The position numbers and the translations under genes were made by a program. From the IMG/VR virus record IMGVR_UViG_3300008116_000004: a stretch of DNA of 64,000 nucleotides; one strand, written 5' to 3'. The stretch comes from a virus. Below are positions 1-64,000 of this stretch, in pieces (position 1 is the first letter of the stretch; every line of letters starts with the position of its first letter). The notes beneath the pieces are model-generated. The model was not told where the DNA came from and searched no databases. It was given only the letters and a program-made list of their open reading frames with translations.

Positions 1-1229
1 AAGTTGCCAGTATCGCCTTTAGAACCTGTATATCCTATTGAACCAGTATAACCGAGATCACCTTTAGATCCGGTATAACCCATAGAACCTTCATAACCGG
101 TTGCACCTCTTGATCCTTGATAACCTACAGGACCTTGATCACCTTCAGATCCTGCATATCCAGTACCACCTAACGCTAAACCAAAATATCTTATTTCAAT
201 TTCAGCACCTTGTGGTGGTGCATATCCTAGCGTGAGAGTTGTTCCAGAAACAGTGTAGTCAGTTTCAGGTGTTTCTAAGAGACCATTAACGAATACGAAA
301 ATGTGTGAAGCGTTAGAAGTATAATCTGATAAGGTAAATATAGTATTACTACCATTACCAGTATATCTTGACGTCTTATAAGGATATCCTATATCACCTA
401 TAGAACCAGTAAAACCTATAGAACCAGTAAAGCCTATTGAGCCTGTATAACCAGTGTTACCTCCTGGTGCACCAGCTGATCCTTGAAAACCTATAGAACC
501 TTGATAACCAACAGAACCTAGGTAACCAGCAGACCCTTGTGAGCCTACAGAACCTGTATAACCTACTGAACCAGAATAACCAACAGTACCTTGTACGATA
601 TCAAAATATCTTACTTCTATATCTGAACCATTATTAGGTGCAGCAGAAAGTATAAGTGTAGAACCAGAGATAGTATAATCAGTAGTAGGTAGTTGTAGAA
701 GACCGTTAACACTTACTATGATCTGAATAGGATCGCTAACAGATTCAGAAAGTGTAAATTGAGTATTACTTCCATTACCAGTGTATGTGCTGCTCTTAGA
801 AGGCTTACCAGCAGCACCCACTGTACCTGCAGGTCCTGCAGACCCGGAGTAACCTATAGAACCGGTATAACCGGTTGATCCACCAGGAGCACCAGCTGAT
901 CCTTGATAACCAGCAGAACCTAAAGAACCAGAATAACCAGTCGCACCAGCTGAACCTGTGTAACCGGTAGATCCAGTTACACCTGCAGAACCTTGATAAC
1001 CTGTATTGCTATCAAGTTCAATATATCTGATTTCTATGTCTGAACTAGTAAAAGGGGTTGTAGTTAAGTAAAGATTTGTGGAACTTACTGTGTAATCCAC
1101 ATCTGGCACTTGAACCAGACCATTTATCGAAACTATTATACTATTTGCTTGATTTACTGCGCGATCTAATGTAAAATTATTAGCAGTACCGTTAGCAGAC
1201 AGTGTCTGACTGTAAAAAGTAAGTGCCAT
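1..1229 (-). CDS. Collagen-like tail/head fibre protein (N-terminal part; runs off the left edge)
   Basis: Not in ORF track. ATG at 1229 (MALTFYSQTLS...). Three copies of a ~70-aa domain (YTGNGSNTxFTLS...VNGLLQxPxxDYTxSG...IExRY) alternate with Gly-X-Y runs such as GYTGSIGFTGSIG. Confidence 0.8.
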   Translation of the reverse strand, partial: MALTFYSQTLSANGTANNFTLDRAVNQANSIIVSINGLVQVPDVDYTVSSTNLYLTTTPFTSSDIEIRYIELDSNTGYQGSAGVTGSTGYTGSAGATGYSGSLGSAGYQGSAGAPGGSTGYTGSIGYSGSAGPAGTVGAAGKPSKSSTYTGNGSNTQFTLSESVSDPIQIIVSVNGLLQLPTTDYTISGSTLILSAAPNNGSDIEVRYFDIVQGTVGYSGSVGYTGSVGSQGSAGYLGSVGYQGSIGFQGSAGAPGGNTGYTGSIGFTGSIGFTGSIGDIGYPYKTSRYTGNGSNTIFTLSDYTSNASHIFVFVNGLLETPETDYTVSGTTLTLGYAPPQGAEIEIRYFGLALGGTGYAGSEGDQGPVGYQGSRGATGYEGSMGYTGSKGDLGYTGSIGYTGSKGDTGN

Positions 1230-1237
1230 CTATTACC

Positions 1238-1266
1238 TATAAATAAAAGTATCCTTGATATTTATG
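1238..1266. promoter_or_regulatory. Divergent pair of T4-type late promoters
   Basis: TATAAATA at 1238-1245 (+) faces the glycosyltransferase; CATAAATA at 1259-1266 (-) faces the collagen gene. Confidence 0.6.
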
Positions 1267-1284
1267 TTTTGTTATGAGGTTATT

Positions 1285-4011
1285 ATGAAATACCCAACTA
1301 TTGCTTTTCTTGATTTGATCGGTCTTGTTTATGATGGCACTACGCTATCAAAAAGAGGACTTGGCGGTTCTGAATCAGCGGTAATCCTTATCTCTAAAGA
1401 ACTTGCAAAATTAGGGTTCAACGTCACAGTATTCAATGCTTGTCAAGAAGATGATAGCATACCAGGTATTTATGATGGTGTAACTTATAGGCCTATCACC
1501 AGCCTCAATCAAAACGATAAGTTTGATATTGTAATATCATCTAGAACAGTAGTACCATTCGTCCCAGATCATTATTATGATGCATATAAAAATGCAACTA
1601 GACATCATCCATCTCTATTTAAAACTATTAGAGATAATGCAAAGCTTAAAATCATGTGGATGCATGATACATTTGCAAACGGAGATCTTAATCTAGAAGA
1701 TTTAGTAGTTAATGATTATATTGATTATATTTTCACACTCTCTGATTTTCATACTGCATATGTTACAAACTGCAATCACGGTAAAAGGCGTAATTTTGAG
1801 GTATTAAAAAACAAAGTATTTCAAACTAGAAATGCAGTTGTTCAATATATCGATGAAGTTGATATCTCTAAAAAAGATAGAGATCTTTTTGTTTATAATG
1901 CATCAGTAACAAAAGGTATGCTTCCTCTCATTGATAGAATTTGGCCGAGAATTAAACAATATATTCCTCAGGCTAAGTTGAAGATTGTTGGTGGTTACTA
2001 TAAATTTAGAGATGATTCACCTTTGGATGCTCAGGGTGAAACTCTTATGAAGCTTGTTAAAGAACAAAAATATAAAGATTTAGATATTGAGTTTACAGGT
2101 ATTATTACTCAGAAAGAAATTGCAGAACTGCTTGCAAAAGCAAACATGTTTCTATTTCCAGGAGCATTCCCAGAAACATTTGGTATCTCTACTCTTGAAT
2201 CACTAACATATAATACACCATTGGTTGCAACACGATTTGGTGCTTTAGAAGAAACTGCAGTAGATCTTGCATCATACTTTATTGATTATGCAATTGAACC
2301 AAATAGCCTCTTTACAGAAATTAATATTGATCATCAGGTAGAAAAATTTGTAGAGAAAGTTATTAGAGCATACAAAGATCCTTACCTACATCAACAAAAA
2401 CAATACTACTGCAATATTATTAAAGATATTCATACATGGGATACAGTTGCATTGCAATGGAAGCAGTTATTCTTAAAGATGTTTGGGCAGTATATGCCTG
2501 TAGAAGAATACCGTAAAGTATCTTATATTAATAGTAAGGTACATAAAGTATATGGTAGACGGTTTAGCAATCAAGTAGAATGGTCTGGATATAAGAGATC
2601 TGAAGAACAATCTATTGCAGTCATTACACCTTTTTACAATGCAAAAGACTATATCGTTCGTTGTATTGAATCTGTAGCATCACAAGACTATGAAAGTTGG
2701 TCATTATATCTAATAGATGATTGTAGTACAGATGATACTAAAAAAGTAATTGATGATTATGTTAATACTCTACCTATTCACATTAGATCCAAGATAATCA
2801 GGTTGCAGAATAAAACAAATATGGGTGCACCTTGTAATCAAATTAATACTATTAGAAAATTCGTAGAAGGTGACGATACTATTGTAATGCTACTAGACGG
2901 TGATGATGCATTAGCAAATAATCCTAATATCTTTAATTATTACAATAATCTATTTGCAGATAACAAAACAGATTATGCTTATGGTTCTTGCTGGTCAGAA
3001 GCAGATGATATACCTCTTATTGCTCAACCTTACCCTAAGTCTGTGAGAGAAGCAAAGACTTATCGTAATCATAAATTTAACTGGGGTATGCCATATCCAC
3101 ATCTAAGAGTATGGAAGCGTAAACTTCTTAATAATGTGCTAGATAACGCATTTAAAGATGAGAGTGGCAATTGGTATAAAGCAGGTGGAGATAATGCAAC
3201 ATTTTATAATATCTTAGAACAAGCAGATCCTAATAAAGTAGTTGCAGTTCAAGAAATATTTTATGTTTATAATGATAAAAACCCGCTTAATGATTATAAA
3301 GTAAATGGTGAGCTACAAAATAAAAATGCTTCTGTGATTGCAGGTAATAAGATCGTCAAAGAAGATAAGCCAGTAGTACAAATTAAACAAAGTGTAGAAA
3401 GTAATATTATGAAAAAGAGAATCTTGATTGCTATTCCTACAGCAAAAAATATTGAACCATCAACATTTAAATCAATCTATGATCTAGAAGTCCCAGAGGG
3501 TTATGAAACAGTATTTCAATATTTTTATGGTTATAATGTAGATCAAGTACGTAATTTAATTGCAGACTGGGTTACTAAAACACCGTTTGATTATCTCTTC
3601 TCAGTAGATTATGATATCTCTTTTGCACCAGATACTCTTAAGAAACTTCTTTCTCATGATAAAGATGTAGTAACTGGAATTTATAGACAAAGAATACCTG
3701 ACAGACAGACATTAGAGGTATTTGAAAGCAATGATAGAGGTGGTTACACACATATACCTTGGGATAAAATTAAAGGTAAGGGTTTAGTAGAGATTGGCGC
3801 ATGTGGGTTCGGTTGTGTTTTGGTTAAGAGAGAAGTGTTTGCTGCAATTGGTTATCCACAATTTGTATATAAGTCAGCAATTAACCATAACGATACTTTC
3901 TCAGAAGATCTTTACTTTGCTAAAATGGCTTCTCAAAAAGGATTTAAGATGTATGCAGATACTTCTATTATCTGCGATCATACTGGATCGTATGTGTTTA
4001 GAGTTCAGTAA
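1285..4011 (+). CDS. Multi-domain glycosyltransferase (GT4/GT-B + GT2 + GT2-like)
   Basis: GLGGSE and ETFGISTLES (GT4); VITPFYNA..LIDDCSTD..LLDGDD (GT2); C-terminal ILIAIPT..LFSVDYD..GFGCVL..SEDLYF. Start placed at ATG 1285 rather than 1255. Confidence 0.85.
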   Translation: MKYPTIAFLDLIGLVYDGTTLSKRGLGGSESAVILISKELAKLGFNVTVFNACQEDDSIPGIYDGVTYRPITSLNQNDKFDIVISSRTVVPFVPDHYYDAYKNATRHHPSLFKTIRDNAKLKIMWMHDTFANGDLNLEDLVVNDYIDYIFTLSDFHTAYVTNCNHGKRRNFEVLKNKVFQTRNAVVQYIDEVDISKKDRDLFVYNASVTKGMLPLIDRIWPRIKQYIPQAKLKIVGGYYKFRDDSPLDAQGETLMKLVKEQKYKDLDIEFTGIITQKEIAELLAKANMFLFPGAFPETFGISTLESLTYNTPLVATRFGALEETAVDLASYFIDYAIEPNSLFTEINIDHQVEKFVEKVIRAYKDPYLHQQKQYYCNIIKDIHTWDTVALQWKQLFLKMFGQYMPVEEYRKVSYINSKVHKVYGRRFSNQVEWSGYKRSEEQSIAVITPFYNAKDYIVRCIESVASQDYESWSLYLIDDCSTDDTKKVIDDYVNTLPIHIRSKIIRLQNKTNMGAPCNQINTIRKFVEGDDTIVMLLDGDDALANNPNIFNYYNNLFADNKTDYAYGSCWSEADDIPLIAQPYPKSVREAKTYRNHKFNWGMPYPHLRVWKRKLLNNVLDNAFKDESGNWYKAGGDNATFYNILEQADPNKVVAVQEIFYVYNDKNPLNDYKVNGELQNKNASVIAGNKIVKEDKPVVQIKQSVESNIMKKRILIAIPTAKNIEPSTFKSIYDLEVPEGYETVFQYFYGYNVDQVRNLIADWVTKTPFDYLFSVDYDISFAPDTLKKLLSHDKDVVTGIYRQRIPDRQTLEVFESNDRGGYTHIPWDKIKGKGLVEIGACGFGCVLVKREVFAAIGYPQFVYKSAINHNDTFSEDLYFAKMASQKGFKMYADTSIICDHTGSYVFRVQ

Positions 4012-4208
4012 TTAGTAACTGAAGGAGCTACTCTAGGAGTGGAAGGGGTTGTGCCTAGAAGATCGGTCTCTTCGTTTTTAAGAACAGAGAGAGGTTCTAT
4101 TATATAACCGGTAGTTTTTACAATAATGGTAGATTCTACAGGTGCTGATCTGGCTATAGTAATAAGTGAATCACCAGATTTTTTTATTACTATAGTACCG
4201 TCACGCAT
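4005..4208 (-). CDS. Hypothetical protein
   Basis: ORF coupled (TAATG overlap) to the upstream structural gene. Confidence 0.45.
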   Translation of the reverse strand: MRDGTIVIKKSGDSLITIARSAPVESTIIVKTTGYIIEPLSVLKNEETDLLGTTPSTPRVAPSVTNY

Positions 4209-4534
4209 TAGCGTGTAACTCCAGGATTTACAGTTATAACACCTTCTATAATTCTTGATACAACACTATTAGAAGACAATTCAAGATCATAAACATATCT
4301 TGTTGATGTCAAGTTAGCAGTAATTACAGAATTCATAGTTAATGAAATAAGACCAGAAGCACCAGTAATAGCAACATTCATAGTGTTATATGTTGTTGAA
4401 GTGTATGTTTTTCTTATTTGGCAATTGCCAGTATAACCAGAAATGTCTACTGACGTTCCATTAGCATCTACTAGATAAACATTATATAAAAAATTTGCAC
4501 CTTGATCGACAGTGAGATTAGTTTTAATTGCCAT
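4208..4534 (-). CDS. Conserved T4-like virion-associated protein
   Basis: NLTVDQGANF..YVYDLEL..RIIEGVITVNPGVTR is typical of a small beta protein found next to tail genes in exo-T-even phages. Confidence 0.6.
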   Translation of the reverse strand: MAIKTNLTVDQGANFLYNVYLVDANGTSVDISGYTGNCQIRKTYTSTTYNTMNVAITGASGLISLTMNSVITANLTSTRYVYDLELSSNSVVSRIIEGVITVNPGVTR

Positions 4535-5951
4535 TTTTTAACTTGTCGACTTCTGCTTTGAGCTCTTTAATTGCTTCTACTAATAGAGGTATTAATTTTT
4601 CATATTGAATAGTTAGATAGTTCTCATCAACAGGGGCTGGTACTACAACATAAGGTAGTACTTCTTGTACTTGTTGTGCTGATAGACCTACTTGTATTTT
4701 ATTATCATCGTAACCAAGTTCTTTTGCTTTATCATTTGCCTTATAATAAAACCCTGTTAACTTCTCTACTTTATCAAGAGCTTCTGTTATATCACCTAAT
4801 CTAGTCTTTAATCTATCATCAGAGTAAAAAGCAGTAATATCGCCGGTTGCTCTAATCTGACCTGTAGTACCGGAAGCAGCTGTACCAACACCTATTGACT
4901 TAACTTGAAAGTCAATAGTATTATTACCTGTTAACTTTTGAAGAGTAAGTTTACCAGCACCATCAGTACCAATATAGTCTTGATTTGTACCATCTACTGT
5001 TGGTAAAATAAATGTTGCAGAACCAGCAGCATTATTTGCTCTTAAAGTAGTAGAACCGCTTGTTACACCATTGAATTTAATATAGTCAGTAGTATCTATA
5101 CCAGCATATGCTACTACGTCACCAGTAAAGTAAGATATGTTAGCAGATGTAAAACCTCTAGTGAAGTAATTATTAGAACCTGTAAAATTTACATTTGCAG
5201 TAAATACAACGTTGCCAAAGAATTCAGATTGACCATTTACAGTAACACCATATTGAAAGAAATTATTTTGTCCTAAGAATGTAGTGTTACCGGTAAACAC
5301 TGAATTTGTACTTGCATTAGCAAGAGTAATAACATCTGCAAAAATATTTTTTACATAAAGAGAAGTAGATGTAAGTTTTGAATTTTGTACTAGACTGCCT
5401 GTTGGGTTATCATAAACTTCCAACATACCTCTTGTAATATAAACGTTTGCCTGCACGTCACCAACAACATGGGTGTTAGATGTCCATGCATTAAGAGCAT
5501 TTGCTTGATCTGCTCTTACTGTTGTTCTTGTAAAATAACTATTACCTACAGTTACTGAATCAGAGAATACCGCAACATTAGAAGTAATATTAGCACCTCT
5601 GATAGTAGTATTACCCATTGACATAGACGTCTTAGTATAAGTAGTAACACCATCTATTGTCATACCTGCAGATGTTAAAACTGTATTAGCAGTTGAAGAT
5701 GTTCTTATTACTACAGAAGTAGCATTAATGTAAGAATTAGAAGATGCAGTACCAAGTAATACAGAACCAGTGTTACTAGTAACTAAATTATTAGCTGTAA
5801 AATTACCTGTAATTGTTGCACTACCTACTGCAGTATTTGAACCTACAGTGACTGCTACATTAGACATAGCCTCAGCAAGCTGATTAGTTTTGGTGAGCCA
5901 TTGACCAAAAGAATCAGCTGAAACATCTACATTAGCTACAAAAACAGTCAT
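4524..5951 (-). CDS. Tail fibre/spike with C-terminal intramolecular chaperone (Peptidase S74)
   Basis: YSDDRLK cleavage motif, GLSAQQVQEVLP, YEKLIPLLVEAIKEL coiled coil; beta-rich body. Confidence 0.8.
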   Translation of the reverse strand: MTVFVANVDVSADSFGQWLTKTNQLAEAMSNVAVTVGSNTAVGSATITGNFTANNLVTSNTGSVLLGTASSNSYINATSVVIRTSSTANTVLTSAGMTIDGVTTYTKTSMSMGNTTIRGANITSNVAVFSDSVTVGNSYFTRTTVRADQANALNAWTSNTHVVGDVQANVYITRGMLEVYDNPTGSLVQNSKLTSTSLYVKNIFADVITLANASTNSVFTGNTTFLGQNNFFQYGVTVNGQSEFFGNVVFTANVNFTGSNNYFTRGFTSANISYFTGDVVAYAGIDTTDYIKFNGVTSGSTTLRANNAAGSATFILPTVDGTNQDYIGTDGAGKLTLQKLTGNNTIDFQVKSIGVGTAASGTTGQIRATGDITAFYSDDRLKTRLGDITEALDKVEKLTGFYYKANDKAKELGYDDNKIQVGLSAQQVQEVLPYVVVPAPVDENYLTIQYEKLIPLLVEAIKELKAEVDKLKNGN

Positions 5952-6188
5952 TTACTTTCTTTCTAAAATCTCTTTTAGCATTAACTTGATATCACTTATA
6001 TCTGATTTCAAGTTATCTACATCTTGTTTAATAGTATTTATTTCGTTTAGCTTCTTTTGGTTTTCAAGTCTAGCCATTCTAGCATTAATATAAGCGTCTT
6101 TACCGCTAGTATCTATGTTTATAATAGCACCTGGGTTATCTTTTTGACCAATAAATTTATCTACTTCTTTTAGTTCAACTCTATTCAT
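5952..6188 (-). CDS. Conserved small coiled-coil protein
   Basis: GAIINID motif plus C-terminal heptads; usual position after VrlC-like genes. Confidence 0.6.
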   Translation of the reverse strand: MNRVELKEVDKFIGQKDNPGAIINIDTSGKDAYINARMARLENQKKLNEINTIKQDVDNLKSDISDIKLMLKEILERK

Positions 6189-6189
6189 A

Positions 6190-9174
6190 TTACATCTGTA
6201 GTGCTATTGCTCTGACGTCACGCATAGTAGGAATGTTTACTGGGTTGCTTGATGTAAGAACAATTTTGATTGCAAATTTATTATAACGAAGGTGTTGACT
6301 TCCAGCTACATTAGTATAAGTTAATACACCTGTAGGATCAGTTCCTGTGGTTGCAGAATTAGCAAATGCAGAAGTAGAGTAAGCATTAGTGGAAGGTAAT
6401 ACGTAAATATATTCTCTGTAATCTTTTTCTGATTCGTTTTTAGCAGGTGAACTATACGCTGCACCTGAACTAATACCTCTGATAGTATCAAAACTCAATT
6501 TAGTCCAAGTTTTTGAATCGAAAGATTCTGCATCTGTTGCTTCATTTAAGAACTTACCGTATACGGATATATCAGTTCCTACCGGACGATAACCAGTTAC
6601 ATAAACTCTTAGATCTTCAGAAGGTTCTGCAAGTTGAACAATCTTTGAAATGTATTTTGCTTGTGCATTACCATATCTAGTATATTCGTTTGTCTCATCA
6701 TTATTAATCTTGTTTTGGATGTAATTGAACGTTCTAGTACCAAGATCAATAACTGGTGAGAGGTAAGGATTGTTAGTAACCAGATTAAGAGTAAATGTAG
6801 CAGAACCGTTAGCCCCATAAGATGCAGCAGCTACTTCATTAGAATAACTTCTAATTACTCTTTCATAATCTGTATAATCAATCAGTCTTTCATTTACTGT
6901 AGGTACTGCAGTTGAATCATAAGCATATGAATATGTGCTGTTAGCTGTACCTAGATAGGTTTGAGTTATTTCTGTGCCTGCAGGTTCAAAATAACTAAAC
7001 TTAGGAACAAATCCATGGTAAATAGGATCATCAATTGTTACTATCTCAGCATTAGCTATTAAGTAACTGTTAGTAATGTAAGATGTGTTACTTGAATCTG
7101 GAGTTCTAAAGAATCTTATATTTTTATATGTTGTATTGCTAAAGAGTCCGTTTGAATCTTCTAGAAAAAATACACCAGTTACTTCATCAACCTTTTTAAC
7201 TCTTGCAAACGGGTATATAGAATTGTTTGATGATAAAAACTGTGAAAGGTTAGATGCATTAGCTGCATAAACTAGGTCACCTGTCTGAATAGGTACACCT
7301 GAGTTTATTCTGTATATGTTAGTAAGAGATAGGTATTCTTCTCTTGCATTTCTAAAGACAGCTGTACCTGTTAATGGAGAAAATTTAGCTCTATAAAGAT
7401 TAAATTTCATATCTTGTGACTGATAAGGAGTCCAAGATGAACCATCAGATGAAGCATAAATTATACCTGCGTAAGGTTGACGGGTAACAGCATAACCTGT
7501 TAATACATCAGTACCACCAACATCAGAAATCCAAACTTCATAATCTGGATTATCCATTTCAGGAATTATATAGAAAAAGTATGGTCTATCTGATTGTAAA
7601 AGAATAGGATATTCAAAAGTAAATACAGTTTCAGATGATGAGTCGTTACTAGTAGTAATCTGTGAAGATAGAAGACGTGCTCTACCATGTATTCTACTTA
7701 CATCAGGAACACCTGCTACTGTTTCACAAACAACACAGGTTGCACCTAGCGTAGGGTGTTTTTTCTTAAAATATACACCAATTTGTGTTAAGTAAATACC
7801 ACCAATACCTTCACTCGATACACCTGGAACTAAAAATGTTTGTCCTACAGGATCAGGTGGTCTATCACCTGGTCTGGCTCTATCATTCTCAGGTTGCGGT
7901 TGAAATCTAGTATTTGATGTAGACCAAGATGTAGTAGTTGTATTAGATACTGTAGTAGGAGTAAATGTTGGCTCTATAACATTAAATGATAAATTTTGTT
8001 TAGTAACTGAGAGAGAATTACCTGTATAAATTGCTTCCGCTTTAGCGTAAACAGCATTTACTGCTTCATAACTATCTGCATTAAGTAATGTAAAGATTCT
8101 ATCACCTGATCTAAATGTATTAGCAGGTATAGTAAATAATACTGCTATTCTACCGTAACTATCTGTTACTAATTCTGAATTAAGCGCACCATTCTGTTCA
8201 AGAATAGATGCTTCATTACCAGCGGAAATACCAGTGCACTTAGATGGATCTAATTGACCATCAGTAGCATAAACTGCCTTGACTGTAGCAGGTGCACAAT
8301 GTACACTCACACTAACTTTATCAAAATAAGGATACATTCTGGTATTAGGTTTAAGACCTGTTGCATAAATTGCAACTGTTCTAGATCTTAAATACGGTAA
8401 AAATGAAACGTCTTTAACAAATTCACCTAAATCTTGTTTAGTGCTATTACTACCTACTTTAATATCAGTAATAGTAGTTGTAGTTTTTTGAGTAAATGTT
8501 GTTGTAGTTGTAATATTAGTACCACCACCAGTACGGTTAGATGATGTACTAGTAGTGCTTTCTGGATTACCTTGAATAGAAGATATATCTTTAAATGCAC
8601 CAGCTGCAGCTGCATCTTTAAATGCGCCTGCAATATCGATATTAACTACCTGAGGTGCTTGTAAAGTAGTATCATTACCACTATCGAAAGCGGGAAATAT
8701 ACTTAGTTTACCATTAAATTTATAGAATGACTCTGTACAATTTCTATAAGTTGTAGCATAAGGGTTACCTTCTGTCTTTTCACTCGTATAATCGAGCATA
8801 AGAAGTCTTCCAGCTAATCTAATATTAGAGCTTGTTGATGTTTGTAAATCAAACTTATGATAGAGTTCATTAAAGTTAGGTCGAGCAATAGACTTTGATG
8901 AGTCTACTGCAAGGTTAAACTCAATATCATTTGATCTTGCAATAGAATCATCATTAAAAGGATCAGCAAAAATACCATCTTTAAAACGTTCAAAGTTGCC
9001 TGAGATATCTCTAATAGAAAGAGTTTTAGCATCTAGAGCAAGAGCATTAAGAACAGTGTAATATTCAATCTTTGCAATTCTTTCTTCTAAGGCACCTATG
9101 TCTTTCATAGTGTAGCCTTTAGTATTTTTAGCAAGATTTACTTTTACTGCAAGATCTCTTCTATTATAAGTCAT
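6190..9174 (-). CDS. VrlC/DUF4815-like baseplate/structural protein, C-terminal half
   Basis: YTMKDIGALEERI..RFKDGIFADPF, DPVGQTF, DMKFNLYRAKF, YISKIVQL motifs. Confidence 0.7.
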   Translation of the reverse strand: MTYNRRDLAVKVNLAKNTKGYTMKDIGALEERIAKIEYYTVLNALALDAKTLSIRDISGNFERFKDGIFADPFNDDSIARSNDIEFNLAVDSSKSIARPNFNELYHKFDLQTSTSSNIRLAGRLLMLDYTSEKTEGNPYATTYRNCTESFYKFNGKLSIFPAFDSGNDTTLQAPQVVNIDIAGAFKDAAAAGAFKDISSIQGNPESTTSTSSNRTGGGTNITTTTTFTQKTTTTITDIKVGSNSTKQDLGEFVKDVSFLPYLRSRTVAIYATGLKPNTRMYPYFDKVSVSVHCAPATVKAVYATDGQLDPSKCTGISAGNEASILEQNGALNSELVTDSYGRIAVLFTIPANTFRSGDRIFTLLNADSYEAVNAVYAKAEAIYTGNSLSVTKQNLSFNVIEPTFTPTTVSNTTTTSWSTSNTRFQPQPENDRARPGDRPPDPVGQTFLVPGVSSEGIGGIYLTQIGVYFKKKHPTLGATCVVCETVAGVPDVSRIHGRARLLSSQITTSNDSSSETVFTFEYPILLQSDRPYFFYIIPEMDNPDYEVWISDVGGTDVLTGYAVTRQPYAGIIYASSDGSSWTPYQSQDMKFNLYRAKFSPLTGTAVFRNAREEYLSLTNIYRINSGVPIQTGDLVYAANASNLSQFLSSNNSIYPFARVKKVDEVTGVFFLEDSNGLFSNTTYKNIRFFRTPDSSNTSYITNSYLIANAEIVTIDDPIYHGFVPKFSYFEPAGTEITQTYLGTANSTYSYAYDSTAVPTVNERLIDYTDYERVIRSYSNEVAAASYGANGSATFTLNLVTNNPYLSPVIDLGTRTFNYIQNKINNDETNEYTRYGNAQAKYISKIVQLAEPSEDLRVYVTGYRPVGTDISVYGKFLNEATDAESFDSKTWTKLSFDTIRGISSGAAYSSPAKNESEKDYREYIYVLPSTNAYSTSAFANSATTGTDPTGVLTYTNVAGSQHLRYNKFAIKIVLTSSNPVNIPTMRDVRAIALQM

Positions 9175-9177
9175 ATT

Positions 9178-12100
9178 TTATTCTGCTTCTTGGAATGTAA
9201 GTGAAGGATATGGAGGTACTATAACATCCGCTATTTTAATACCTGCATTATTTATTGATGGTAATTTAGGATCGTTAGAAGGTATACCCTGTTTAACCAG
9301 AACATTTTCTTCTTTAGTAATAATAATTGAATCTATTCTAGGCAGATAATTCTCAACATTATAAGAGAAATTTGAATCTGGCTCTATTGATATACCTGAT
9401 ACACCCCCTGTAACAAATGTGCTAAAATTATTTACAGGGTTAATGGTATACTGTCCAAATGTTGTATTACCTGAATTACTTACTGCAGTATTAGCAAATA
9501 CCGGTCTAATATCTATATGATTTCTTAGATCATAAGTGTTTGTGGTGTCAGATATGAATAATGGTATCTCTGCAGTTGCAATTGCTGATGTATTTGCAGT
9601 ATTAGCATCATCTAGTGGATAAGAATCTACAGAGAAGAAACCAGCTTGCGAAGAAGTAATATTTGCCTGGAAGTGATTAAGACTTACAAATATTCTTGAT
9701 GCAGATGTGATGTTATTTTTGTATGCAGGTTTTAATACTAATTGTGCATGTTGATAGTGACTGTCTCTCTGTCCGTTATCTAAAACGAACCAGCCAGTTC
9801 TATCTTGATTAGTATTAGCAAAATTTGACCCCACCCATACATTATTAATTTTATAAACATCCGGAAGACCTAAATTCCACGGTCCAGTAGAACTAGCCCA
9901 GTGTGAAGCACAGTTAATAGCAACATATACATCTTTCTTAACAACTTTTTGTATAGGTGTCGCAGATGTTCTGGTAACTGGAACTTGCGCGGCAAGTGAA
10001 TAAGTTGCTGCAGTGTTAGGATCAAAAGAAAGACTTACTGTTGCAGTTAATCTATCTGATGAGATTGTTAATGTATTACCAGAACCAGTAAAGTCAACTG
10101 GTGTACCTCTCTTAAAGAATAGAGATACGTTTGCACTTGAACCGGTAAACGGTGCAACTGATGTTACGTTAGGAGTAAGAGTGATACTGTTTGCACTATT
10201 GATTGCAGTAACTGTGCAATATGCAGGACCACCAGCTCCAGCTGATGCAGGCCATAATACATAAAGACCAGAACCTACTCTAAGTTTAGAACTAATATTA
10301 ACCGATGTAGATGTCCATACTAGATTGGAGTGTGTGCCGTTTGAAACCCCGCCTATTGCAGCTCCTGTTGCAATTTCACTTGACCAAGTATTAGAGTTAA
10401 AATACATCATTGGTACTAATTCATTAGCATCAGATAATGTGCCTGCACCATAGAAATATTTGTCAGGTCCTGCTAATGTGAAAGCTGCTGTACCTTTACC
10501 TGCAGAACGTGTAATATTTTGAGTCTGAGTTGTTCTGTAAGTAAATGTAGTGTCGTTAACACCTGTATTATTAGTTAATCTTTTGACACCGTTATAACCA
10601 GTAAAGTATATAAGTTTATTATTATTTGTATCGTTAATTTGTACTTGATTTTGTCCGTTTGCAACAATATCAGCATACACTCTACCATATGTACCGTTCA
10701 CATAAATGCTTTTTGCATTTGCAGCTAAAGATGAAGAAACGCCTGGTTTTGGTCTGTAGTTAAATATATAAACTCTATATTGTGCACTTGGAGTTCCTGG
10801 TGTGCCAGTTGAATATCTTACCGCTCTTACGTTAGCATTAGCAATAGCAACCGCACTGTATGAAGGTGCTCCTGAATAGCTTTGGTTGTTAGATAGTGAA
10901 TATTGATTTGCACTATAAATTTCTACTTCTGGGTTGTTAGAAATGTCAATAACACCAGAGAGATCATCTACTAAGAAATAATTACCATAATTAAATGTTA
11001 GCGCTTGACTGTTAGCTGATTCAGTTGTAATTGCTCTATCTGCAACTACTTTACGAATCATACTACCACCTTGACGTGGAACTCTATAACCGTCAATATA
11101 TGCTGCACCAGAAGAAATATTGTAATACATTTGTTCTGTATTAGAAGCATGAGCAGTAACATCAACATTAAATGGCTTAATTACATAATTGCCAGACTCT
11201 TCAAATGTTCTTGAAGCAATCATGTCACCAATAATACTATATTCTGGTTGTGTTTTTTGCTCTACAGTTCTACCATCATTAGAATCAAATTCAAGCACAG
11301 TAAGGAAACTATCTGGAATAGTTATACTATTATTGGTTGAATCATAATAAATTGGTTCTGGTACAAGTTTCAATCTATGTGCACCTGGTGCACTATAATT
11401 TGGTGACCCGATCGAATTGTCATAAAGAGATGGATCTTCTTCTGGCTTTACAATATATTCTTTTGTATTAAACCCAACTTTAATACCAGCAGCATTTGAA
11501 CTATGCTCTTTAATAATAAAGTTTGCTTCTGTTGTATTAAGAAAGAAACCTTTTTGATATATAACACCTGGGTTAATATGTAAACCGTATCCTTCACCAA
11601 GAGCATTAACTGTGCTGTTAGATGAAAGTGTATAAATTACACCAATTTTATTTGCTGAATTTAATGGTCCAAGTTTATCTTGTGCATATGTATAGACGTC
11701 TACCTGTTCACTAGATGTACTAAATGTATCAACTTGTACACCACCTGTATTACCAGATGCAACGTAAACTACATAAGCTCTATTTGTATTATCACTACCA
11801 GTATCTACAGCAGCTTCAGCACCGGTAAATGCCTGAAAAAGTGCAGCTCTAACCCCTGTAGTATTAGAAACTAGAAGATAGTTATTACTTCTTGCAGTTG
11901 ATGTGTTTGCTAATGATTCACTTCCAACTGCTAATATACCAAAGTCAAGAGTTGATGTGTTGCTATCTTTAAACTTTACTTGTGCAATATTAGGAAATCT
12001 AACAAAACCGCAGCCTTGTATAATAGTACCATCTTTATAGATACTATCACCAAAACGAGAAACCTGTTTCTGTAATATTGTTTGAAGCTGGGTTAATTCT

Positions 12101-12210
12101 CTTGCTTGTACAGCAGTAGATGGGCGGAAAAGAATACGATAGTATTGATTACTTTCGTTGTAATCATCATAATAAGGAGAAACATTTAAGTTTGTTTGTA
12201 ATTCAGCCAT
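9178..12210 (-). CDS. VrlC/DUF4815-like structural protein, N-terminal half
   Basis: NLNVSPYYDDY..YRILFRP..VQARELTQLQTILQKQ, APGAHRLK, RTFEESGNY. Confidence 0.75.
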   Translation of the reverse strand: MAELQTNLNVSPYYDDYNESNQYYRILFRPSTAVQARELTQLQTILQKQVSRFGDSIYKDGTIIQGCGFVRFPNIAQVKFKDSNTSTLDFGILAVGSESLANTSTARSNNYLLVSNTTGVRAALFQAFTGAEAAVDTGSDNTNRAYVVYVASGNTGGVQVDTFSTSSEQVDVYTYAQDKLGPLNSANKIGVIYTLSSNSTVNALGEGYGLHINPGVIYQKGFFLNTTEANFIIKEHSSNAAGIKVGFNTKEYIVKPEEDPSLYDNSIGSPNYSAPGAHRLKLVPEPIYYDSTNNSITIPDSFLTVLEFDSNDGRTVEQKTQPEYSIIGDMIASRTFEESGNYVIKPFNVDVTAHASNTEQMYYNISSGAAYIDGYRVPRQGGSMIRKVVADRAITTESANSQALTFNYGNYFLVDDLSGVIDISNNPEVEIYSANQYSLSNNQSYSGAPSYSAVAIANANVRAVRYSTGTPGTPSAQYRVYIFNYRPKPGVSSSLAANAKSIYVNGTYGRVYADIVANGQNQVQINDTNNNKLIYFTGYNGVKRLTNNTGVNDTTFTYRTTQTQNITRSAGKGTAAFTLAGPDKYFYGAGTLSDANELVPMMYFNSNTWSSEIATGAAIGGVSNGTHSNLVWTSTSVNISSKLRVGSGLYVLWPASAGAGGPAYCTVTAINSANSITLTPNVTSVAPFTGSSANVSLFFKRGTPVDFTGSGNTLTISSDRLTATVSLSFDPNTAATYSLAAQVPVTRTSATPIQKVVKKDVYVAINCASHWASSTGPWNLGLPDVYKINNVWVGSNFANTNQDRTGWFVLDNGQRDSHYQHAQLVLKPAYKNNITSASRIFVSLNHFQANITSSQAGFFSVDSYPLDDANTANTSAIATAEIPLFISDTTNTYDLRNHIDIRPVFANTAVSNSGNTTFGQYTINPVNNFSTFVTGGVSGISIEPDSNFSYNVENYLPRIDSIIITKEENVLVKQGIPSNDPKLPSINNAGIKIADVIVPPYPSLTFQEAE

Positions 12211-12219
12211 CGTATTCCC

Positions 12220-13728
12220 TTAAAAATTAAAATATAGCTTTACTTCTTCTGAAGTTATACCTGTTCTGTTGATAGGCTCTATATTATTGTAATAGAAAAT
12301 TTCCCCAGAAAATGGTACTAAATCTTTATTATTTATAGAGGAAATTACAGCAGTTTTACCTGTACCTAAAGATTGAACAGTTTCACCAGCTATAAACGTA
12401 CCCGATTCATTTAAAACGTAAATGTGTGTAGTGTTTGAATATAGTACTGTAGCAGTACCCTGTCTACCTAAACCTAATAAAGAATCTCCAGAATTAATAT
12501 CGCCTGTTTTACTACCAGATGCAAGAACAAAATTAGTCATCTGGTTAAATGTAGCACCTGTGTATAATTGAAGATTAGAAGATGCTTTTGGATTGTACAT
12601 CAACGATACTTGTCTATACTTTGCCCATGATGGGAAATTATCCGTACCAGTTGTTTTAACTGATATACCTAAGATATCACTACCTAATTCTGATATAGGA
12701 TCTGAACCATGGCCGTTTTGAGGTGATATAATAGTATAAGCAGTTGCATTACTACCGAAGTAAGAGTTGGATATTATAGAAACGTTAGCGTATGAATAGC
12801 TTAAACCCCTGTTAATAACTTCAATAGATTCTATCTTTGTAGTTGCTGTATTAACATGTGCGATTGCTTTTGCATTATAACCATCACCGGAAAAATAAAC
12901 ATATGGAGCAATATAATATACTGAAGTAGAATCTAGATTAGGAATACTATCAACTGTAGTAACATATCTACCAGTAGAGTTTACTGTATAATTGGATATT
13001 ACCGAGTATCCACCAGAACCGTTACCAGAGTAAATATATATTGCAGAGTTATTATATGCACCGCTTGTTGACGATGATGTAGCATTTGTTAAAATAAATT
13101 GTGTATTGCTAAGAATAGAAACAAATGTACCGTTAGAAGAAATGTAGTTATTGCCGCCATTATCAACTATTACTACATGAATTGCACCTGATTCAGCAAA
13201 TTGCTGTACGCTAACTGAAGGTACTATCGGTGCATAGGTATCAGTGCTAAATCTCTTATCGTTTACACTGTTGATTGTAAACATGTATTTCCACTTATAA
13301 CCGTCAGCGGTATCAAAATCACCGTTATTAATAGTTAAAGTTGGTTCTACTGTTGATGCTGTACCGTAATTATTAAAGAGACACTTATATACACGGTTAG
13401 TAGAATTAATTACATAGAAATCTTTAGTATAAAGATCTTTGTCTAAATGTGAGTAATAATCGTAAACTGTATTTGCTGTCCAATTTACTTTTCTAAAGAT
13501 ATAAGCAAAATTAGTAGTTGAGTCTAACTTTTTACCAAATAAAGTTTCTCTACTAACATCATAGAAAGACTCTTTAATTGAGGTGTTAGGAAGGGGTGGG
13601 TTATTATCATCTGGCCACTCAAAGAATTTACCGAATGAAACATAATAATGAGAGTTGTTGCTTGCAGCATCTGCAATCAATTCTTCAATAAATTTATTCT
13701 TTATATTTTGATTAAAAGTACCAGTCAT
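12220..13728 (-). CDS. gp8: Baseplate wedge protein gp8-like
   Basis: W..NTVYD.Y, FYV.....VYKCLFNN, DGYKWKYMF, GEIFYYNN..PI.R. Confidence 0.8.
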   Translation of the reverse strand: MTGTFNQNIKNKFIEELIADAASNNSHYYVSFGKFFEWPDDNNPPLPNTSIKESFYDVSRETLFGKKLDSTTNFAYIFRKVNWTANTVYDYYSHLDKDLYTKDFYVINSTNRVYKCLFNNYGTASTVEPTLTINNGDFDTADGYKWKYMFTINSVNDKRFSTDTYAPIVPSVSVQQFAESGAIHVVIVDNGGNNYISSNGTFVSILSNTQFILTNATSSSTSGAYNNSAIYIYSGNGSGGYSVISNYTVNSTGRYVTTVDSIPNLDSTSVYYIAPYVYFSGDGYNAKAIAHVNTATTKIESIEVINRGLSYSYANVSIISNSYFGSNATAYTIISPQNGHGSDPISELGSDILGISVKTTGTDNFPSWAKYRQVSLMYNPKASSNLQLYTGATFNQMTNFVLASGSKTGDINSGDSLLGLGRQGTATVLYSNTTHIYVLNESGTFIAGETVQSLGTGKTAVISSINNKDLVPFSGEIFYYNNIEPINRTGITSEEVKLYFNF

Positions 13729-15329
13729 TAAGTAGCCGTTACAGTTTCAGTTTTAATTGAAGGATTGAGAACTGTACTATCTATGATGACAGGACGTCCA
13801 AATACTTCATTTCCTACAGGGTGCATTACTTGTTTTAATATATCAATATATTTATCAAGAGATTTTTCAATTTGAACTTCGTATGAGAAGTTCTGATAGT
13901 AGTAACTATCAGTCAAATACATATCAGAATTTAAAAATCCTCTGGTATCTAACCAGTTACCTTCTTCTGTGCCTACTGCACCAATGTTAATACTTAGAGT
14001 AGCTATACATTGACCATTTGAATTATTAGTAAATTCTAATTCTTCACCTTGAGTATTATAACCAAAACCTGAATTATAAAGTCTCACAGTATCTACTACG
14101 CCGTTTCCAGTTGAAAGAGTGCCAGTAATTACTGCATTATTACCCCATATATTTCCAGAAGAATCTTTATATCCGTAACCTGTAACTCTGCTTTCATAAA
14201 CTCTAATAGAAAGATCACCGTTATAATTGTGATCTCCAGAAGTAACCGCAGTTAGTTCAGATATTGTTCCTATAACTACCGTGTTGTTTGTAAGTGCGTT
14301 AGCAATAACTGATTGCGAGTTTGCAGAGTTTAAATTAGCTCCATAAGTTGTTGCTCCTATAAGAACACTTGCCATAGGACCAATTAAATTAGTATTGTAA
14401 GTAAAGTTTGTAGTATTAGCTAATCTACCTATTTTAAACGATGCGCCTGTACCTGTAGTAGATGTGCCATTTGCAATAGAAATATTAGAATCTAAAGCAT
14501 AACCGTAACCACCGTTTATAATTTTAAATGTAATATACCCTTTAGATCTTTCTGGATCTTTAATAGTACTAACTGAAAACTTCAATCCTTCACCGGTAGC
14601 ATTTGCAGTTGATAAAATATCACTAAGTGCATGATTTTCAGTAGAATCAACCGCAGTAGCTGATATTGCCGATCCTTTAATAAGAGTTGCTTCACTTATA
14701 TCTAAACCATCATAAACGAGATATTCACCTATCTGAAAAGGTTGACCTGTAGGGCCGTCTTTTATATCATTAAGATAAAAAATATGTGCAACCTGGGTAC
14801 CGAGATATATCTTAGCTGCATTAGTCACGTATGCAGTTGCACCAGATGTAGTACCAGTTACAGTTTTGTTATTATATGAATAGTTAGAATCTCTATCTTC
14901 TACTTCAAAATACTTGTTGCTTACCCATACCCCGCCTGAGGCAATAAGCATGTTCTCTTGAGGAAGATATATTTGTGCTTCTACATTATAAAGCAATTTA
15001 AATAATAACTTAAGACCTTCTATAGAACCTTTAGCTCTATAAACATCTAGAATATGCTTTTGAAGTAATCTTTTGTTTGATAAAACACTTCTAGGAATAC
15101 CTCTCATATACTTTGTAAGAAAATGTTCTAGATAAGCTTCTGCTGCTTCATCTATATCATTTGTTTCTAGAAGATTTCTTACTTTGTAAAGAGGACCTTT
15201 ACCAGCCTGATCATCCATCCACTCATAATAAGCTTTAATAAATTGAATAAAGTTTTCACCTTCTTCTTGATAGAAGGCTGGAAACTGTCTGCTTACAAGT
15301 GGTGCGATCTTTTGAAGTTCTGTTATCAT
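13728..15329 (-). CDS. Baseplate wedge protein (gp7-like)
   Basis: QFPAFY..FIKAYYEW, YRAKGS..GLKLLFKLLY, DSYYYQNFSY..HPVG; lies between gp6 and gp8. Confidence 0.7.
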   Translation of the reverse strand: MITELQKIAPLVSRQFPAFYQEEGENFIQFIKAYYEWMDDQAGKGPLYKVRNLLETNDIDEAAEAYLEHFLTKYMRGIPRSVLSNKRLLQKHILDVYRAKGSIEGLKLLFKLLYNVEAQIYLPQENMLIASGGVWVSNKYFEVEDRDSNYSYNNKTVTGTTSGATAYVTNAAKIYLGTQVAHIFYLNDIKDGPTGQPFQIGEYLVYDGLDISEATLIKGSAISATAVDSTENHALSDILSTANATGEGLKFSVSTIKDPERSKGYITFKIINGGYGYALDSNISIANGTSTTGTGASFKIGRLANTTNFTYNTNLIGPMASVLIGATTYGANLNSANSQSVIANALTNNTVVIGTISELTAVTSGDHNYNGDLSIRVYESRVTGYGYKDSSGNIWGNNAVITGTLSTGNGVVDTVRLYNSGFGYNTQGEELEFTNNSNGQCIATLSINIGAVGTEEGNWLDTRGFLNSDMYLTDSYYYQNFSYEVQIEKSLDKYIDILKQVMHPVGNEVFGRPVIIDSTVLNPSIKTETVTAT

Positions 15330-17119
15330 TATTGTCTATAGATATTAACAGATACGTATACTTTATCGAAGTCAATTACTAAGTACTTATTATTTTGTAC
15401 TATAATATCATCACTGCTTAGTGTAGCGTATATGTCTATATTATTTGTATAATCCCATGCATTAATATCAAAAGTAAGTTCACCTGTATCATAGTTAACC
15501 GAACCTACGTTAGATTCAAGGATGATCTGTCTCGTATCTGCAGTAAGATAGTAGATTCTTAAATTACCTTCACCATCATCTGTAAGTCTAGCATCATAGT
15601 AAGTACCATCTCTATAGTACGTAAATAAACTACTTCTGATAACTTCTGTCTCGTTAACAGCATATGGTGTAGAAAATGGTCTGTAAATTGCATTTTCAAA
15701 CGAGAAGTTCACTCGTGTAGATGAACCTTTAGTAGGTGTAATTTTATATACTGCACGTATATCAGTTTGATTGCTAATAATAGAAGTATCAGTGTTGTCT
15801 ATTGCACTTACTAGTTTAGATAATCTTAAATCGCTACCAAAATCAGTAAGATTTGTATTGCTAAATTCTCTAATTTTAGTTACAACATCTGACTTTATCT
15901 GTGTAGCAGTCTTACTAGTCAATGATGGATTATATCTTACATCTGAAGTAATTTCAACATAAAGATATTCAGGATCAACAACTACCGGTTTAGTAGTAAT
16001 ATTTTTATCATTTAAGAATGATATAATATCATTTTTAAGCTCTGTTGATACTAAAGGTGATGTACCGTAAGGTATCATAGAAATAATAACTTTACCATAT
16101 TGTGGTGGGTTTGCATCTTCACCACCGTAAATATTAACTGTCTTAATTTGTGGATAGTTACCTACAATAAGATTAGTATAATCTTCTTTTGTAACTGCTC
16201 TGTTTTGAGAAGTAAAATGTCTTGGTGCATTTAACTTAATTGCTTCTACTGTTTCTCTTTCTGAACCATCTACAGCAGCAATATTAGTAGTAACAGTAAC
16301 ATTGTACAACCCATCAATTTTTGTTGATGATGTAAACGAAGATGCTTTATTACCTAATTCACCGTTAGTTGATCTGTATTTTACTTTTACTATATTACCG
16401 TTTGCAAGTGCTTTACCTGATATACCATCACCAAATACTATTTCATATTGATTAGCAGCATAACCTTGTAAGAAATAAACTTCTGAATTTGAATTTAGAC
16501 CATAAAGGTTTTCTGCAAAGTTGTATACTGTATTAGTAGAATCTGTAGATGACTTAATAACAGTAACTTTAATACTATTAGTATCTGCATTATCAGAATT
16601 TAAAATATAACGAGTAGAACCGTTAACAGTAAAATATTCTGTTACATTTTTACCTTCATAAACATATACTGGATCACTTTGATAAGTTCCACCGTTATTA
16701 AGAACTACTATTGATTCATCTGTAGAGAAATCCAATGTAGTATTATCTACAGTAGTTTTAATAGTATAGTTTTCTGGTATAACAACATACCCTGGAAGAG
16801 CAGTCCCGGTATTAATACTAAATGTTACTTTTGCTTTTGCAGAAGTTCTAGATCTAGGAAGATAGTTTAATTCTTTTGCATGTGATATGACTGAGTTTCT
16901 AATCTGTGCAGAATCAAGAAACATTTCACTCCCTACCATATTAAGATAGAAAGAGTTCATATAAGTGTTATATGAAAGTATATCTAACAATGCATTAAGG
17001 TTAGAACCTTCAAAATCGTAATCTTGAAATTCTGTTTTTGCCTGTAAGAAAGATTTGAGGTTACTTTTAATACCATCAAAACTTATTTCAGAAACATCAA
17101 GAAATCCTGTATTAGCCAT
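15329..17119 (-). CDS. gp6: Baseplate wedge protein gp6
   Basis: FQDYDFEGSNLNALLDILSYNT, EMFLDSAQIRNSVISHAKELNY, QNRAVTKEDY. Confidence 0.92.
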   Translation of the reverse strand: MANTGFLDVSEISFDGIKSNLKSFLQAKTEFQDYDFEGSNLNALLDILSYNTYMNSFYLNMVGSEMFLDSAQIRNSVISHAKELNYLPRSRTSAKAKVTFSINTGTALPGYVVIPENYTIKTTVDNTTLDFSTDESIVVLNNGGTYQSDPVYVYEGKNVTEYFTVNGSTRYILNSDNADTNSIKVTVIKSSTDSTNTVYNFAENLYGLNSNSEVYFLQGYAANQYEIVFGDGISGKALANGNIVKVKYRSTNGELGNKASSFTSSTKIDGLYNVTVTTNIAAVDGSERETVEAIKLNAPRHFTSQNRAVTKEDYTNLIVGNYPQIKTVNIYGGEDANPPQYGKVIISMIPYGTSPLVSTELKNDIISFLNDKNITTKPVVVDPEYLYVEITSDVRYNPSLTSKTATQIKSDVVTKIREFSNTNLTDFGSDLRLSKLVSAIDNTDTSIISNQTDIRAVYKITPTKGSSTRVNFSFENAIYRPFSTPYAVNETEVIRSSLFTYYRDGTYYDARLTDDGEGNLRIYYLTADTRQIILESNVGSVNYDTGELTFDINAWDYTNNIDIYATLSSDDIIVQNNKYLVIDFDKVYVSVNIYRQ

Positions 17120-17508
17120 TATCGTACTCTTCTTAAGACTAAATCTAGAGTTACTGGTTGAGTGCTATTTGATATAGCAAAAATAATAGAAGCACTGTAA
17201 GCGTTCTCATCTGGTAATGCTTTTACACCTACACTAATGAGATCTGCACGAGGTTCATAGTTTACAATTGTTTCTGTTATTTTCTCTTTTAAAAAAAATT
17301 CAGTATCTTTACTAACATTTTCAAATAAAGTCTGTCTTATACCAGAACCAATAAGTGGATTGAAGAATCTCTCGTAAGGATCAGTAAGAAGAAGATTACG
17401 TATAGATCTCTTAACTGCTGACTCGTTGGTAACCAGCACTAAGTCCTCCTTAACAGGATGGACATCAAAATTAGTAGGGATATCTGAGTAGTATGTTGTT
17501 GTAGCCAT
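17119..17508 (-). CDS. gp25: Baseplate wedge protein gp25
   Basis: AVKRSIRNLLLT..ERFFNP..GS..LFEN..NYEPR. Confidence 0.9.
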   Translation of the reverse strand: MATTTYYSDIPTNFDVHPVKEDLVLVTNESAVKRSIRNLLLTDPYERFFNPLIGSGIRQTLFENVSKDTEFFLKEKITETIVNYEPRADLISVGVKALPDENAYSASIIFAISNSTQPVTLDLVLRRVR

Positions 17509-17513
17509 TTAAT

Positions 17514-17521
17514 TATTTATA
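17514..17521 (-). promoter_or_regulatory. T4-type late promoter for gp25
   Basis: TATAAATA 5 nt before the gp25 ATG. Confidence 0.6.
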
Positions 17522-18998
17522 ATGATGTACGACATGCTTCTAGAAAACGAGGGTTGTATTTTTGAACGTCATTTCCAGTAGAAGAAGCAAGTCTCCAACC
17601 TTGTGAAAACGGAGTAGAACCGAAAGGTGAGAATGTTTCATCTACTATTACACTTGACATACCAATCATAAATGGAATAGCATTATCTGATCTTCTTAAT
17701 TCTATAGAGGATGAAGTGGGTACATTAAGTGAATTGCATAGATTAGATGTAAGAGTGTTTACATGCTGGCCGTAATATGAGGTTGTAGGAGGAGGAGTTG
17801 CTGAACCAGTTACCATTCTTGATACTACTGATGCTATTGAAAGAGATCCGCCAAAAGAAGCAAAGTTTTGCATACCGAAACTCATTACACCGGTGCCACC
17901 TTGTGTAGAGCCATATGCTCCAACTCTTCTACAGAATATCTGATCTACTGCAGGTAGTGAGACAGGCGCTTCTCCAAAGAATGATTTGCCTGCGTATGAA
18001 GGTGCAACCAGCATAGGATTATTTGCCATCTTTGATGTAGAAAGTCTTTGTCCAGTAATAACTTCAGACATAAATCCACCAATTGCTTGTCCTCCTGTTT
18101 TACCTAATAATGCATTTAATGCAATTCCGCCTAGAGGACCTAATGCTGCAAGAGCACCTCCTAGCGGTGTTTGATTAAGAAGACCAGCAATAGCAGATGA
18201 CCCTACTGTAGTGATTTCAGATTGCATAGTAGCAGTAGGATTAAGTATTGCACTTATAGTAGTAGGAGGTAACGTTGCACTTCTACCGTTAGCAATTAAA
18301 GAATAAGAATTTATTGCAGAAGTAATAGCACCATCACTGAGAGAAGGAGCATTTCTGTATGCACCTGAATAACCGTCAAAGTATCTTGAAGTAGATATAA
18401 TTTGTGGACCAATAACACCTAAAGACATACCTATATCAGCTGCAGAAAAATTAGTACCATATGAACCACTATTATAATCGTTATATGTTTGAATATTATA
18501 GTAAGAAGAAGAATATCTCTGATTAACTGATGCAACACCGTTTGCAAGATATCCAACTTTCCATATATCTTGTATATCACAGATACCTCTAATATTTCTA
18601 ATATATCTTGGTTGTCCTAATTCAGGAATACCTATTGTATCTGCAATATAGTATAAATCATTTTCACTTTCATTTACTGCTAGAATATAAAAGAAATTCT
18701 CTAGCACGTCCACAGGTATAACCCCGTTAGAAGCTAACTCTTGTGATTTTCTTTCTATTGCTTGACGTTCTAATTCTGTTAGAATATAATTATTGTTAGT
18801 GCGTACATAATCTCTACCAGGCGCGGGTGTGTTCTTCATATTAAGAGCTAACCCTGCAAGATTAGCTCCAATATTTACTGCATTATTAAACTGATCATTA
18901 GACGGTTTAATTTCTTGGCTTCCGTAGAAACCAGGCTGTTGAATTATCCCTCTTTGTAAAAGAGCCGCAACGTCTCTGTTAATAGTATAATTAGCCAA
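17517..18998 (-). CDS. Hypothetical baseplate-region protein
   Basis: 493-aa G/S/A-rich ORF between gp5C and gp25; no family recognised. Confidence 0.55.
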   Translation of the reverse strand: MANYTINRDVAALLQRGIIQQPGFYGSQEIKPSNDQFNNAVNIGANLAGLALNMKNTPAPGRDYVRTNNNYILTELERQAIERKSQELASNGVIPVDVLENFFYILAVNESENDLYYIADTIGIPELGQPRYIRNIRGICDIQDIWKVGYLANGVASVNQRYSSSYYNIQTYNDYNSGSYGTNFSAADIGMSLGVIGPQIISTSRYFDGYSGAYRNAPSLSDGAITSAINSYSLIANGRSATLPPTTISAILNPTATMQSEITTVGSSAIAGLLNQTPLGGALAALGPLGGIALNALLGKTGGQAIGGFMSEVITGQRLSTSKMANNPMLVAPSYAGKSFFGEAPVSLPAVDQIFCRRVGAYGSTQGGTGVMSFGMQNFASFGGSLSIASVVSRMVTGSATPPPTTSYYGQHVNTLTSNLCNSLNVPTSSSIELRRSDNAIPFMIGMSSVIVDETFSPFGSTPFSQGWRLASSTGNDVQKYNPRFLEACRTSL

Positions 18999-20796
18999 CT
19001 GCTCTACCCTGTAATGCTGCTACAGCATAAGAAAGCTGTAATCCTGGTACTTGAGATCTACATTTAGGATCAGCACAAGTGATAACTGTTCCACCACCTG
19101 GTTGTCCTGGTTGTGCTGATTCAAGATGAACATGAATTCCACCTTGATCGTTTTTTTCTAAAAGCACTTTACTATATGGAAGATTATCTCTTACGAAAGC
19201 TGCTATTTCAGCAGTAAAAGCATAATCTGGTTTATTAATACATCTTACATCTACCGCACCACCCTTAACATGGTTTGCAGAGTTATCTCTATACCAAGAA
19301 GAAATATAAACTCTTGAACCAAACTTCTCAATAAGCGGATCTAGAATATTCCATGCAACATTCATAGCTTCAGTTAAAATTTGTTTATGCTGAGAAGCTG
19401 ATGCGTCTCTTATATTTCTTATCATACCTACAGTAACATATCTTGAAATCTTTTCATTAGAATTATAGATAGAATTTGGTATTGGTAGAGGGTTTTTCTC
19501 CGCTCTACCATTATTAGTAACGTTACCACCTGGTCTATCATAAGCTGTAGTTGATACTGGTTCTGCTTGATAACCATAGTCTTGAACTGTAGTTTGCAAA
19601 CCACCACCTTTATTACCTGCAGCATATGCAGCTGCTTGAGGATTAGGTTCACCACCTTCATTCATATAAAGACTAAATTCTTCTGCAGACATACGAGCAG
19701 CATTTTTAGGAAAGTCTGGTGCAACTCTAATTGACGTAATAGAGTCTATAACAGTATTAGCATCTGGGTATTGTGCAAGTTGTGCAGCATTAGCATCTAC
19801 TGCAGAATCTACTGAAGGTGATCCGCTTGTTTGAATATCAGTAGCAGAGCCTTTAATATTAATTTTTGCTGATCCTAAAATATCTATAGTAGATGATGAG
19901 TGAATAGATGCTGCACTAGTAGAAGATAGTTTTGCAGTACCGTCAGCTTTCACTGCAAGATCATCTTTAGTGGATAATGTCATAGCACCTTCTGAAATTG
20001 CTTCTAAGGTATCTTTTGCATTAACACTTACTTTTTCTTTAGCATATACACCCACATTCTGCTGTGCATTTACTTCTACTGTCTTATCTGTTCTAATAGT
20101 AATATTTTGAGCTGCGTCAATATCTAGTGATCTTGGTGTTTGTATTCTCATTTTACCAGCAGATGTTAATCTATAATCACCTGCAACCATGTTACTGGTA
20201 TCTTTTGCTACTTCTGTAATTTTACTACCATCAATAGATTCATCTACTGAACCTTGTACAGTGGTGATCATGTTACCACCAACTGCAATATTAAAATCAC
20301 CACCAACGTTTAAATCTAGATCACCTTGTGTCTCTAAAGTAATTTTACTTTCACCTTTTAGGATTAGATGTCCAGATGCATATACTACACCATCTCCTTT
20401 AGGTGCAACTATACCAACACCCTTTTTACCAGTAGAGATAAGATGTATAGAACCATCAGCATCAATCATAATAGTTGCACCTGAGTGATGTTGCAACGTA
20501 ATAGTGTCTGCACCGAATGTATTATCAATAATTACTTTATTACCAGTTGCAGAAACAAAACCTTGCACATCTGTTGCTTCACTATGCCCAGATGAAACCC
20601 CTGCGCCTGGACCAGTATGTGTTATGCTTGAATCACTAGCTTGACCTGGTTTTTCACTAACAGATACTTCATAATATGGTGCAGGGTTACCTGCTGTCAT
20701 ACTTTGAGGAGCATTCGATTTTACTACACCATCACCTTCTGGGTTAGTGTAAGATTTTACTCTTTCTAGTTGAGTTGAAAATTGATCTACTGACAT
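18991..20796 (-). CDS. gp5 C-terminal-like beta-helix spike fused to peptidase M15-like domain
   Basis: ITLQHHSGATIMIDADGS and 8-residue V.G beta-helix repeats; C-terminal ISSWYR..NH..G.AVD..HVHLE (LAS/M15). Confidence 0.7.
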   Translation of the reverse strand: MSVDQFSTQLERVKSYTNPEGDGVVKSNAPQSMTAGNPAPYYEVSVSEKPGQASDSSITHTGPGAGVSSGHSEATDVQGFVSATGNKVIIDNTFGADTITLQHHSGATIMIDADGSIHLISTGKKGVGIVAPKGDGVVYASGHLILKGESKITLETQGDLDLNVGGDFNIAVGGNMITTVQGSVDESIDGSKITEVAKDTSNMVAGDYRLTSAGKMRIQTPRSLDIDAAQNITIRTDKTVEVNAQQNVGVYAKEKVSVNAKDTLEAISEGAMTLSTKDDLAVKADGTAKLSSTSAASIHSSSTIDILGSAKINIKGSATDIQTSGSPSVDSAVDANAAQLAQYPDANTVIDSITSIRVAPDFPKNAARMSAEEFSLYMNEGGEPNPQAAAYAAGNKGGGLQTTVQDYGYQAEPVSTTAYDRPGGNVTNNGRAEKNPLPIPNSIYNSNEKISRYVTVGMIRNIRDASASQHKQILTEAMNVAWNILDPLIEKFGSRVYISSWYRDNSANHVKGGAVDVRCINKPDYAFTAEIAAFVRDNLPYSKVLLEKNDQGGIHVHLESAQPGQPGGGTVITCADPKCRSQVPGLQLSYAVAALQGRAVG

Positions 20797-20799
20797 TAA

Positions 20800-21180
20800 T
20801 TAACCGCAATAATTATTATATAATGCTGATATTGATTGTTCAAGTTTATCATTATTACTTGATATAGAAGCTGTATCTGTATATCTAGCAAGCTCTCTAA
20901 TAGCTTTATAAAGAGTTACTTTTTGTTGTTCTGTAATATAGAAATTTGAATAAGCAGTAATGGATTTAGCATGTATGAATTTATTTAACCCGCCTATTAA
21001 ACACACAGTTGCAGATTGTTCATCTGCATTAGCACCTTGATACACTCTACCATCTATATCAATAATAAAAGTAAAAGATGAATAATTTTGTAAGTTTACT
21101 TTTTCATCTCTCAAAGTATTAGAGAATGAAAAAGTTAAATTTTTACAATATGCAATTGCTTCTGGGCTTACTTCATTCAT
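20800..21180 (-). CDS. Degenerate N-acetylmuramoyl-L-alanine amidase-like protein
   Basis: FIIDIDGRVYQG, VCLIGG and TEQQKVTL resemble the T7-lysozyme-type amidase core; Zn-binding His residues not evident. Confidence 0.5.
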   Translation of the reverse strand: MNEVSPEAIAYCKNLTFSFSNTLRDEKVNLQNYSSFTFIIDIDGRVYQGANADEQSATVCLIGGLNKFIHAKSITAYSNFYITEQQKVTLYKAIRELARYTDTASISSNNDKLEQSISALYNNYCG

Positions 21181-22148
21181 CTCTCACCTCCTACACCACC
21201 AGTATAGGAAAAACTAGAAAGAACATCTCTAGCTTTTTTAAGTTTTTTTAAATAAAAATTTGATTCTCTATTTACTGTCCACACACCATTTAATTTTTGA
21301 TAGGATGCATCTCTTTCATAGTAAATAATATTTGCTGCTGCATCTTGTATAGTAGTAGATGTAAGAAGTTTATTATAAGCGTTTCTTTCACTACTATGAA
21401 ACTCATGCCATACATAATCTAATTGATTTTCTAAAGGAGGTAGACTACCTTTTTTAGCTGTTGATAAATTGTATCCACAGAACTTTAAGAAACATGTTGC
21501 TCTATCTGCTCTCCATTGAGCAATCCCTAAAGATGGCATACCTCTATCATTTGGGTTGTATGCTTGAGGGTCAATACTATCACCCGATTCGACCATAAAG
21601 TTTCCTACTATTGCAGCAACTATACATTTTATATCACCGGTAAATGATCCCTCTTTAGATATTTTTTCCCAGAAGTAGTTGTATACTTTTTTAGCATTTG
21701 TAGATCCTACCAACATAGATGTAGAAGGTGTTCCTTCTGTTGCCTGATCTACACCACCACCATTGTATGCTGCATTAGGGTTAGATGAGTTATTACCTGA
21801 CGATTGAGGTGATGGTGTGCCCCCTGGTGAATTATTCATTGAGTTTTCACCACCATTAATAACACCCATAATAATAGGCTGCTGACTATCTTCTCCGTCA
21901 GCAAAAAAACCTACTACCCATGATCCTACTTTAAGACCATGACTAGCAACACCGCTTGATGTTTGTCCTCCTGTAGTAGGATATAATACCATAGCCCATG
22001 GAAGATCATCATTAGAAACCCTGGTAAGGTCTTCTGTATGATGTATACCAAATATTCTTACTCGCACTCGTGCACGATCATCTGCAATATCTTTTACTAC
22101 ACCGGTAAACCATCTAAAGCGATCGCCATAAAAATCATCTGCTATCAT
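21177..22148 (-). CDS. gp5: gp5 N-terminal OB fold + phage tail lysozyme (Phage_lysozyme2-like)
   Basis: WFTGVV..RVRVRIFGIH..LPWA..GSWVVGFFADG..QQPIIMG; then AAIVGNFMVES..GIAQW..QLDYVWHE. Confidence 0.85.
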   Translation of the reverse strand: MIADDFYGDRFRWFTGVVKDIADDRARVRVRIFGIHHTEDLTRVSNDDLPWAMVLYPTTGGQTSSGVASHGLKVGSWVVGFFADGEDSQQPIIMGVINGGENSMNNSPGGTPSPQSSGNNSSNPNAAYNGGGVDQATEGTPSTSMLVGSTNAKKVYNYFWEKISKEGSFTGDIKCIVAAIVGNFMVESGDSIDPQAYNPNDRGMPSLGIAQWRADRATCFLKFCGYNLSTAKKGSLPPLENQLDYVWHEFHSSERNAYNKLLTSTTIQDAAANIIYYERDASYQKLNGVWTVNRESNFYLKKLKKARDVLSSFSYTGGVGGER

Positions 22149-23581
22149 TATGCACCACCACTGCCGATAGGACGACCAGTTTCAGGATCTATAATTCTAT
22201 CACTTCTGTTATTACCTTCATTATAGAGTGAAACATCTTGTAATCTGTTAAGATAACCGTCTTTGTATATACGAAGAGAAGTTGCAGCAATACTACCTTG
22301 CGCTAGTACTTGTTTTACTTCTGAAATAATAAACAAACCGGAAATATACTTGTCGTTTTCTACTATATTGAAACCGTGATTTTCTGGTATATCACAGTAT
22401 ATTACATCACCTGCTTTTAAAAACATATTAGCAGGAACTGTGATAGTAAGATCAACTTGATTTAAAGCGTGTAGATATTTTGTAGTGTTACCAAACTTAT
22501 CTCTGTATGATGGTTGTTTTCTATCTTCTATACTTTTATCTTCATAATTGTTAATAATATATCTGACTCTATTAGAAATTTCCGCTTCATCTCCTTTATT
22601 TTTAACATAGTTAATATAGTTAGGAGTATTCATAGGAAATTTTTCTAATGCATACTTGTCGTTTACATACTCATTTAATTCTGTTTTAGTACTGTTATAA
22701 CTTTTTTGAAGTAGATTAATTTCAAATAATTCATTCTGAAAGTAACCACCAATAATTTTCTCTATTGAAGAAAATCTCTTATTATTAACTATATTAGTTA
22801 TTACTCTAAGATCTTGATCAGGGTCACCAGTAGGTGATGTCACGCTTATAGAAACATCGGACACATATACATACTTTTTCTTTCTTAAGAGCTCTCTTTT
22901 CTCTGGTGTATCTGCAGCATCTTGTATAAGCTGTTGTAGAGTAACAAAATTAAACTGGCTTAGATCTTCATAGAATAAAAACAAATAGTGATTATTGTAG
23001 TCTTTAGCAATAGCATGTTTAGCAAACCACTGCATAGCTTTATATGGTCTAAGATTAGGTACTACTAGTTTTCTAACCTGCTGGGTTGTTTCTTTTCTAA
23101 AACTTTTTCTTATCTGAAATTTTTCATAAGTTGGTTCTTTTACATATTCATCAAATAGTTTTTCTGCTGATTCTTCTATTGGATATGCATATGCATGTGA
23201 TACGTATTTCTTTGTATTTTGCAGAAAGAAAGGACTTATAAGATCAACTACGTACATCAATGATCTGGCTCTATCACTAGCAATAATTTTTCTAACACCC
23301 TTAATAATAAAACTTATTTTTCTTTCTGATGATCTAAAATCAGTCAAACCTGAAAGCTGTTCATAGTAAATAGTTATTAATTCTTCACCTACAAAAGGGT
23401 AGTTAACAAATAAACCAATTTGATCATTAACCAGCATTTCACCTTCGATAGCTGGTTTAAAGATCGACTGATAGATAGAAATTTCCACTATCTGAGGAGT
23501 AATATTTAACTCATCAGATCCGTTAAATTTAGTCATAGAGACTTTAGTAAGTCTAATGTCTAACGGATTTAAATTAGCCAT
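22148..23581 (-). CDS. Baseplate hub protein (gp27-like)
   Basis: ISIYQSIF..G....D, FLFYED, L.AGDVI..DKYISGLFIISEV; lies between gp53 and gp5. Confidence 0.65.
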   Translation of the reverse strand: MANLNPLDIRLTKVSMTKFNGSDELNITPQIVEISIYQSIFKPAIEGEMLVNDQIGLFVNYPFVGEELITIYYEQLSGLTDFRSSERKISFIIKGVRKIIASDRARSLMYVVDLISPFFLQNTKKYVSHAYAYPIEESAEKLFDEYVKEPTYEKFQIRKSFRKETTQQVRKLVVPNLRPYKAMQWFAKHAIAKDYNNHYLFLFYEDLSQFNFVTLQQLIQDAADTPEKRELLRKKKYVYVSDVSISVTSPTGDPDQDLRVITNIVNNKRFSSIEKIIGGYFQNELFEINLLQKSYNSTKTELNEYVNDKYALEKFPMNTPNYINYVKNKGDEAEISNRVRYIINNYEDKSIEDRKQPSYRDKFGNTTKYLHALNQVDLTITVPANMFLKAGDVIYCDIPENHGFNIVENDKYISGLFIISEVKQVLAQGSIAATSLRIYKDGYLNRLQDVSLYNEGNNRSDRIIDPETGRPIGSGGA

Positions 23582-24137
23582 TATTTAAAAGATCTTTTAG
23601 TTGTTGTTTAAAATCAGTAATGAAGGCAGGTTTAAGAAGATTAATTTCTCTCTTCTCTTCATTCTTGTTATACTCATATTCCCATACACTAACTGGAGTC
23701 CAACCCGCAGGGTTTCCTAACTTAGTATATGTCTCATGAGTCATTTTGTAATTATAAGAGTTAATATCTGCTTGTGAATCAGAATTTAAACCTTCATAAT
23801 AATAGTAAGCAATAGAAGTAGTTATATTTGTAGAGTTAAGTTTCTCTGCTGTTGTATTATATTTTGCTTCCATATATGCTTTAAACTGTTTATCATCCAT
23901 TAACCAATCTTTGTATGGATCGACAACTCTATTAACCATATAAATTAACCAATCTAAAGAAGAGTCACCATACACATCATAAGCAATAATATCTGCACGG
24001 TCACCTTCTCTTAAAGTATATTTAAAAAATGTATTATAATCACTAAGAAACTTTTGTACAACTTCTGTCTCTACTAGTAGATGAGTTGCTTTTATATTAT
24101 CGTAATTAATATAAGGATAATAGTTAAATAGTGACAT
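23574..24137 (-). CDS. gp53: Baseplate wedge protein gp53
   Basis: YTLREGDRADIIAYDVYGD..WLI..N..DPY.DW; YEY..NE.KR.I.LL. Confidence 0.9.
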   Translation of the reverse strand: MSLFNYYPYINYDNIKATHLLVETEVVQKFLSDYNTFFKYTLREGDRADIIAYDVYGDSSLDWLIYMVNRVVDPYKDWLMDDKQFKAYMEAKYNTTAEKLNSTNITTSIAYYYYEGLNSDSQADINSYNYKMTHETYTKLGNPAGWTPVSVWEYEYNKNEEKREINLLKPAFITDFKQQLKDLLNNG

Positions 24138-24982
24138 TATCTTTCTCCAGGACCACTAGTTCTTAGAGAATTTAGACCAGCTTGTGCTGCTGATGTTCCA
24201 CTAGTTGCTATAAAATTATCTCTAGTAAGAATATCAATTTCTTGAAACCCTAGAGTAAATTCTACTGAAACAGGATTACCATCTCTAAAGAATGCTGGTG
24301 CTCCTGAACCTGCACTGTTAACATCTAATCTTGTAATAAAAGAGTCTCTTACATTAGGCATATTTACTTTACTAGCACCAGTAATAAAATCTAAAGTGGC
24401 AAGATAGGGATACTCTAATGCAAACCCACCTGCAATTATTTTAGGGTGCATAAGACCTTTTATTAGAGTGATCATACTCTGCATTCTGTTTGCTTCTCTT
24501 TCAGACTTAGCTGACATTTTCCAAGTAAAATTATAATTTTTTAATTTAACACCGTCAAATATTGTAGTTAAATGAGGGTTACGAACAACTCCAAATTGTG
24601 ATTGTGAAAATTTACCAATGCCAGTATCTGATATACCAGGTGCTAATGCTGCAGCATAACCTGCAATTTCTTTGATCTGATCTACACCAAAGTTACCTGT
24701 ATCTGCCATGGCTTTATAACGTTCCATCTGAGTAGCACCTGCTGTCATAACTTCAGATGGTGCATTACCAAGAAGTTCCATCTTCTCACCACTTACATCC
24801 ATATTAAAAGAATCAGTTATACCTTGAGGTATAGGCAGTCTAATAATAGTTTTTGCAGATGTTTTTGCAGCAGTACCTGGTCTCGGTCTACTATATTCTT
24901 TCAAAACTAGAACAGTGTAGAACTCTGGTACTTCTTCTGGAAAACCAAATTTTTGATAGTTATCAGCTCTTGTATCAGGCAT
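24137..24982 (-). CDS. gp48: Baseplate tail-tube cap gp48
   Basis: I.LPIP, NPH...FDGV..K.YNFTW, DG.PV...TL.FQE...LTR. Confidence 0.8.
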   Translation of the reverse strand: MPDTRADNYQKFGFPEEVPEFYTVLVLKEYSRPRPGTAAKTSAKTIIRLPIPQGITDSFNMDVSGEKMELLGNAPSEVMTAGATQMERYKAMADTGNFGVDQIKEIAGYAAALAPGISDTGIGKFSQSQFGVVRNPHLTTIFDGVKLKNYNFTWKMSAKSEREANRMQSMITLIKGLMHPKIIAGGFALEYPYLATLDFITGASKVNMPNVRDSFITRLDVNSAGSGAPAFFRDGNPVSVEFTLGFQEIDILTRDNFIATSGTSAAQAGLNSLRTSGPGER

Positions 24983-24991
24983 TTTTACCCC

Positions 24992-25014
24992 TATAAATAT
25001 TCTTATTATTTATG
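24992..25014. promoter_or_regulatory. Divergent late promoters between gp48 and gp4
   Basis: TATAAATA 24992-24999 (+); CATAAATA 25007-25014 (-). Confidence 0.65.
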
Positions 25015-25028
25015 GTAGTATTTTAAAC

Positions 25029-25472
25029 ATGGCGTATAAAGGCAAATTTAGACCTAAGAATCCGGAAAAGTATAAGGGTAACCCTACAAATATAATCTAT
25101 AGAAGTTTGTGGGAATTAAGATTTATGAGACACTTAGATACACACCCTTCTATATTACAATGGGCATCAGAAGAGATAACGATACCTTATGTAAGTCCTA
25201 TTGATAATAGAATTCATAGATACTTTCCTGATTTTTGGGTAAAAATGAAAGATAAAACTGGTGCAATAAATACTATGTTAGTAGAAATAAAACCGTACAA
25301 ACAAGTAAAAGAGCCAGTAAGGCAAGATAAGATTACACGTAGATATATCAACGAAGTAAAAACCTACGGTATTAATTCTGCAAAATGGAGAGCTGCAGAA
25401 CAATTCTGTCTTGATAAAAAGTGGCAGTTTAAAATTTTAACTGAAAAAGATCTAGGATTAGATAAAGTATAA
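25029..25472 (+). CDS. gp4: Head completion nuclease gp4 (TnsA-like)
   Basis: YKGKFRPKNPEKYKG..YRSLWE..HRYFPDF..EIKP..N.AKW.AA. Confidence 0.93.
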   Translation: MAYKGKFRPKNPEKYKGNPTNIIYRSLWELRFMRHLDTHPSILQWASEEITIPYVSPIDNRIHRYFPDFWVKMKDKTGAINTMLVEIKPYKQVKEPVRQDKITRRYINEVKTYGINSAKWRAAEQFCLDKKWQFKILTEKDLGLDKV

Positions 25473-26077
25473 TGCCAATCTTTACTGATATTCTCAATCA
25501 AGGTAGAACTAATGCAACTACAACTGGTATTATTAAACCAGGTTCTGTAGAAGCAAGAGATTGGTATAGAGAAAAAGCACGAGAAATCAGAAGTGTGAGA
25601 ATTGAGACTCTTATAAGGCAGAACCCAAATTACACTAAAGCTAATATAAGACCTGGGTTTATGTATCTATTTCAATATGATCCAAAATATAAAGAATCAC
25701 TACCTTTTTATGATAGATATCCTCTAGTGTTTCCTTTCGAAGATCAAGGTGATAGTTTTTTAGGAATGAATCTTCACTATTTACCACACATCTATAGAGC
25801 ACGATTAATGGATTTTCTATATGATATGGTAAGCAATCAAAAATATAATGATACTACCAGATTAAGAATTTCCTACCAACTACTTAATTCTGCTGCTCGT
25901 TATAAATATTTTAAACCTTGTGTTAAGAGATATCTTTATAGTCATGTACAAAGTAGATTTCTTTTAATACCTGCCAACGAATGGGACATAGCATTATTTT
26001 TACCTCTTGAAAGATTTGATAAGAAAACTAAAAATGATGTGTTTAAAAGTACGAGAAAGATTATAAATGGCCTTTAA
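25472..26077 (+). CDS. gp2: DNA end protector gp2
   Basis: YDPKYK..LPFYDRYPLVF..GMNLHYLP..PCVKRYL. Confidence 0.92.
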   Translation: MPIFTDILNQGRTNATTTGIIKPGSVEARDWYREKAREIRSVRIETLIRQNPNYTKANIRPGFMYLFQYDPKYKESLPFYDRYPLVFPFEDQGDSFLGMNLHYLPHIYRARLMDFLYDMVSNQKYNDTTRLRISYQLLNSAARYKYFKPCVKRYLYSHVQSRFLLIPANEWDIALFLPLERFDKKTKNDVFKSTRKIINGL

Positions 26078-26807
26078 TGTAGATGACATGCTGGGGGTTA
26101 TAAGCGGTTTAGGAGGTTTAACTAAATCTTCTAAATTCTTAGTACGTATTATACCACCTCGTTCGTTATTCGGGCTTGGAGGTAGATATTTAGAATTTTT
26201 ATGTGATAGTACTAACCTACCAGGTCTATCATGGCAAACTGATGAAATTAAAATGGCTGGTTATGGTAACATAGAAAAACGCCCTTATGGTTCAGTCTTT
26301 ACTGATGTCCCGCTATCTTTCTTTAATGACTCAGATGGTAGAGTTCTTAAATTCTTTCATCAATGGATGCAATCTGTTTATAACTTTAACGAAAATACTA
26401 ACCCTAACGCTACAGCTAAAAATCTTTTCAACAATACGTTTGCCTACCCTCAAGAATATTACGGTAACGTAGAGATATATCATTTTGATGATTCTGGTAT
26501 GAACATTATTAGTTATACATTAGTTGAAGCATACCCTATTGCTATAGGTGATATAGCAATGGATTGGAACCAAGATAGCACTCTTGTAAAAGTTCCAGTT
26601 AGTTTTACTTATACATACTGGTTTTCAGAGACATTAGATCAAGGCAATGTAAACTACAATTCATATTCGAGAGCTAATTCGCTAGGTAATTTTCAACCAA
26701 GAGTTGATGGATTTCTCGGTGGAGTACGAGAAATATTAAATATCACATCACCACTTCTTGTACAAAGACAGACGAATTTATTTGCAAGTGCAATACCACT
26801 TTTTTAA
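26067..26807 (+). CDS. gp54: Baseplate tail-tube initiator gp54 (gp19 family)
   Basis: LCDSTNLPG..KRPY..FFHQWM..EAYPI..VSFTYTYW; synteny gp2-gp54-gp26. Confidence 0.75.
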   Translation: MAFNVDDMLGVISGLGGLTKSSKFLVRIIPPRSLFGLGGRYLEFLCDSTNLPGLSWQTDEIKMAGYGNIEKRPYGSVFTDVPLSFFNDSDGRVLKFFHQWMQSVYNFNENTNPNATAKNLFNNTFAYPQEYYGNVEIYHFDDSGMNIISYTLVEAYPIAIGDIAMDWNQDSTLVKVPVSFTYTYWFSETLDQGNVNYNSYSRANSLGNFQPRVDGFLGGVREILNITSPLLVQRQTNLFASAIPLF

Positions 26808-26823
26808 TTGAGGATTATTTGAT

Positions 26824-27513
26824 ATGGCATTACCAAAGATTAAACACCCAACATATACTATAACTATCCCTTCTACAAAGAAGCAAGTAAACTTTAGACC
26901 GTTTACAGTACAAGAAGAAAAATTACTTCTTATGGCCCGTGCTTCAGAAAAGTCTGACGATATAGTATCTACTATTAAACAGATTATTCAAAATTGTATT
27001 ATTGAGCCAGTAGATGTTGATAAACTTGCTACGTTTGATATTGAATTTATTTTCTTAAGACTGCGTGCTAAATCAGTAGGTGAGGTAGTAGAATTAGAAT
27101 ATAAAGATGAAGAAGTGCCAGTTAAGTTTAAAGTAAATTTAGAAGAAGTGCAAGTTAAGTATAACCCAGATCATAAGAATAAATTTAACGTTCATGAAGA
27201 TATTGGTGTATTAATGAGATACCCAACACTTGATGAAATTATAGCAGTAGAATCTAGCGCAGATAAAGAAGAAGCTATTTTTAATGTTCTCTTTAAATGC
27301 GTCGATAAGATCTATGATAAAGAAACTGTATATAATGATTTCACTGAAAAAGAACTGCAAGAATTTATGGATAGCTTACCTATGGATGCACTACTAAAAA
27401 TTAAGGAGTTTTTTGATACTATGCCATCTGTAGAGCATACTGTATCACTGAAAAATTCTAAGGGTGAAACTAAAGATATCTTATTGAAGGGTCTCAACAG
27501 TTTTTTTTCGTAA
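26824..27513 (+). CDS. gp26: Baseplate hub assembly chaperone gp26
   Basis: MALPKI..PST...FRPFTVQEEKLLL..FDIEFIFLRLRAKSVGE..FFDTMP..GLNSFF. Confidence 0.9.
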   Translation: MALPKIKHPTYTITIPSTKKQVNFRPFTVQEEKLLLMARASEKSDDIVSTIKQIIQNCIIEPVDVDKLATFDIEFIFLRLRAKSVGEVVELEYKDEEVPVKFKVNLEEVQVKYNPDHKNKFNVHEDIGVLMRYPTLDEIIAVESSADKEEAIFNVLFKCVDKIYDKETVYNDFTEKELQEFMDSLPMDALLKIKEFFDTMPSVEHTVSLKNSKGETKDILLKGLNSFFS

Positions 27514-27686
27514 CGACCGGATATTCTAATATCGCGGTCTATTATCAAACACTCTTTTCACTAGTACAGCACCATAAATATAGTTTAACAGAGGTATACG
27601 AAATGTATCCTTACGAGAGAGATTTATTTGTAGATTTGCTTTTAAATCATCTTAAAAAATTAGAAGAAGAGAGTGCTAAAAAGTAA
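27507..27686 (+). CDS. gp51: gp51-like hub assembly protein in the -1 frame, lacking its own start codon
   Basis: Not in ORF track. FVTTGYSNIAVYYQTLFSLVQHHKYSLTEVYEMYPYERDLFVDLLLNHLKKLEEESAKK*; QHHKYSL.E...M.P.ER is the gp51-like signature. Confidence 0.8.
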   Translation, partial: FVTTGYSNIAVYYQTLFSLVQHHKYSLTEVYEMYPYERDLFVDLLLNHLKKLEEESAKK

Positions 27687-29710
27687 TGGCTAAAAAATCT
27701 AGGCAGTTTTCTACCAGTGATTTTACACCTGAACAGGTTGCTAGTAATCCAGCTTTGAAAAAAGCCTATGAAGAAGCATTAGCAGAAGAAACAAAATTAG
27801 CTGCAGAGAAGAAGGCAGCTGCTGCAGAAAAAAGAAAAGAACAAAAAGCTATCAGAGATGCAGAAAAACAAGCTGCAAAACAAACTCTAGATGAAGTAAA
27901 AGAAACTAAGAAAGCATCAACTGCATCTACTACTGCTGCTAGAGATAAGCAAAAGAGAGTAGAAAAGCAAAATCGATTAGAAAATGTTACTAGAAGACTC
28001 CCAGGTGCTGACCGTATAGAAGGTGTAGTATCAGGTACAGCTAGAAATATTGCACGCACTGTTACATCTAGTATAACTGGTAGTACAGGATTAAGAAACT
28101 TAGCACCAAGAGCAGTTGCAGCTAACACATTACAGGCTGCTGGTTTAGGAAGTCTTATTGCTTTGAGTCCTCTTTTTAGTGGTGGTAGAAGAGATAGTAA
28201 ACCAGATTCTCGACCACCTGTAGGTATAGATATTGCACCTCTTATTATCGGGTTTAAACTCTTAGAAGTAAAATTAGATAATATTAATAATAGTATAGTT
28301 AATACAAATGAATATTTACAAGATCTAATTGCAGGTCAATCTCAAGCTGCAAGAGCAAGAATAGAAGAAGACAGAGAAAAGAGAGCACAAAGAGCACCGA
28401 GAGGAGAAGGTGTTACTGCTGTTCCTACTGCTGATGGTAAAGGTGGTATACTAAGTGCATTGAGCGGTCTTCTTCCTTCTATCGGTAGTTTGTTACCAAA
28501 TATTGGTTCAATTACTAAAGTATTTACACCTTTACTTACTGGTTTAAGTAATATTTTTAAAGGTCTATTAAGATTCTCTACTACTGTAGCACTACCAATA
28601 GCTGCATTAGTTGCTATTTTTACATCACTAGAACAGAAAGACTGGTCAGAGATATTTGGTAATTTAAGCAAAGTATTTGATGATCTTTCTAAAGGTAAAT
28701 TCTTAGATGCTTTTGTAAGATTAATAGGTACTATATCTGATACTTTAATCACTGGCGCTGGTAGACTAGTAGCTGATATTTTAGATTTTTTCGGTTTAGA
28801 AAGTGTAGCTAAATCTATAAATGATTTTTTAGATACTGTAGATATTGGTACCACTTATGTAAATGCTGTACAAGCTATAACTGATTATGTGGTAAATGCT
28901 TTTTATGCTGCAAAAGATACTGTAAGTGGATGGATTAATACTGCATTTGATGTTGGTCAAAAATTAATTGATTGGGCAGTTGGTTTAAAAGATAGTATTG
29001 TAAATAAATTTAGCAATGCTAAAGATGAGATTATAGCTTGGTGGGAAAGTTTCTCATTAAGTGCTCTACTAACTGAAAAATTTGAAGAGATAAAAAATAA
29101 AATAATTAATTTTGTAGGTCAAGACAATCTTCAAAAAGTATTTGATGTATTAGATTTCAATGTTGGTGGTTATATTTCTGAAAAGCTAGGTGAAGTGGTA
29201 GATAAAATTAAAAATATGTTTGCTGGTATTACAGATACTATAGGTAATTTCTTATATGAAAAAGGTAAGTTATTTGAAAAAATAGGGTTATCTAATCCGT
29301 TCGAAGGATTTAAATCACAGGCAACTGCTGCCACTGCAGGTGCTACACCACAATCTAGTTTCTCTGCTATGGCTGCTGCTGGTCCTTCTGTACCCCTGAC
29401 AGCTCAAACTTCATATAGAGAAGTACCTATTGATATGGGTGAAGGTGTTACTAGTACAACTACCGAAGCTATTACTACTTTTAAACCTACTGTGAATACT
29501 AAAAATCTTGCTATGGTAGCTCAATCTGGATTTGCTGCAATGGCGGCTGCTGGGCCACCTCAAGTAGTAGTATTACCTGGCTCAGGTACAATGAATAGTT
29601 CAAGAGAACCTAGCACACCTCCTAGAATAAGTTCAGGGGCAGTATCGACCGCCCCTGCACCATCTCTTATGGATCAATCATTATATGGCTTTGGTGCTAA
29701 CTATTATTAA
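27686..29710 (+). CDS. Tape-measure-like baseplate hub protein (gp29-like)
   Basis: Long helical Ala/Lys-rich N-terminus, hydrophobic middle, W/F-periodic repeats; follows gp26/gp51. Confidence 0.65.
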   Translation: MAKKSRQFSTSDFTPEQVASNPALKKAYEEALAEETKLAAEKKAAAAEKRKEQKAIRDAEKQAAKQTLDEVKETKKASTASTTAARDKQKRVEKQNRLENVTRRLPGADRIEGVVSGTARNIARTVTSSITGSTGLRNLAPRAVAANTLQAAGLGSLIALSPLFSGGRRDSKPDSRPPVGIDIAPLIIGFKLLEVKLDNINNSIVNTNEYLQDLIAGQSQAARARIEEDREKRAQRAPRGEGVTAVPTADGKGGILSALSGLLPSIGSLLPNIGSITKVFTPLLTGLSNIFKGLLRFSTTVALPIAALVAIFTSLEQKDWSEIFGNLSKVFDDLSKGKFLDAFVRLIGTISDTLITGAGRLVADILDFFGLESVAKSINDFLDTVDIGTTYVNAVQAITDYVVNAFYAAKDTVSGWINTAFDVGQKLIDWAVGLKDSIVNKFSNAKDEIIAWWESFSLSALLTEKFEEIKNKIINFVGQDNLQKVFDVLDFNVGGYISEKLGEVVDKIKNMFAGITDTIGNFLYEKGKLFEKIGLSNPFEGFKSQATAATAGATPQSSFSAMAAAGPSVPLTAQTSYREVPIDMGEGVTSTTTEAITTFKPTVNTKNLAMVAQSGFAAMAAAGPPQVVVLPGSGTMNSSREPSTPPRISSGAVSTAPAPSLMDQSLYGFGANYY

Positions 29711-30624
29711 TCGTTAGCAAGCTTCTTAAAGAAACTCAAATCATCATCATCCTCATCCCAAGGTGCTGAAGACTCTTGCTTAGCTGCTGGAATTGCAGGT
29801 GCAGGAGCTGCACGTTGTGGTGTCGGGAATGCTTCATCTTCATCGATAGCAGGTGCCATGCGTTGAGCTGAGTCACCAGCAACACCGAGAGCTTTTTCCA
29901 AACGCATCTTAAGTTCTTCATATGACTTAAAGTGCTTAGGATCAAGAAGTTCTTGAAGTGAATGTTCTTTAGACCAGATAGCTTTGATCTGTTCATCGTC
30001 ACCAGCAATAGGTGCAGGTGATTCAAACTCTGACTTATCGTAGTTACGATAGCCTTCTACCTGACGAATCTTGAGCTTGAAGTTAGCACCATCCCAGAAG
30101 TCAAATGGGTTAATTGCCTTCTCATCAGCAAATTGTGGATGCATTGCTTCATTAAGCTTATCAAAGATCTTCTTACCATATTTGAACAAAAATACCTTAC
30201 CGTTGTTTTCAGGACGGGTAGGATCATTGACAACAAGGATATTAGAGAAGTAAGAGAGACGACGCTTCTGCTTACGAACGAGATCTTTGTTTGACTCGAT
30301 ACCAGAGTTCCAGAGCTTTGTATTCATTTCTGAAACAGGATCTGGCTTATTGAAAGTAGTTAGACTCTTCTCGATATACCAACCACCAGGACCTTGGAAC
30401 CCATGATCCCAAATGCGTACGAACGGCATGTCTTCACCAGCTGGGGCGGGAAGGAAACGAATGATCGCATAACCGTTTCCGGCTTTGTCAACGTCTGGCT
30501 TCCAGTAGCGGTCGTCGTTGGTATTGTCTTGGGGAACTGTAGAATTGAGCTTGTTGAGCTCGGATGTGAGTTTGTCAAAGTTAGACTTACGATTTTGTTT
30601 AAGTGCTTCGAAATTAATAGTCAT
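29707..30624 (-). CDS. gp32: Single-stranded DNA-binding protein gp32
   Basis: DKAGNGYAIIRFLP, HGFQGPGGWYIE, GANFKLKIR..YRNYDKSEF, acidic tail. Confidence 0.96.
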   Translation of the reverse strand: MTINFEALKQNRKSNFDKLTSELNKLNSTVPQDNTNDDRYWKPDVDKAGNGYAIIRFLPAPAGEDMPFVRIWDHGFQGPGGWYIEKSLTTFNKPDPVSEMNTKLWNSGIESNKDLVRKQKRRLSYFSNILVVNDPTRPENNGKVFLFKYGKKIFDKLNEAMHPQFADEKAINPFDFWDGANFKLKIRQVEGYRNYDKSEFESPAPIAGDDEQIKAIWSKEHSLQELLDPKHFKSYEELKMRLEKALGVAGDSAQRMAPAIDEDEAFPTPQRAAPAPAIPAAKQESSAPWDEDDDDLSFFKKLAND

Positions 30625-30678
30625 AATATTCTCCGTTGTGTTTCGATGTATTAATTATATGCGACGATGTATAATACT

Positions 30679-31251
30679 TCAACTAAATTTATTGCGAAGT
30701 ATTGCACAGTATTTATCTTTCTCGTAAGAAAGAAATGGATGTAGCTTTTTACAATTCAAAGCTATTTGTGGCCATAAGACAGGGTCTGTAATTTCTTTAT
30801 TCCACTTACTAAAGAAACGAACACAGTCTTGTATGATAATGAAAGTCTCTTTTGAGATCTTTTTGCGTGTGAGTAGAGTGAGAAGGTAGGGATAGTCACC
30901 TGGTTTTACTTCAAAGTTAGCATCGAAGTTTTCAAGAAGATTGTCTATATCACCCTCAAACATATATGTAAGAGTTTGTTTACGTCTTAGAAACTCATTA
31001 TACTTCATCTGCTGATCTAAACCAAATAGATCACCTACCCATAGTTTCTGATTTTCTGAGAGATTAGCAACCAAGAATGTAAGAGGATCTTCATGCTTAG
31101 ATAGTTTATAAAACATATATTTGTCTTTACGAGTTTCAAATGTATGTTCAGATGCTCTCACCTTACCGTTGTATTTAAAGAAGTCATATGACTCTGTTGT
31201 AAAGTGATTCTTGATTGCCGTATAAAGCTTATATGCTTCAAAAGGACTCAT
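30679..31251 (-). CDS. gp59: Helicase loader gp59
   Basis: YKLY.AIKNHF...YDFFKYNGK..RKDKYMF.KL; synteny. Confidence 0.9.
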   Translation of the reverse strand: MSPFEAYKLYTAIKNHFTTESYDFFKYNGKVRASEHTFETRKDKYMFYKLSKHEDPLTFLVANLSENQKLWVGDLFGLDQQMKYNEFLRRKQTLTYMFEGDIDNLLENFDANFEVKPGDYPYLLTLLTRKKISKETFIIIQDCVRFFSKWNKEITDPVLWPQIALNCKKLHPFLSYEKDKYCAILRNKFS

Positions 31252-31481
31252 ATAGGAAGTCGACTCGTCTTTCTTACCATGTTAAGATTTTCTGCTTCTA
31301 CTTGTATCCTAGCTTTTAATAGAGCACTTTGTTTAATAAGTGAAGCAGCTGTCTCTACCTCAACATTATTTGTTTCACAATAATACATTACAGCGTCAAA
31401 AAAAGTTAAATTTTTACTTAAAACTAATTTATCTATTTCTTTAACGAAGTCGGCAGAAGATTTAACGTTGGCTATTTTCAT
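31248..31481 (-). CDS. gp33: Late transcription co-activator gp33
   Basis: DAV.YYCE.NN.EVE....LI...LKARI..EA..LN. Confidence 0.88.
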   Translation of the reverse strand: MKIANVKSSADFVKEIDKLVLSKNLTFFDAVMYYCETNNVEVETAASLIKQSALLKARIQVEAENLNMVRKTSRLPI

Positions 31482-31491
31482 ATTGTACCAT

Positions 31492-32265
31492 TCACTGATT
31501 TACATTTATTATTTTATTATATTTTAAAAAAGAAATAAACGATCCTATAAGATCAAACTCTTTTTTATTAGTAGAGAAATAAGGGTTTCTAGGATCACCA
31601 TGATGATTATTATGCCATGCTTCTCCTAGAGAAACATAAGCAAGAAAAGGTAAGTTTACACTATTATCTTTTGTTTCGTAGTTTCTATAACCAATATTTT
31701 TCATGTGTGAAAATATGTTTACCATACCAGTTACAAACCAGACATAAGCACCTGGTACTAAAAATCCTACTATTGGTCCCATAAACCCGAATATTAAATA
31801 TAAAATTACTATTAGAGAGATGTTAATTAACCAATGATATTTGTATAAGAATACTAGCTCTTTATGCTTTACGTAATCTTTAACAAATGCAACCTTTTGC
31901 TCATGCATAACAAATCCAAAATATGAATTTATAAATCCATGATGAGGACCGTGAGGATCTTTTTCTCTGTCTGTATATGCATGATGCTCTCTGTGAATAG
32001 CAACCCAAGAAAGAGATGGTCCTTGTAATGTAAAAACTGCAATAAAAAGAAAAATATTACGCACCCAATCACTATTAAACTTAAATGCTTTATGTGTTAA
32101 GTAGCGATGGTTGATCATACCTATTCCGATACCACCCATTATAACTGCTATACCATAAGCAATCAACCAATGATACCATGATGCATACATTATCATAGGT
32201 ATAAAGGAAAGATGAGCAATTAATTGAGTTATTAATACAATATAGGAATCTAAAGTATATTTCAT
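31492..32265 (-). CDS. Membrane fatty-acid desaturase (delta-9/OLE1-DesC-like)
   Basis: Three His boxes HRYLTH, HREHH (then DPH), GEAWHNNHH; TM helices; GYRNY.T.D.S.N. Confidence 0.92.
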   Translation of the reverse strand: MKYTLDSYIVLITQLIAHLSFIPMIMYASWYHWLIAYGIAVIMGGIGIGMINHRYLTHKAFKFNSDWVRNIFLFIAVFTLQGPSLSWVAIHREHHAYTDREKDPHGPHHGFINSYFGFVMHEQKVAFVKDYVKHKELVFLYKYHWLINISLIVILYLIFGFMGPIVGFLVPGAYVWFVTGMVNIFSHMKNIGYRNYETKDNSVNLPFLAYVSLGEAWHNNHHGDPRNPYFSTNKKEFDLIGSFISFLKYNKIINVNQ

Positions 32266-32270
32266 TAGTT

Positions 32271-32278
32271 TATTTATA
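32271..32278 (-). promoter_or_regulatory. T4-type late promoter for the desaturase
   Basis: TATAAATA 5 nt before the ATG at 32265. Confidence 0.5.
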
Positions 32279-33431
32279 GACTTGAAAAAGCTAATGTAAT
32301 ATTAGTACCACCAAAACCAAACGAGTTGTTTAAGGTTACTTTTTGTTTGCTATTGTAGATTTCCGTAGGCAGATTAATATCTTTTTTAGATATAGAATTA
32401 TCTAATTCGTCTAAATTCCAATTAGGTATTACCACATCATGTTTTAATGCTAAAAGACATGCAAGTGTCTCTATTGCACCTGCTGCACCAAAAAGATGTC
32501 CATGTAAACTCTTTGTAGAACTGACTGGTATATATTTTGCTTTATCACCAAACAAACTAATTATACTCTGCAATTCAACTATATCACCTGTTGGTGTGCC
32601 TGTACCATGTGCGTTAATATAGGTAATATCGTCAAACAAAATATTTTTAGTTGCAATTTGCATTGCTTTTATTTGTCCTGGTGTGTTAGGTTTAGTAACG
32701 GATTCAGAACCATTAGTAGCACCATACCCTACTATTTCACCGTAAATATTAGCATTTCTTTTCAATGCGTGATCAAGCTCTTCTAATATAAAAATTACTG
32801 AACCCTCAGACATAGTAATACCGTTTCTGTTTTTTGAGAACGGTTTGCAGTCATCACTTAATGCATTCATTGCTTTCCAGAATGCAAATTGTAATTCATT
32901 AATACAAGCTTCCGCACCACCAGCTGCAAGACAATCATACTCCCCATATGCAATTTTTTTATATGCTTCACCGATTGCAGTTGATGCAGATGCACATGCT
33001 GTAGAATATGTAAAAGCTGGACCTGTTATATTCTCTTTTAAAGCAATAAAGTTAGCACCCATATTAACCACTGAGCAAACTAATGCGGTAGGTTTTACTT
33101 TATTCTTAGCAAATAAACTTCTATAAGATTCTTCGTATGTTAATGCACCACCACCATAACCAACACCTAAAAATATACCTTCTGGTTGTACGGAGCTATC
33201 ATTTTTTGCATCTAAGAAAGAAAGGTATGCCAGTCGTGTAAATCTATCAGTGACGTTTAAATCAAATCTATCAAAATGTGAATCTATATTATCTTTAACT
33301 ATATAAGCAGCCGATCCAAATATATACTCTTTGGTACCCTGCTTACCAGTAAAGAGTGATTCTTTAATTTCTGATAAATTATTACCAATAGGTGTTCTAC
33401 TACCTACACCCGTAACTACAACACGTCTCAT
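32274..33431 (-). CDS. Beta-ketoacyl-ACP synthase (FabF/NodE-like)
   Basis: RRVVVTG; catalytic TACAS, NAHGTGT, STKSLHGH; NSFGFGGTN. Confidence 0.93.
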   Translation of the reverse strand: MRRVVVTGVGSRTPIGNNLSEIKESLFTGKQGTKEYIFGSAAYIVKDNIDSHFDRFDLNVTDRFTRLAYLSFLDAKNDSSVQPEGIFLGVGYGGGALTYEESYRSLFAKNKVKPTALVCSVVNMGANFIALKENITGPAFTYSTACASASTAIGEAYKKIAYGEYDCLAAGGAEACINELQFAFWKAMNALSDDCKPFSKNRNGITMSEGSVIFILEELDHALKRNANIYGEIVGYGATNGSESVTKPNTPGQIKAMQIATKNILFDDITYINAHGTGTPTGDIVELQSIISLFGDKAKYIPVSSTKSLHGHLFGAAGAIETLACLLALKHDVVIPNWNLDELDNSISKKDINLPTEIYNSKQKVTLNNSFGFGGTNITLAFSSL

Positions 33432-33685
33432 TCTTTATCGATATTTTCGTAGAGGTAATCGATCAATTCTTCAATAGTTGTAGCACCACTTTCAATAGTA
33501 ATAGTATTAATTTTAAAGATATCTTCTAATTCAGACATAAAAGTTATTACTTCTAGTGAGTCTAGCTTTTCATTTAATTCTTTAAGACGGGATAACGGAT
33601 AGCTTCTATCAAATGTGCTAAGATCAATACCGTAACTTTTATTAAAGTGATCAAAAACTACTTTTGCGATCTCTTCTTTGGTCAT
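33428..33685 (-). CDS. Acyl carrier protein
   Basis: 85 aa, acidic, LDSLE phosphopantetheine site, ELEDIF..TIEELIDY. GGAGA RBS before ATG 33685; ATGA overlap with the KS. Confidence 0.85.
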   Translation of the reverse strand: MTKEEIAKVVFDHFNKSYGIDLSTFDRSYPLSRLKELNEKLDSLEVITFMSELEDIFKINTITIESGATTIEELIDYLYENIDKE

Positions 33686-33703
33686 TATAATCTCCATAAT
33701 ATA

Positions 33704-34045
33704 GTGTGAGGTGTTTCTGTTTCCAAGCACACCTCACGAAGCTCATGTGACTCAGGCTGCTAGAGCGTAAGCACCATATGCATTGTTATCGTTTGCATTT
33801 ACGAGTTTGCATCAGTCTCAGGTTAGCCTTTACTACACCTGTCGATCCTGTTTCGCCCCCATCAAAGATACACTGTGAGACACCGCTTTGCTCAGTGCGA
33901 ACAGTTATATACTAGTCTCTTCCGCCTTACCCTCTTTATAATAGGAGGACTGTTGCACCCAACGACCAGTGTATCCGTGGTGGAGGCGGCGGGTACTGCC
34001 CCCGCGTCCAGAATGTCTATTCTACTTCCGTCAACGACATCAGCT
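33704..34045 (-). ncRNA. ssrA: Circularly permuted (two-piece) tmRNA gene
   Basis: Acceptor piece ends GACGCGGGGGCAGTACCCGCCGCCTCCACCA (CCA end at 33978). 117-nt intervening segment. Coding piece starts GGGGGCGAAACAGGATCGAC at 33860. G3:U acceptor pair. Tag ANDNNAYGAYALAA* at 33796-33752. Outer boundaries approximate. Confidence 0.93.
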
Positions 34046-34048
34046 CTT

Positions 34049-34081
34049 TATTTATAGTATAGTTAAAAATTAAAATCAACT
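34049..34081 (-). promoter_or_regulatory. tmRNA promoter (overlapping sigma70-like and late elements)
   Basis: AG-TTGATT (34079-34074)-N17-TATAAA, with TATAAATA at 34056-34049. Confidence 0.6.
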
Positions 34082-34082
34082 G

Positions 34083-34286
34083 TTAAATCTTACCCCAATC
34101 GATCTTATTCCATATTCTCTCATTAATAAAATAAGACAAAGTCCATAAACAGTTAATAATAATAGTAGGTATAATTGCATCAGCCATATTCTGACCAGTA
34201 ACAAGAAGCATGATATAAGTTGTCATAATTACAAACAACCTGTAAATTAACGACTTAACAATCGTTCTTTTAAGAGTAGCTTTCAT
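34083..34286 (-). CDS. DUF2061-like small membrane protein
   Basis: R.IVKS..YR..YF.NERIWNKI.WG. Confidence 0.75.
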   Translation of the reverse strand: MKATLKRTIVKSLIYRLFVIMTTYIMLLVTGQNMADAIIPTIIINCLWTLSYFINERIWNKIDWGKI

Positions 34287-34981
34287 ACGTTATACTTCTC
34301 TTTATACTCTTGTCTTACTTGCATTAGTTTATTAACATATACATCTCTACGATCTTCAAATATCTGCGGCACTTCATTATCAACAGAAATTAAAATAACT
34401 ATTCTACTTACTGGTATATTATATCTCTCTTCAAACATAATAGCATATGCAGAGGCTTGACAAAAGTAATTAAGAATATAATCTCTGTTTTTATGTTTAC
34501 GAGCTGTCTTAAAATCAATAATAGAAAGTTTACCTTTCCATTCTGCAACACAGTCTACAGTACCTGCCATCTGAAGATGATCGGAATACATTCTTGTTTC
34601 TTGCAATCTTACATTATCAATATGATTATCTAAGAGAGGTTTTAACTCTTTAAAATTTAAAGAGTCGTTATAGTTATACTTAGAATAATCTATCTCATCA
34701 TTGTTAATGTAATCTTCACATAATTGATGAATACGAGTACCTCTAGTAGCAGCTTGTGTGCTGATACGAGTAGCTTCTTCTTCACCTACTTTTCTTCTCC
34801 ATTCCTGAATAGCTTTCTGATTCATAATACCTGTAACTGTAGTAACAGACGGATATAATAAACCTTCTGGCGTTTTATAATATCTACCAGAGTCTGTATT
34901 AACCTGTTCAAGTATATTATTTACTTCAGGAATCTCGATATGATTAAAAGTTTTTCTTTGTTTTAAAATATTTTCTAGCAT
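34283..34981 (-). CDS. PD-(D/E)XK (Cas4-like) exonuclease
   Basis: YPSVTTV, RGT.IH..CE, AGTVDC..IIDFKT..Q..AYA. Confidence 0.88.
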   Translation of the reverse strand: MLENILKQRKTFNHIEIPEVNNILEQVNTDSGRYYKTPEGLLYPSVTTVTGIMNQKAIQEWRRKVGEEEATRISTQAATRGTRIHQLCEDYINNDEIDYSKYNYNDSLNFKELKPLLDNHIDNVRLQETRMYSDHLQMAGTVDCVAEWKGKLSIIDFKTARKHKNRDYILNYFCQASAYAIMFEERYNIPVSRIVILISVDNEVPQIFEDRRDVYVNKLMQVRQEYKEKYNV

Positions 34982-34982
34982 G

Positions 34983-35672
34983 TTACTTTATAAAATGATA
35001 ATCACCATCAGGTCCATTATCACTAAAAGCATTATCGTCAACTAAAATAAATCCCTTAGAACGTATATAATCAATAATAATATCTTTATGTGGTGCACCT
35101 TTGTTGTATTCTACTTTTTGTAATTCCATAATAAGATGTTTTGTATGCTGTAAACAGATATCAGCACCTTTAAGTACGTCTAGTTCTGCACCTTGTACAT
35201 CTATCTTAATCAGATCTGGTAAAGGAAAGTTTTTATTTTTAACTACATTATCTAAAGTAGATGTAGTATATTCTTTAATATGAGATTCGTTAAAATAATG
35301 TTCTGCACCAGAATTAAATTTAGGGTTTTCTCTGTAGTAAGAATTTCCACCAGGAAAAAAATTGTTCTGATAGAATTTAACTATATTACCAGTAGCGTCT
35401 GATAGTACACCGATGTTATAACCAGCAATATCAGAATCTTTAAAAATAAATTCTACTTCAGGCATTGCTTCAAAGCAGTAGAAGTTAGATGTAGGCCATA
35501 TTTGTTTTGCTTCATTTGTCCAGTGAAGTACACAAGCACCTATATCGTAAACTACCTCAGGTACAAACTTATAGTAGTTTTTAATTCTACTAAGATAGTT
35601 AGAATGCACCTGAGGTAGTAATTTTTTTTCGCTTAATTCTTTAAGATGTTTTTCAATTTCATTCATAATCAA
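34983..35672 (-). CDS. FkbM-family SAM methyltransferase
   Basis: YDIGA, FEA, LIKIDVQGAELDVLKG. Confidence 0.88.
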   Translation of the reverse strand: MIMNEIEKHLKELSEKKLLPQVHSNYLSRIKNYYKFVPEVVYDIGACVLHWTNEAKQIWPTSNFYCFEAMPEVEFIFKDSDIAGYNIGVLSDATGNIVKFYQNNFFPGGNSYYRENPKFNSGAEHYFNESHIKEYTTSTLDNVVKNKNFPLPDLIKIDVQGAELDVLKGADICLQHTKHLIMELQKVEYNKGAPHKDIIIDYIRSKGFILVDDNAFSDNGPDGDYHFIK

Positions 35673-36445
35673 TTTAAGTAAGTAGATACTGTATCAGTCT
35701 CCTTATTAATATATCTTCTATTTTCCATAGCAGTCTTTTTAATAATAAAGTCTTTTACTAGTCCTGATCTTACAATATCCTCTTCTACAAATTCTACTGA
35801 ACTAAAATATTTATTCATTCTCTCTAGTATTTTCATAAATTTAAGAATACCAGATCTTTCATCATCATATACTAGATCAGTTTGTCTATAATCTCCACAG
35901 AAAATTATTCTTGAATTTTTACCTACACGTGTTATAACAGTGCATAGTTCACTATAGGTCATATTTTGACATTCATCTACTATAATTATAGTATTATCTA
36001 AAGTTGTTCCTCTTAGAAATGATGTTGTCTGGAAGTCTATTATACCTTTACCTTTAAGTATCTCATATGCATCACCTCTACCGTAAAGTTCTGAGCATAT
36101 TGATTGATAAGGTAGTTCAAATATTTTTGATTTTTCTTTTATTGAACCGGGAAGAAATCCCATATCTCGGGAAGGCACCACTGATCGTATCAGTGTAATA
36201 TTATTGTAGTCTTTATACTGTTCTATTTCTGAAAGAGCAAGGTAGAGTGAAATGAATGATTTGCCGGTACCAGGCAATCCATGTATTAAAATGTTTCTAC
36301 CATTTGAAAAGTCTTTGAACACACACTCCTGATTTTTTGTTTTGGGGATAATCGATTTGAGTATTAGGTTATTTTTTACTTGTTTAGCCTCTTGACGCTT
36401 TTGTTGTTTAATTAATCTCTTTTCAGCGCGTGTGAGTCTTTCCAT
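35669..36445 (-). CDS. phoH: PhoH-family ATPase
   Basis: GLPGTGKS, MGFLPG, FLRGTT, DECQN, TRVG, GDYRQ.D, DIVRSGLV. Confidence 0.95.
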   Translation of the reverse strand: MERLTRAEKRLIKQQKRQEAKQVKNNLILKSIIPKTKNQECVFKDFSNGRNILIHGLPGTGKSFISLYLALSEIEQYKDYNNITLIRSVVPSRDMGFLPGSIKEKSKIFELPYQSICSELYGRGDAYEILKGKGIIDFQTTSFLRGTTLDNTIIIVDECQNMTYSELCTVITRVGKNSRIIFCGDYRQTDLVYDDERSGILKFMKILERMNKYFSSVEFVEEDIVRSGLVKDFIIKKTAMENRRYINKETDTVSTYLN

Positions 36446-36460
36446 GTGGTACCTCTTTTT

Positions 36461-36694
36461 TTACCAGGTGTTGACGGTACTCCCTCTATGTGCTCTTTTC
36501 ACTTTCTTTAAAACATCACGAAAACCTCCATCAGGTTTTCTCAAACCTAATCGAGTTGGATCTGCAATAGCAGGAGCCGATAATACTTGTTGAAGATGTG
36601 GGTTGTTTTCTACGTAGGCATCGTATTCAGAGATCGGCATGGATATGTCGAACTCTTTACCAGTTTTAGTATCATAAAACGTATAATTAGCCAT
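36461..36694 (-). CDS. FmdB-like small protein (no Cys)
   Basis: M..YTF....TG.EF..M......NPH..Q, KPD.GF.DVL; usual T4-like neighbour of phoH. Confidence 0.6.
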   Translation of the reverse strand: MANYTFYDTKTGKEFDISMPISEYDAYVENNPHLQQVLSAPAIADPTRLGLRKPDGGFRDVLKKVKRAHRGSTVNTW

Positions 36695-36884
36695 TAACTA
36701 AAATGCCTTTCGACTTCCAATAATCCTGGATGTCTTTTTTATTTAGGGGATCTAACCCTTTAGAAAGCATTTCTTCTTCAACTAAATCTTGTAAATATGC
36801 TTTTTCATTAAGATTTCTAGGATTATAATACTCATCTATCAACTTATCTACTGTTACTTTAGTACTGTTAAGAATCTGAGACAC
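36687..36884 (-). CDS. Hypothetical protein
   Basis: ORF in tightly overlapping operon. Confidence 0.6.
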   Translation of the reverse strand: MSQILNSTKVTVDKLIDEYYNPRNLNEKAYLQDLVEEEMLSKGLDPLNKKDIQDYWKSKGILVNG

Positions 36885-37053
36885 CTAACATCTCCCTAAG
36901 TTTGTGTTGAACTCTTTTAAGAGCAGCTGGTTCGTGTTCATTGAATACTATGAGGGTCTCTTGAACACCTTTTTTGCGACCCTCAAGCCAATAATAGAAT
37001 GCTACCACTGCAATAAGCAGAGTATATAAAACTGCGCTTGTTATATTATCCAT
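36868..37053 (-). CDS. Hypothetical membrane-anchored protein
   Basis: N-terminal TM helix followed by basic residues. Confidence 0.6.
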   Translation of the reverse strand: MDNITSAVLYTLLIAVVAFYYWLEGRKKGVQETLIVFNEHEPAALKRVQHKLREMLGVSDS

Positions 37054-37250
37054 TAGTCGTCTTCGTATGATAAGAGTTTATCAAGATCTTTTGAGCGTAA
37101 AGCATTATCATAATTACGGTAATGCTTCTGCATTTTTTCTCGTTTTACTTCTCTAAAACTGAGATTTTCTTCTTCTGTAATGTAACTGTTATTAAAAGTC
37201 TTTTTTTTATTTTTAAATTCTGTTTTATGGAATTTAGTAGAGTTGTTCAT
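37053..37250 (-). CDS. Hypothetical protein
   Basis: Coupled ORF in operon. Confidence 0.55.
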   Translation of the reverse strand: MNNSTKFHKTEFKNKKKTFNNSYITEEENLSFREVKREKMQKHYRNYDNALRSKDLDKLLSYEDD

Positions 37251-37675
37251 TCTGGAATAAGCCCTGGAAATGCTAGGTTAACTACTTCTTTTGTAATGCC
37301 CTTAAAAGGACATTTTTTATCTTTCATGCTTAAAAGAAGCTTAGCATCATCTGCACTTACATTTTCAAGCATCTGGATAAAAATCTGTTCTCGCCTCATC
37401 GGCTTAAGATTCGGATTTCCACCTTCTACTAACAAATAAAAGCGAGGCACTTCGTTAATAAATGCCTTAGGTTCATCAAATTTATTTGGAATATAAGGTG
37501 GTACACCTTCTGGTAAAAGAAATTTAACATTAGGATCGAACCAGCCTGCAAGCACAGTTCGCACTGCTAAATTATTATTAAGTTTAAGCGCTTGCACTCG
37601 TTCTTCTTTTTTCTTCAATTCATTAATTTTAGCAAATAACTTTGCTACACCATCAATCTTATATTGAAATGACAT
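37247..37675 (-). CDS. Conserved T4-like hypothetical protein downstream of rnh
   Basis: FDP.VKFLLPEG.PPY, RRE..FIQMLE, KDKK..FKGIT..VV..AFP. Confidence 0.75.
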   Translation of the reverse strand: MSFQYKIDGVAKLFAKINELKKKEERVQALKLNNNLAVRTVLAGWFDPNVKFLLPEGVPPYIPNKFDEPKAFINEVPRFYLLVEGGNPNLKPMRREQIFIQMLENVSADDAKLLLSMKDKKCPFKGITKEVVNLAFPGLIPE

Positions 37676-38535
37676 TAGAAATCACCTATATTTTCCATCA
37701 TATTTTTAAGTTTATAATTAATAAAATAGTTAAACAGTTTACTCTTATCCTTACCTTGTTCGCTGAGATATTTATTAATAACTTCGGTTCGAATACTATC
37801 TGGTACCATTGATAGATCCACCATATGCTTATTACGCATAAAGTTTCTATCTGTAGTACTATCTAAGAGCACTGCACCATCATTGTAGATCTTATTAATC
37901 TTTTTCTGAGTAAGAGGTTTCTGACGTTTATCAGCTACAAAAGTATCATCATCAGATAATACATTTGGTATACCATCACCAACATCACCTTTAAGAATAT
38001 GCTCTACAAGAAAGCGCTCTGGATTATCATGTGTAATCCATTTCTTTCTTACTGGGTCATATTGCTTAACGTTAGACTGTGTTTGTAATTGAACGAAGTC
38101 TTTATCACCAGAAAGGATAATAATCTTATGTACATCGTTAGTATGTTTGACTAGTGATGCAATAATATCATCAGCTTCAGCTGTATCGACCTGAATGACA
38201 GGATAGGGCAAATTATCTTTTATTTCTTGTTTAATTTTATTAAAGATATCAAATATATTAGTCCAATTTAATTCAGACTCTTCACGATTCTTTTTACGGT
38301 TGGCTTTGTAGTAAGGGAAGATCTGCTTACGCCAATAGTTCTTATCATCACATGCTATAATCATCTCACCATATTCTTCACCAAACTTCTGTTTGTATGA
38401 ACGAAGTGAGTTGATCACCATATGACGAAACAATCCTTCTTCGATAGGAATGTTCGTATGATTTCCAATCTGCATCATCAGATTAGATATCATGACTTGG
38501 TTAAAATCAACGATAATCATTTTAAATGTTTCCAC
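37675..38535 (-). CDS. rnh: T4-type RNase H (5'-3' exonuclease)
   Basis: YWRK..FPYYKANRK, EADDII, SGDKDF.QL, GD..DGIPN. Confidence 0.93.
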   Translation of the reverse strand: METFKMIIVDFNQVMISNLMMQIGNHTNIPIEEGLFRHMVINSLRSYKQKFGEEYGEMIIACDDKNYWRKQIFPYYKANRKKNREESELNWTNIFDIFNKIKQEIKDNLPYPVIQVDTAEADDIIASLVKHTNDVHKIIILSGDKDFVQLQTQSNVKQYDPVRKKWITHDNPERFLVEHILKGDVGDGIPNVLSDDDTFVADKRQKPLTQKKINKIYNDGAVLLDSTTDRNFMRNKHMVDLSMVPDSIRTEVINKYLSEQGKDKSKLFNYFINYKLKNMMENIGDF

Positions 38536-38572
38536 ATAAATCTGTACTATAATATATTATATAGTTATTAAT

Positions 38573-38923
38573 TTATGTGTGCAAGTTATTTTCTTCAATT
38601 ATTCTATCCAATTCTTTCTTAGCATCTGCTTCTAGTGTGATTGTAGCTTCTGCTAAGTCTTGAAACGAATGATTCAGATCTTTTGTTGTATAAACCATAG
38701 CACGGATTGCTTCTTCTAAGAAAACTACCGATTTTACTACACTTTCATCTGGTTTAATTGTGAGACCATAAGATGTAAGTACTGCAAAGACTGCTTCGAA
38801 AGCATCTGCTGTTACTTCATCACAATATGTACGTCTCACTTGTTCAACATGATCTATAGTCTGTTCAAGATTATTTGGAAAAGGACTGTTAGATTTTGTT
38901 GGAAATTGTATAATGTTGTCCAT
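38573..38923 (-). CDS. Hypothetical protein
   Basis: Likely start MDNIIQFP at 38923 (track gives 38962). Confidence 0.6.
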   Translation of the reverse strand: MDNIIQFPTKSNSPFPNNLEQTIDHVEQVRRTYCDEVTADAFEAVFAVLTSYGLTIKPDESVVKSVVFLEEAIRAMVYTTKDLNHSFQDLAEATITLEADAKKELDRIIEENNLHT

Positions 38924-38951
38924 ATTTCTGCCATATAGTATGGTGACATTA

Positions 38952-39350
38952 TTATTTATCATACTTTATAGCTTGTATGATTACTGCAGCTGCCACCGTT
39001 TTTTTATCTTTAGTAATAGAAGCAATAATAGATGGTCTATAATTATTTGGTACTATAGCACTCAATCTATTTGATGCTCCACCAAAGAGTTTTATTTCGG
39101 GTGCACCTGATGTGTTATAAAACAAAACTATATCTTTAGGTCTTACGTTATTATCAAATCCAGTACCTAAAGCTTTTGCGCACGCTTCTTTAATTGCAAA
39201 ACGTTTAGCATAATAAACAGCTTCGTTTGTATCTTCAGTAATTTCTTCTTGAGAAAAATTATTTTTGATAAATCTTTCTCTGATTGATCTCTTTAATATA
39301 TCTTTAATTCTAGATACATTACAGAGATCAATTCCAATTCCTATAATCAT
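38952..39350 (-). CDS. acpS: Holo-ACP synthase (4'-phosphopantetheinyl transferase)
   Basis: MIIGIGID..RI, AKRFAIKEA.AKALGTG, G.P.I.L, SIT.D. Confidence 0.92.
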   Translation of the reverse strand: MIIGIGIDLCNVSRIKDILKRSIRERFIKNNFSQEEITEDTNEAVYYAKRFAIKEACAKALGTGFDNNVRPKDIVLFYNTSGAPEIKLFGGASNRLSAIVPNNYRPSIIASITKDKKTVAAAVIIQAIKYDK

Positions 39351-40456
39351 TTAACTACTTTAAGTAGAATTACATTGTTGTTAATTCTATCTGAAAATGT
39401 GATAGGATCTGATGAGATATCATCCATAAGTTTACGAAGTACTATCTTACCTCCAGAAAGTACTTTCTTGATATACTCTTCTGGTTTACGACCGATACGT
39501 TTAGTTACGGAAGAATCGCTATCAAAGCCATCAATAGAAGTGCGCCGTACACTGAGACCAGCAGGCCCACGAGCCCTAAACACGCTAAGAGTTTTGTACT
39601 TAGTATTAAAGGTCCAAAGTTCTTGAGAGCCGATAACCGTTGCGGGGTCACACGATTGTAATTTATACTCATTGCTTTCTTTCTGATATTGGAAATGTTT
39701 CAAGAGTTTTTCTGTGGTAGGAGCTTTCTTCTTACGAGGAGCACGAGCTTTCTTTACATTACCTGCAAAGCGCTCGCAGTCCTCGATAAGCTTAGCGACA
39801 TATGCTAACTTAGCTTTTAATTGAGGCTTCGTATAGTGAGTGTAGCCCTCATTGTCTTCGACAACAGCGTAAGCATACTCATCACGAAGAGGCCTATAAA
39901 ATTCAGCAATTCTGTTCGCATGTTGAGCCGGTATCTCATTTTTCTGTAACCACTCATAAATGTTGACCTGTTCACCTGAATCAAGAATAGCTTCTACATC
40001 ACCAATAATATCTGAAACGCGTTCTTTGATACGTTCCTGAATAGACGGTTTAACTTTAAGTTCAGCAGGTTTTACTTCTACCTCCTCACCTATGTTAGTC
40101 ATATTTCTAATATCATCTATAACACGTTTATATTCAAAGTCTTTAAGATGTGCTTTATTATTAGATGCAATACGGCACATCCATGCAGACGTCAAGGGTA
40201 AACGCTTCTCAGGTATACGATCAATAGCCTTAATCATATCCTTATCAGTCTTAAAATATTCTTTGAGGTAAGCACGAGCTTCCTCATTCTCACACATAGT
40301 ATTATACCATGTGAATGCTCGGATTAACTCAACGGTACCTGGATTAATACCTACCTTAGGTTCATCACCAAGATACTTCCAGTTAACCAGATAGGTTTCT
40401 GACTTAGTAGTACGTTTAGTCTTTTTCGTTTTGACTTTAAGTAATGACTTAGCCAT
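39347..40456 (-). CDS. Conserved T4-like hypothetical protein
   Basis: SIQERI, S.DP..VIG..ELW.FNTK, RIN...ILL; start MAKSLL with GAGG RBS. Confidence 0.7.
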   Translation of the reverse strand: MAKSLLKVKTKKTKRTTKSETYLVNWKYLGDEPKVGINPGTVELIRAFTWYNTMCENEEARAYLKEYFKTDKDMIKAIDRIPEKRLPLTSAWMCRIASNNKAHLKDFEYKRVIDDIRNMTNIGEEVEVKPAELKVKPSIQERIKERVSDIIGDVEAILDSGEQVNIYEWLQKNEIPAQHANRIAEFYRPLRDEYAYAVVEDNEGYTHYTKPQLKAKLAYVAKLIEDCERFAGNVKKARAPRKKKAPTTEKLLKHFQYQKESNEYKLQSCDPATVIGSQELWTFNTKYKTLSVFRARGPAGLSVRRTSIDGFDSDSSVTKRIGRKPEEYIKKVLSGGKIVLRKLMDDISSDPITFSDRINNNVILLKVVK

Positions 40457-40481
40457 TGTACCTCTCACGTTACAGTAAGAT

Positions 40482-40506
40482 AGGGGGCCGGTTTCCCGGC
40501 CCCTTT
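40482..40506. terminator. GC-rich hairpin
   Basis: GGGGCCGG-GAAA-CCGGCCCC (minus strand) after ORF 40514-40741; no U-tract on the coding strand. Confidence 0.5.
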
Positions 40507-40513
40507 ATGTATA

Positions 40514-40741
40514 TTAAGCGGCTACTTGCTGTGAAGCAGTCTTACGAGTCTTTGCGACACCAGAAACTACTTCCATAGCAAACTGAGCCTTTGCCTTCTT
40601 GATATGAAGCTTGGCATTACCAGGCTTCAAACCCATCTGCCCAGTAAGATCAGAGAAGATAGTCTTCTCATCTGAACCAAGCTTCAGAGCACCAAGAATA
40701 AAAGAACGAACCGAACCTTTAGCATTACGAATGTTACGCAT
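40514..40741 (-). CDS. Small basic early protein
   Basis: AAGGAG RBS, own AGTTGCA promoter, ends in VAA. Confidence 0.7.
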   Translation of the reverse strand: MRNIRNAKGSVRSFILGALKLGSDEKTIFSDLTGQMGLKPGNAKLHIKKAKAQFAMEVVSGVAKTRKTASQQVAA

Positions 40742-40857
40742 GTCAATTTCTCCTTTGTTATGCGTTTCTCACTACATTGTTATAGTCGCATCTTTTCCTT
40801 ATTAGTGCAACTATTCTTTGCCACTTGGCAAAGCCTTGGATGCTCATAGAGCAAAAC

Positions 40858-41025
40858 TCACTCACACACAATATAAGATCTCTTACAAGATGATGGGTAC
40901 CAATCAAAATTGCCTAGTTTTCTTTTTATAAAAAACATAGCTTGAGATTCATTAGAAGCAAGAATTTTATGACTCTTATACACTTTTAAATCTCTATTTC
41001 TAAATTTAAAACGGTACACAAACAT
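40858..41025 (-). CDS. Small early protein (55 aa)
   Basis: Not in track; GGAGA RBS; MFVYRFKFRNRDLK...SYIVCE. Confidence 0.55.
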   Translation of the reverse strand: MFVYRFKFRNRDLKVYKSHKILASNESQAMFFIKRKLGNFDWYPSSCKRSYIVCE

Positions 41026-41081
41026 TTGTATCTCCATCTCATCATATTACTAATGTAACGGTATTTGGAAATAATTGCAAC

Positions 41082-41225
41082 TTATTTTTTTCCGACATAT
41101 TCCATTACATAAGTCTCAGATCCATCAGGGTGTCTATGTGAACGGATAATAACCCATCCGTTTCCCTGCAACTCACGAAGGCGCTTTACACAATAGCGCG
41201 GCTGACCTGTAAATGTCTTAGTCAT
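41082..41225 (-). CDS. Small early protein (47 aa)
   Basis: Not in track; GGAGA RBS; MTKTFTGQPRYCVKRLRELQGNGWVIIRSHRHPDGSETYVMEYVGKK. Confidence 0.65.
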   Translation of the reverse strand: MTKTFTGQPRYCVKRLRELQGNGWVIIRSHRHPDGSETYVMEYVGKK

Positions 41226-41294
41226 TATCATATCTCCATTTCTCATATTATTATCATAGTATTTTTCTGAAAATAATGCAACTTATATTTTCTT

Positions 41295-41418
41295 CAATGA
41301 TTTCAATGAGTTAGCGTTTATCCAGTAAATCCTTGAAATCATTGAGTTTTTTTGGATCTGAAATTATCCAATGATTTCAATGAATATGTCACGGATTCGC
41401 TAAGTCCTTGAAAAACAA
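41295..41418. repeat. Alternating inverted copies of a TTGAAATCATTG-like motif
   Basis: CAATGATTTCAATGA at 41295 and 41369; TTGAAATCATTGA at 41333; degenerate CTAAGTCCTTGAAAAACAA at 41400. Confidence 0.75.
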
Positions 41419-41491
41419 GGCGTTTTTTTAGGAAAAAAACAGTTGACTTATTTACTAAAATATACGAATATTAATTATAAGGAGAAATGAG

Positions 41492-41584
41492 ATGAACGCA
41501 ATTTTAGCCTATCTTCCCTGGATATCATTAGGATTTGGTATACTTGCTATTACTGCAATTTATGAGTATCTTACAGAAAAATAA
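41492..41584 (+). CDS. 30-aa hydrophobic peptide
   Basis: Not in track; AAGGAG upstream; MNAILAYLPWISLGFGILAITAIYEYLTEK. Confidence 0.55.
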   Translation: MNAILAYLPWISLGFGILAITAIYEYLTEK

Positions 41585-41644
41585 GTTGCATTAATTTCCT
41601 AAAACCGCTACATTAATAATATGATGAATGAGAGGAAAGAAAAG

Positions 41645-41902
41645 ATGTCGACTTTTGAAAATGTTCGTGAATGGGAAATGCAATGCTACGGTATGCTTTC
41701 ATCAGATATTGAAAAGAATATCTTGAATTCACCGATGGCAAAATTGATGTCGATGGAAATGATTGCAATGTCGATGCTTTCAGATGCTCAGGAATTGCTT
41801 GAGCGTAATCAGAATAACCGTGCTCGTCAGCATATCAATATTGCAAAATACATTCTTGGCGAGATCATGGACCGTAATTATCGTAAATCAGAGGTTGCTT
41901 AA
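41645..41902 (+). CDS. Hypothetical early protein
   Basis: Start MSTFENV after GAGG; SMLSDAQE..ARQ.INIAKY. Confidence 0.7.
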   Translation: MSTFENVREWEMQCYGMLSSDIEKNILNSPMAKLMSMEMIAMSMLSDAQELLERNQNNRARQHINIAKYILGEIMDRNYRKSEVA

Positions 41903-41903
41903 T

Positions 41904-42194
41904 ATGTATCGTGAATCTGAGAAAGAAGTTCATCAATACCTTGATGAGTACTTTGCTACTCATGATGTATGGACTCATGACGATGATCATCTAAGTCGTT
42001 TTCATCGTTCATGGGTTCGTAAAAACTCAGACAAATTTTATATCAACAAGGTATCTGAAATTATGACTGGTCAGCCTATTTACCGTTATGGTAACAAGAC
42101 TGGTACTCAGTATGGTTCTCGTGGTAAACACATTGGTTGGGGTGGATCCTATTGGTCTCACACCTGGCAAATTAGAAAGCGTAATGGAGCCTAA
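41904..42194 (+). CDS. Hypothetical early protein
   Basis: Start MYRESEK after GAGG (track start 41763 overlaps the upstream gene). Confidence 0.65.
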   Translation: MYRESEKEVHQYLDEYFATHDVWTHDDDHLSRFHRSWVRKNSDKFYINKVSEIMTGQPIYRYGNKTGTQYGSRGKHIGWGGSYWSHTWQIRKRNGA

Positions 42195-42195
42195 T

Positions 42196-42384
42196 ATGAC
42201 AATACTAGCCCTATCAGAAGACTACTTCCGTATGCAGCAGAACTACATCGACCAATACGTGGTTACGAGCCAGAATAGGAACTATGTTAAGAAGCGTATA
42301 GACCTATTGGTTAAGGATGGCTGGAAACTTAAATCTCAGTCTGTAGATAAAGATGGTTTTATTCGTTCAGTAATGGTGAAGTGA
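42196..42384 (+). CDS. Hypothetical early protein
   Basis: Start MTILALSED after GGAG. Confidence 0.65.
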   Translation: MTILALSEDYFRMQQNYIDQYVVTSQNRNYVKKRIDLLVKDGWKLKSQSVDKDGFIRSVMVK

Positions 42385-42626
42385 TGCTTCAGTTAAATTA
42401 TAAGAGAACGCTTTCCAACGGTAAAGAAGTTGGTGTGTATAATGAAAAGGTATCAGGTGGTATACTAGACTATTACATTGGACCATTTGATACATTAGAA
42501 GAGTGTAAACAGTATTGTGAAGACTATACTGAAGCTACACGTATGGGTTATAACGGACGTGCTAGCTTTGTTTACATAGATGGTAAACATTATGCTGCAT
42601 GCTCACGCTGGTTATCTTGTGATTAG
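42381..42626 (+). CDS. Hypothetical early protein
   Basis: Coupled ORF; IGPFDTLEE motif common in small phage proteins. Confidence 0.65.
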   Translation: MMLQLNYKRTLSNGKEVGVYNEKVSGGILDYYIGPFDTLEECKQYCEDYTEATRMGYNGRASFVYIDGKHYAACSRWLSCD

Positions 42627-42634
42627 GAGTTATT

Positions 42635-42832
42635 ATGGTAGACAATATCACTGAGTTAAAAGAGTATCTTTACTTACGTATTGATGCTGCAAAAGTGCTA
42701 GCAGAAGAACCGATGCCTGACTGGTATAATATGCATGATTATTCATCAGGGTTTTATAATGGGCGGAAAATAGCTGCACAAGATAAAATAGATCTTATTC
42801 AAGAAATTCTCGACCGGTTAGAAAAACTCTAA
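42635..42832 (+). CDS. Hypothetical early protein
   Basis: AGGAG RBS. Confidence 0.65.
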   Translation: MVDNITELKEYLYLRIDAAKVLAEEPMPDWYNMHDYSSGFYNGRKIAAQDKIDLIQEILDRLEKL

Positions 42833-42842
42833 CCGGTTTTTT
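42813..42842 (+). terminator. Rho-independent terminator of the + strand early operon
   Basis: ACCGGTTAGA-AAAAC-TCTAACCGGT followed by a T run. Confidence 0.7.
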
Positions 42843-42873
42843 ATTATCTAAATAATAAAAAAGGAGATAATTA

Positions 42874-43053
42874 ATGGAAGTTAAAACTAATAAAAATGGT
42901 GATAGAGTTTTTACTTTAACAGCTGCGAAAGAAGCTGCAGGTAATATTATACCTAATCATAAAATTAAAGGTTGGATATTAGAAAGTCTTACAGAAGAAA
43001 ATAACATGGTAACTTTTACTATGAGATTACCGTTTAAATTAATTAAAAAGTAA
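42874..43053 (+). CDS. Hypothetical protein (59 aa)
   Basis: Not in track; AAGGAG RBS; MEVKTNKNGDRVFTL...PFKLIKK. Confidence 0.65.
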   Translation: MEVKTNKNGDRVFTLTAAKEAAGNIIPNHKIKGWILESLTEENNMVTFTMRLPFKLIKK

Positions 43054-43983
43054 TTATAGAAGCGTTCTTAAAAACGTTTCCCATTCATTCTTTCTTTTAT
43101 CCCATCCGTAGAAATAGTCAAAATACTCTTTTTGAAAATCTAAGTATGGTGTATCACCATCTGCATTGTTTTTAATTGCTTCAATAGCATTATTTAATGT
43201 GTGTGCAAATTGTACTGCATGCATATTTTTATTTTCATTCCACTGATACATCATAGCAAAATTACCACATGTTTCAGGTAATGCACCATAATTTGGACAT
43301 ACTACTAAATTTTTAGCAGACATTGCTTCTATAACTGATATACCAGAAGTTTCTAACCATATACATGGATATGCATATATGTGAGACTTCTTTAATGCTT
43401 TTCTAACTTCTTCATTAGAAACACCACCATGATATGTTATTTTTGGATTACTTCGACAGCGATCAAAAAGTTCTTTATATCTAATGTCTTGATCTTTCCA
43501 ACCATACACACTAAAAGAAGAATAAACGTCTAAATGTATATTGTCATGAATTTTACACAGTTCTTCGAATACTGGTACTAATATTTCTAAACCACGATGA
43601 GGTGTAGTGTGGTAAATAAGATTAACAGTACCATTATATTCTTTTTTACCTACTTCAATAGGTTCAATTGCATTTTTTAAAACAATACATTGACTGTAAG
43701 GTACGTTAGATGCAAGATTATATAACTGCATTTGCCAGTCAGAAACGCAAACTATTTTATCAAATCTTTTAAGCTTTTCTGGATCTTTTAAATGTTCTGA
43801 CTCTGGATCAAAAGGGAGATCATGCAACCAGAGAATACGTTTTTTATCTGGATTAATATCTCTCACACGTGATAAAATAATCTGAAATTTATCGAGTAGA
43901 TCTTTTGGTAGGTCGCGATAGAGGCGCTCTTGCATTAGCTCAGAGCCGCCTCTTGCGTTCTTACTTAATTCATTTCTTTCCAT
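43054..43983 (-). CDS. GT4/GT-B glycosyltransferase
   Basis: RGGSE, LWLHD, PHRGL, YP..WLETSGISVIEAM..GALPET. Confidence 0.85.
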   Translation of the reverse strand: MERNELSKNARGGSELMQERLYRDLPKDLLDKFQIILSRVRDINPDKKRILWLHDLPFDPESEHLKDPEKLKRFDKIVCVSDWQMQLYNLASNVPYSQCIVLKNAIEPIEVGKKEYNGTVNLIYHTTPHRGLEILVPVFEELCKIHDNIHLDVYSSFSVYGWKDQDIRYKELFDRCRSNPKITYHGGVSNEEVRKALKKSHIYAYPCIWLETSGISVIEAMSAKNLVVCPNYGALPETCGNFAMMYQWNENKNMHAVQFAHTLNNAIEAIKNNADGDTPYLDFQKEYFDYFYGWDKRKNEWETFLRTLL

Positions 43984-44004
43984 AACAAACCTATAATAAA
44001 AGAA

Positions 44005-44343
44005 TCAATCTTGTTTTTTAAATACCGATTTTGGTAACTTCAATTCAACTTTTTCGTCTTGTAATCCAACCAATGTATGAGCAGTGAATGATAAGATGCT
44101 CCATGCTCCAAATCCAACAACTACAGATGCTGCAATCATGTTATCTGAAGTAGGATTCCAATTTAACCATTCTATAAGAACTGGAGAGAACACGATAGCT
44201 GTCATAACACTAAGGCCTGATCTAACAGCAGCATCCCAAACGTTACAAGGTTTATAAAATGCCATGAATGACACTCCGCCGATAAGACCGCCAAGACCAG
44301 TCATAAGTTTAGCCATTAGCGGTGTAGATATTGGATCTGACAT
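44005..44343 (-). CDS. Small three-TM membrane protein (holin-like)
   Basis: Three hydrophobic segments and charged C-tail; likely start MSDPIS; AATAAATA upstream. Confidence 0.45.
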   Translation of the reverse strand: MSDPISTPLMAKLMTGLGGLIGGVSFMAFYKPCNVWDAAVRSGLSVMTAIVFSPVLIEWLNWNPTSDNMIAASVVVGFGAWSILSFTAHTLVGLQDEKVELKLPKSVFKKQD

Positions 44344-44385
44344 CGTTATTCCTATTATTAGCAATTTAAGAAAATGCTTATAATA

Positions 44386-44631
44386 TTATTTATTAATGCT
44401 AATAATTGAGTCAAATCTAAAAGAACGCCAACCTTCTTTATCTACATCCCATACTGAAATAATATTTTCATTTATTTTTTTATCACGATCTGTTTTCTTT
44501 TCATGAGGTTTAATAAATGCATCCATAAGCGTGCATTTCATATCACGCTCAGAACCATCAGTTTTTGTAAATTTAATATTTACAATACCTGAATGTAGCA
44601 TATTCATAACGTTAGTTTTAGATAGCTCCAT
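44386..44631 (-). CDS. WYL_2/Sm-like beta-barrel protein
   Basis: FTKTDGSERDMKCTL..VWD....GWRSFR; likely start MELSKT. Confidence 0.75.
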   Translation of the reverse strand: MELSKTNVMNMLHSGIVNIKFTKTDGSERDMKCTLMDAFIKPHEKKTDRDKKINENIISVWDVDKEGWRSFRFDSIISINK

Positions 44632-44869
44632 CACCGTATCCACCGGCTGTCTCCTCAAGATATTCTTTCAATTCTTCATAACCACCAATACGTTTGCCAT
44701 CAATTGTAATGATCGGTACCGTTCTCACTCCTGGAAACATTTCAGTTATTTCTGTGAGACCTACATCCTCACCTACTGAATAGTATTTGTAATTGATACC
44801 TTTACTGTTAAGTAATTCTTTAGCTTTCACACACCAATTACAATTCTGTTTACCATATACCTCAATCAT
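44618..44869 (-). CDS. nrdC: Glutaredoxin
   Basis: CNWC, RTVP.I..DG..IGGY. Confidence 0.9.
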   Translation of the reverse strand: MIEVYGKQNCNWCVKAKELLNSKGINYKYYSVGEDVGLTEITEMFPGVRTVPIITIDGKRIGGYEELKEYLEETAGGYGDGAI

Positions 44870-45149
44870 TTGACATCCTTATTCCCATATCTTTATCTGA
44901 TCTTTTCCATGGTCCAAAAGCTGCAGGATGATTGCCTTCAACTCTAATAAAAGGTTTATTGGTTTCATTTTTATTAGGGTTAGGAATAGTTACCATTGTC
45001 TTTCTTCCTCTTGCCCATTGCTTAAGCTGAGCAGATAACTTATCAGTATATGTACGATCGCGTCTCATAGCTTTAACTGTTTCTCTAGAAACACTTCCAT
45101 ACTTTCCTTTTGAAACGTATGTCTTTCTTTTACTAGCTGCCATAATCAA
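44862..45149 (-). CDS. Hypothetical basic protein
   Basis: YVSKG, W..G....TIPNPN..TNKPFIRV, seen in T4-like phages. Confidence 0.65.
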   Translation of the reverse strand: MIMAASKRKTYVSKGKYGSVSRETVKAMRRDRTYTDKLSAQLKQWARGRKTMVTIPNPNKNETNKPFIRVEGNHPAAFGPWKRSDKDMGIRMSND

Positions 45150-45370
45150 TCATCCTCTGAAACTTCGGTTATTAATTTTTCTATAACACTCATACAAGCA
45201 ATACACTTAAAGTATACCATACTTGCAGAAGGGTTTCTACCGTTTAAAGCAAAGTTTGTGAGAACTAAGGATCTGTTACCTGAACCGCATTTAGGACAGT
45301 TACCAACCACTACAGGTACATTACTACCTGCCTCAGCACAGACCCTTATTTGTTCATCACTTCTTTGCAT
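45146..45370 (-). CDS. Small zinc-ribbon protein
   Basis: CPKC...CIAC. Confidence 0.6.
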   Translation of the reverse strand: MQRSDEQIRVCAEAGSNVPVVVGNCPKCGSGNRSLVLTNFALNGRNPSASMVYFKCIACMSVIEKLITEVSEDD

Positions 45371-45593
45371 TCTTCTTTGTATTCTTTACTTTTGCCTTTG
45401 GAGCAGCTGCTTTTGCTTTTTTAGCTGGTTTTGCTTCAGCCTTGATAGCTTCTGCAATCTTTGTTTCTACTTCCTTAAGTTCTGGTGTAGAAGCAGTTGT
45501 AGTTTTTGCTTCTACCTTTGCGATTGTAGGAGGAGTAACCTGTTCATCATTAGTTAAACCTATACCTAACAATTCTTTAATAAATGTCCACAT
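45357..45593 (-). CDS. Hypothetical protein with Lys/Ala-rich tail
   Basis: Likely start MWTFIKE after AGGAG; KPAKKAKAAAPKAK tail. Confidence 0.6.
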   Translation of the reverse strand: MWTFIKELLGIGLTNDEQVTPPTIAKVEAKTTTASTPELKEVETKIAEAIKAEAKPAKKAKAAAPKAKVKNTKKNAKK

Positions 45594-46134
45594 TTTTAGT
45601 CTCCTGTTCATATCCATATTTACAAATAAAATAACTATCAATTATATCAGAAGAAGGATTCCATTGCTTATCTGTTAATGCTAACTTCTTCTTGATATTA
45701 TATCCAGTGTTTTCTTCAAACACGTCTTGTAGAAGTTGCTTGTTAGCGTTTCCTTTACCAGTAGCATACTTCTTTATCACTGTAGGAGGGACTATAGTAT
45801 AATCATAGCACCTTCTAAACAGAAAGTGTTTAAGTAAACCTGCATTCTCGGCTATATTAAACACCCTACCTGTCGATCCCATTGAGTATCCTTCCATGTA
45901 CACTTTGGCATCTTCAGGAATCTTATTAATTGCCCACTTAGCAATATTAAAATATCTTTGCTCGTCACTGTAATGGTCATCATGTAACTCACCTTGTATA
46001 TTATCAAAATCTATACTTAGTTTTTTATTATCCGTTAAATAATAAAATTTGCACTTTGAGAAACCAAAATTTTTAGAATCACAAACACATACACATGGTG
46101 AAGTTAAACTATAATCAATCCCTACTATTATCAT
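45577..46134 (-). CDS. RuvC-like resolvase
   Basis: GIDYSLTSP, EGYSMGS..AEN.G.LK, KKYATGKGNANK, DIIDS. Confidence 0.8.
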   Translation of the reverse strand: MIIVGIDYSLTSPCVCVCDSKNFGFSKCKFYYLTDNKKLSIDFDNIQGELHDDHYSDEQRYFNIAKWAINKIPEDAKVYMEGYSMGSTGRVFNIAENAGLLKHFLFRRCYDYTIVPPTVIKKYATGKGNANKQLLQDVFEENTGYNIKKKLALTDKQWNPSSDIIDSYFICKYGYEQETKNVDIY

Positions 46135-46358
46135 TCATCATCTTCATAATCATAATTATAATCGTCTTCGTCTTCTACACCCTCATCTTCTATATAGTTA
46201 GCTGCGACCTCATCAAAAATAAGATCAATATCTAATGCCTGTCTAAGATCTTCTTCACTGTAGGAGAGGCTTTCTAACATTCTATCGTACAAAATTCTAC
46301 GGATATCGGTATTCTGTACAGTGCTGGAGATTATATCAACAATTTGCTCCCAATCCAT
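46131..46358 (-). CDS. Hypothetical acidic protein
   Basis: Coupled ORF. Confidence 0.6.
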   Translation of the reverse strand: MDWEQIVDIISSTVQNTDIRRILYDRMLESLSYSEEDLRQALDIDLIFDEVAANYIEDEGVEDEDDYNYDYEDDE

Positions 46359-46518
46359 TTCTCTTATCCTTTAGTTGTTCTATGATCGATTTTTTCTGAT
46401 CATCTGTATATATACGCCATTCTTTTATTTGTTTTTTTGTCCTACCGCAGCCTATACAAAACTCTGCGGTAGGATCTAATTTACATATTTTTATGCAAGG
46501 TGTTAGAATAGTTCGCAT
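46336..46518 (-). CDS. DUF1289-family protein
   Basis: TPCIKIC......CIGCGRT..QI..W; start uncertain. Confidence 0.75.
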   Translation of the reverse strand: MRTILTPCIKICKLDPTAEFCIGCGRTKKQIKEWRIYTDDQKKSIIEQLKDKRNGLGANC

Positions 46519-48716
46519 CCGCCACCCACACAAGCAGCAGATCCAATAGTATCAACATCAATATACTTAACTTCTTTCAATTCATCTTCCCATTTAATAT
46601 CTAGAATAGTCTGTTGGATCTTTTCCCACTTATGGAGTAGATATACATCCTTAAAGCAGTATTCAGCCTTCTTGATATCACCATTAAAGTAATTGGTAGC
46701 AAACTTTTTAAATCTACGAATCCAATCTTTCTTAAGAGTATTCTGATGATTATCTGCAGATAGATCTTCACCCCAGCCGTTTGCAGTCATACATGCAAGC
46801 CAAAGATTGTCAAATGACTTTAATGCTTCAACAATAAGACCAGATGCCATGATTGCCCCTGCACCATATTTTTCAGTAAGCTGGGCTGCATTTAACACCT
46901 GAGTGTTTGGTGCTTGGAAGTAATCCTTATCACCTGTCATTGGTAGAAATGAAATACCAGCAAAATAATCGCGATTTTTATATACATAATCTTCGATCTC
47001 ATCCCAGTTGTCAACAATGACAGTATTAGAAACATTATGACGTATGCCGGGATGAGCGCATCTTTCAATATTTGTTCCAGCATTGACCCAGAACTCCTGT
47101 GCTCTCTTAATCAAATCTAAATGCTTAATACCAATAAGATCATCCTTGAAGATAGAACCTTCTTTAGCAACAACAGGGAAAGAAACTACGTAGTCAGTCT
47201 TACCTGCTGACCATGCAGACTCTTCTACCATGTTAGGATTTATTCTCTTGATAAGCTTTGCAACTTCAGTATCTTTGTTTAACTGAATATTACGGATATA
47301 CATTGGTGCATGATCAGCATGAATACCAGAAGCAGTCATCAATAGGACAGAGGCATTCCCGGAAGGCTTAACACAAGTAGTACGAGCAGCAGGGTTAATC
47401 CCAAGTAATCCAGCCACTTCTCTATTTGTTTCTTTGACAATTTCAGCTCCTTTTTGTAAAATCTTTTCATCAAAAAGTGTCTTTGGGTTATTCATCCAAC
47501 CTGTAACTGATACTCCTAATAGTGCTTCACGATCAAAGATAGCCTTTGATGTAGGTGAGAGGAATTTAAAGTCTGTATAACCTGCTTGTAGCGTACCTAG
47601 GATAGCAGCTGCACGACATGCCTTGTAGAATGTTTCTTCATTATCACATTGACCGCCATTGATCTCAGTTAGGTTACAGCCTTGCCAGCCTGACTTACCC
47701 TCAATCTGAGGATACATTCCGATTTCAACACATGGATTGGTTGTGATATCTTTATCATCAACGAAGAAGAATCCTGGTTCACCAAACTGCTTAATTGATG
47801 TCATAAGAGATGCAAATTGTTCTTTAGTTATTTCGTTGCGAACAATAACAGCACTATTGTTAGAACGACCACGCTGTGGATTATCAATATACCAATTACC
47901 AGTCTTAGCAGATGCCATCTCTTGATCGTCTGCAGAGAAAAGACAGATAGTAGCAGAACGGCGGACCCCGCCAGAGAGAACTGCATCAGCAGCATGCATA
48001 ACAATATCGTAAACATGGATTGGTCTCAGTGTTGTTGATTTTTCGTTAAGAGTGAGTCCGGTTAAAATATATTCAATACGGTCTAGTGAACGACGTAAAG
48101 GTTCTGAACCTGGCGCTTTAAACCCACCAGAGATCTTCGCACCCTTTGGACGAATCATAGAGAGGTCAAATGCTACCTTACGACCTGCATACTCTGGATA
48201 TTTACCACCATTCTCAAAGAATGAAGACATAAGAACGTCTAGTGCAGTTGCCCATCCTTCAATACTATCTTCTACTGTGTGAAGCTTTGGTGCTTTTGTG
48301 CGGTTGACAATCTTAGGTAGTTTACCAACGTGATGTGATTGAACTGAGAAACCAGCACCTGCACCACAAAGAAGAATATAGAATACTTCACCGAAGAACT
48401 CTGGACGATCAGCATATGAAGAAGTACAATTATACATTTTCATCTGATGACGAATGAGCTGTTCACCACCGAACTGCAATGCACGTTGTGCACCAAGAAC
48501 GAGTTTTTGTTTATATGCAGCTGCAGCCTCATCCATAAATGCCATTAACTTAGATGACATTTTATCTGCATAGAAACCAGAATGCATTTTCATAACACGG
48601 TCAACAGCCTCTGACCAAGTTTCGTATCTACCTTCATCTTCTTTAAAACGAGCATACCCCTCGTAGAACTTAGCATCTGAAAGTAATTTTTTAGTATCTT
48701 TATAAGCTGCGACCAT
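46503..48716 (-). CDS. nrdJ: Class II (adenosylcobalamin-dependent) ribonucleotide reductase
   Basis: YNC, G.GAGFS, SGGVRRSA, R..SNNS, TNPCVEI, CNLTE, TCVKPSG, C-terminal ACVGGGC. Confidence 0.9.
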   Translation of the reverse strand: MVAAYKDTKKLLSDAKFYEGYARFKEDEGRYETWSEAVDRVMKMHSGFYADKMSSKLMAFMDEAAAAYKQKLVLGAQRALQFGGEQLIRHQMKMYNCTSSYADRPEFFGEVFYILLCGAGAGFSVQSHHVGKLPKIVNRTKAPKLHTVEDSIEGWATALDVLMSSFFENGGKYPEYAGRKVAFDLSMIRPKGAKISGGFKAPGSEPLRRSLDRIEYILTGLTLNEKSTTLRPIHVYDIVMHAADAVLSGGVRRSATICLFSADDQEMASAKTGNWYIDNPQRGRSNNSAVIVRNEITKEQFASLMTSIKQFGEPGFFFVDDKDITTNPCVEIGMYPQIEGKSGWQGCNLTEINGGQCDNEETFYKACRAAAILGTLQAGYTDFKFLSPTSKAIFDREALLGVSVTGWMNNPKTLFDEKILQKGAEIVKETNREVAGLLGINPAARTTCVKPSGNASVLLMTASGIHADHAPMYIRNIQLNKDTEVAKLIKRINPNMVEESAWSAGKTDYVVSFPVVAKEGSIFKDDLIGIKHLDLIKRAQEFWVNAGTNIERCAHPGIRHNVSNTVIVDNWDEIEDYVYKNRDYFAGISFLPMTGDKDYFQAPNTQVLNAAQLTEKYGAGAIMASGLIVEALKSFDNLWLACMTANGWGEDLSADNHQNTLKKDWIRRFKKFATNYFNGDIKKAEYCFKDVYLLHKWEKIQQTILDIKWEDELKEVKYIDVDTIGSAACVGGGCELF

Positions 48717-48717
48717 T

Positions 48718-48882
48718 TTAGACCTCTTTTTGTTCTTCTTTTTTCTTTAAAATAACTCTACCTTCTTCAATAATCCATTCAAGCTTAGTCTCAAGATTCC
48801 AACCAAGCTCGTTAATTAATTCTTCTGGTAATTCTATATACAATTCGTTATCAATATCTTGTTTGATTTCTCTAATATACAT
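48718..48882 (-). CDS. AbrB/MazE-like small DNA-binding protein (54 aa)
   Basis: Not in track; MYIREIKQDIDNELYIELPEELINELGWNLETKLEWIIEEGRVILKK. Confidence 0.65.
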   Translation of the reverse strand: MYIREIKQDIDNELYIELPEELINELGWNLETKLEWIIEEGRVILKKKEEQKEV

Positions 48883-48884
48883 GA

Positions 48885-49469
48885 TTAAGCTCTTTTGTAA
48901 AAAGCTGTATTAAATGCAATTGAGATTCTATCTTCACCTGATAGATTTTGTGTTACTTCATGTTCAATCCAGCTAGGAAATATTACAAGCTGACCTACCT
49001 GTGGTGATATATTCCATTTAGAGCAATTTTGCTCATTATACGATTTTAATACATCTCTAGGTGTAAACAAGGGTTGTAGATTAGATGGATGCTTAAGTAC
49101 TAAATCACCTGAATATTCCGGTACCTTGATATAATACACACCTGACATGTAAGAATCTGGGTGAATATGTGGTGCATTATAACTATATTGATGATTAATA
49201 TTAACCCACATACTTTCTATTTTAAGATCTAGTTCATCTTTATAGTTTATATTAATTCGTAAAGCATCTAATCTCGAATTAATTTCCTCAACCAAGAGTT
49301 GCACTTCTGGCATTTCATCTATAAAATCACTTTGCCATCCACCTCTATTAGTATATTTTCTGCCATCGGTTGTTCTTTGCAATTCTTGTGCAAATATTTC
49401 TAAACCAGTATTATCAATTTCTAATGTATCTACACACAGCAGACTAGAAAATATATTATGAAGATACAT
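48885..49469 (-). CDS. 2OG-Fe(II) oxygenase (TIGR02466-like)
   Basis: GGWQS, WVNIN..N.PHIH..SGVYY, IFPSWIEH.V, RISIAFN. Confidence 0.88.
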   Translation of the reverse strand: MYLHNIFSSLLCVDTLEIDNTGLEIFAQELQRTTDGRKYTNRGGWQSDFIDEMPEVQLLVEEINSRLDALRININYKDELDLKIESMWVNINHQYSYNAPHIHPDSYMSGVYYIKVPEYSGDLVLKHPSNLQPLFTPRDVLKSYNEQNCSKWNISPQVGQLVIFPSWIEHEVTQNLSGEDRISIAFNTAFYKRA

Positions 49470-50515
49470 TAGACTTTACTCCACTGTTGTAGTCTCATCT
49501 TTGCAGCAAGACCTGAAAACGTATTAGAATCAATAATAGATTGAATAGCAGGACCAGATAGACCCTGCTTTAAAACCATATCATTTATATCTTTGTATTC
49601 AATAAATTCTGGCCAGATACAGACATTATAGCCTTGATCCACGGCTTTTGAAATCTTCTTAACAATTTCTTTGTTTCGTGGTTCATTATCATATACTACT
49701 ACTATTTTATCTCTATCTGTTATATTATTCAAGTTAATATCAGAGCCTGCCATTGCAATACAATTATCTAAGAAAAGACTATCAATTGGACCTTCAACTA
49801 CGTAGACCTTTTTAGTCTTATCGATAGAATCTAGTCCAAATACCTTTTCTTTTGTCTCGTCTAAGATAATTGTAGAATAACGCATGTTCGTGGTCTTACT
49901 AAGCGATCTACCAGTAAAACCGAAAACATAACCCTTTGAATCAATGAATGGGAAAACTATACGTGGCTCATCAAGTGCTAATGCTTTTTCGCTAAACTTG
50001 CCTGGCAGTATCGAGTTTACCCAGTAGTAGTATGTAGGCGAGTAGTAAATTCGATAATGAGTATTCGGAGGAATTTTTCTCTCTTGTACATAGATTTTTG
50101 CTGGGTGATTAGGTTTTAACTGTGAAATCTTAGATAATTCTTTAAAAGGATCAAAAGAATCTATACGCCTGCTAGAGAATTTCTCGATAGCAGGTACGAA
50201 AAAATTATCTATGTTGTTATTTGCACCACCCGTCTCTTTTAAAACTTCCAACCGGTATTCGGTATGTAAGGTGGTATTCTGAGATTTCATAAAGTTATTT
50301 AAAGTGGTACTAGCACCACAGTTAAAACACTTGAAGTTAATATGACCTTTATGTTCATAGAAATGTCCACGTGTTTTAAAACGATTAGTGGCAGAATCAC
50401 CACATAACGGACATCTAAACTGTGCAATATAAGGTTTAGTTTTCTTTACTTTAAACTGCTGTAATTGCGTTCCAAGTAACGAAGCGTATTTCTGATCAAT
50501 CCACAATATACTCAT
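49469..50515 (-). CDS. gp61: DNA primase gp61
   Basis: FRCPLCGDS..KCFNC zinc finger, VEGPIDSLF, DNEPRN, KDINDM. Confidence 0.95.
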   Translation of the reverse strand: MSILWIDQKYASLLGTQLQQFKVKKTKPYIAQFRCPLCGDSATNRFKTRGHFYEHKGHINFKCFNCGASTTLNNFMKSQNTTLHTEYRLEVLKETGGANNNIDNFFVPAIEKFSSRRIDSFDPFKELSKISQLKPNHPAKIYVQERKIPPNTHYRIYYSPTYYYWVNSILPGKFSEKALALDEPRIVFPFIDSKGYVFGFTGRSLSKTTNMRYSTIILDETKEKVFGLDSIDKTKKVYVVEGPIDSLFLDNCIAMAGSDINLNNITDRDKIVVVYDNEPRNKEIVKKISKAVDQGYNVCIWPEFIEYKDINDMVLKQGLSGPAIQSIIDSNTFSGLAAKMRLQQWSKV

Positions 50516-50544
50516 TATTACTATTCCTTTGATGGGACAGTAGT

Positions 50545-50574
50545 ATTATAGAGTAACTATAGAGAAATGCAACT
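50545..50574 (-). promoter_or_regulatory. Early/middle promoter for primase operon
   Basis: AG-TTGCAT-N16-TATAAT. Confidence 0.6.
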
Positions 50575-50575
50575 G

Positions 50576-50854
50576 TTATTTTTGTTCGTTGACAGTTTTT
50601 TCTGCATCATCGTAAAACTGCTTAACTGCATCAAGTTTTTGTTTGCAGGTTACATTATTCTTTTGCAGTTTTAGGATAAGAGCTCCAACTTGTTTATTAG
50701 TCAAAGTATCAGCTTTAGGAAACTTAGTTTCTACCGGGCATGTATACATATCATCTGGTGCTTTAACAATTTTATATTCTGGTGCTAGTAATTGTACAGC
50801 TGTCTGTGAACATCCGGTTAATAATAATGGAAATAATAAAATTAATCTTTTCAT
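50576..50854 (-). CDS. o-spanin-like lipoprotein
   Basis: Lipobox LLTGC, Pro/Cys content, overlaps end of i-spanin-like gene. Confidence 0.7.
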   Translation of the reverse strand: MKRLILLFPLLLTGCSQTAVQLLAPEYKIVKAPDDMYTCPVETKFPKADTLTNKQVGALILKLQKNNVTCKQKLDAVKQFYDDAEKTVNEQK

Positions 50855-51255
50855 TTCTTTTTCTCACCATAAGCTGCATCTAGCTGTTTTACAATACTCT
50901 TAAGGTATGGAACTGCATCATCTGATACTGGTGCAGTTGTAGGAGTCTTTGGTTTTGACTCTTCATCTGCTTTCTTTTCAATTTCATCTAGTTGTTTCTT
51001 TGCATCAGCTTCTTGCTGTGCAATAATTTCTCTTATACGATCAGCATTAGTTTTGATAGTTTCTGTCTTTTCCTTGAACTCTTCTTCTTTTTTGTTGAAG
51101 AGTTCTTGCTGCATCATATTAAACTTCTCGGTAGCCTCATTCCATAAATTATGATCATGAATTGCTAACCAGGTAAAGAAAGAGCTGGATAGTAAAACTA
51201 CTATACCAATTATCTGCCCTATTCTATTACCCATAAAGAAACTTAAGAATGCCAT
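50851..51255 (-). CDS. i-spanin-like protein
   Basis: N-terminal TM followed by coiled coil; adjacent to a lipoprotein. Confidence 0.7.
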   Translation of the reverse strand: MAFLSFFMGNRIGQIIGIVVLLSSSFFTWLAIHDHNLWNEATEKFNMMQQELFNKKEEEFKEKTETIKTNADRIREIIAQQEADAKKQLDEIEKKADEESKPKTPTTAPVSDDAVPYLKSIVKQLDAAYGEKKK

Positions 51256-52016
51256 TATTTTTCCTTAGATATTTTCTCGATATAATTTGCATATTCTGTT
51301 ATACTATGATCAGCAAAGTTATCAATCTTACCTTTTTTAAGACCATCTCTCATTCCTCTAAAACGATCTTTTATTCTTTGCCATCCAGTAGGATTTCTTA
51401 ACTTACCATATGCATTAAGATAATGTTCAGTACCGTGGTGCTTGTAACCCATAATGGTAAATGGCACTCTTGTAACGATATCGTTATTATTAACCCATCT
51501 ATGATGTTTTACACCCAATGAGTTAGCATATTTTGGCCAACCAACTCTTGGTGAACCATATGTGTAGAGTTCTTCCGGGTCTGCTAATGACTTATCAAAT
51601 AGACATCTGCTCGCCATAATAGTTGCCATTGCAGCACCTAGTGAATGACCACAGAACCAAAGTGTAGTGGATGAATCAAGACTTTGAATATCTTCTTTTA
51701 CCAGTGGCCAAAGATCATCAACTTCCTTCTTAAATCCTTTATGAACTCTTGAAACTGTTTCTGATATTACAGGCCATGCACGAAGATCTGCTTTAATATC
51801 GTTCCATTGAGTAGGTTGTGTACCACGGCAGGATATTACACAATCTGTTTTGTTTTGAAATCTATAACTTTGTGCACCATCTACATCATAATATTCTACT
51901 TGATCGAATCCAAGCTTCTTAGCTTCTTTAGTAACCTTCTTTTGATCTAAGTAAGATATTTCGGAAAGACGTGCAAACAATAAACTACGTTGAATAAAGT
52001 CTAGATCTTTTATCAT
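51255..52016 (-). CDS. Lipase class 3 (alpha/beta hydrolase)
   Basis: RGT, VHKGF, GHSLGAA, YTYGSPRVG, NNNDIV, DH. Confidence 0.9.
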   Translation of the reverse strand: MIKDLDFIQRSLLFARLSEISYLDQKKVTKEAKKLGFDQVEYYDVDGAQSYRFQNKTDCVISCRGTQPTQWNDIKADLRAWPVISETVSRVHKGFKKEVDDLWPLVKEDIQSLDSSTTLWFCGHSLGAAMATIMASRCLFDKSLADPEELYTYGSPRVGWPKYANSLGVKHHRWVNNNDIVTRVPFTIMGYKHHGTEHYLNAYGKLRNPTGWQRIKDRFRGMRDGLKKGKIDNFADHSITEYANYIEKISKEK

Positions 52017-52022
52017 AGTGTA

Positions 52023-52520
52023 TTACCTACGTAATATTGGCGCCAATATAATATTTCTTCTTTTATACTTTCTAGCCGCTTTTACAGGAACACCTAGTGT
52101 GTCTGGTGTAAGCCCAGCAATACCTGCTACTGTATTGACTGGAGCATGATCTTCTGCAAGTTCTGCTAATCTTAATTCTTCCATAGTAGTCTTAAGTTGA
52201 TCTTCTAAACCAAACATACCATTAATAAATGTTTCTTCATTCATTTTCTTAATAGGAGCAGTTCTGAGAAGTAACAAAGCTGCTGCCATAGTAGCTATTC
52301 TTGTACTACCACCTGGGACTTTAGCAATAAGTTTTTTTAAATTAATTACCATAGTATCAAAAAATCCCAATGCTTTCTTATCATCAGGAGAAAAATACTT
52401 TCTATCTCTTAGAAAATTACCCTTGTCATCAATAAGACCTCTGTCATATGCTGGCATCTTATCAAAAGGTGTAATAAGTTTTTTAATGAATTGATATACT
52501 AAAAATGTATCAACTACCAT
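52023..52520 (-). CDS. Conserved T4-like hypothetical protein
   Basis: Y.FIKKL.TPF....A...GLID..G. Confidence 0.7.
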   Translation of the reverse strand: MVVDTFLVYQFIKKLITPFDKMPAYDRGLIDDKGNFLRDRKYFSPDDKKALGFFDTMVINLKKLIAKVPGGSTRIATMAAALLLLRTAPIKKMNEETFINGMFGLEDQLKTTMEELRLAELAEDHAPVNTVAGIAGLTPDTLGVPVKAARKYKRRNIILAPILRR

Positions 52521-52912
52521 CAGATTTTCCTTAGTTCGTTTAGTATTCTTTCATCTACTACAATATCTTTAGTATTTATTGTTCTATTTTCAACACCAAT
52601 ATTCTGTATAGTTTCTGGTAAAAGGTTTAGAAAAACTAGAAAGGATTTAAGTTGAGATTCCATTCCTTTACACTTTAAAAAGAGCATTTTTACTGTGGCT
52701 TGTGGACCAAAAACGTTGCATAATATAGTAATATGGTTTAAAATAAGACGTTCTTTCAAATCACCTTCTTCAACGTATCTATTAAGAAGTCTCTTAATAT
52801 ACTTAATTCTCTTTAGATCATCATAGAATTCTACAGTATCATAGCACTGTGGATTATCGTAGTGTCTAGCAGCAAATAATAAAAAATTAAATTCGTCAAG
52901 TTTATCAATCAT
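52520..52912 (-). CDS. Conserved T4-like hypothetical protein
   Basis: NFLLFA..HYDNPQC..EF..DLKR.KYIKRL..ERLILNH. Confidence 0.75.
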   Translation of the reverse strand: MIDKLDEFNFLLFAARHYDNPQCYDTVEFYDDLKRIKYIKRLLNRYVEEGDLKERLILNHITILCNVFGPQATVKMLFLKCKGMESQLKSFLVFLNLLPETIQNIGVENRTINTKDIVVDERILNELRKI

Positions 52913-52915
52913 ATA

Positions 52916-54067
52916 TTAGAAATCGCTTAATGCTACTTTTTTCCAACTATTAGTTCCAACACATATGTAAATATTATTACTATCCCAGCTGGCTTGACCT
53001 GCAATACCTACAGAGTTATTAGCTTTAGTAGCTAAGGGTAGTATAAACGATATAGAAGTATTAACAGATACAGCAGTAGAATTAATTACCATTTTAGAAT
53101 CTACATTGGTAGTACCACCAGCATGTAATATTAATGAAGTACCTGTATTTGCAGTACCGATAGTTAGATCACCACCTTTATTATAAACATAAGAATCATT
53201 AGGACCACCTATGCTATAACTGGAATTACTATAATTACTACTATTAATACCTATATCAATATAAGGACCTGCATCACCATCTATATCACCTATATCATTA
53301 TACATAACTACATCTGTAGATGCATTATTACTTGCACTAGCATTTTTAACTGCTACTTGCGCGTAAGTGTCAACTGATGTATAAAATATAGGTACAGCTC
53401 TTTGTGTGTTAATATGACGCCATACTGACCCATCAAAAATCCACTCATCGCCAGCACCCTTTCCAATTAAATCATATGTAGAAACAAAAGTGCCTGTTAC
53501 TGGGTTTTCAATATAATTGCTACCGTATGCGTTACCGGAAAAAGTAGTAACTTTTACTTTATATTGACCACCATCATTAATATTTTTTATAAAATAACTT
53601 TTACCGGAGATTGCAGCAGGTGAAGATGCACTATCTGGTAAAATTATTCTTATATCTTGACTTATATTATTAGGGTCAGCAAATACAATATAATCATGTT
53701 TTTCTGCAAGATAAGTGTTAGAGGAATTAACAAGAGTATAGTCTTGCACACCAGAAAAAGCTGACCATATTGCACTATTGACTTGATCATCCCAACTTAA
53801 CAAGTAACCTTCATTTGTGTTTGAAGAAGGTAAAATAGAAAGTGTGTTTGCAGATAAAACACCGTTAGAGATAGTTAATCCATCACCAACTTTTATAGTA
53901 CCTCTAACTGTACTGTTAGCGTAATTTAAACTATTAGTTACACTGGTAGCAAAATTAGTAAGTGTAACTTTATTAGTAGAGGGTGACCCACCTGGATCAT
54001 GAACTACCATTAGTAGGTCTGTATTAGCAACGCTTGTTATAGCGTTTAGTTCTGAAATCTTAGGCAT
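52916..54067 (-). CDS. Virion structural/fibre protein
   Basis: KISEL N-terminus, G.IKVG.GL.I..G.LS repeat, C-terminal G...WD...IY.C...N.W.K. Confidence 0.6.
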   Translation of the reverse strand: MPKISELNAITSVANTDLLMVVHDPGGSPSTNKVTLTNFATSVTNSLNYANSTVRGTIKVGDGLTISNGVLSANTLSILPSSNTNEGYLLSWDDQVNSAIWSAFSGVQDYTLVNSSNTYLAEKHDYIVFADPNNISQDIRIILPDSASSPAAISGKSYFIKNINDGGQYKVKVTTFSGNAYGSNYIENPVTGTFVSTYDLIGKGAGDEWIFDGSVWRHINTQRAVPIFYTSVDTYAQVAVKNASASNNASTDVVMYNDIGDIDGDAGPYIDIGINSSNYSNSSYSIGGPNDSYVYNKGGDLTIGTANTGTSLILHAGGTTNVDSKMVINSTAVSVNTSISFILPLATKANNSVGIAGQASWDSNNIYICVGTNSWKKVALSDF

Positions 54068-54089
54068 TAGTCACCCTCTATATTAGTTA

Positions 54090-54932
54090 TCAAGAATCAG
54101 GAAGTACTGAATCTTCGCCGTCACCAGACATTGAGCCCATTGCAACTAGTGTTTCATACTGAACACGTCCAGCACGGTTACCAGAACCTACTGTACGTAC
54201 TACCCAACCAGCGTGTGCAATACCCTTATTGCTACCACCACCAACAACGGCTGCACCTGTTGCTGTATCACCTTGTAGAGTGTGACCAGTTTCTGTTAGA
54301 CCCTTTGTAAGCGTGATTCTTGAACCACCTGAAGTAGTAGCAAGTGCTACAACAGTTGAATTTGCAAACTGAATGTAGTACTTAGTACCTGATGTAAGAC
54401 CACCAACTGCTGTATTACCAGTTGCTACTGTATAAGTTACAGGATCACCTGCAACAAATGCACCAGCAGATCCTAATGCAATAGTACTATTTGCACCACC
54501 ACCTGTACCTCCAGTTACTGCAGAGTTAGCATTAAAAGTGTTTGCAGTAGGAGCAGCAAAAGTAATAGAAGGATTAGTTTCATAAGATGAACCAGCATTG
54601 CTGATATTTGATCCACCAATCTTACCAGTATTGTTTGCTGTACCAGTAGCTGCAGCACTTGAACCGCCACCACCTGTGAAAGTAACAGTAGAGTTAGAAG
54701 TATAACCAGAACCTGCATTAGTTACAATAATCTGAATAACACCACCAGAACCAACACCAATTTCTGTAGTATCAACACCAAATTGACCTACTGTTAATCC
54801 GCTAACAATAGCATCGGCTGTTACGTTACCAAATAGAGCAGTTCTATTTGAAGAATTAGGTGCAAGATTAAATCCTGTACCTGCCCACAGCACTGAATTT
54901 GCTGCTGAGTCGTCGTTTTTCCATTGTGACAT
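54090..54932 (-). CDS. Virion structural protein
   Basis: G/T/S-rich; GSGYT repeats; AHAGWV..GRVQYETLVAM; CATAAATA and AAGGAG upstream. Confidence 0.65.
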   Translation of the reverse strand: MSQWKNDDSAANSVLWAGTGFNLAPNSSNRTALFGNVTADAIVSGLTVGQFGVDTTEIGVGSGGVIQIIVTNAGSGYTSNSTVTFTGGGGSSAAATGTANNTGKIGGSNISNAGSSYETNPSITFAAPTANTFNANSAVTGGTGGGANSTIALGSAGAFVAGDPVTYTVATGNTAVGGLTSGTKYYIQFANSTVVALATTSGGSRITLTKGLTETGHTLQGDTATGAAVVGGGSNKGIAHAGWVVRTVGSGNRAGRVQYETLVAMGSMSGDGEDSVLPDS

Positions 54933-55006
54933 TTGATTTTCTCCTTTGAGTAGAATTACAGACTTCTACCCAGTATTTATGGATTCTATAGTATCTAATG
55001 TACTAA

Positions 55007-55444
55007 TTATTGTTTAGATGTTGCTCTTAACATCCATTGGTGTTTTCTATGAATTTCCATACGACCTTGAAGGAAATTGGAAAGACCTATCTCACCTGCT
55101 TCATTAGCAAGTTTATCTAATTCACCAATTAAAAACATCACTTTAGTATTATCTTCCATAGCAACTCTTATCATCTGACTAGCAGGGAGTGTTTCAAATT
55201 GATCACTTACTACACTGAGTGCTGAAAATCTACCTAGAGAACCAGGTGCATATGCTTGTAATGCTCTAAGATGCTCTGCATAATTATCTACACTACCATG
55301 AACATCTGAATAAAGATCACCAAATAATTCATGATATTGAGGGAAGTTTGGACCCTCTACATTCCAATGAAAGAAATGCAATTTAAGATAGAATGAAAAA
55401 TTAGATGCATGTAATATTTTTAGTTTTTCAATAAGCTGTTCCAT
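55007..55444 (-). CDS. dps: Dps-family ferritin-like protein
   Basis: HFFHWNVEG..F..YH.LF...Y....D..AE..R, H.K..WML. Confidence 0.9.
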   Translation of the reverse strand: MEQLIEKLKILHASNFSFYLKLHFFHWNVEGPNFPQYHELFGDLYSDVHGSVDNYAEHLRALQAYAPGSLGRFSALSVVSDQFETLPASQMIRVAMEDNTKVMFLIGELDKLANEAGEIGLSNFLQGRMEIHRKHQWMLRATSKQ

Positions 55445-55626
55445 TAAGTTCCTCCGTTGCCACCGCCGTTCCCGCCTCCGGAGCTTGAACTTTTACCTGG
55501 TGGGTGTCTTTCTATTTTACCTGATGCCATACGAATTCCTACCATAGGAGGATTCCATGTTTTTCTTTTTCCTGTAGTTCCAGCTGGAACTGATAATTCT
55601 GATATAAATTGTTTAAACGTTACCAC
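55444..55626 (-). CDS. Small putative internal head protein
   Basis: N-terminus MVTFKQFISE. Confidence 0.55.
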   Translation of the reverse strand: MVTFKQFISELSVPAGTTGKRKTWNPPMVGIRMASGKIERHPPGKSSSSGGGNGGGNGGT

Positions 55627-56000
55627 GCTTTACAACTCCAATATCTAGCTTTATGTCTAGGACCTGGACTATCACAATTATGTCTTGCACGGAATGATCT
55701 TCTACGTGCAGGTATATTCTTTTTAATTCTCATATTAGGATCACCAAAGTTAACCTTAACTACGTTACCTTTATCATTTCTAACGTAAACAGCTCTCTTT
55801 TTTGGTCCATCTGGTGTAAGGAATGGTTTACCTAATTTAACTTTACGTCCACCGTGTTCTGCTTCTTCTTCTATTTCGTTCCAGTCTTCGTAAAGCTCAT
55901 CACCTGATACAACAAAATCTTCTTCGATGAGTTCATGAATTTCCATTTCCTCATCTAATAGACAGCCATTTTCTTCTGAATGTTCTTTAAAGGTTTTCAT
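55620..56000 (-). CDS. DUF6321-like putative internal head protein
   Basis: MKTFKE start; GPKK..VYV..V.FGD..RRRSFRARH.C..ARYWSC. Confidence 0.7.
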   Translation of the reverse strand: MKTFKEHSEENGCLLDEEMEIHELIEEDFVVSGDELYEDWNEIEEEAEHGGRKVKLGKPFLTPDGPKKRAVYVRNDKGNVVKVNFGDPNMRIKKNIPARRRSFRARHNCDSPGPRHKARYWSCKAW

Positions 56001-56301
56001 TTTTATTTTTCTCTTTTACTATACCTTTATGAGATACATCATGCACTTTATATCCCATTTTATGGTATTTCATTTGTGTTTTAAAAATTGCATCGTGTTT
56101 ATTTTTAGCACGTATTTTATCTTTAAAGTATTCTTTATTACCATCTTTAGAAGCAGTAGTGTGTACCTTATGCTCTGGTTCTTGAAAGTTGGATATATCT
56201 TTAACCAGAACATTCTTTCTTTTTACTTTAAGTTCAGCAGTCTTCTGTCTTAAAGTAAGAGCTTCATTTAATTGATCTAAAAATTCTCTAAAAGTAATCA
56301 T
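55987..56301 (-). CDS. Putative internal head protein
   Basis: N-terminus MITFREFLDQLNE; Lys/His-rich. Confidence 0.6.
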   Translation of the reverse strand: MITFREFLDQLNEALTLRQKTAELKVKRKNVLVKDISNFQEPEHKVHTTASKDGNKEYFKDKIRAKNKHDAIFKTQMKYHKMGYKVHDVSHKGIVKEKNKNENL

Positions 56302-59300
56302 TTTACCTTACCCACATCAGTTCTTCTTCTTACTTTTTCTACTGCTTTATTTAATGTTTCGGATGCAACAGGTGTTTTACTTTTAATACCAGTAAGTGTT
56401 CTAATTTTGTTAACTTTACCAATCAGTTCATTAGATAGTTCATTGAGAGTTTCTTCATTTGTACTTTTCCAACCACCACCTTTTGATTTATACCATTTTG
56501 CAGCCCAGCCGTTAGCATATGCAGAAGGATATACATCAAACTTACTTTTTGCTAAAGCTTTAGCTCTTGACCATAATTCAGGGTTGGTAGGTTTATTTTT
56601 CTCGTTTATTATTTCTTCAGATACAGGGGGTATTTTGCTACGCAGTTTATCTAGAGGATCAGAACGAAGCATCTTTCCTCCGCTACCATCTAGATCTGCA
56701 TCACCTTTTTTTAATTTACCTGATCTTGTAAAATGAAAACCTTTAGGAGCACTCTTAGTTTCCTTTATATTATTTTCTTCTTTTTGAGGACCAGGATTTT
56801 TACCTTTTTTCTTACCTGCTTTAATTAGAGCAATTGCAATAGCAGCTTGTTGTGCAGGATTTGCTGCTTCAGATTGTGTTTTATTGAGATCTCTAATTGT
56901 TTTAAGATGAGGATCTTCAATATAAGAATGTTCTTTTTCTAAACCCATACGTTTAGCATTAGTCATAATAAGATCAGCGATATGCTCTGCTTTTTCTATA
57001 TCGTCTTTATCTGAGTGACCAATTGCTACCACTTGTTTTTCTAATCTAAACAGAAGATCATGTAACATCATATTCTCAACTGCAAGATGAGACATCTGTG
57101 TTTTATTTTCTATACCTGTGTACAATTTTACTGCACTTGGACATATATCAAAGTGCTTAGTAGTATAACTACCAAATGTAACCTGACCTGAAGGAGTCAT
57201 TTCTACTTCTTCTGTTCTTACGTTGATAGGTGCACCACCTTTACCAGGGCGGTCAGCTACTGGATCTTCTCTTCTTTTTCTACGTGCAGCTAATGCACGA
57301 TCATCTTTATCCATTGCTCTTGCTTTTGCAATAGGAAGACATTTTGGTTTACCTTCACCTGGTTCTCTTGCACAATCACCTTTAATATTACCTTTAGTGT
57401 CCATGCGGACCCATTTATCTTTAAACCACTGGCGGAGATCTTCTTTTACTTCTTTTTTTTTATTTTCTTTATCAATAATAGCCTGATAGTCTGCAGCGTT
57501 TTGCTTTAAAGCAGCTGCTGCAGTATCTATTTTCTTACCAATACCTGGTCTTGCTTTCTCTATTTTTTCCCACGGTGATTTATAACCTTTACCATATGCT
57601 TCTGATTTAAACATATCTGGAGTATAATCATTTACATTAGGTAACTTTAAAGGTATTTTTGATTTAAAATCTGGTATAGTAGCTTTTGGTAATTTTAAAG
57701 CCTGTTTAGCAGTATCATTTGAAGGTGATGACATGTTGCTAGGTGGACCTTTACCAAAAGATGCTTCTGGTTGTTCATCAATTATTTGCTTTTTAATAGC
57801 TTGATGACGATAAGGTCTATCATCTGTTTTACGATCTTCACCTTTTCTAACTACTAGATCTATATCTTTACGTTCTTGACCAGAACGAGGAACTGCTTCT
57901 CTATTTTTACCAAATTGCTCATCAAAAACATTATCTAGATCTTCTTTTACATTCTCTTTTGCAGCCATTTCTATTTCTTTATCTAACGCATCTTTTTCAC
58001 GCATTCTTTTAAAGAAATCAGGATTATATCTATTCTTTACTGCATTGACTGCAAGAGTAACATCATCTTCAACTGCTATTTCTTTTTTTGCTTCTTCTAT
58101 TTCTTTTTCACCGGGTGTATCGTTTTTGTATATTTTAGTCAAAGATGATGTACCCCATTCTCTTTTATGGGTGTTACTACGGTCTATATCTTCTATTACT
58201 ACATCATAAATTGCATTTAGAAATTCGTATGACTCTAATAGATTTGATATATCAAGATCTTCTTTTGTAAATCTTCTTGATTCTTTTTTTCTAACCTGAG
58301 GTACTAGTCTCATTGCTAGTCTACGGATTGCTGCTTTTCTCTTTGAAACAATGTTTTCTATTCTCTGTTTTTCTGCAGCAGAAAGAGATTCAGGATCACG
58401 ACCACCTGCTAGTTTTGATTTCATCTTTTTAATTGCAAGTTTACGTGCTCTGTTTGTAATAACTTTTGTATTTGCTCTTCTTAACATAGAGCGTTTTCTA
58501 GCTAATTCAATACGGCTTTGGTAGCGGCGCATAATCATTGCTCTCTTCATTCTTTGTTGAAGAGTAATTTCGTCTAGTTGTTCTTCTTCTGTAAACAACT
58601 CATCAAATAAATCGTCTAGATCTTCTTTAATGGATTTAATGTGATCAGCAATTTCTTCAGCATGTGAATGCAATGCTTTCGGAAGACCTGATTTAAATGC
58701 TTTCATATTACCTGATCTTGCATGTTCACGCATCTTAGTACCAGACATACCTTCAGTACCTTCTGCATCTGGATCTCTATGACCTGCAGAAACCACTTTA
58801 ATTGACTTAAAATTATAATGACCTTCTTTGCCGTTATACTGATGAAGTTTCTTATGATAATCATCTACACGGTCTGAACCCGCTACCATTACTAAATGAT
58901 GGTAACCAGCATCATGCAGTTTCTTAGCCTGATGTAAGAAGGATGGGTGTTCTTTATCAGAAGAAGATACAGAAGTAGTTGGTTTAACTACCTTCTTAAG
59001 ATAACCTACTTTTTTCTCTTTAGGAAGAGGATTCTTACCATTACCTTCAGAATGTGATGCAATAATATGTGCATCACCTTTATGTTCTGAAGCTACCGAT
59101 TCTACTTTATGAATAAGCTTTTCGTGTCCAACAGTAGGAGGGTTATAACGGCCAAATGCCATAACTGCTGTTTTCTCTTTTTCTTCTTGAATAGGATTAA
59201 TAGTGATTTGATCAGGTTTAGAACCAGTCATAGTTCTTGACTTGGAAATAACGTCTTTAACAACAGTAGTTTTAAGCTTTTTTGAGCTAACCTGTGTGTT

Positions 59301-59330
59301 TTGATTGTTGTCTTTATTCTGATCTGACAT
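56298..59330 (-). CDS. Cytidylyltransferase-like (HxGH) multi-module protein
   Basis: FGRYNPPTVGHEKL, GSDR, SAG.RDPD..MSGTKMR; later LRQWF..KW..KPKCLP and LW..AK..F.VYPSAYA..Y...GG (DUF5872-like) modules. Confidence 0.75.
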   Translation of the reverse strand: MSDQNKDNNQNTQVSSKKLKTTVVKDVISKSRTMTGSKPDQITINPIQEEKEKTAVMAFGRYNPPTVGHEKLIHKVESVASEHKGDAHIIASHSEGNGKNPLPKEKKVGYLKKVVKPTTSVSSSDKEHPSFLHQAKKLHDAGYHHLVMVAGSDRVDDYHKKLHQYNGKEGHYNFKSIKVVSAGHRDPDAEGTEGMSGTKMREHARSGNMKAFKSGLPKALHSHAEEIADHIKSIKEDLDDLFDELFTEEEQLDEITLQQRMKRAMIMRRYQSRIELARKRSMLRRANTKVITNRARKLAIKKMKSKLAGGRDPESLSAAEKQRIENIVSKRKAAIRRLAMRLVPQVRKKESRRFTKEDLDISNLLESYEFLNAIYDVVIEDIDRSNTHKREWGTSSLTKIYKNDTPGEKEIEEAKKEIAVEDDVTLAVNAVKNRYNPDFFKRMREKDALDKEIEMAAKENVKEDLDNVFDEQFGKNREAVPRSGQERKDIDLVVRKGEDRKTDDRPYRHQAIKKQIIDEQPEASFGKGPPSNMSSPSNDTAKQALKLPKATIPDFKSKIPLKLPNVNDYTPDMFKSEAYGKGYKSPWEKIEKARPGIGKKIDTAAAALKQNAADYQAIIDKENKKKEVKEDLRQWFKDKWVRMDTKGNIKGDCAREPGEGKPKCLPIAKARAMDKDDRALAARRKRREDPVADRPGKGGAPINVRTEEVEMTPSGQVTFGSYTTKHFDICPSAVKLYTGIENKTQMSHLAVENMMLHDLLFRLEKQVVAIGHSDKDDIEKAEHIADLIMTNAKRMGLEKEHSYIEDPHLKTIRDLNKTQSEAANPAQQAAIAIALIKAGKKKGKNPGPQKEENNIKETKSAPKGFHFTRSGKLKKGDADLDGSGGKMLRSDPLDKLRSKIPPVSEEIINEKNKPTNPELWSRAKALAKSKFDVYPSAYANGWAAKWYKSKGGGWKSTNEETLNELSNELIGKVNKIRTLTGIKSKTPVASETLNKAVEKVRRRTDVGKVK

Positions 59331-59371
59331 TATATTTCTCTTTTGAAATTGTTATTTTATATTTATTGTTC

Positions 59372-60724
59372 TTAATAAACTTCACGCCACTGCATGTTTA
59401 CACCGACATATGTCGAATTTGATGAAGAAAGATTGGTAGCAGTGACAACAAATACTTGTGAATTGTTGCTGTAGTAATTTTGAGCAATATAGTTCTTTTT
59501 AGCTGTACTTGGCATATTTGGATTTGTTATACCTGATGATGAGGTAGTAGAAGCAGCTCTTGGATTATTAGCAGCAGCAAATCCACCATCCATTACTTCA
59601 CCGTCATTATAATTAGTAGCTGTTGCATTATACTGTATACCACTAGAAGGATGAACATCCACCCAAGAACCACCTGTAATTACTGACGTATTTGCAAGTT
59701 TAATTACATCATATCTAACATTCTCATCAGTAGAAAGAATAGTAATATTGCCTAATCTTGCAATCATTCTGTTTGAATAGCCGTTGAAGGTATCCTTTAA
59801 TTTAATAGCCATAATCGGTGTTGTATTACCACCTGCAAGTAATCTTAGCCCACTATGCCATGCAAAATCTTGACCTGATTCTAGATAACCACCTTCAGAT
59901 ATTACTGTAGAACATATCTGATCCATATAAGCATTAGCTGTTCTTGTACCCGTATTAAATATCTCACATCTAATTGGTAGATTGGGACTACTCATATAAA
60001 CTTTATCTAGGTTGTTACTATTATAAAATTCATGAGCGGGTATAAACTTACCATCATGAACAAAACCAGTACGAACTCTACCAACACCCAGCCATTGAAA
60101 ATCTATAAAAACAATTTGTGTTTTAGTAATGTCAATATTAAAACCGGAAGGACCGTTTCCATCACAAGTATCTACATTCCAATCAGCCTGTGTAACTTTT
60201 CTGCTATCATCGGGTGAACCACCAGTATAAGTTCTAATACAAAAACTTATTTGACCGTTACCAGCTTGTTCAAAGTAAATACCGTTGTTATCATCATAAT
60301 AACCTGTGCGTTTAGTAACATTGGTATTTGCACCATAAAAATTAAAAGTAGTTTTAATTAACTGACTCTTGCCTGGCAAATATTGATGGTAGAATTTTGT
60401 CTGGTGAACAACGCTGCTGGTTGAATTGTTTGCAGTAGTAAGACGTGCACAAGCTTGATTAGGTAAAAAAGTTACTGTGCCGTTTGCTGCTAAAATATCT
60501 TCAAATGCAGGATCAATACCATAAAGATGTTTGTAATCACCTAAAGTAAATGCATCTGATGTTCTTAATCTACCAAATGCGTCTGATTGTCCTGCTTCTA
60601 ATGCTACTGGAAATCTATTATATTCATCATAAAAGGCACCATTACTATCAGCAGTCATTACGACTTCAAATATAGTATTACCGTCGGCTAAAAATCTTTT
60701 AGTATCGCGTCTATACTGAGCCAT
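59372..60724 (-). CDS. Probable virion structural protein
   Basis: DAFGRLR.S, Y.PGKSQ, D.QWLGVGRVR.GF; beta-rich. Confidence 0.6.
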   Translation of the reverse strand: MAQYRRDTKRFLADGNTIFEVVMTADSNGAFYDEYNRFPVALEAGQSDAFGRLRTSDAFTLGDYKHLYGIDPAFEDILAANGTVTFLPNQACARLTTANNSTSSVVHQTKFYHQYLPGKSQLIKTTFNFYGANTNVTKRTGYYDDNNGIYFEQAGNGQISFCIRTYTGGSPDDSRKVTQADWNVDTCDGNGPSGFNIDITKTQIVFIDFQWLGVGRVRTGFVHDGKFIPAHEFYNSNNLDKVYMSSPNLPIRCEIFNTGTRTANAYMDQICSTVISEGGYLESGQDFAWHSGLRLLAGGNTTPIMAIKLKDTFNGYSNRMIARLGNITILSTDENVRYDVIKLANTSVITGGSWVDVHPSSGIQYNATATNYNDGEVMDGGFAAANNPRAASTTSSSGITNPNMPSTAKKNYIAQNYYSNNSQVFVVTATNLSSSNSTYVGVNMQWREVY

Positions 60725-61258
60725 TTATTTTTTCCATGCTTTAGTAGCAGCAAAATTAGCTGCTGAAAACTCACCTCTATTGACTAATTTAATTGATCCA
60801 CCATTATGATGTGCAACATATCCTTCTGGATGTGTTTCTTTACCATCAATATGATGCTCCATTCCACCTTCAGTTTTATTCGCTTTGTTCAAACCATGAA
60901 CTAGAATATTTTTAGCAGCCTGAATATGATGGTGTAATTTTAATGCATTATCAAAATGCTTTTCATTCTCATCATGATGTTTAAGATCAGCATTCATTGT
61001 TTCTTTCTTCTTTGCTTTTGCAGTAGGAGTAGAAACACTATCGATTGCTTTTTGATGTCTTGCTTGAATATGTGAACGTAAACCTTTAGTAGTAGGCTTA
61101 TCACCAGATCTTACTGTTTGATTAATATATGTAGTAAGATGTTCTGAATGTTTATTTACAACATTATGGAAGTCATGAGGCATCTTATCATGTAATTCTT
61201 TTGCTTTTGCCATATGATGTTCAAAAGCATCAGATTGTTCTTTAGATAGATTACTCAT
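60725..61258 (-). CDS. DUF6267-like ligase-fold protein, C-terminal part
   Basis: PEGYV..IKLVNR.EFS.ANF (ligase motif IV/V-like). Confidence 0.65.
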   Translation of the reverse strand: MSNLSKEQSDAFEHHMAKAKELHDKMPHDFHNVVNKHSEHLTTYINQTVRSGDKPTTKGLRSHIQARHQKAIDSVSTPTAKAKKKETMNADLKHHDENEKHFDNALKLHHHIQAAKNILVHGLNKANKTEGGMEHHIDGKETHPEGYVAHHNGGSIKLVNRGEFSAANFAATKAWKK

Positions 61259-61902
61259 AGTTTAGCCTCAGGTGAAATTAAATGAACATCTTTATGCTGT
61301 TTAAAGTTATGATGATCTACATGAGGTGTAGCATGCATACCCTCTAGAGTCTTACCTTCATACTTTGTATGGACAGCAACTCCAATTTTTGAGTTAACAG
61401 CTTTCTTACCTTCTTCTGATCCTTTATGAATAGAATAGGTAATAGTATTTGGTTTAAAACTTACTTTGTGATCAGTATGATGCATCTCATCATGTGAGTG
61501 CATAAAGTCACCCTGGTAAACACCCTTCTTAGGAGTTACCTTAGGAAGATGTTCTAATGCTTGTCCTAATTTCTTTGCAAGACCAGGTGAATGACCGTGG
61601 TTCTTTTCTATATCTGAATGTGAATAATTAATCTTAGGATTCTTATTAAATGCTGACTTAGATGCAACGAAGAACTTACCTGACTCTGGATGATGTCCAA
61701 ATACTACAGAAGGTGAACCATCTAGTTTAGTTGTAATATGAGAAGAATGTTTTTGACCTTTTAATGCCTTATGAACATCATGTAAAGCATGAAATGCATG
61801 TGTAAAGCCTTGATGAGACAATACTGCATTATCTTCGGGGTGATCTAGATGCTTTAATTTAGCACCTGCTTCTTCTGTAATATAAGTTAAAAAAGTTAAC
61901 AT
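61255..61902 (-). CDS. DUF6267-like ligase-fold protein, N-terminal part
   Basis: HLDHPED, TKLDGSP (KxDG), FFV.SKS.FNK.PK, QGDFM, F.PNTITY. Confidence 0.7.
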   Translation of the reverse strand: MLTFLTYITEEAGAKLKHLDHPEDNAVLSHQGFTHAFHALHDVHKALKGQKHSSHITTKLDGSPSVVFGHHPESGKFFVASKSAFNKNPKINYSHSDIEKNHGHSPGLAKKLGQALEHLPKVTPKKGVYQGDFMHSHDEMHHTDHKVSFKPNTITYSIHKGSEEGKKAVNSKIGVAVHTKYEGKTLEGMHATPHVDHHNFKQHKDVHLISPEAKL

Positions 61903-61903
61903 T

Positions 61904-62581
61904 TTACTTCTTTAAGAATGATGGATCTTTCTCAAGATCATGTGATGACTTATCGGCATTTTTTAAACTCATAACAATAAGAGCACCGTATTTTCTCTTA
62001 CCAGTTGCTTTATCTGTGCTTCTTGCTTTCATACGTGCTCTAAGTTGTGTGTCACCAGATAGTTCAGGCACACCTGTTTTAGCAACATCTTTACCAGTAT
62101 GATAAGTTCCATGACCACCGATATGAATGTATGGTGTTTTTCTATCTTGACCATAATGAGCCTGAATACCTGCAGAACCTTTTTCTGTATGATACACATT
62201 ACCCATCTTAAGATCTTTGTGATAATCACCAGAAGGTTTACCCCATTGCTTATTCACATGATGGAGAAATCCTGACTTCTCAATATGTGCAGCTGTTGCA
62301 GGATATTTTTCTTTAGATTTTTCACTAATATGCCAACCCTTATCTGGGTGATGATGGAGTTCTAATTGACCCATCATAGCATTCTTATCTTTCTTAATTT
62401 CAAGATTATGATTTTTACCACCAACATGGATACTTGAATCTGGAGCATCACCACTCGAACCGGCAGATGTGTGTCCAGGTGTTAATACACCATGTTTTTC
62501 TAGATGCTTGTTAATCTTTTCTTCATAATCAAAGCCGCCTTTGGCATGTGCTTCTGTAATAAAAGAGAGGAAAGTATGCAT
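61904..62581 (-). CDS. PD-(D/E)XK nuclease-like His-rich protein
   Basis: GF.YE, PD.........EIK, YI.IGG.G.YH; start MHTFLSFITE after GGAGA. Confidence 0.55.
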   Translation of the reverse strand: MHTFLSFITEAHAKGGFDYEEKINKHLEKHGVLTPGHTSAGSSGDAPDSSIHVGGKNHNLEIKKDKNAMMGQLELHHHPDKGWHISEKSKEKYPATAAHIEKSGFLHHVNKQWGKPSGDYHKDLKMGNVYHTEKGSAGIQAHYGQDRKTPYIHIGGHGTYHTGKDVAKTGVPELSGDTQLRARMKARSTDKATGKRKYGALIVMSLKNADKSSHDLEKDPSFLKK

Positions 62582-62619
62582 AGGATTCTCCAGATAGTTT
62601 ATATGATATTTATCCAAAC

Positions 62620-62647
62620 AAAAAAGAGGGTATTTCTACCCTCTTTT
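62620..62647. terminator. Rho-independent terminator (bidirectional type)
   Basis: AAAAAAGAGGGTA-TTTC-TACCCTCTTTT. Confidence 0.75.
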
Positions 62648-62667
62648 CTAGGAGATTACTTGTAATA

Positions 62668-62883
62668 TTACAGTCCTATCATCTTAGAACTGTAACTAAA
62701 TGAACCTTTGAAATCAGTACGTAGCCATTCTTCTAGAATCTCGAAACGAAGAGCAGAATCAGACTCACCAGCATTCTCGAGATCAGTCTTTGCTTTCTTA
62801 CAGAATTCTACTAAAGACTTGTACGAAATCTTATCTGAATCTGAAAGAGCAGCCTTATGGGTCTTAGCATTACGTTGAAACAT
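62668..62883 (-). CDS. Hypothetical early protein
   Basis: GGAGG RBS, own promoter AG-TTGATT-N17-TATTAT (62939-62911), terminator after it. Confidence 0.7.
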   Translation of the reverse strand: MFQRNAKTHKAALSDSDKISYKSLVEFCKKAKTDLENAGESDSALRFEILEEWLRTDFKGSFSYSSKMIGL

Positions 62884-62943
62884 AGGAAAGCCTCCATTAC
62901 CTATAATATGATAATAGAGGCTTCTTATTAAAAAATCAACTGA

Positions 62944-63867
62944 TTAGTTTACACTTGAGAGAGTCTTCTTGACTTCTGCTTTCTGTGCAGCTGTCAATGG
63001 AATATAGTCAAGTGCTTCTGCATCCTTATCGTGTGCAAGTCCGTATTCAAAGAACTTCTTTGCAATTGCAACTGCAGCTGCATCATCGTTCTGCTTGTGC
63101 ATTACGATATATGAAGTTGCAACCATTGGCCAAGTTGACTGGAATGCTTTAAGACCTGGTGATACCTTCTTACCATCTGTACCAATCATATCAGCAACTT
63201 GTAGGTCGTTTTGCTTGGCAAATGCATACTCGACGTAACCGATCGAACCATTAGTTTGGTATACATTATTTGCAACACCATCATTTCCTTTACCACCGAT
63301 TGTGTTACCAGCCCATTCTACAGTTGAACCAAAACCGTAGTTCTTCTTCCAATCAGCATTTGCTTCAGAAAGAAACTTTGTGAAGTTCCAAGTTGTACCT
63401 GAACCATCTGAACGACGAATCTTAATGATACCGAGATCAGGAAGCTTTACGCCAGGATTGATTTCTGCAATTTCTTTATCATTCCACTTTGTAATTTTAC
63501 CTGAATAAATCTTTGCTAGGATGTCAGCAGTAAGAGTAAGGCGTTCTACATCTTTAAGATTAAAGATAGGAACGATACCACCAACGATCATAGGAAACTG
63601 TACTTGACCTTTCTTTTCAAGGTCTTCTGGCTTTACTGGAATGTCAGTTGCACCAAATATTACTGTCTTTGCATCAATCTGCTTGATACCTGCACCAGAA
63701 CCAACTCCCTGATAATTTACAGCGTTGTTAGTTTCTTTCTTAAAGCTATCTGCCCACTTTACATAAATTGGTTGTGGAAAAGTAGCACCTGCACCATTAA
63801 CTTCACCTGCAAAGGCTGAAGTAGCGATAAACATAGATCCGATTACGGCAAGAATGTTCTTTAACAT
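62944..63867 (-). CDS. pstS: Phosphate ABC transporter substrate-binding protein
   Basis: Signal peptide, GAGATFP, NYQ..GSGAG, FGATD, RSDGSGTT, GKGNDGV, IGYVEYA. Confidence 0.95.
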   Translation of the reverse strand: MLKNILAVIGSMFIATSAFAGEVNGAGATFPQPIYVKWADSFKKETNNAVNYQGVGSGAGIKQIDAKTVIFGATDIPVKPEDLEKKGQVQFPMIVGGIVPIFNLKDVERLTLTADILAKIYSGKITKWNDKEIAEINPGVKLPDLGIIKIRRSDGSGTTWNFTKFLSEANADWKKNYGFGSTVEWAGNTIGGKGNDGVANNVYQTNGSIGYVEYAFAKQNDLQVADMIGTDGKKVSPGLKAFQSTWPMVATSYIVMHKQNDDAAAVAIAKKFFEYGLAHDKDAEALDYIPLTAAQKAEVKKTLSSVN

Positions 63868-63885
63868 GTTAACTCCTGAGTTAAT

Positions 63886-63915
63886 AAAAAAGGGACGAGA
63901 TTTCTCCCGTCCCTT
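63886..63915 (-). terminator. Rho-independent terminator upstream of pstS
   Basis: AAGGGACGGGA-GAAA-TCTCGTCCCTT-TTTT. Confidence 0.7.
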
Positions 63916-63977
63916 ATATAGATCCCTAGTATGAAAGTTTTATGAAATTTCACGTTTTTATGAAAGATTTATAAAAC
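63915..63977 (-). promoter_or_regulatory. PhoB-type promoter with two Pho boxes
   Basis: ATTTCAT-AAAA-CTTTCAT (63948-63931) lies 10 bp from -10 TATATA (63920-63915); second box GTTTTAT-AAAT-CTTTCAT (63977-63960). Confidence 0.7.
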
Positions 63978-64000
63978 TTTTTCAAACTATTTTATTAGAA

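What the first reader, a model, noticed from the sequence alone, without database searches (positions are those of the whole stretch)
31492..39350. Self-contained phage acyl-chain pathway: ACP + ketosynthase + desaturase, with a phage AcpS
Seen: consecutive same-strand genes for an ACP (DSL serine), a KS with intact Cys-His-His triad (ATGA-coupled to the ACP) and a membrane desaturase with all three His boxes. They are inserted between the exonuclease and gp33 of the core T4-like block. An intact AcpS lies about 5 kb upstream on the same strand. Known: lone desaturases are described in cyanophages, and ACP/KS/PPTase is the minimal set to prime, elongate and modify an acyl chain. Inference: the phage makes or remodels a specific unsaturated lipid, for example for membrane remodelling, acylation of a virion or host target, or a signal molecule. 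I know of no characterised phage system with all four parts. No FabG/FabZ/FabD or acyltransferase is in the window, so host enzymes or genes elsewhere are needed.
Basis: partly seen in the sequence, partly recalled or inferred. Interest (0 to 1): 0.9.

Follow-up and report, generated by a model that had tools for sequence, protein, structure and literature searches.

The report
Phage acyl-carrier, ketosynthase, desaturase module
An uncultured T4-like phage, probably of a freshwater alphaproteobacterium, carries intact genes for an acyl carrier protein, the enzyme that activates it, a fatty-acid chain-extending enzyme and a membrane desaturase. The set looks like a working lipid module that still depends on host enzymes, and its product is unknown.

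Summary
All four genes lie on the minus strand and are intact:
- ACP, 33428-33685, with a DSL serine and an ACP fold.
- FabF-like ketosynthase (KS), 32274-33431, with the Cys-His-His triad, overlapping the ACP stop in ATGA.
- SCD1/Δ9-type membrane desaturase (Des), 31492-32265, with all metal ligands.
- AcpS, 38952-39350.

It is not self-contained. I found no FabD, FabG, FabZ/A, acyltransferase, thioesterase or acyl ligase in the window or in a 118-kb relative.

Comparative picture:
- ACP-KS, just downstream of an alphaproteobacterial-type permuted tmRNA and upstream of gp33, is the fixed core in every related phage contig examined.
- AcpS occupies one slot in most relatives but not all.
- The desaturase is present only in the window's sub-lineage.
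- An unrelated phage lineage carries ACP-Des-KS built with a different desaturase clade.
- Other viral contigs repeatedly join this mostly viral desaturase family to ACP and AcpS.
- dN/dS is 0.08-0.25 for ACP, KS and Des.

Prior art: Zaragoza-Solas 2020 lists fabF, stearoyl-CoA desaturase and acpP as pelagimyophage AMGs, without AcpS or any module analysis. The scan had noted similar ACP/desaturase cassettes on other DNA.

Best reading (about 0.5): a host-FAS-dependent module that elongates and desaturates acyl chains on a phage carrier. Main rival: a dedicated thiotemplated lipid product. I rate it a new variant of a known kind, interest 0.58.

The parts
33428..33685 (-). Acyl carrier protein, 85 aa, acidic (pI 4.4). 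The phosphopantetheine serine lies in KLDSLE at the start of helix II. The stop codon overlaps the KS start (ATGA).
   Evidence: profile to PDB ACP 2n50, 2.9e-7; AF2 model; all top hits carrier proteins, nearly all ACPs; GGAG RBS, pI. Pfam PP-binding is below its cut-off.
32274..33431 (-). FabF-like (KAS II-like) elongating ketosynthase, 385 aa, about 25 aa shorter than bacterial FabF. It belongs to a clade made up only of phage or uncultured sequences.
   Evidence: 1j3n 7.6e-70, catalytic motifs kept; TIGR03150 316 bits against a 494 cut-off; 43-row clade, support 100, stem 0.70.
31492..32265 (-). Small membrane fatty-acid desaturase of the SCD1/DesC/DesA (Δ9-type) class, 257 aa, with four TM segments and eight His plus the Asn/His metal ligands.
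   Evidence: invariant ligands; family clusters 65-85% viral; hydropathy.
38952..39350 (-). AcpS-type 4'-phosphopantetheinyl transferase, 132 aa, basic (pI 9.5). It is packed between two conserved phage genes of unknown function (39347-40468 and 38573-38962).
   Evidence: TIGR00516 above cut-off; nearest cellular relatives are alphaproteobacterial AcpS at 47-49%.
33705..34083 (-). Permuted (two-piece) alphaproteobacterial-type tmRNA gene directly upstream of the ACP, preceded by a T4-late-promoter-like TATAAATA at 34049-34056. It is a conserved neighbour of ACP-KS in all T4-like relatives checked. It is context, not shown to belong to the lipid function.
   Evidence: RF01849 121 bits, E 1e-34; same arrangement in L073, L075, L002, L081, L086.

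Best explanation
This is an auxiliary lipid module of a T4-like phage whose host is probably a freshwater alphaproteobacterium. An LD12/SAR11-type host is suggested but not shown. The proposed sequence of events is:
1. The phage makes its own acidic acyl carrier protein.
2. The phage AcpS converts it to the holo form. In relatives that lack AcpS, the host AcpS would do this.
3. The FabF-like ketosynthase condenses an acyl thioester with malonyl-ACP and so extends acyl chains.
4. Host type II FAS enzymes must supply everything else: malonyl loading (FabD), the three reduction and dehydration steps (FabG, FabZ/A, FabI) and transfer into lipids (PlsX/Y/C or PlsB).
5. In the window's sub-lineage a Δ9-type di-iron membrane desaturase then inserts a cis double bond, either into the acyl-ACP or into the resulting membrane lipids.

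The net effect would be to sustain acyl-chain supply in the infected cell and shift it towards longer and more unsaturated chains.

Shown here: the gene identities, intact catalytic residues, gene order, conservation, purifying selection and recurrence in other phages.

Inferred: holo-ACP formation, use of host FAS partners, the desaturase's substrate and regiochemistry, and the physiological effect.
For: - All four enzymes or carriers are intact, with their defining residues.
- ACP and KS are translationally coupled (ATGA), and the desaturase follows after 8 nt.
- ACP-KS sits at the same place (tmRNA-ACP-KS-gp33) in every related contig examined: L001-3, L073, L075-78, L081-91.
- AcpS sits in the same slot in L001, L073 and L075-78.
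- In my loci every AcpS hit has an ACP hit within ±10 kb.
- dN/dS is 0.13-0.19 for ACP against the four closer relatives (0.37 against the more distant L081), 0.14-0.20 for KS and 0.08-0.13 for Des (dS is saturated, so the values are rough).
- The ACP-KS-Des-gp33 arrangement was found on 18 contigs carrying an identical desaturase, and in variants 78-82% identical.
- The ACP resembles FAS-type ACPs (bacterial and mitochondrial) and keeps an acidic helix II. This is compatible with use of host FAS enzymes.
- From established knowledge of E. coli lipid metabolism: FabF and Δ9 desaturases are the two classical levers of chain length and unsaturation.
Against: - There is no biochemical or expression evidence.
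- The KS scores well below the FabF equivalog cut-off (316 against 494 bits) and sits on a long, phage-only branch. FabF-like specificity is therefore not assured.
- A separate phage ACP and PPTase are not obviously needed if the aim is only to boost host FAS.
- The same desaturase family is repeatedly joined to ACP and AcpS in other viral contigs that also hold an AMP-ligase, halogenase, FabA or PP-loop enzyme. That pattern points to dedicated pathways.
- Most relatives lack the desaturase, so ACP-KS must have a role without it.
Confidence: 0.5

Rival explanations
1. The module is a dedicated thiotemplated pathway. The phage ACP carries a specific acyl chain, the KS extends it, and the membrane desaturase modifies it while it is still on the carrier, as JamB and the polyyne desaturases do. 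The product would be a specialised unsaturated (possibly 3-oxo) acyl product used as a signal, toxin or acyl donor for a phage or host target, and not bulk membrane lipid.
For: - The ACP is divergent (NCBIfam ACP 23 bits against a 66 cut-off) and the phage has its own PPTase.
- The KS clade contains no cellular sequences among those sampled.
- An independent ACP-Des-KS cassette exists in a second phage lineage with a different desaturase clade.
- 13 of 68 desaturase-seeded IMG/VR loci have an ACP hit in the locus, most of them beside the desaturase, and 12 have AcpS.
- Related viral clusters add FabA and a PP-loop enzyme (L040), or an AMP-ligase and a Trp-halogenase-like gene (L055).
- ACP-dependent membrane desaturases are an established precedent: JamB (bioRxiv 10.1101/291195) and cay/pgn (PMC9828172).
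Against: - No loading enzyme (acyl-AMP/ACP ligase or acyltransferase) and no off-loading enzyme (thioesterase, condensation or acyltransferase domain) was found in 60 scanned ORFs of the window.
- The 118-kb relative has no FabD-type or PlsC-type acyltransferase. It was not searched for an acyl ligase or a thioesterase.
- Most relatives have ACP-KS only.
- The ACP is closest to FAS-type ACPs.
Confidence: 0.28
2. There are two independent functions. ACP-KS (± AcpS) serves a role unrelated to unsaturation, for example keeping short or medium acyl-ACP flowing for lipoate or biotin, or taking over malonyl flux. The desaturase would be an ordinary stand-alone acyl-lipid vFAD that happened to insert beside it.
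For: - The desaturase is absent from most ACP-KS phages.
- Most viral members of this desaturase family stand without ACP or KS.
- Stand-alone vFADs are established (PMC5776448, PMC7300359).
Against: - Desaturase-KS-ACP adjacency arose at least twice, with different desaturase clades and gene orders.
- The spacing in the window is tight, at 8 nt.
- Desaturase-ACP-AcpS linkage is recurrent elsewhere.
Confidence: 0.14
3. The genes are decaying host-derived passengers without function.
For: - The ACP falls below the Pfam cut-off.
- The KS falls below the FabF equivalog cut-off.
- AcpS is only about 38% identical to its positional counterpart in sister phages.
Against: - All catalytic residues are intact.
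- dN/dS is well below 1.
- The arrangement is conserved across many samples and divergent relatives.
- There are no frameshifts or internal stops.
Confidence: 0.03

Closest known systems
Pelagimyophage AMG lists, especially freshwater 'fonsimyophages' PMP-D (Zaragoza-Solas et al. 2020, PMC7029224)
   Same: - T4-like phages of SAR11/LD12.
- The paper names fabF and stearoyl-CoA desaturase as genes unique to the freshwater group. Its Table S5 also lists acpP.
- The window shares the T4-like core, an alphaproteobacterial-type tmRNA, PhoH, PstS and 2OG-Fe(II) oxygenase genes.
   Different: - The paper gives one sentence and table rows only. It has no AcpS, no cassette structure, no conservation analysis and no mechanism.
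- I could not fetch PMP-MAVG-15/20, so identity of the window with that group is not tested.
- No near-identical DNA exists in the GenBank phage set.
Viral stand-alone fatty-acid desaturases: cyanophage vFAD-I/II (Roitman et al. 2017, PMC5776448) and Arctic brine/sea-ice vFADs (PMC7300359)
   Same: - Membrane Δ9-type desaturases with three His boxes carried by phages.
- They are proposed to tune host membrane unsaturation. The cyanophage enzymes were shown to be Δ9 on C16 in yeast.
   Different: - Those are lone genes acting on lipids.
- Here the desaturase is coupled to a KS and a dedicated ACP, with a phage PPTase.
- No cyanophage record matches the window desaturase at E ≤ 1e-5. The only cultured-phage hit is Pelagibacter phage Mosig at 27.7%.
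Bacterial type II FAS elongation: AcpP, AcpS, FabF
   Same: - The same three protein families with the same catalytic residues.
- The ACP is acidic with a DSL serine.
- The KS aligns end to end with FabF structures.
   Different: - The KS is about 25 aa shorter, about 40% identical to bacterial FabF at most, and below the equivalog cut-off.
- The ACP carries a two-residue insertion before DSL and is below the family cut-offs.
- FabD/G/Z/I/H are absent from the phage.
Thiotemplated desaturase cassettes: JamABC/TtuABC (terminal alkyne) and cay/pgn polyyne clusters (bioRxiv 10.1101/291195; PMC9828172)
   Same: A membrane FA_desaturase-family enzyme is genetically coupled to a dedicated ACP. In those systems the desaturase acts on acyl-ACP.
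   Different: - Those cassettes have an acyl-AMP/ACP ligase, and the polyyne clusters also have a thioesterase. Neither is present here.
- They have no FabF-type KS in the core.

Membership tests
Beta-ketoacyl-ACP synthase II (FabF; TIGR03150 / PF00109+PF02801) | Two-domain thiolase-fold KS (N and C Pfam domains above their cut-offs) | tested here: met
   PF00109 124 bits and PF02801 106.9 bits, cut-offs 20.8.
Beta-ketoacyl-ACP synthase II (FabF; TIGR03150 / PF00109+PF02801) | Cys-His-His catalytic triad plus the conserved Lys and gating Phe | tested here: met
   The alignment to 1j3n shows TACAS, NAHGTGT, STKSLHGH and NSFGFGG conserved.
Beta-ketoacyl-ACP synthase II (FabF; TIGR03150 / PF00109+PF02801) | Score at or above the curated FabF equivalog cut-off | tested here: not met
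   TIGR03150 316 bits against a 493.75 cut-off, and NF005589 310 against 387. It is FabF-like but cannot be filed as an orthologue.
Acyl carrier protein (PF00550 / AcpP-like) | Conserved Ser in a D-S-L motif at the N-terminus of helix II of a four-helix bundle | tested here: met
   D42 and S43 are invariant in nine homologues. The AF2 model has helix 43-56, and all top PDB hits are carrier proteins, nearly all ACPs, with TM 0.57-0.77.
Acyl carrier protein (PF00550 / AcpP-like) | Score at or above the curated family cut-offs | tested here: not met
   PF00550 17.2 against 20.8, and NF002150 23.3 against 66. A profile of the phage family does reach PDB ACPs at 2.9e-7 over the full length.
Acyl carrier protein (PF00550 / AcpP-like) | Carries 4'-phosphopantetheine in vivo | not testable with these tools
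   Needs mass spectrometry of the expressed protein.
AcpS-type phosphopantetheinyl transferase (PF01648 / TIGR00516) | Score above the curated cut-offs, about 120-130 aa single-domain form | tested here: met
   PF01648 43.8 against 25. TIGR00516 74.7 against 59.8 and TIGR00556 60.9 against 45.35.
AcpS-type phosphopantetheinyl transferase (PF01648 / TIGR00516) | N-terminal G-x-D Mg-binding motif and the central FxxKEAxxKAxG motif | tested here: met
   GIGIDL and FAIKEACAKALGTG align with 3qmn.
Membrane Δ9-type fatty-acid desaturase (PF00487; SCD1/DesC/DesA class) | Three His boxes (HxxxxH, HxxHH, HxxHH) plus the TM4 Asn/His that bind the di-metal centre | tested here: met
   H53/H58, H91/H94/H95, N183/H187 and H218/H221/H222 are invariant in 28 sequences and aligned to SCD1.
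Membrane Δ9-type fatty-acid desaturase (PF00487; SCD1/DesC/DesA class) | Four transmembrane helices | tested here: met
   The hydropathy scan gives two N-terminal and two central hydrophobic stretches. The Atlas model has pLDDT 0.90 and TM 0.89 to acyl-CoA desaturase-family clusters.
Membrane Δ9-type fatty-acid desaturase (PF00487; SCD1/DesC/DesA class) | Regiospecificity (Δ9) and substrate head group (CoA, glycerolipid or ACP) | not testable with these tools
   The only evidence is resemblance to SCD1 (1.8e-9) and to the DesA family (83 bits against a 400 cut-off).
Cyanophage vFAD families I/II (Roitman 2017) | Close sequence kinship to DesC-like cyanophage desaturases | tested here: not met
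   tblastn against 50,697 phage records gave one hit only, Pelagibacter phage Mosig at 27.7%. No cyanophage matched.
Thiotemplated desaturase cassette (JamABC / polyyne type) | Dedicated ACP genetically coupled to a membrane desaturase | tested here: met
   ACP-KS-Des are contiguous here. ACP-Des-KS occurs in L074 and L079.
Thiotemplated desaturase cassette (JamABC / polyyne type) | Acyl-AMP/acyl-ACP ligase that loads the carrier (and a thioesterase in polyyne clusters) | tested here: not met
   No AMP-binding or thioesterase family appeared among the 60 window ORFs scanned.

The most novel reading that the evidence does not exclude
Phages of several lineages carry a portable, thiotemplated 'carrier + desaturase (+ ketosynthase)' system. 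In it a mostly viral family of mini-desaturases works on acyl chains held by a phage-encoded, phage-activated ACP. In this T4-like phage the product would be a specific unsaturated (possibly 3-oxo) acyl compound with a role of its own during infection, such as a signal, an inhibitor or an acyl donor, and not ordinary membrane fatty acid.
Probability: 0.27. Interest if true: 0.8.

Novelty: new variant of a known kind. Interest (0 to 1): 0.58.

Why it matters
Phage lipid genes have so far been treated as lone desaturases that loosen host membranes. Here a desaturase sits in a tight cassette with a dedicated carrier protein, a chain-extending enzyme and, nearby, the activating transferase. The carrier-ketosynthase pair is fixed across a whole clade of T4-like phages that probably infect abundant freshwater alphaproteobacteria.

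That makes three questions testable:
- Do phages run part of fatty-acid synthesis on their own carrier?
- Can membrane desaturases of this mostly viral family use acyl-ACP?
- What lipid change does an infected streamlined host need?

The four proteins are small and easily expressed, so the biochemistry is within reach.

Tried and rejected
- **Complex prediction, desaturase plus ACP.** It returned no verdict (score 0.00), so it counts neither for nor against binding.
- **Whole genome.** None is held for the window.
- **ARAGORN.** It found no tmRNA, although Rfam finds one clearly.
- **Host identification by tmRNA.** BLAST against 401 alphaproteobacterial species matched only the universally conserved 30-60 nt cores, so there is no finer host call. 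The AcpS relatives pointed to Hyphomicrobiales-type AcpS at 47-49%, which shows only an alphaproteobacterial affinity.
- **AcpS tree.** With 135 columns it was unresolved. Independent acquisition and fast divergence of AcpS cannot be told apart.
- **TATAAATA at 32271-32278.** It overlaps the KS stop only 5 nt before the desaturase ATG. I treat it as chance and not as a late promoter.
- **FkbM methyltransferase (34983-35672).** I considered it as a module member and rejected it. It is absent from L087, which has the identical desaturase, and from all other relatives.
- **Lipase_3 (51255-52016).** I considered it as a fatty-acid supplier. It lies close to an Rz1-like lysis gene, separated by one ORF (50851-51255), and is absent from the 118-kb relative, so it is more likely lysis-related.
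- **Cluster names.** The listing of cluster members gave no organism names for the desaturase or AcpS relatives.
- **The search of earlier findings by sequence.** The look-up with the L074 KS returned nothing.

Full report
**1. What is there**

The region lies in a minus-strand run of T4-like replication genes. In order these are: gp32 (29707-30624), gp59 (30679-31251), gp33 (31248-31481), then the cassette, then a PD-(D/E)XK nuclease, an FkbM methyltransferase, PhoH, small ORFs, DUF6433 and RNase H (37675-38535).

- **Ketosynthase (KS), 32274-33431.** It has both ketoacyl-synthase domains (1e-35 and 8e-31). It aligns end to end with FabF structures, best with Thermus 1j3n at 7.6e-70. The active-site Cys, both His, the Lys and the gating Phe are kept.
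- **Desaturase (Des), 31492-32265.**
  - It is a 257-aa FA_desaturase (1.4e-21).
  - Its three His boxes and TM4 Asn/His are invariant across 28 relatives and align to SCD1.
- **ACP.**
  - This is the weakest single call by Pfam (17.2 bits against 20.8).
  - A GGAG site fixes its start at 33685, giving 85 aa with pI 4.4.
  - A profile of the phage homologues reaches solved ACPs over the full length (2.9e-7).
  - An AF2 model (pLDDT 83) places Ser43 at the start of helix II.
  - All 50 top Foldseek hits are carrier proteins or domains, nearly all ACPs.
- **AcpS, 38952-39350.** It passes the curated TIGR00516 cut-off and keeps the Mg and CoA motifs.
- **Gene spacing.** ACP and KS overlap in ATGA. 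KS-Des and Des-gp33 are 8 and 10 nt apart.

**2. It is not self-contained**

I scanned 60 of the 78 non-overlapping ORFs of the window against Pfam. I found no FabD, FabG, FabZ/A, FabI-type reductase, acyltransferase, thioesterase, AMP-ligase or ferredoxin.

A 118-kb relative (about 69% complete) has none of five families: Acyl_transf_1, adh_short_C2, FabA, PlsC-type acyltransferase or Lipase_3. Any chain building therefore needs host enzymes.

**3. Relatives**

No GenBank phage record has similar DNA. None has the KS, ACP or AcpS either, apart from fragment records that look like host DNA. PHROGs has no family for these three proteins.

Uncultured sequences tell more.

- **KS family.**
  - The KS has about 34 cluster relatives at 47-98% identity. 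After that the best matches drop to bacterial FabF at about 40%.
  - In a tree these 43 sequences form one clade (support 100, stem 0.70 substitutions per site), apart from all the bacterial FabF included.
  - The T4-like set (29 rows, support 99) is nested inside that clade.
- **Fixed core.** All T4-like contigs show the order tmRNA, ACP, KS, gp33.
- **AcpS.**
  - It sits in one slot, between a conserved 373-aa and a 129-aa phage gene, in L001, L073 and L075-78.
  - It is missing from that slot in L002, L003 and L081, and from the whole 118-kb record.
  - The window's AcpS is only about 38% identical to that of its sisters, although the flanking RNase H is 88-91% identical.
  - It is 47-49% identical to cellular alphaproteobacterial AcpS.
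  - The tree could not decide between replacement and fast divergence.
- **Desaturase.** It occurs only in the window's sub-lineage. That sub-lineage comprises 18 contigs with an identical protein plus variants at 78-82%, always in the order ACP-KS-Des-gp33.

**4. Independent recurrence**

A second, unrelated phage lineage (L074, L079, L080) carries ACP-Des-KS. Its context includes DNA ligase, WYL_2, Metallophos, PHO4, SOD and MazG, and its KS is 53% identical to the window's. Its desaturase is only about 30% identical to the window's and falls in another clade of the desaturase tree.

The desaturase family itself is large and mostly viral. The Atlas clusters have 1309, 295 and 54 members and are 65-85% viruses.

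Of the 68 IMG/VR loci that I seeded only with the desaturase:
- 13 have an ACP hit in the locus. In most it lies beside the desaturase, often as a convergent gene of about 80 aa directly 3' of it.
- 12 have AcpS.
- 9 have a KS-like gene.
- Every AcpS-bearing locus also has an ACP.

Some of these loci are richer. L040 has a KS, an ACP, FabA, a PP-loop enzyme, AcpS, the desaturase and a second ACP. L055 has an AMP-ligase, a Trp-halogenase-like gene, the desaturase and a KS.

**5. Selection**

Pairwise dN/dS by the NG86 method is:
- 0.13-0.19 for ACP against the four closer relatives, and 0.37 against the more distant L081
- 0.14-0.20 for KS
- 0.08-0.13 for the desaturase
- 0.25-0.46 for AcpS

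dS is saturated, so these are rough, but all indicate constraint.

**6. Host and prior art**

The 350-nt 'gap' upstream of the ACP is a permuted alphaproteobacterial-type tmRNA (RF01849, 121 bits). It is conserved in all five T4-like relatives tested. The window also has 33-35% G+C, gp32 at about 53% identity to HTVC008M and cyanophages, and its only cultured-phage desaturase hit in pelagimyophage Mosig. Together these point to an alphaproteobacterial host.

Zaragoza-Solas et al. 2020 reported that freshwater pelagimyophages (PMP-D, host Ca. Fonsibacter) uniquely carry fabF and a stearoyl-CoA desaturase. Their Table S5 also lists acpP. They do not mention AcpS, the cassette or its conservation. 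I could not test whether the window belongs to PMP-D.

My other searches found no paper on a phage ACP/KS/PPTase system. Lone viral desaturases are well described.

Earlier notes of this scan describe ACP/desaturase operons in giant freshwater phages, and an AcpS-ACP-Des-KS cassette on other DNA. These are unchecked AI notes that agree with what I saw in the IMG/VR loci.

**7. Mechanism**

The best reading (about 0.5) is a host-FAS-dependent module:
- The carrier is made holo by the phage or host AcpS.
- The KS extends acyl chains using malonyl-ACP.
- Host FabD/G/Z/I complete the cycles.
- The desaturase adds a cis double bond to the acyl-ACP or to lipids.
- The net effect is a shift in chain length and unsaturation in the infected cell.

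The main rival (about 0.28) is a dedicated thiotemplated product, by analogy with JamB and the polyyne desaturases, which act on acyl-ACP. The recurrent ACP and AcpS linkage favours this rival. The absence of any loading or release enzyme argues against it.

A third reading (about 0.14) treats ACP-KS and the desaturase as unrelated neighbours. Gene decay is disfavoured.

A complex prediction for the desaturase with the ACP gave no verdict and is not used as evidence.

**8. Verdict**

I rate it a new variant of a known kind (phage lipid auxiliary genes). Parts of it are already catalogued in print. The module structure, its AcpS, the tmRNA-linked conserved core and its recurrence across phage lineages were not described in any paper I found. 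Interest is 0.58.

Noticed in passing
window 33705-34083 (-): A permuted (two-piece) alphaproteobacterial-type tmRNA gene sits in what looks like an intergenic gap (RF01849 121 bits; RF04321 106 bits). Its tag reads ANDNNAYGAYALAA, and a roughly 100-nt insertion lies between the two pieces. TATAAATA lies just upstream. ARAGORN missed it. It is conserved directly upstream of ACP-KS in L073, L075, L002, L081 and L086.
   Followed up: partly
window 51255-52016 (-) and 50576-50854 (-): A class-3 lipase (Lipase_3 1.7e-21; phrog esterase/lipase) lies one ORF away from an Rz1-like LysC gene. It may be a lytic lipase and not part of lipid synthesis. It is absent from the 118-kb relative.
   Followed up: partly
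window 60725-61258 and 61255-61902 (-): DUF6267 is split over two overlapping ORFs that match profile positions 204-376 and 2-196. This could be a frameshift, a programmed shift or a true split.
   Followed up: no
window 34983-35672 (-): An FkbM-family methyltransferase is inserted between PhoH and the PD-(D/E)XK nuclease only in this window. It is absent at that slot from all relatives, including L087, which has the identical desaturase.
   Followed up: yes
window 55007-55444 (-), 62944-63867 (-), 44618-44869 (-): Other auxiliary genes are present: a Dps/ferritin-like protein, a PstS phosphate-binding protein and a glutaredoxin. The ferritin-like gene might bear on iron supply for di-iron enzymes, but this is pure speculation.
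   Followed up: no
window 38952-39350 versus L073:4601-4993 and L075:4638-5033: AcpS is only about 38% identical between the window and its sister phages, although it occupies the same slot and the flanking RNase H is 88-91% identical. It is closer (47-49%) to cellular alphaproteobacterial AcpS. This could be a xenologous replacement, but it is unresolved.
   Followed up: partly
L056, L015, L028, L052 (IMG/VR contigs): These contigs hold tandem arrays of six to nine paralogous mini-desaturases. L056 also has a KS, an ACP and AcpS. The arrangement recalls the multi-desaturase sets of bacterial polyyne clusters.
   Followed up: no
L055:6836-12453 (also L049, L057, L058): A viral contig cluster encodes an AMP-binding ligase, a Trp-halogenase-like flavoenzyme, a desaturase, a conserved 199-aa ORF and a KS. 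The gene set recalls the jamaicamide JamA/JamB plus halogenase logic.
   Followed up: no
L040:4730-10879 (also L007, L022, L034, L041): A viral cluster encodes a KS, a 125-aa ACP, a FabA-like dehydratase, a PP-loop (QueC-like) enzyme, AcpS, a 182-aa ORF, a desaturase and a convergent 83-aa ACP. The 182-aa ORF, which has no Pfam family, precedes the desaturase in 17 loci.
   Followed up: partly
window 1255-4011 (+) and 2-1229 (-): A 918-aa protein fuses GT1 and GT2 glycosyltransferase domains. Next to it is a collagen-repeat protein with a T7-tail-fibre-like domain.
   Followed up: no
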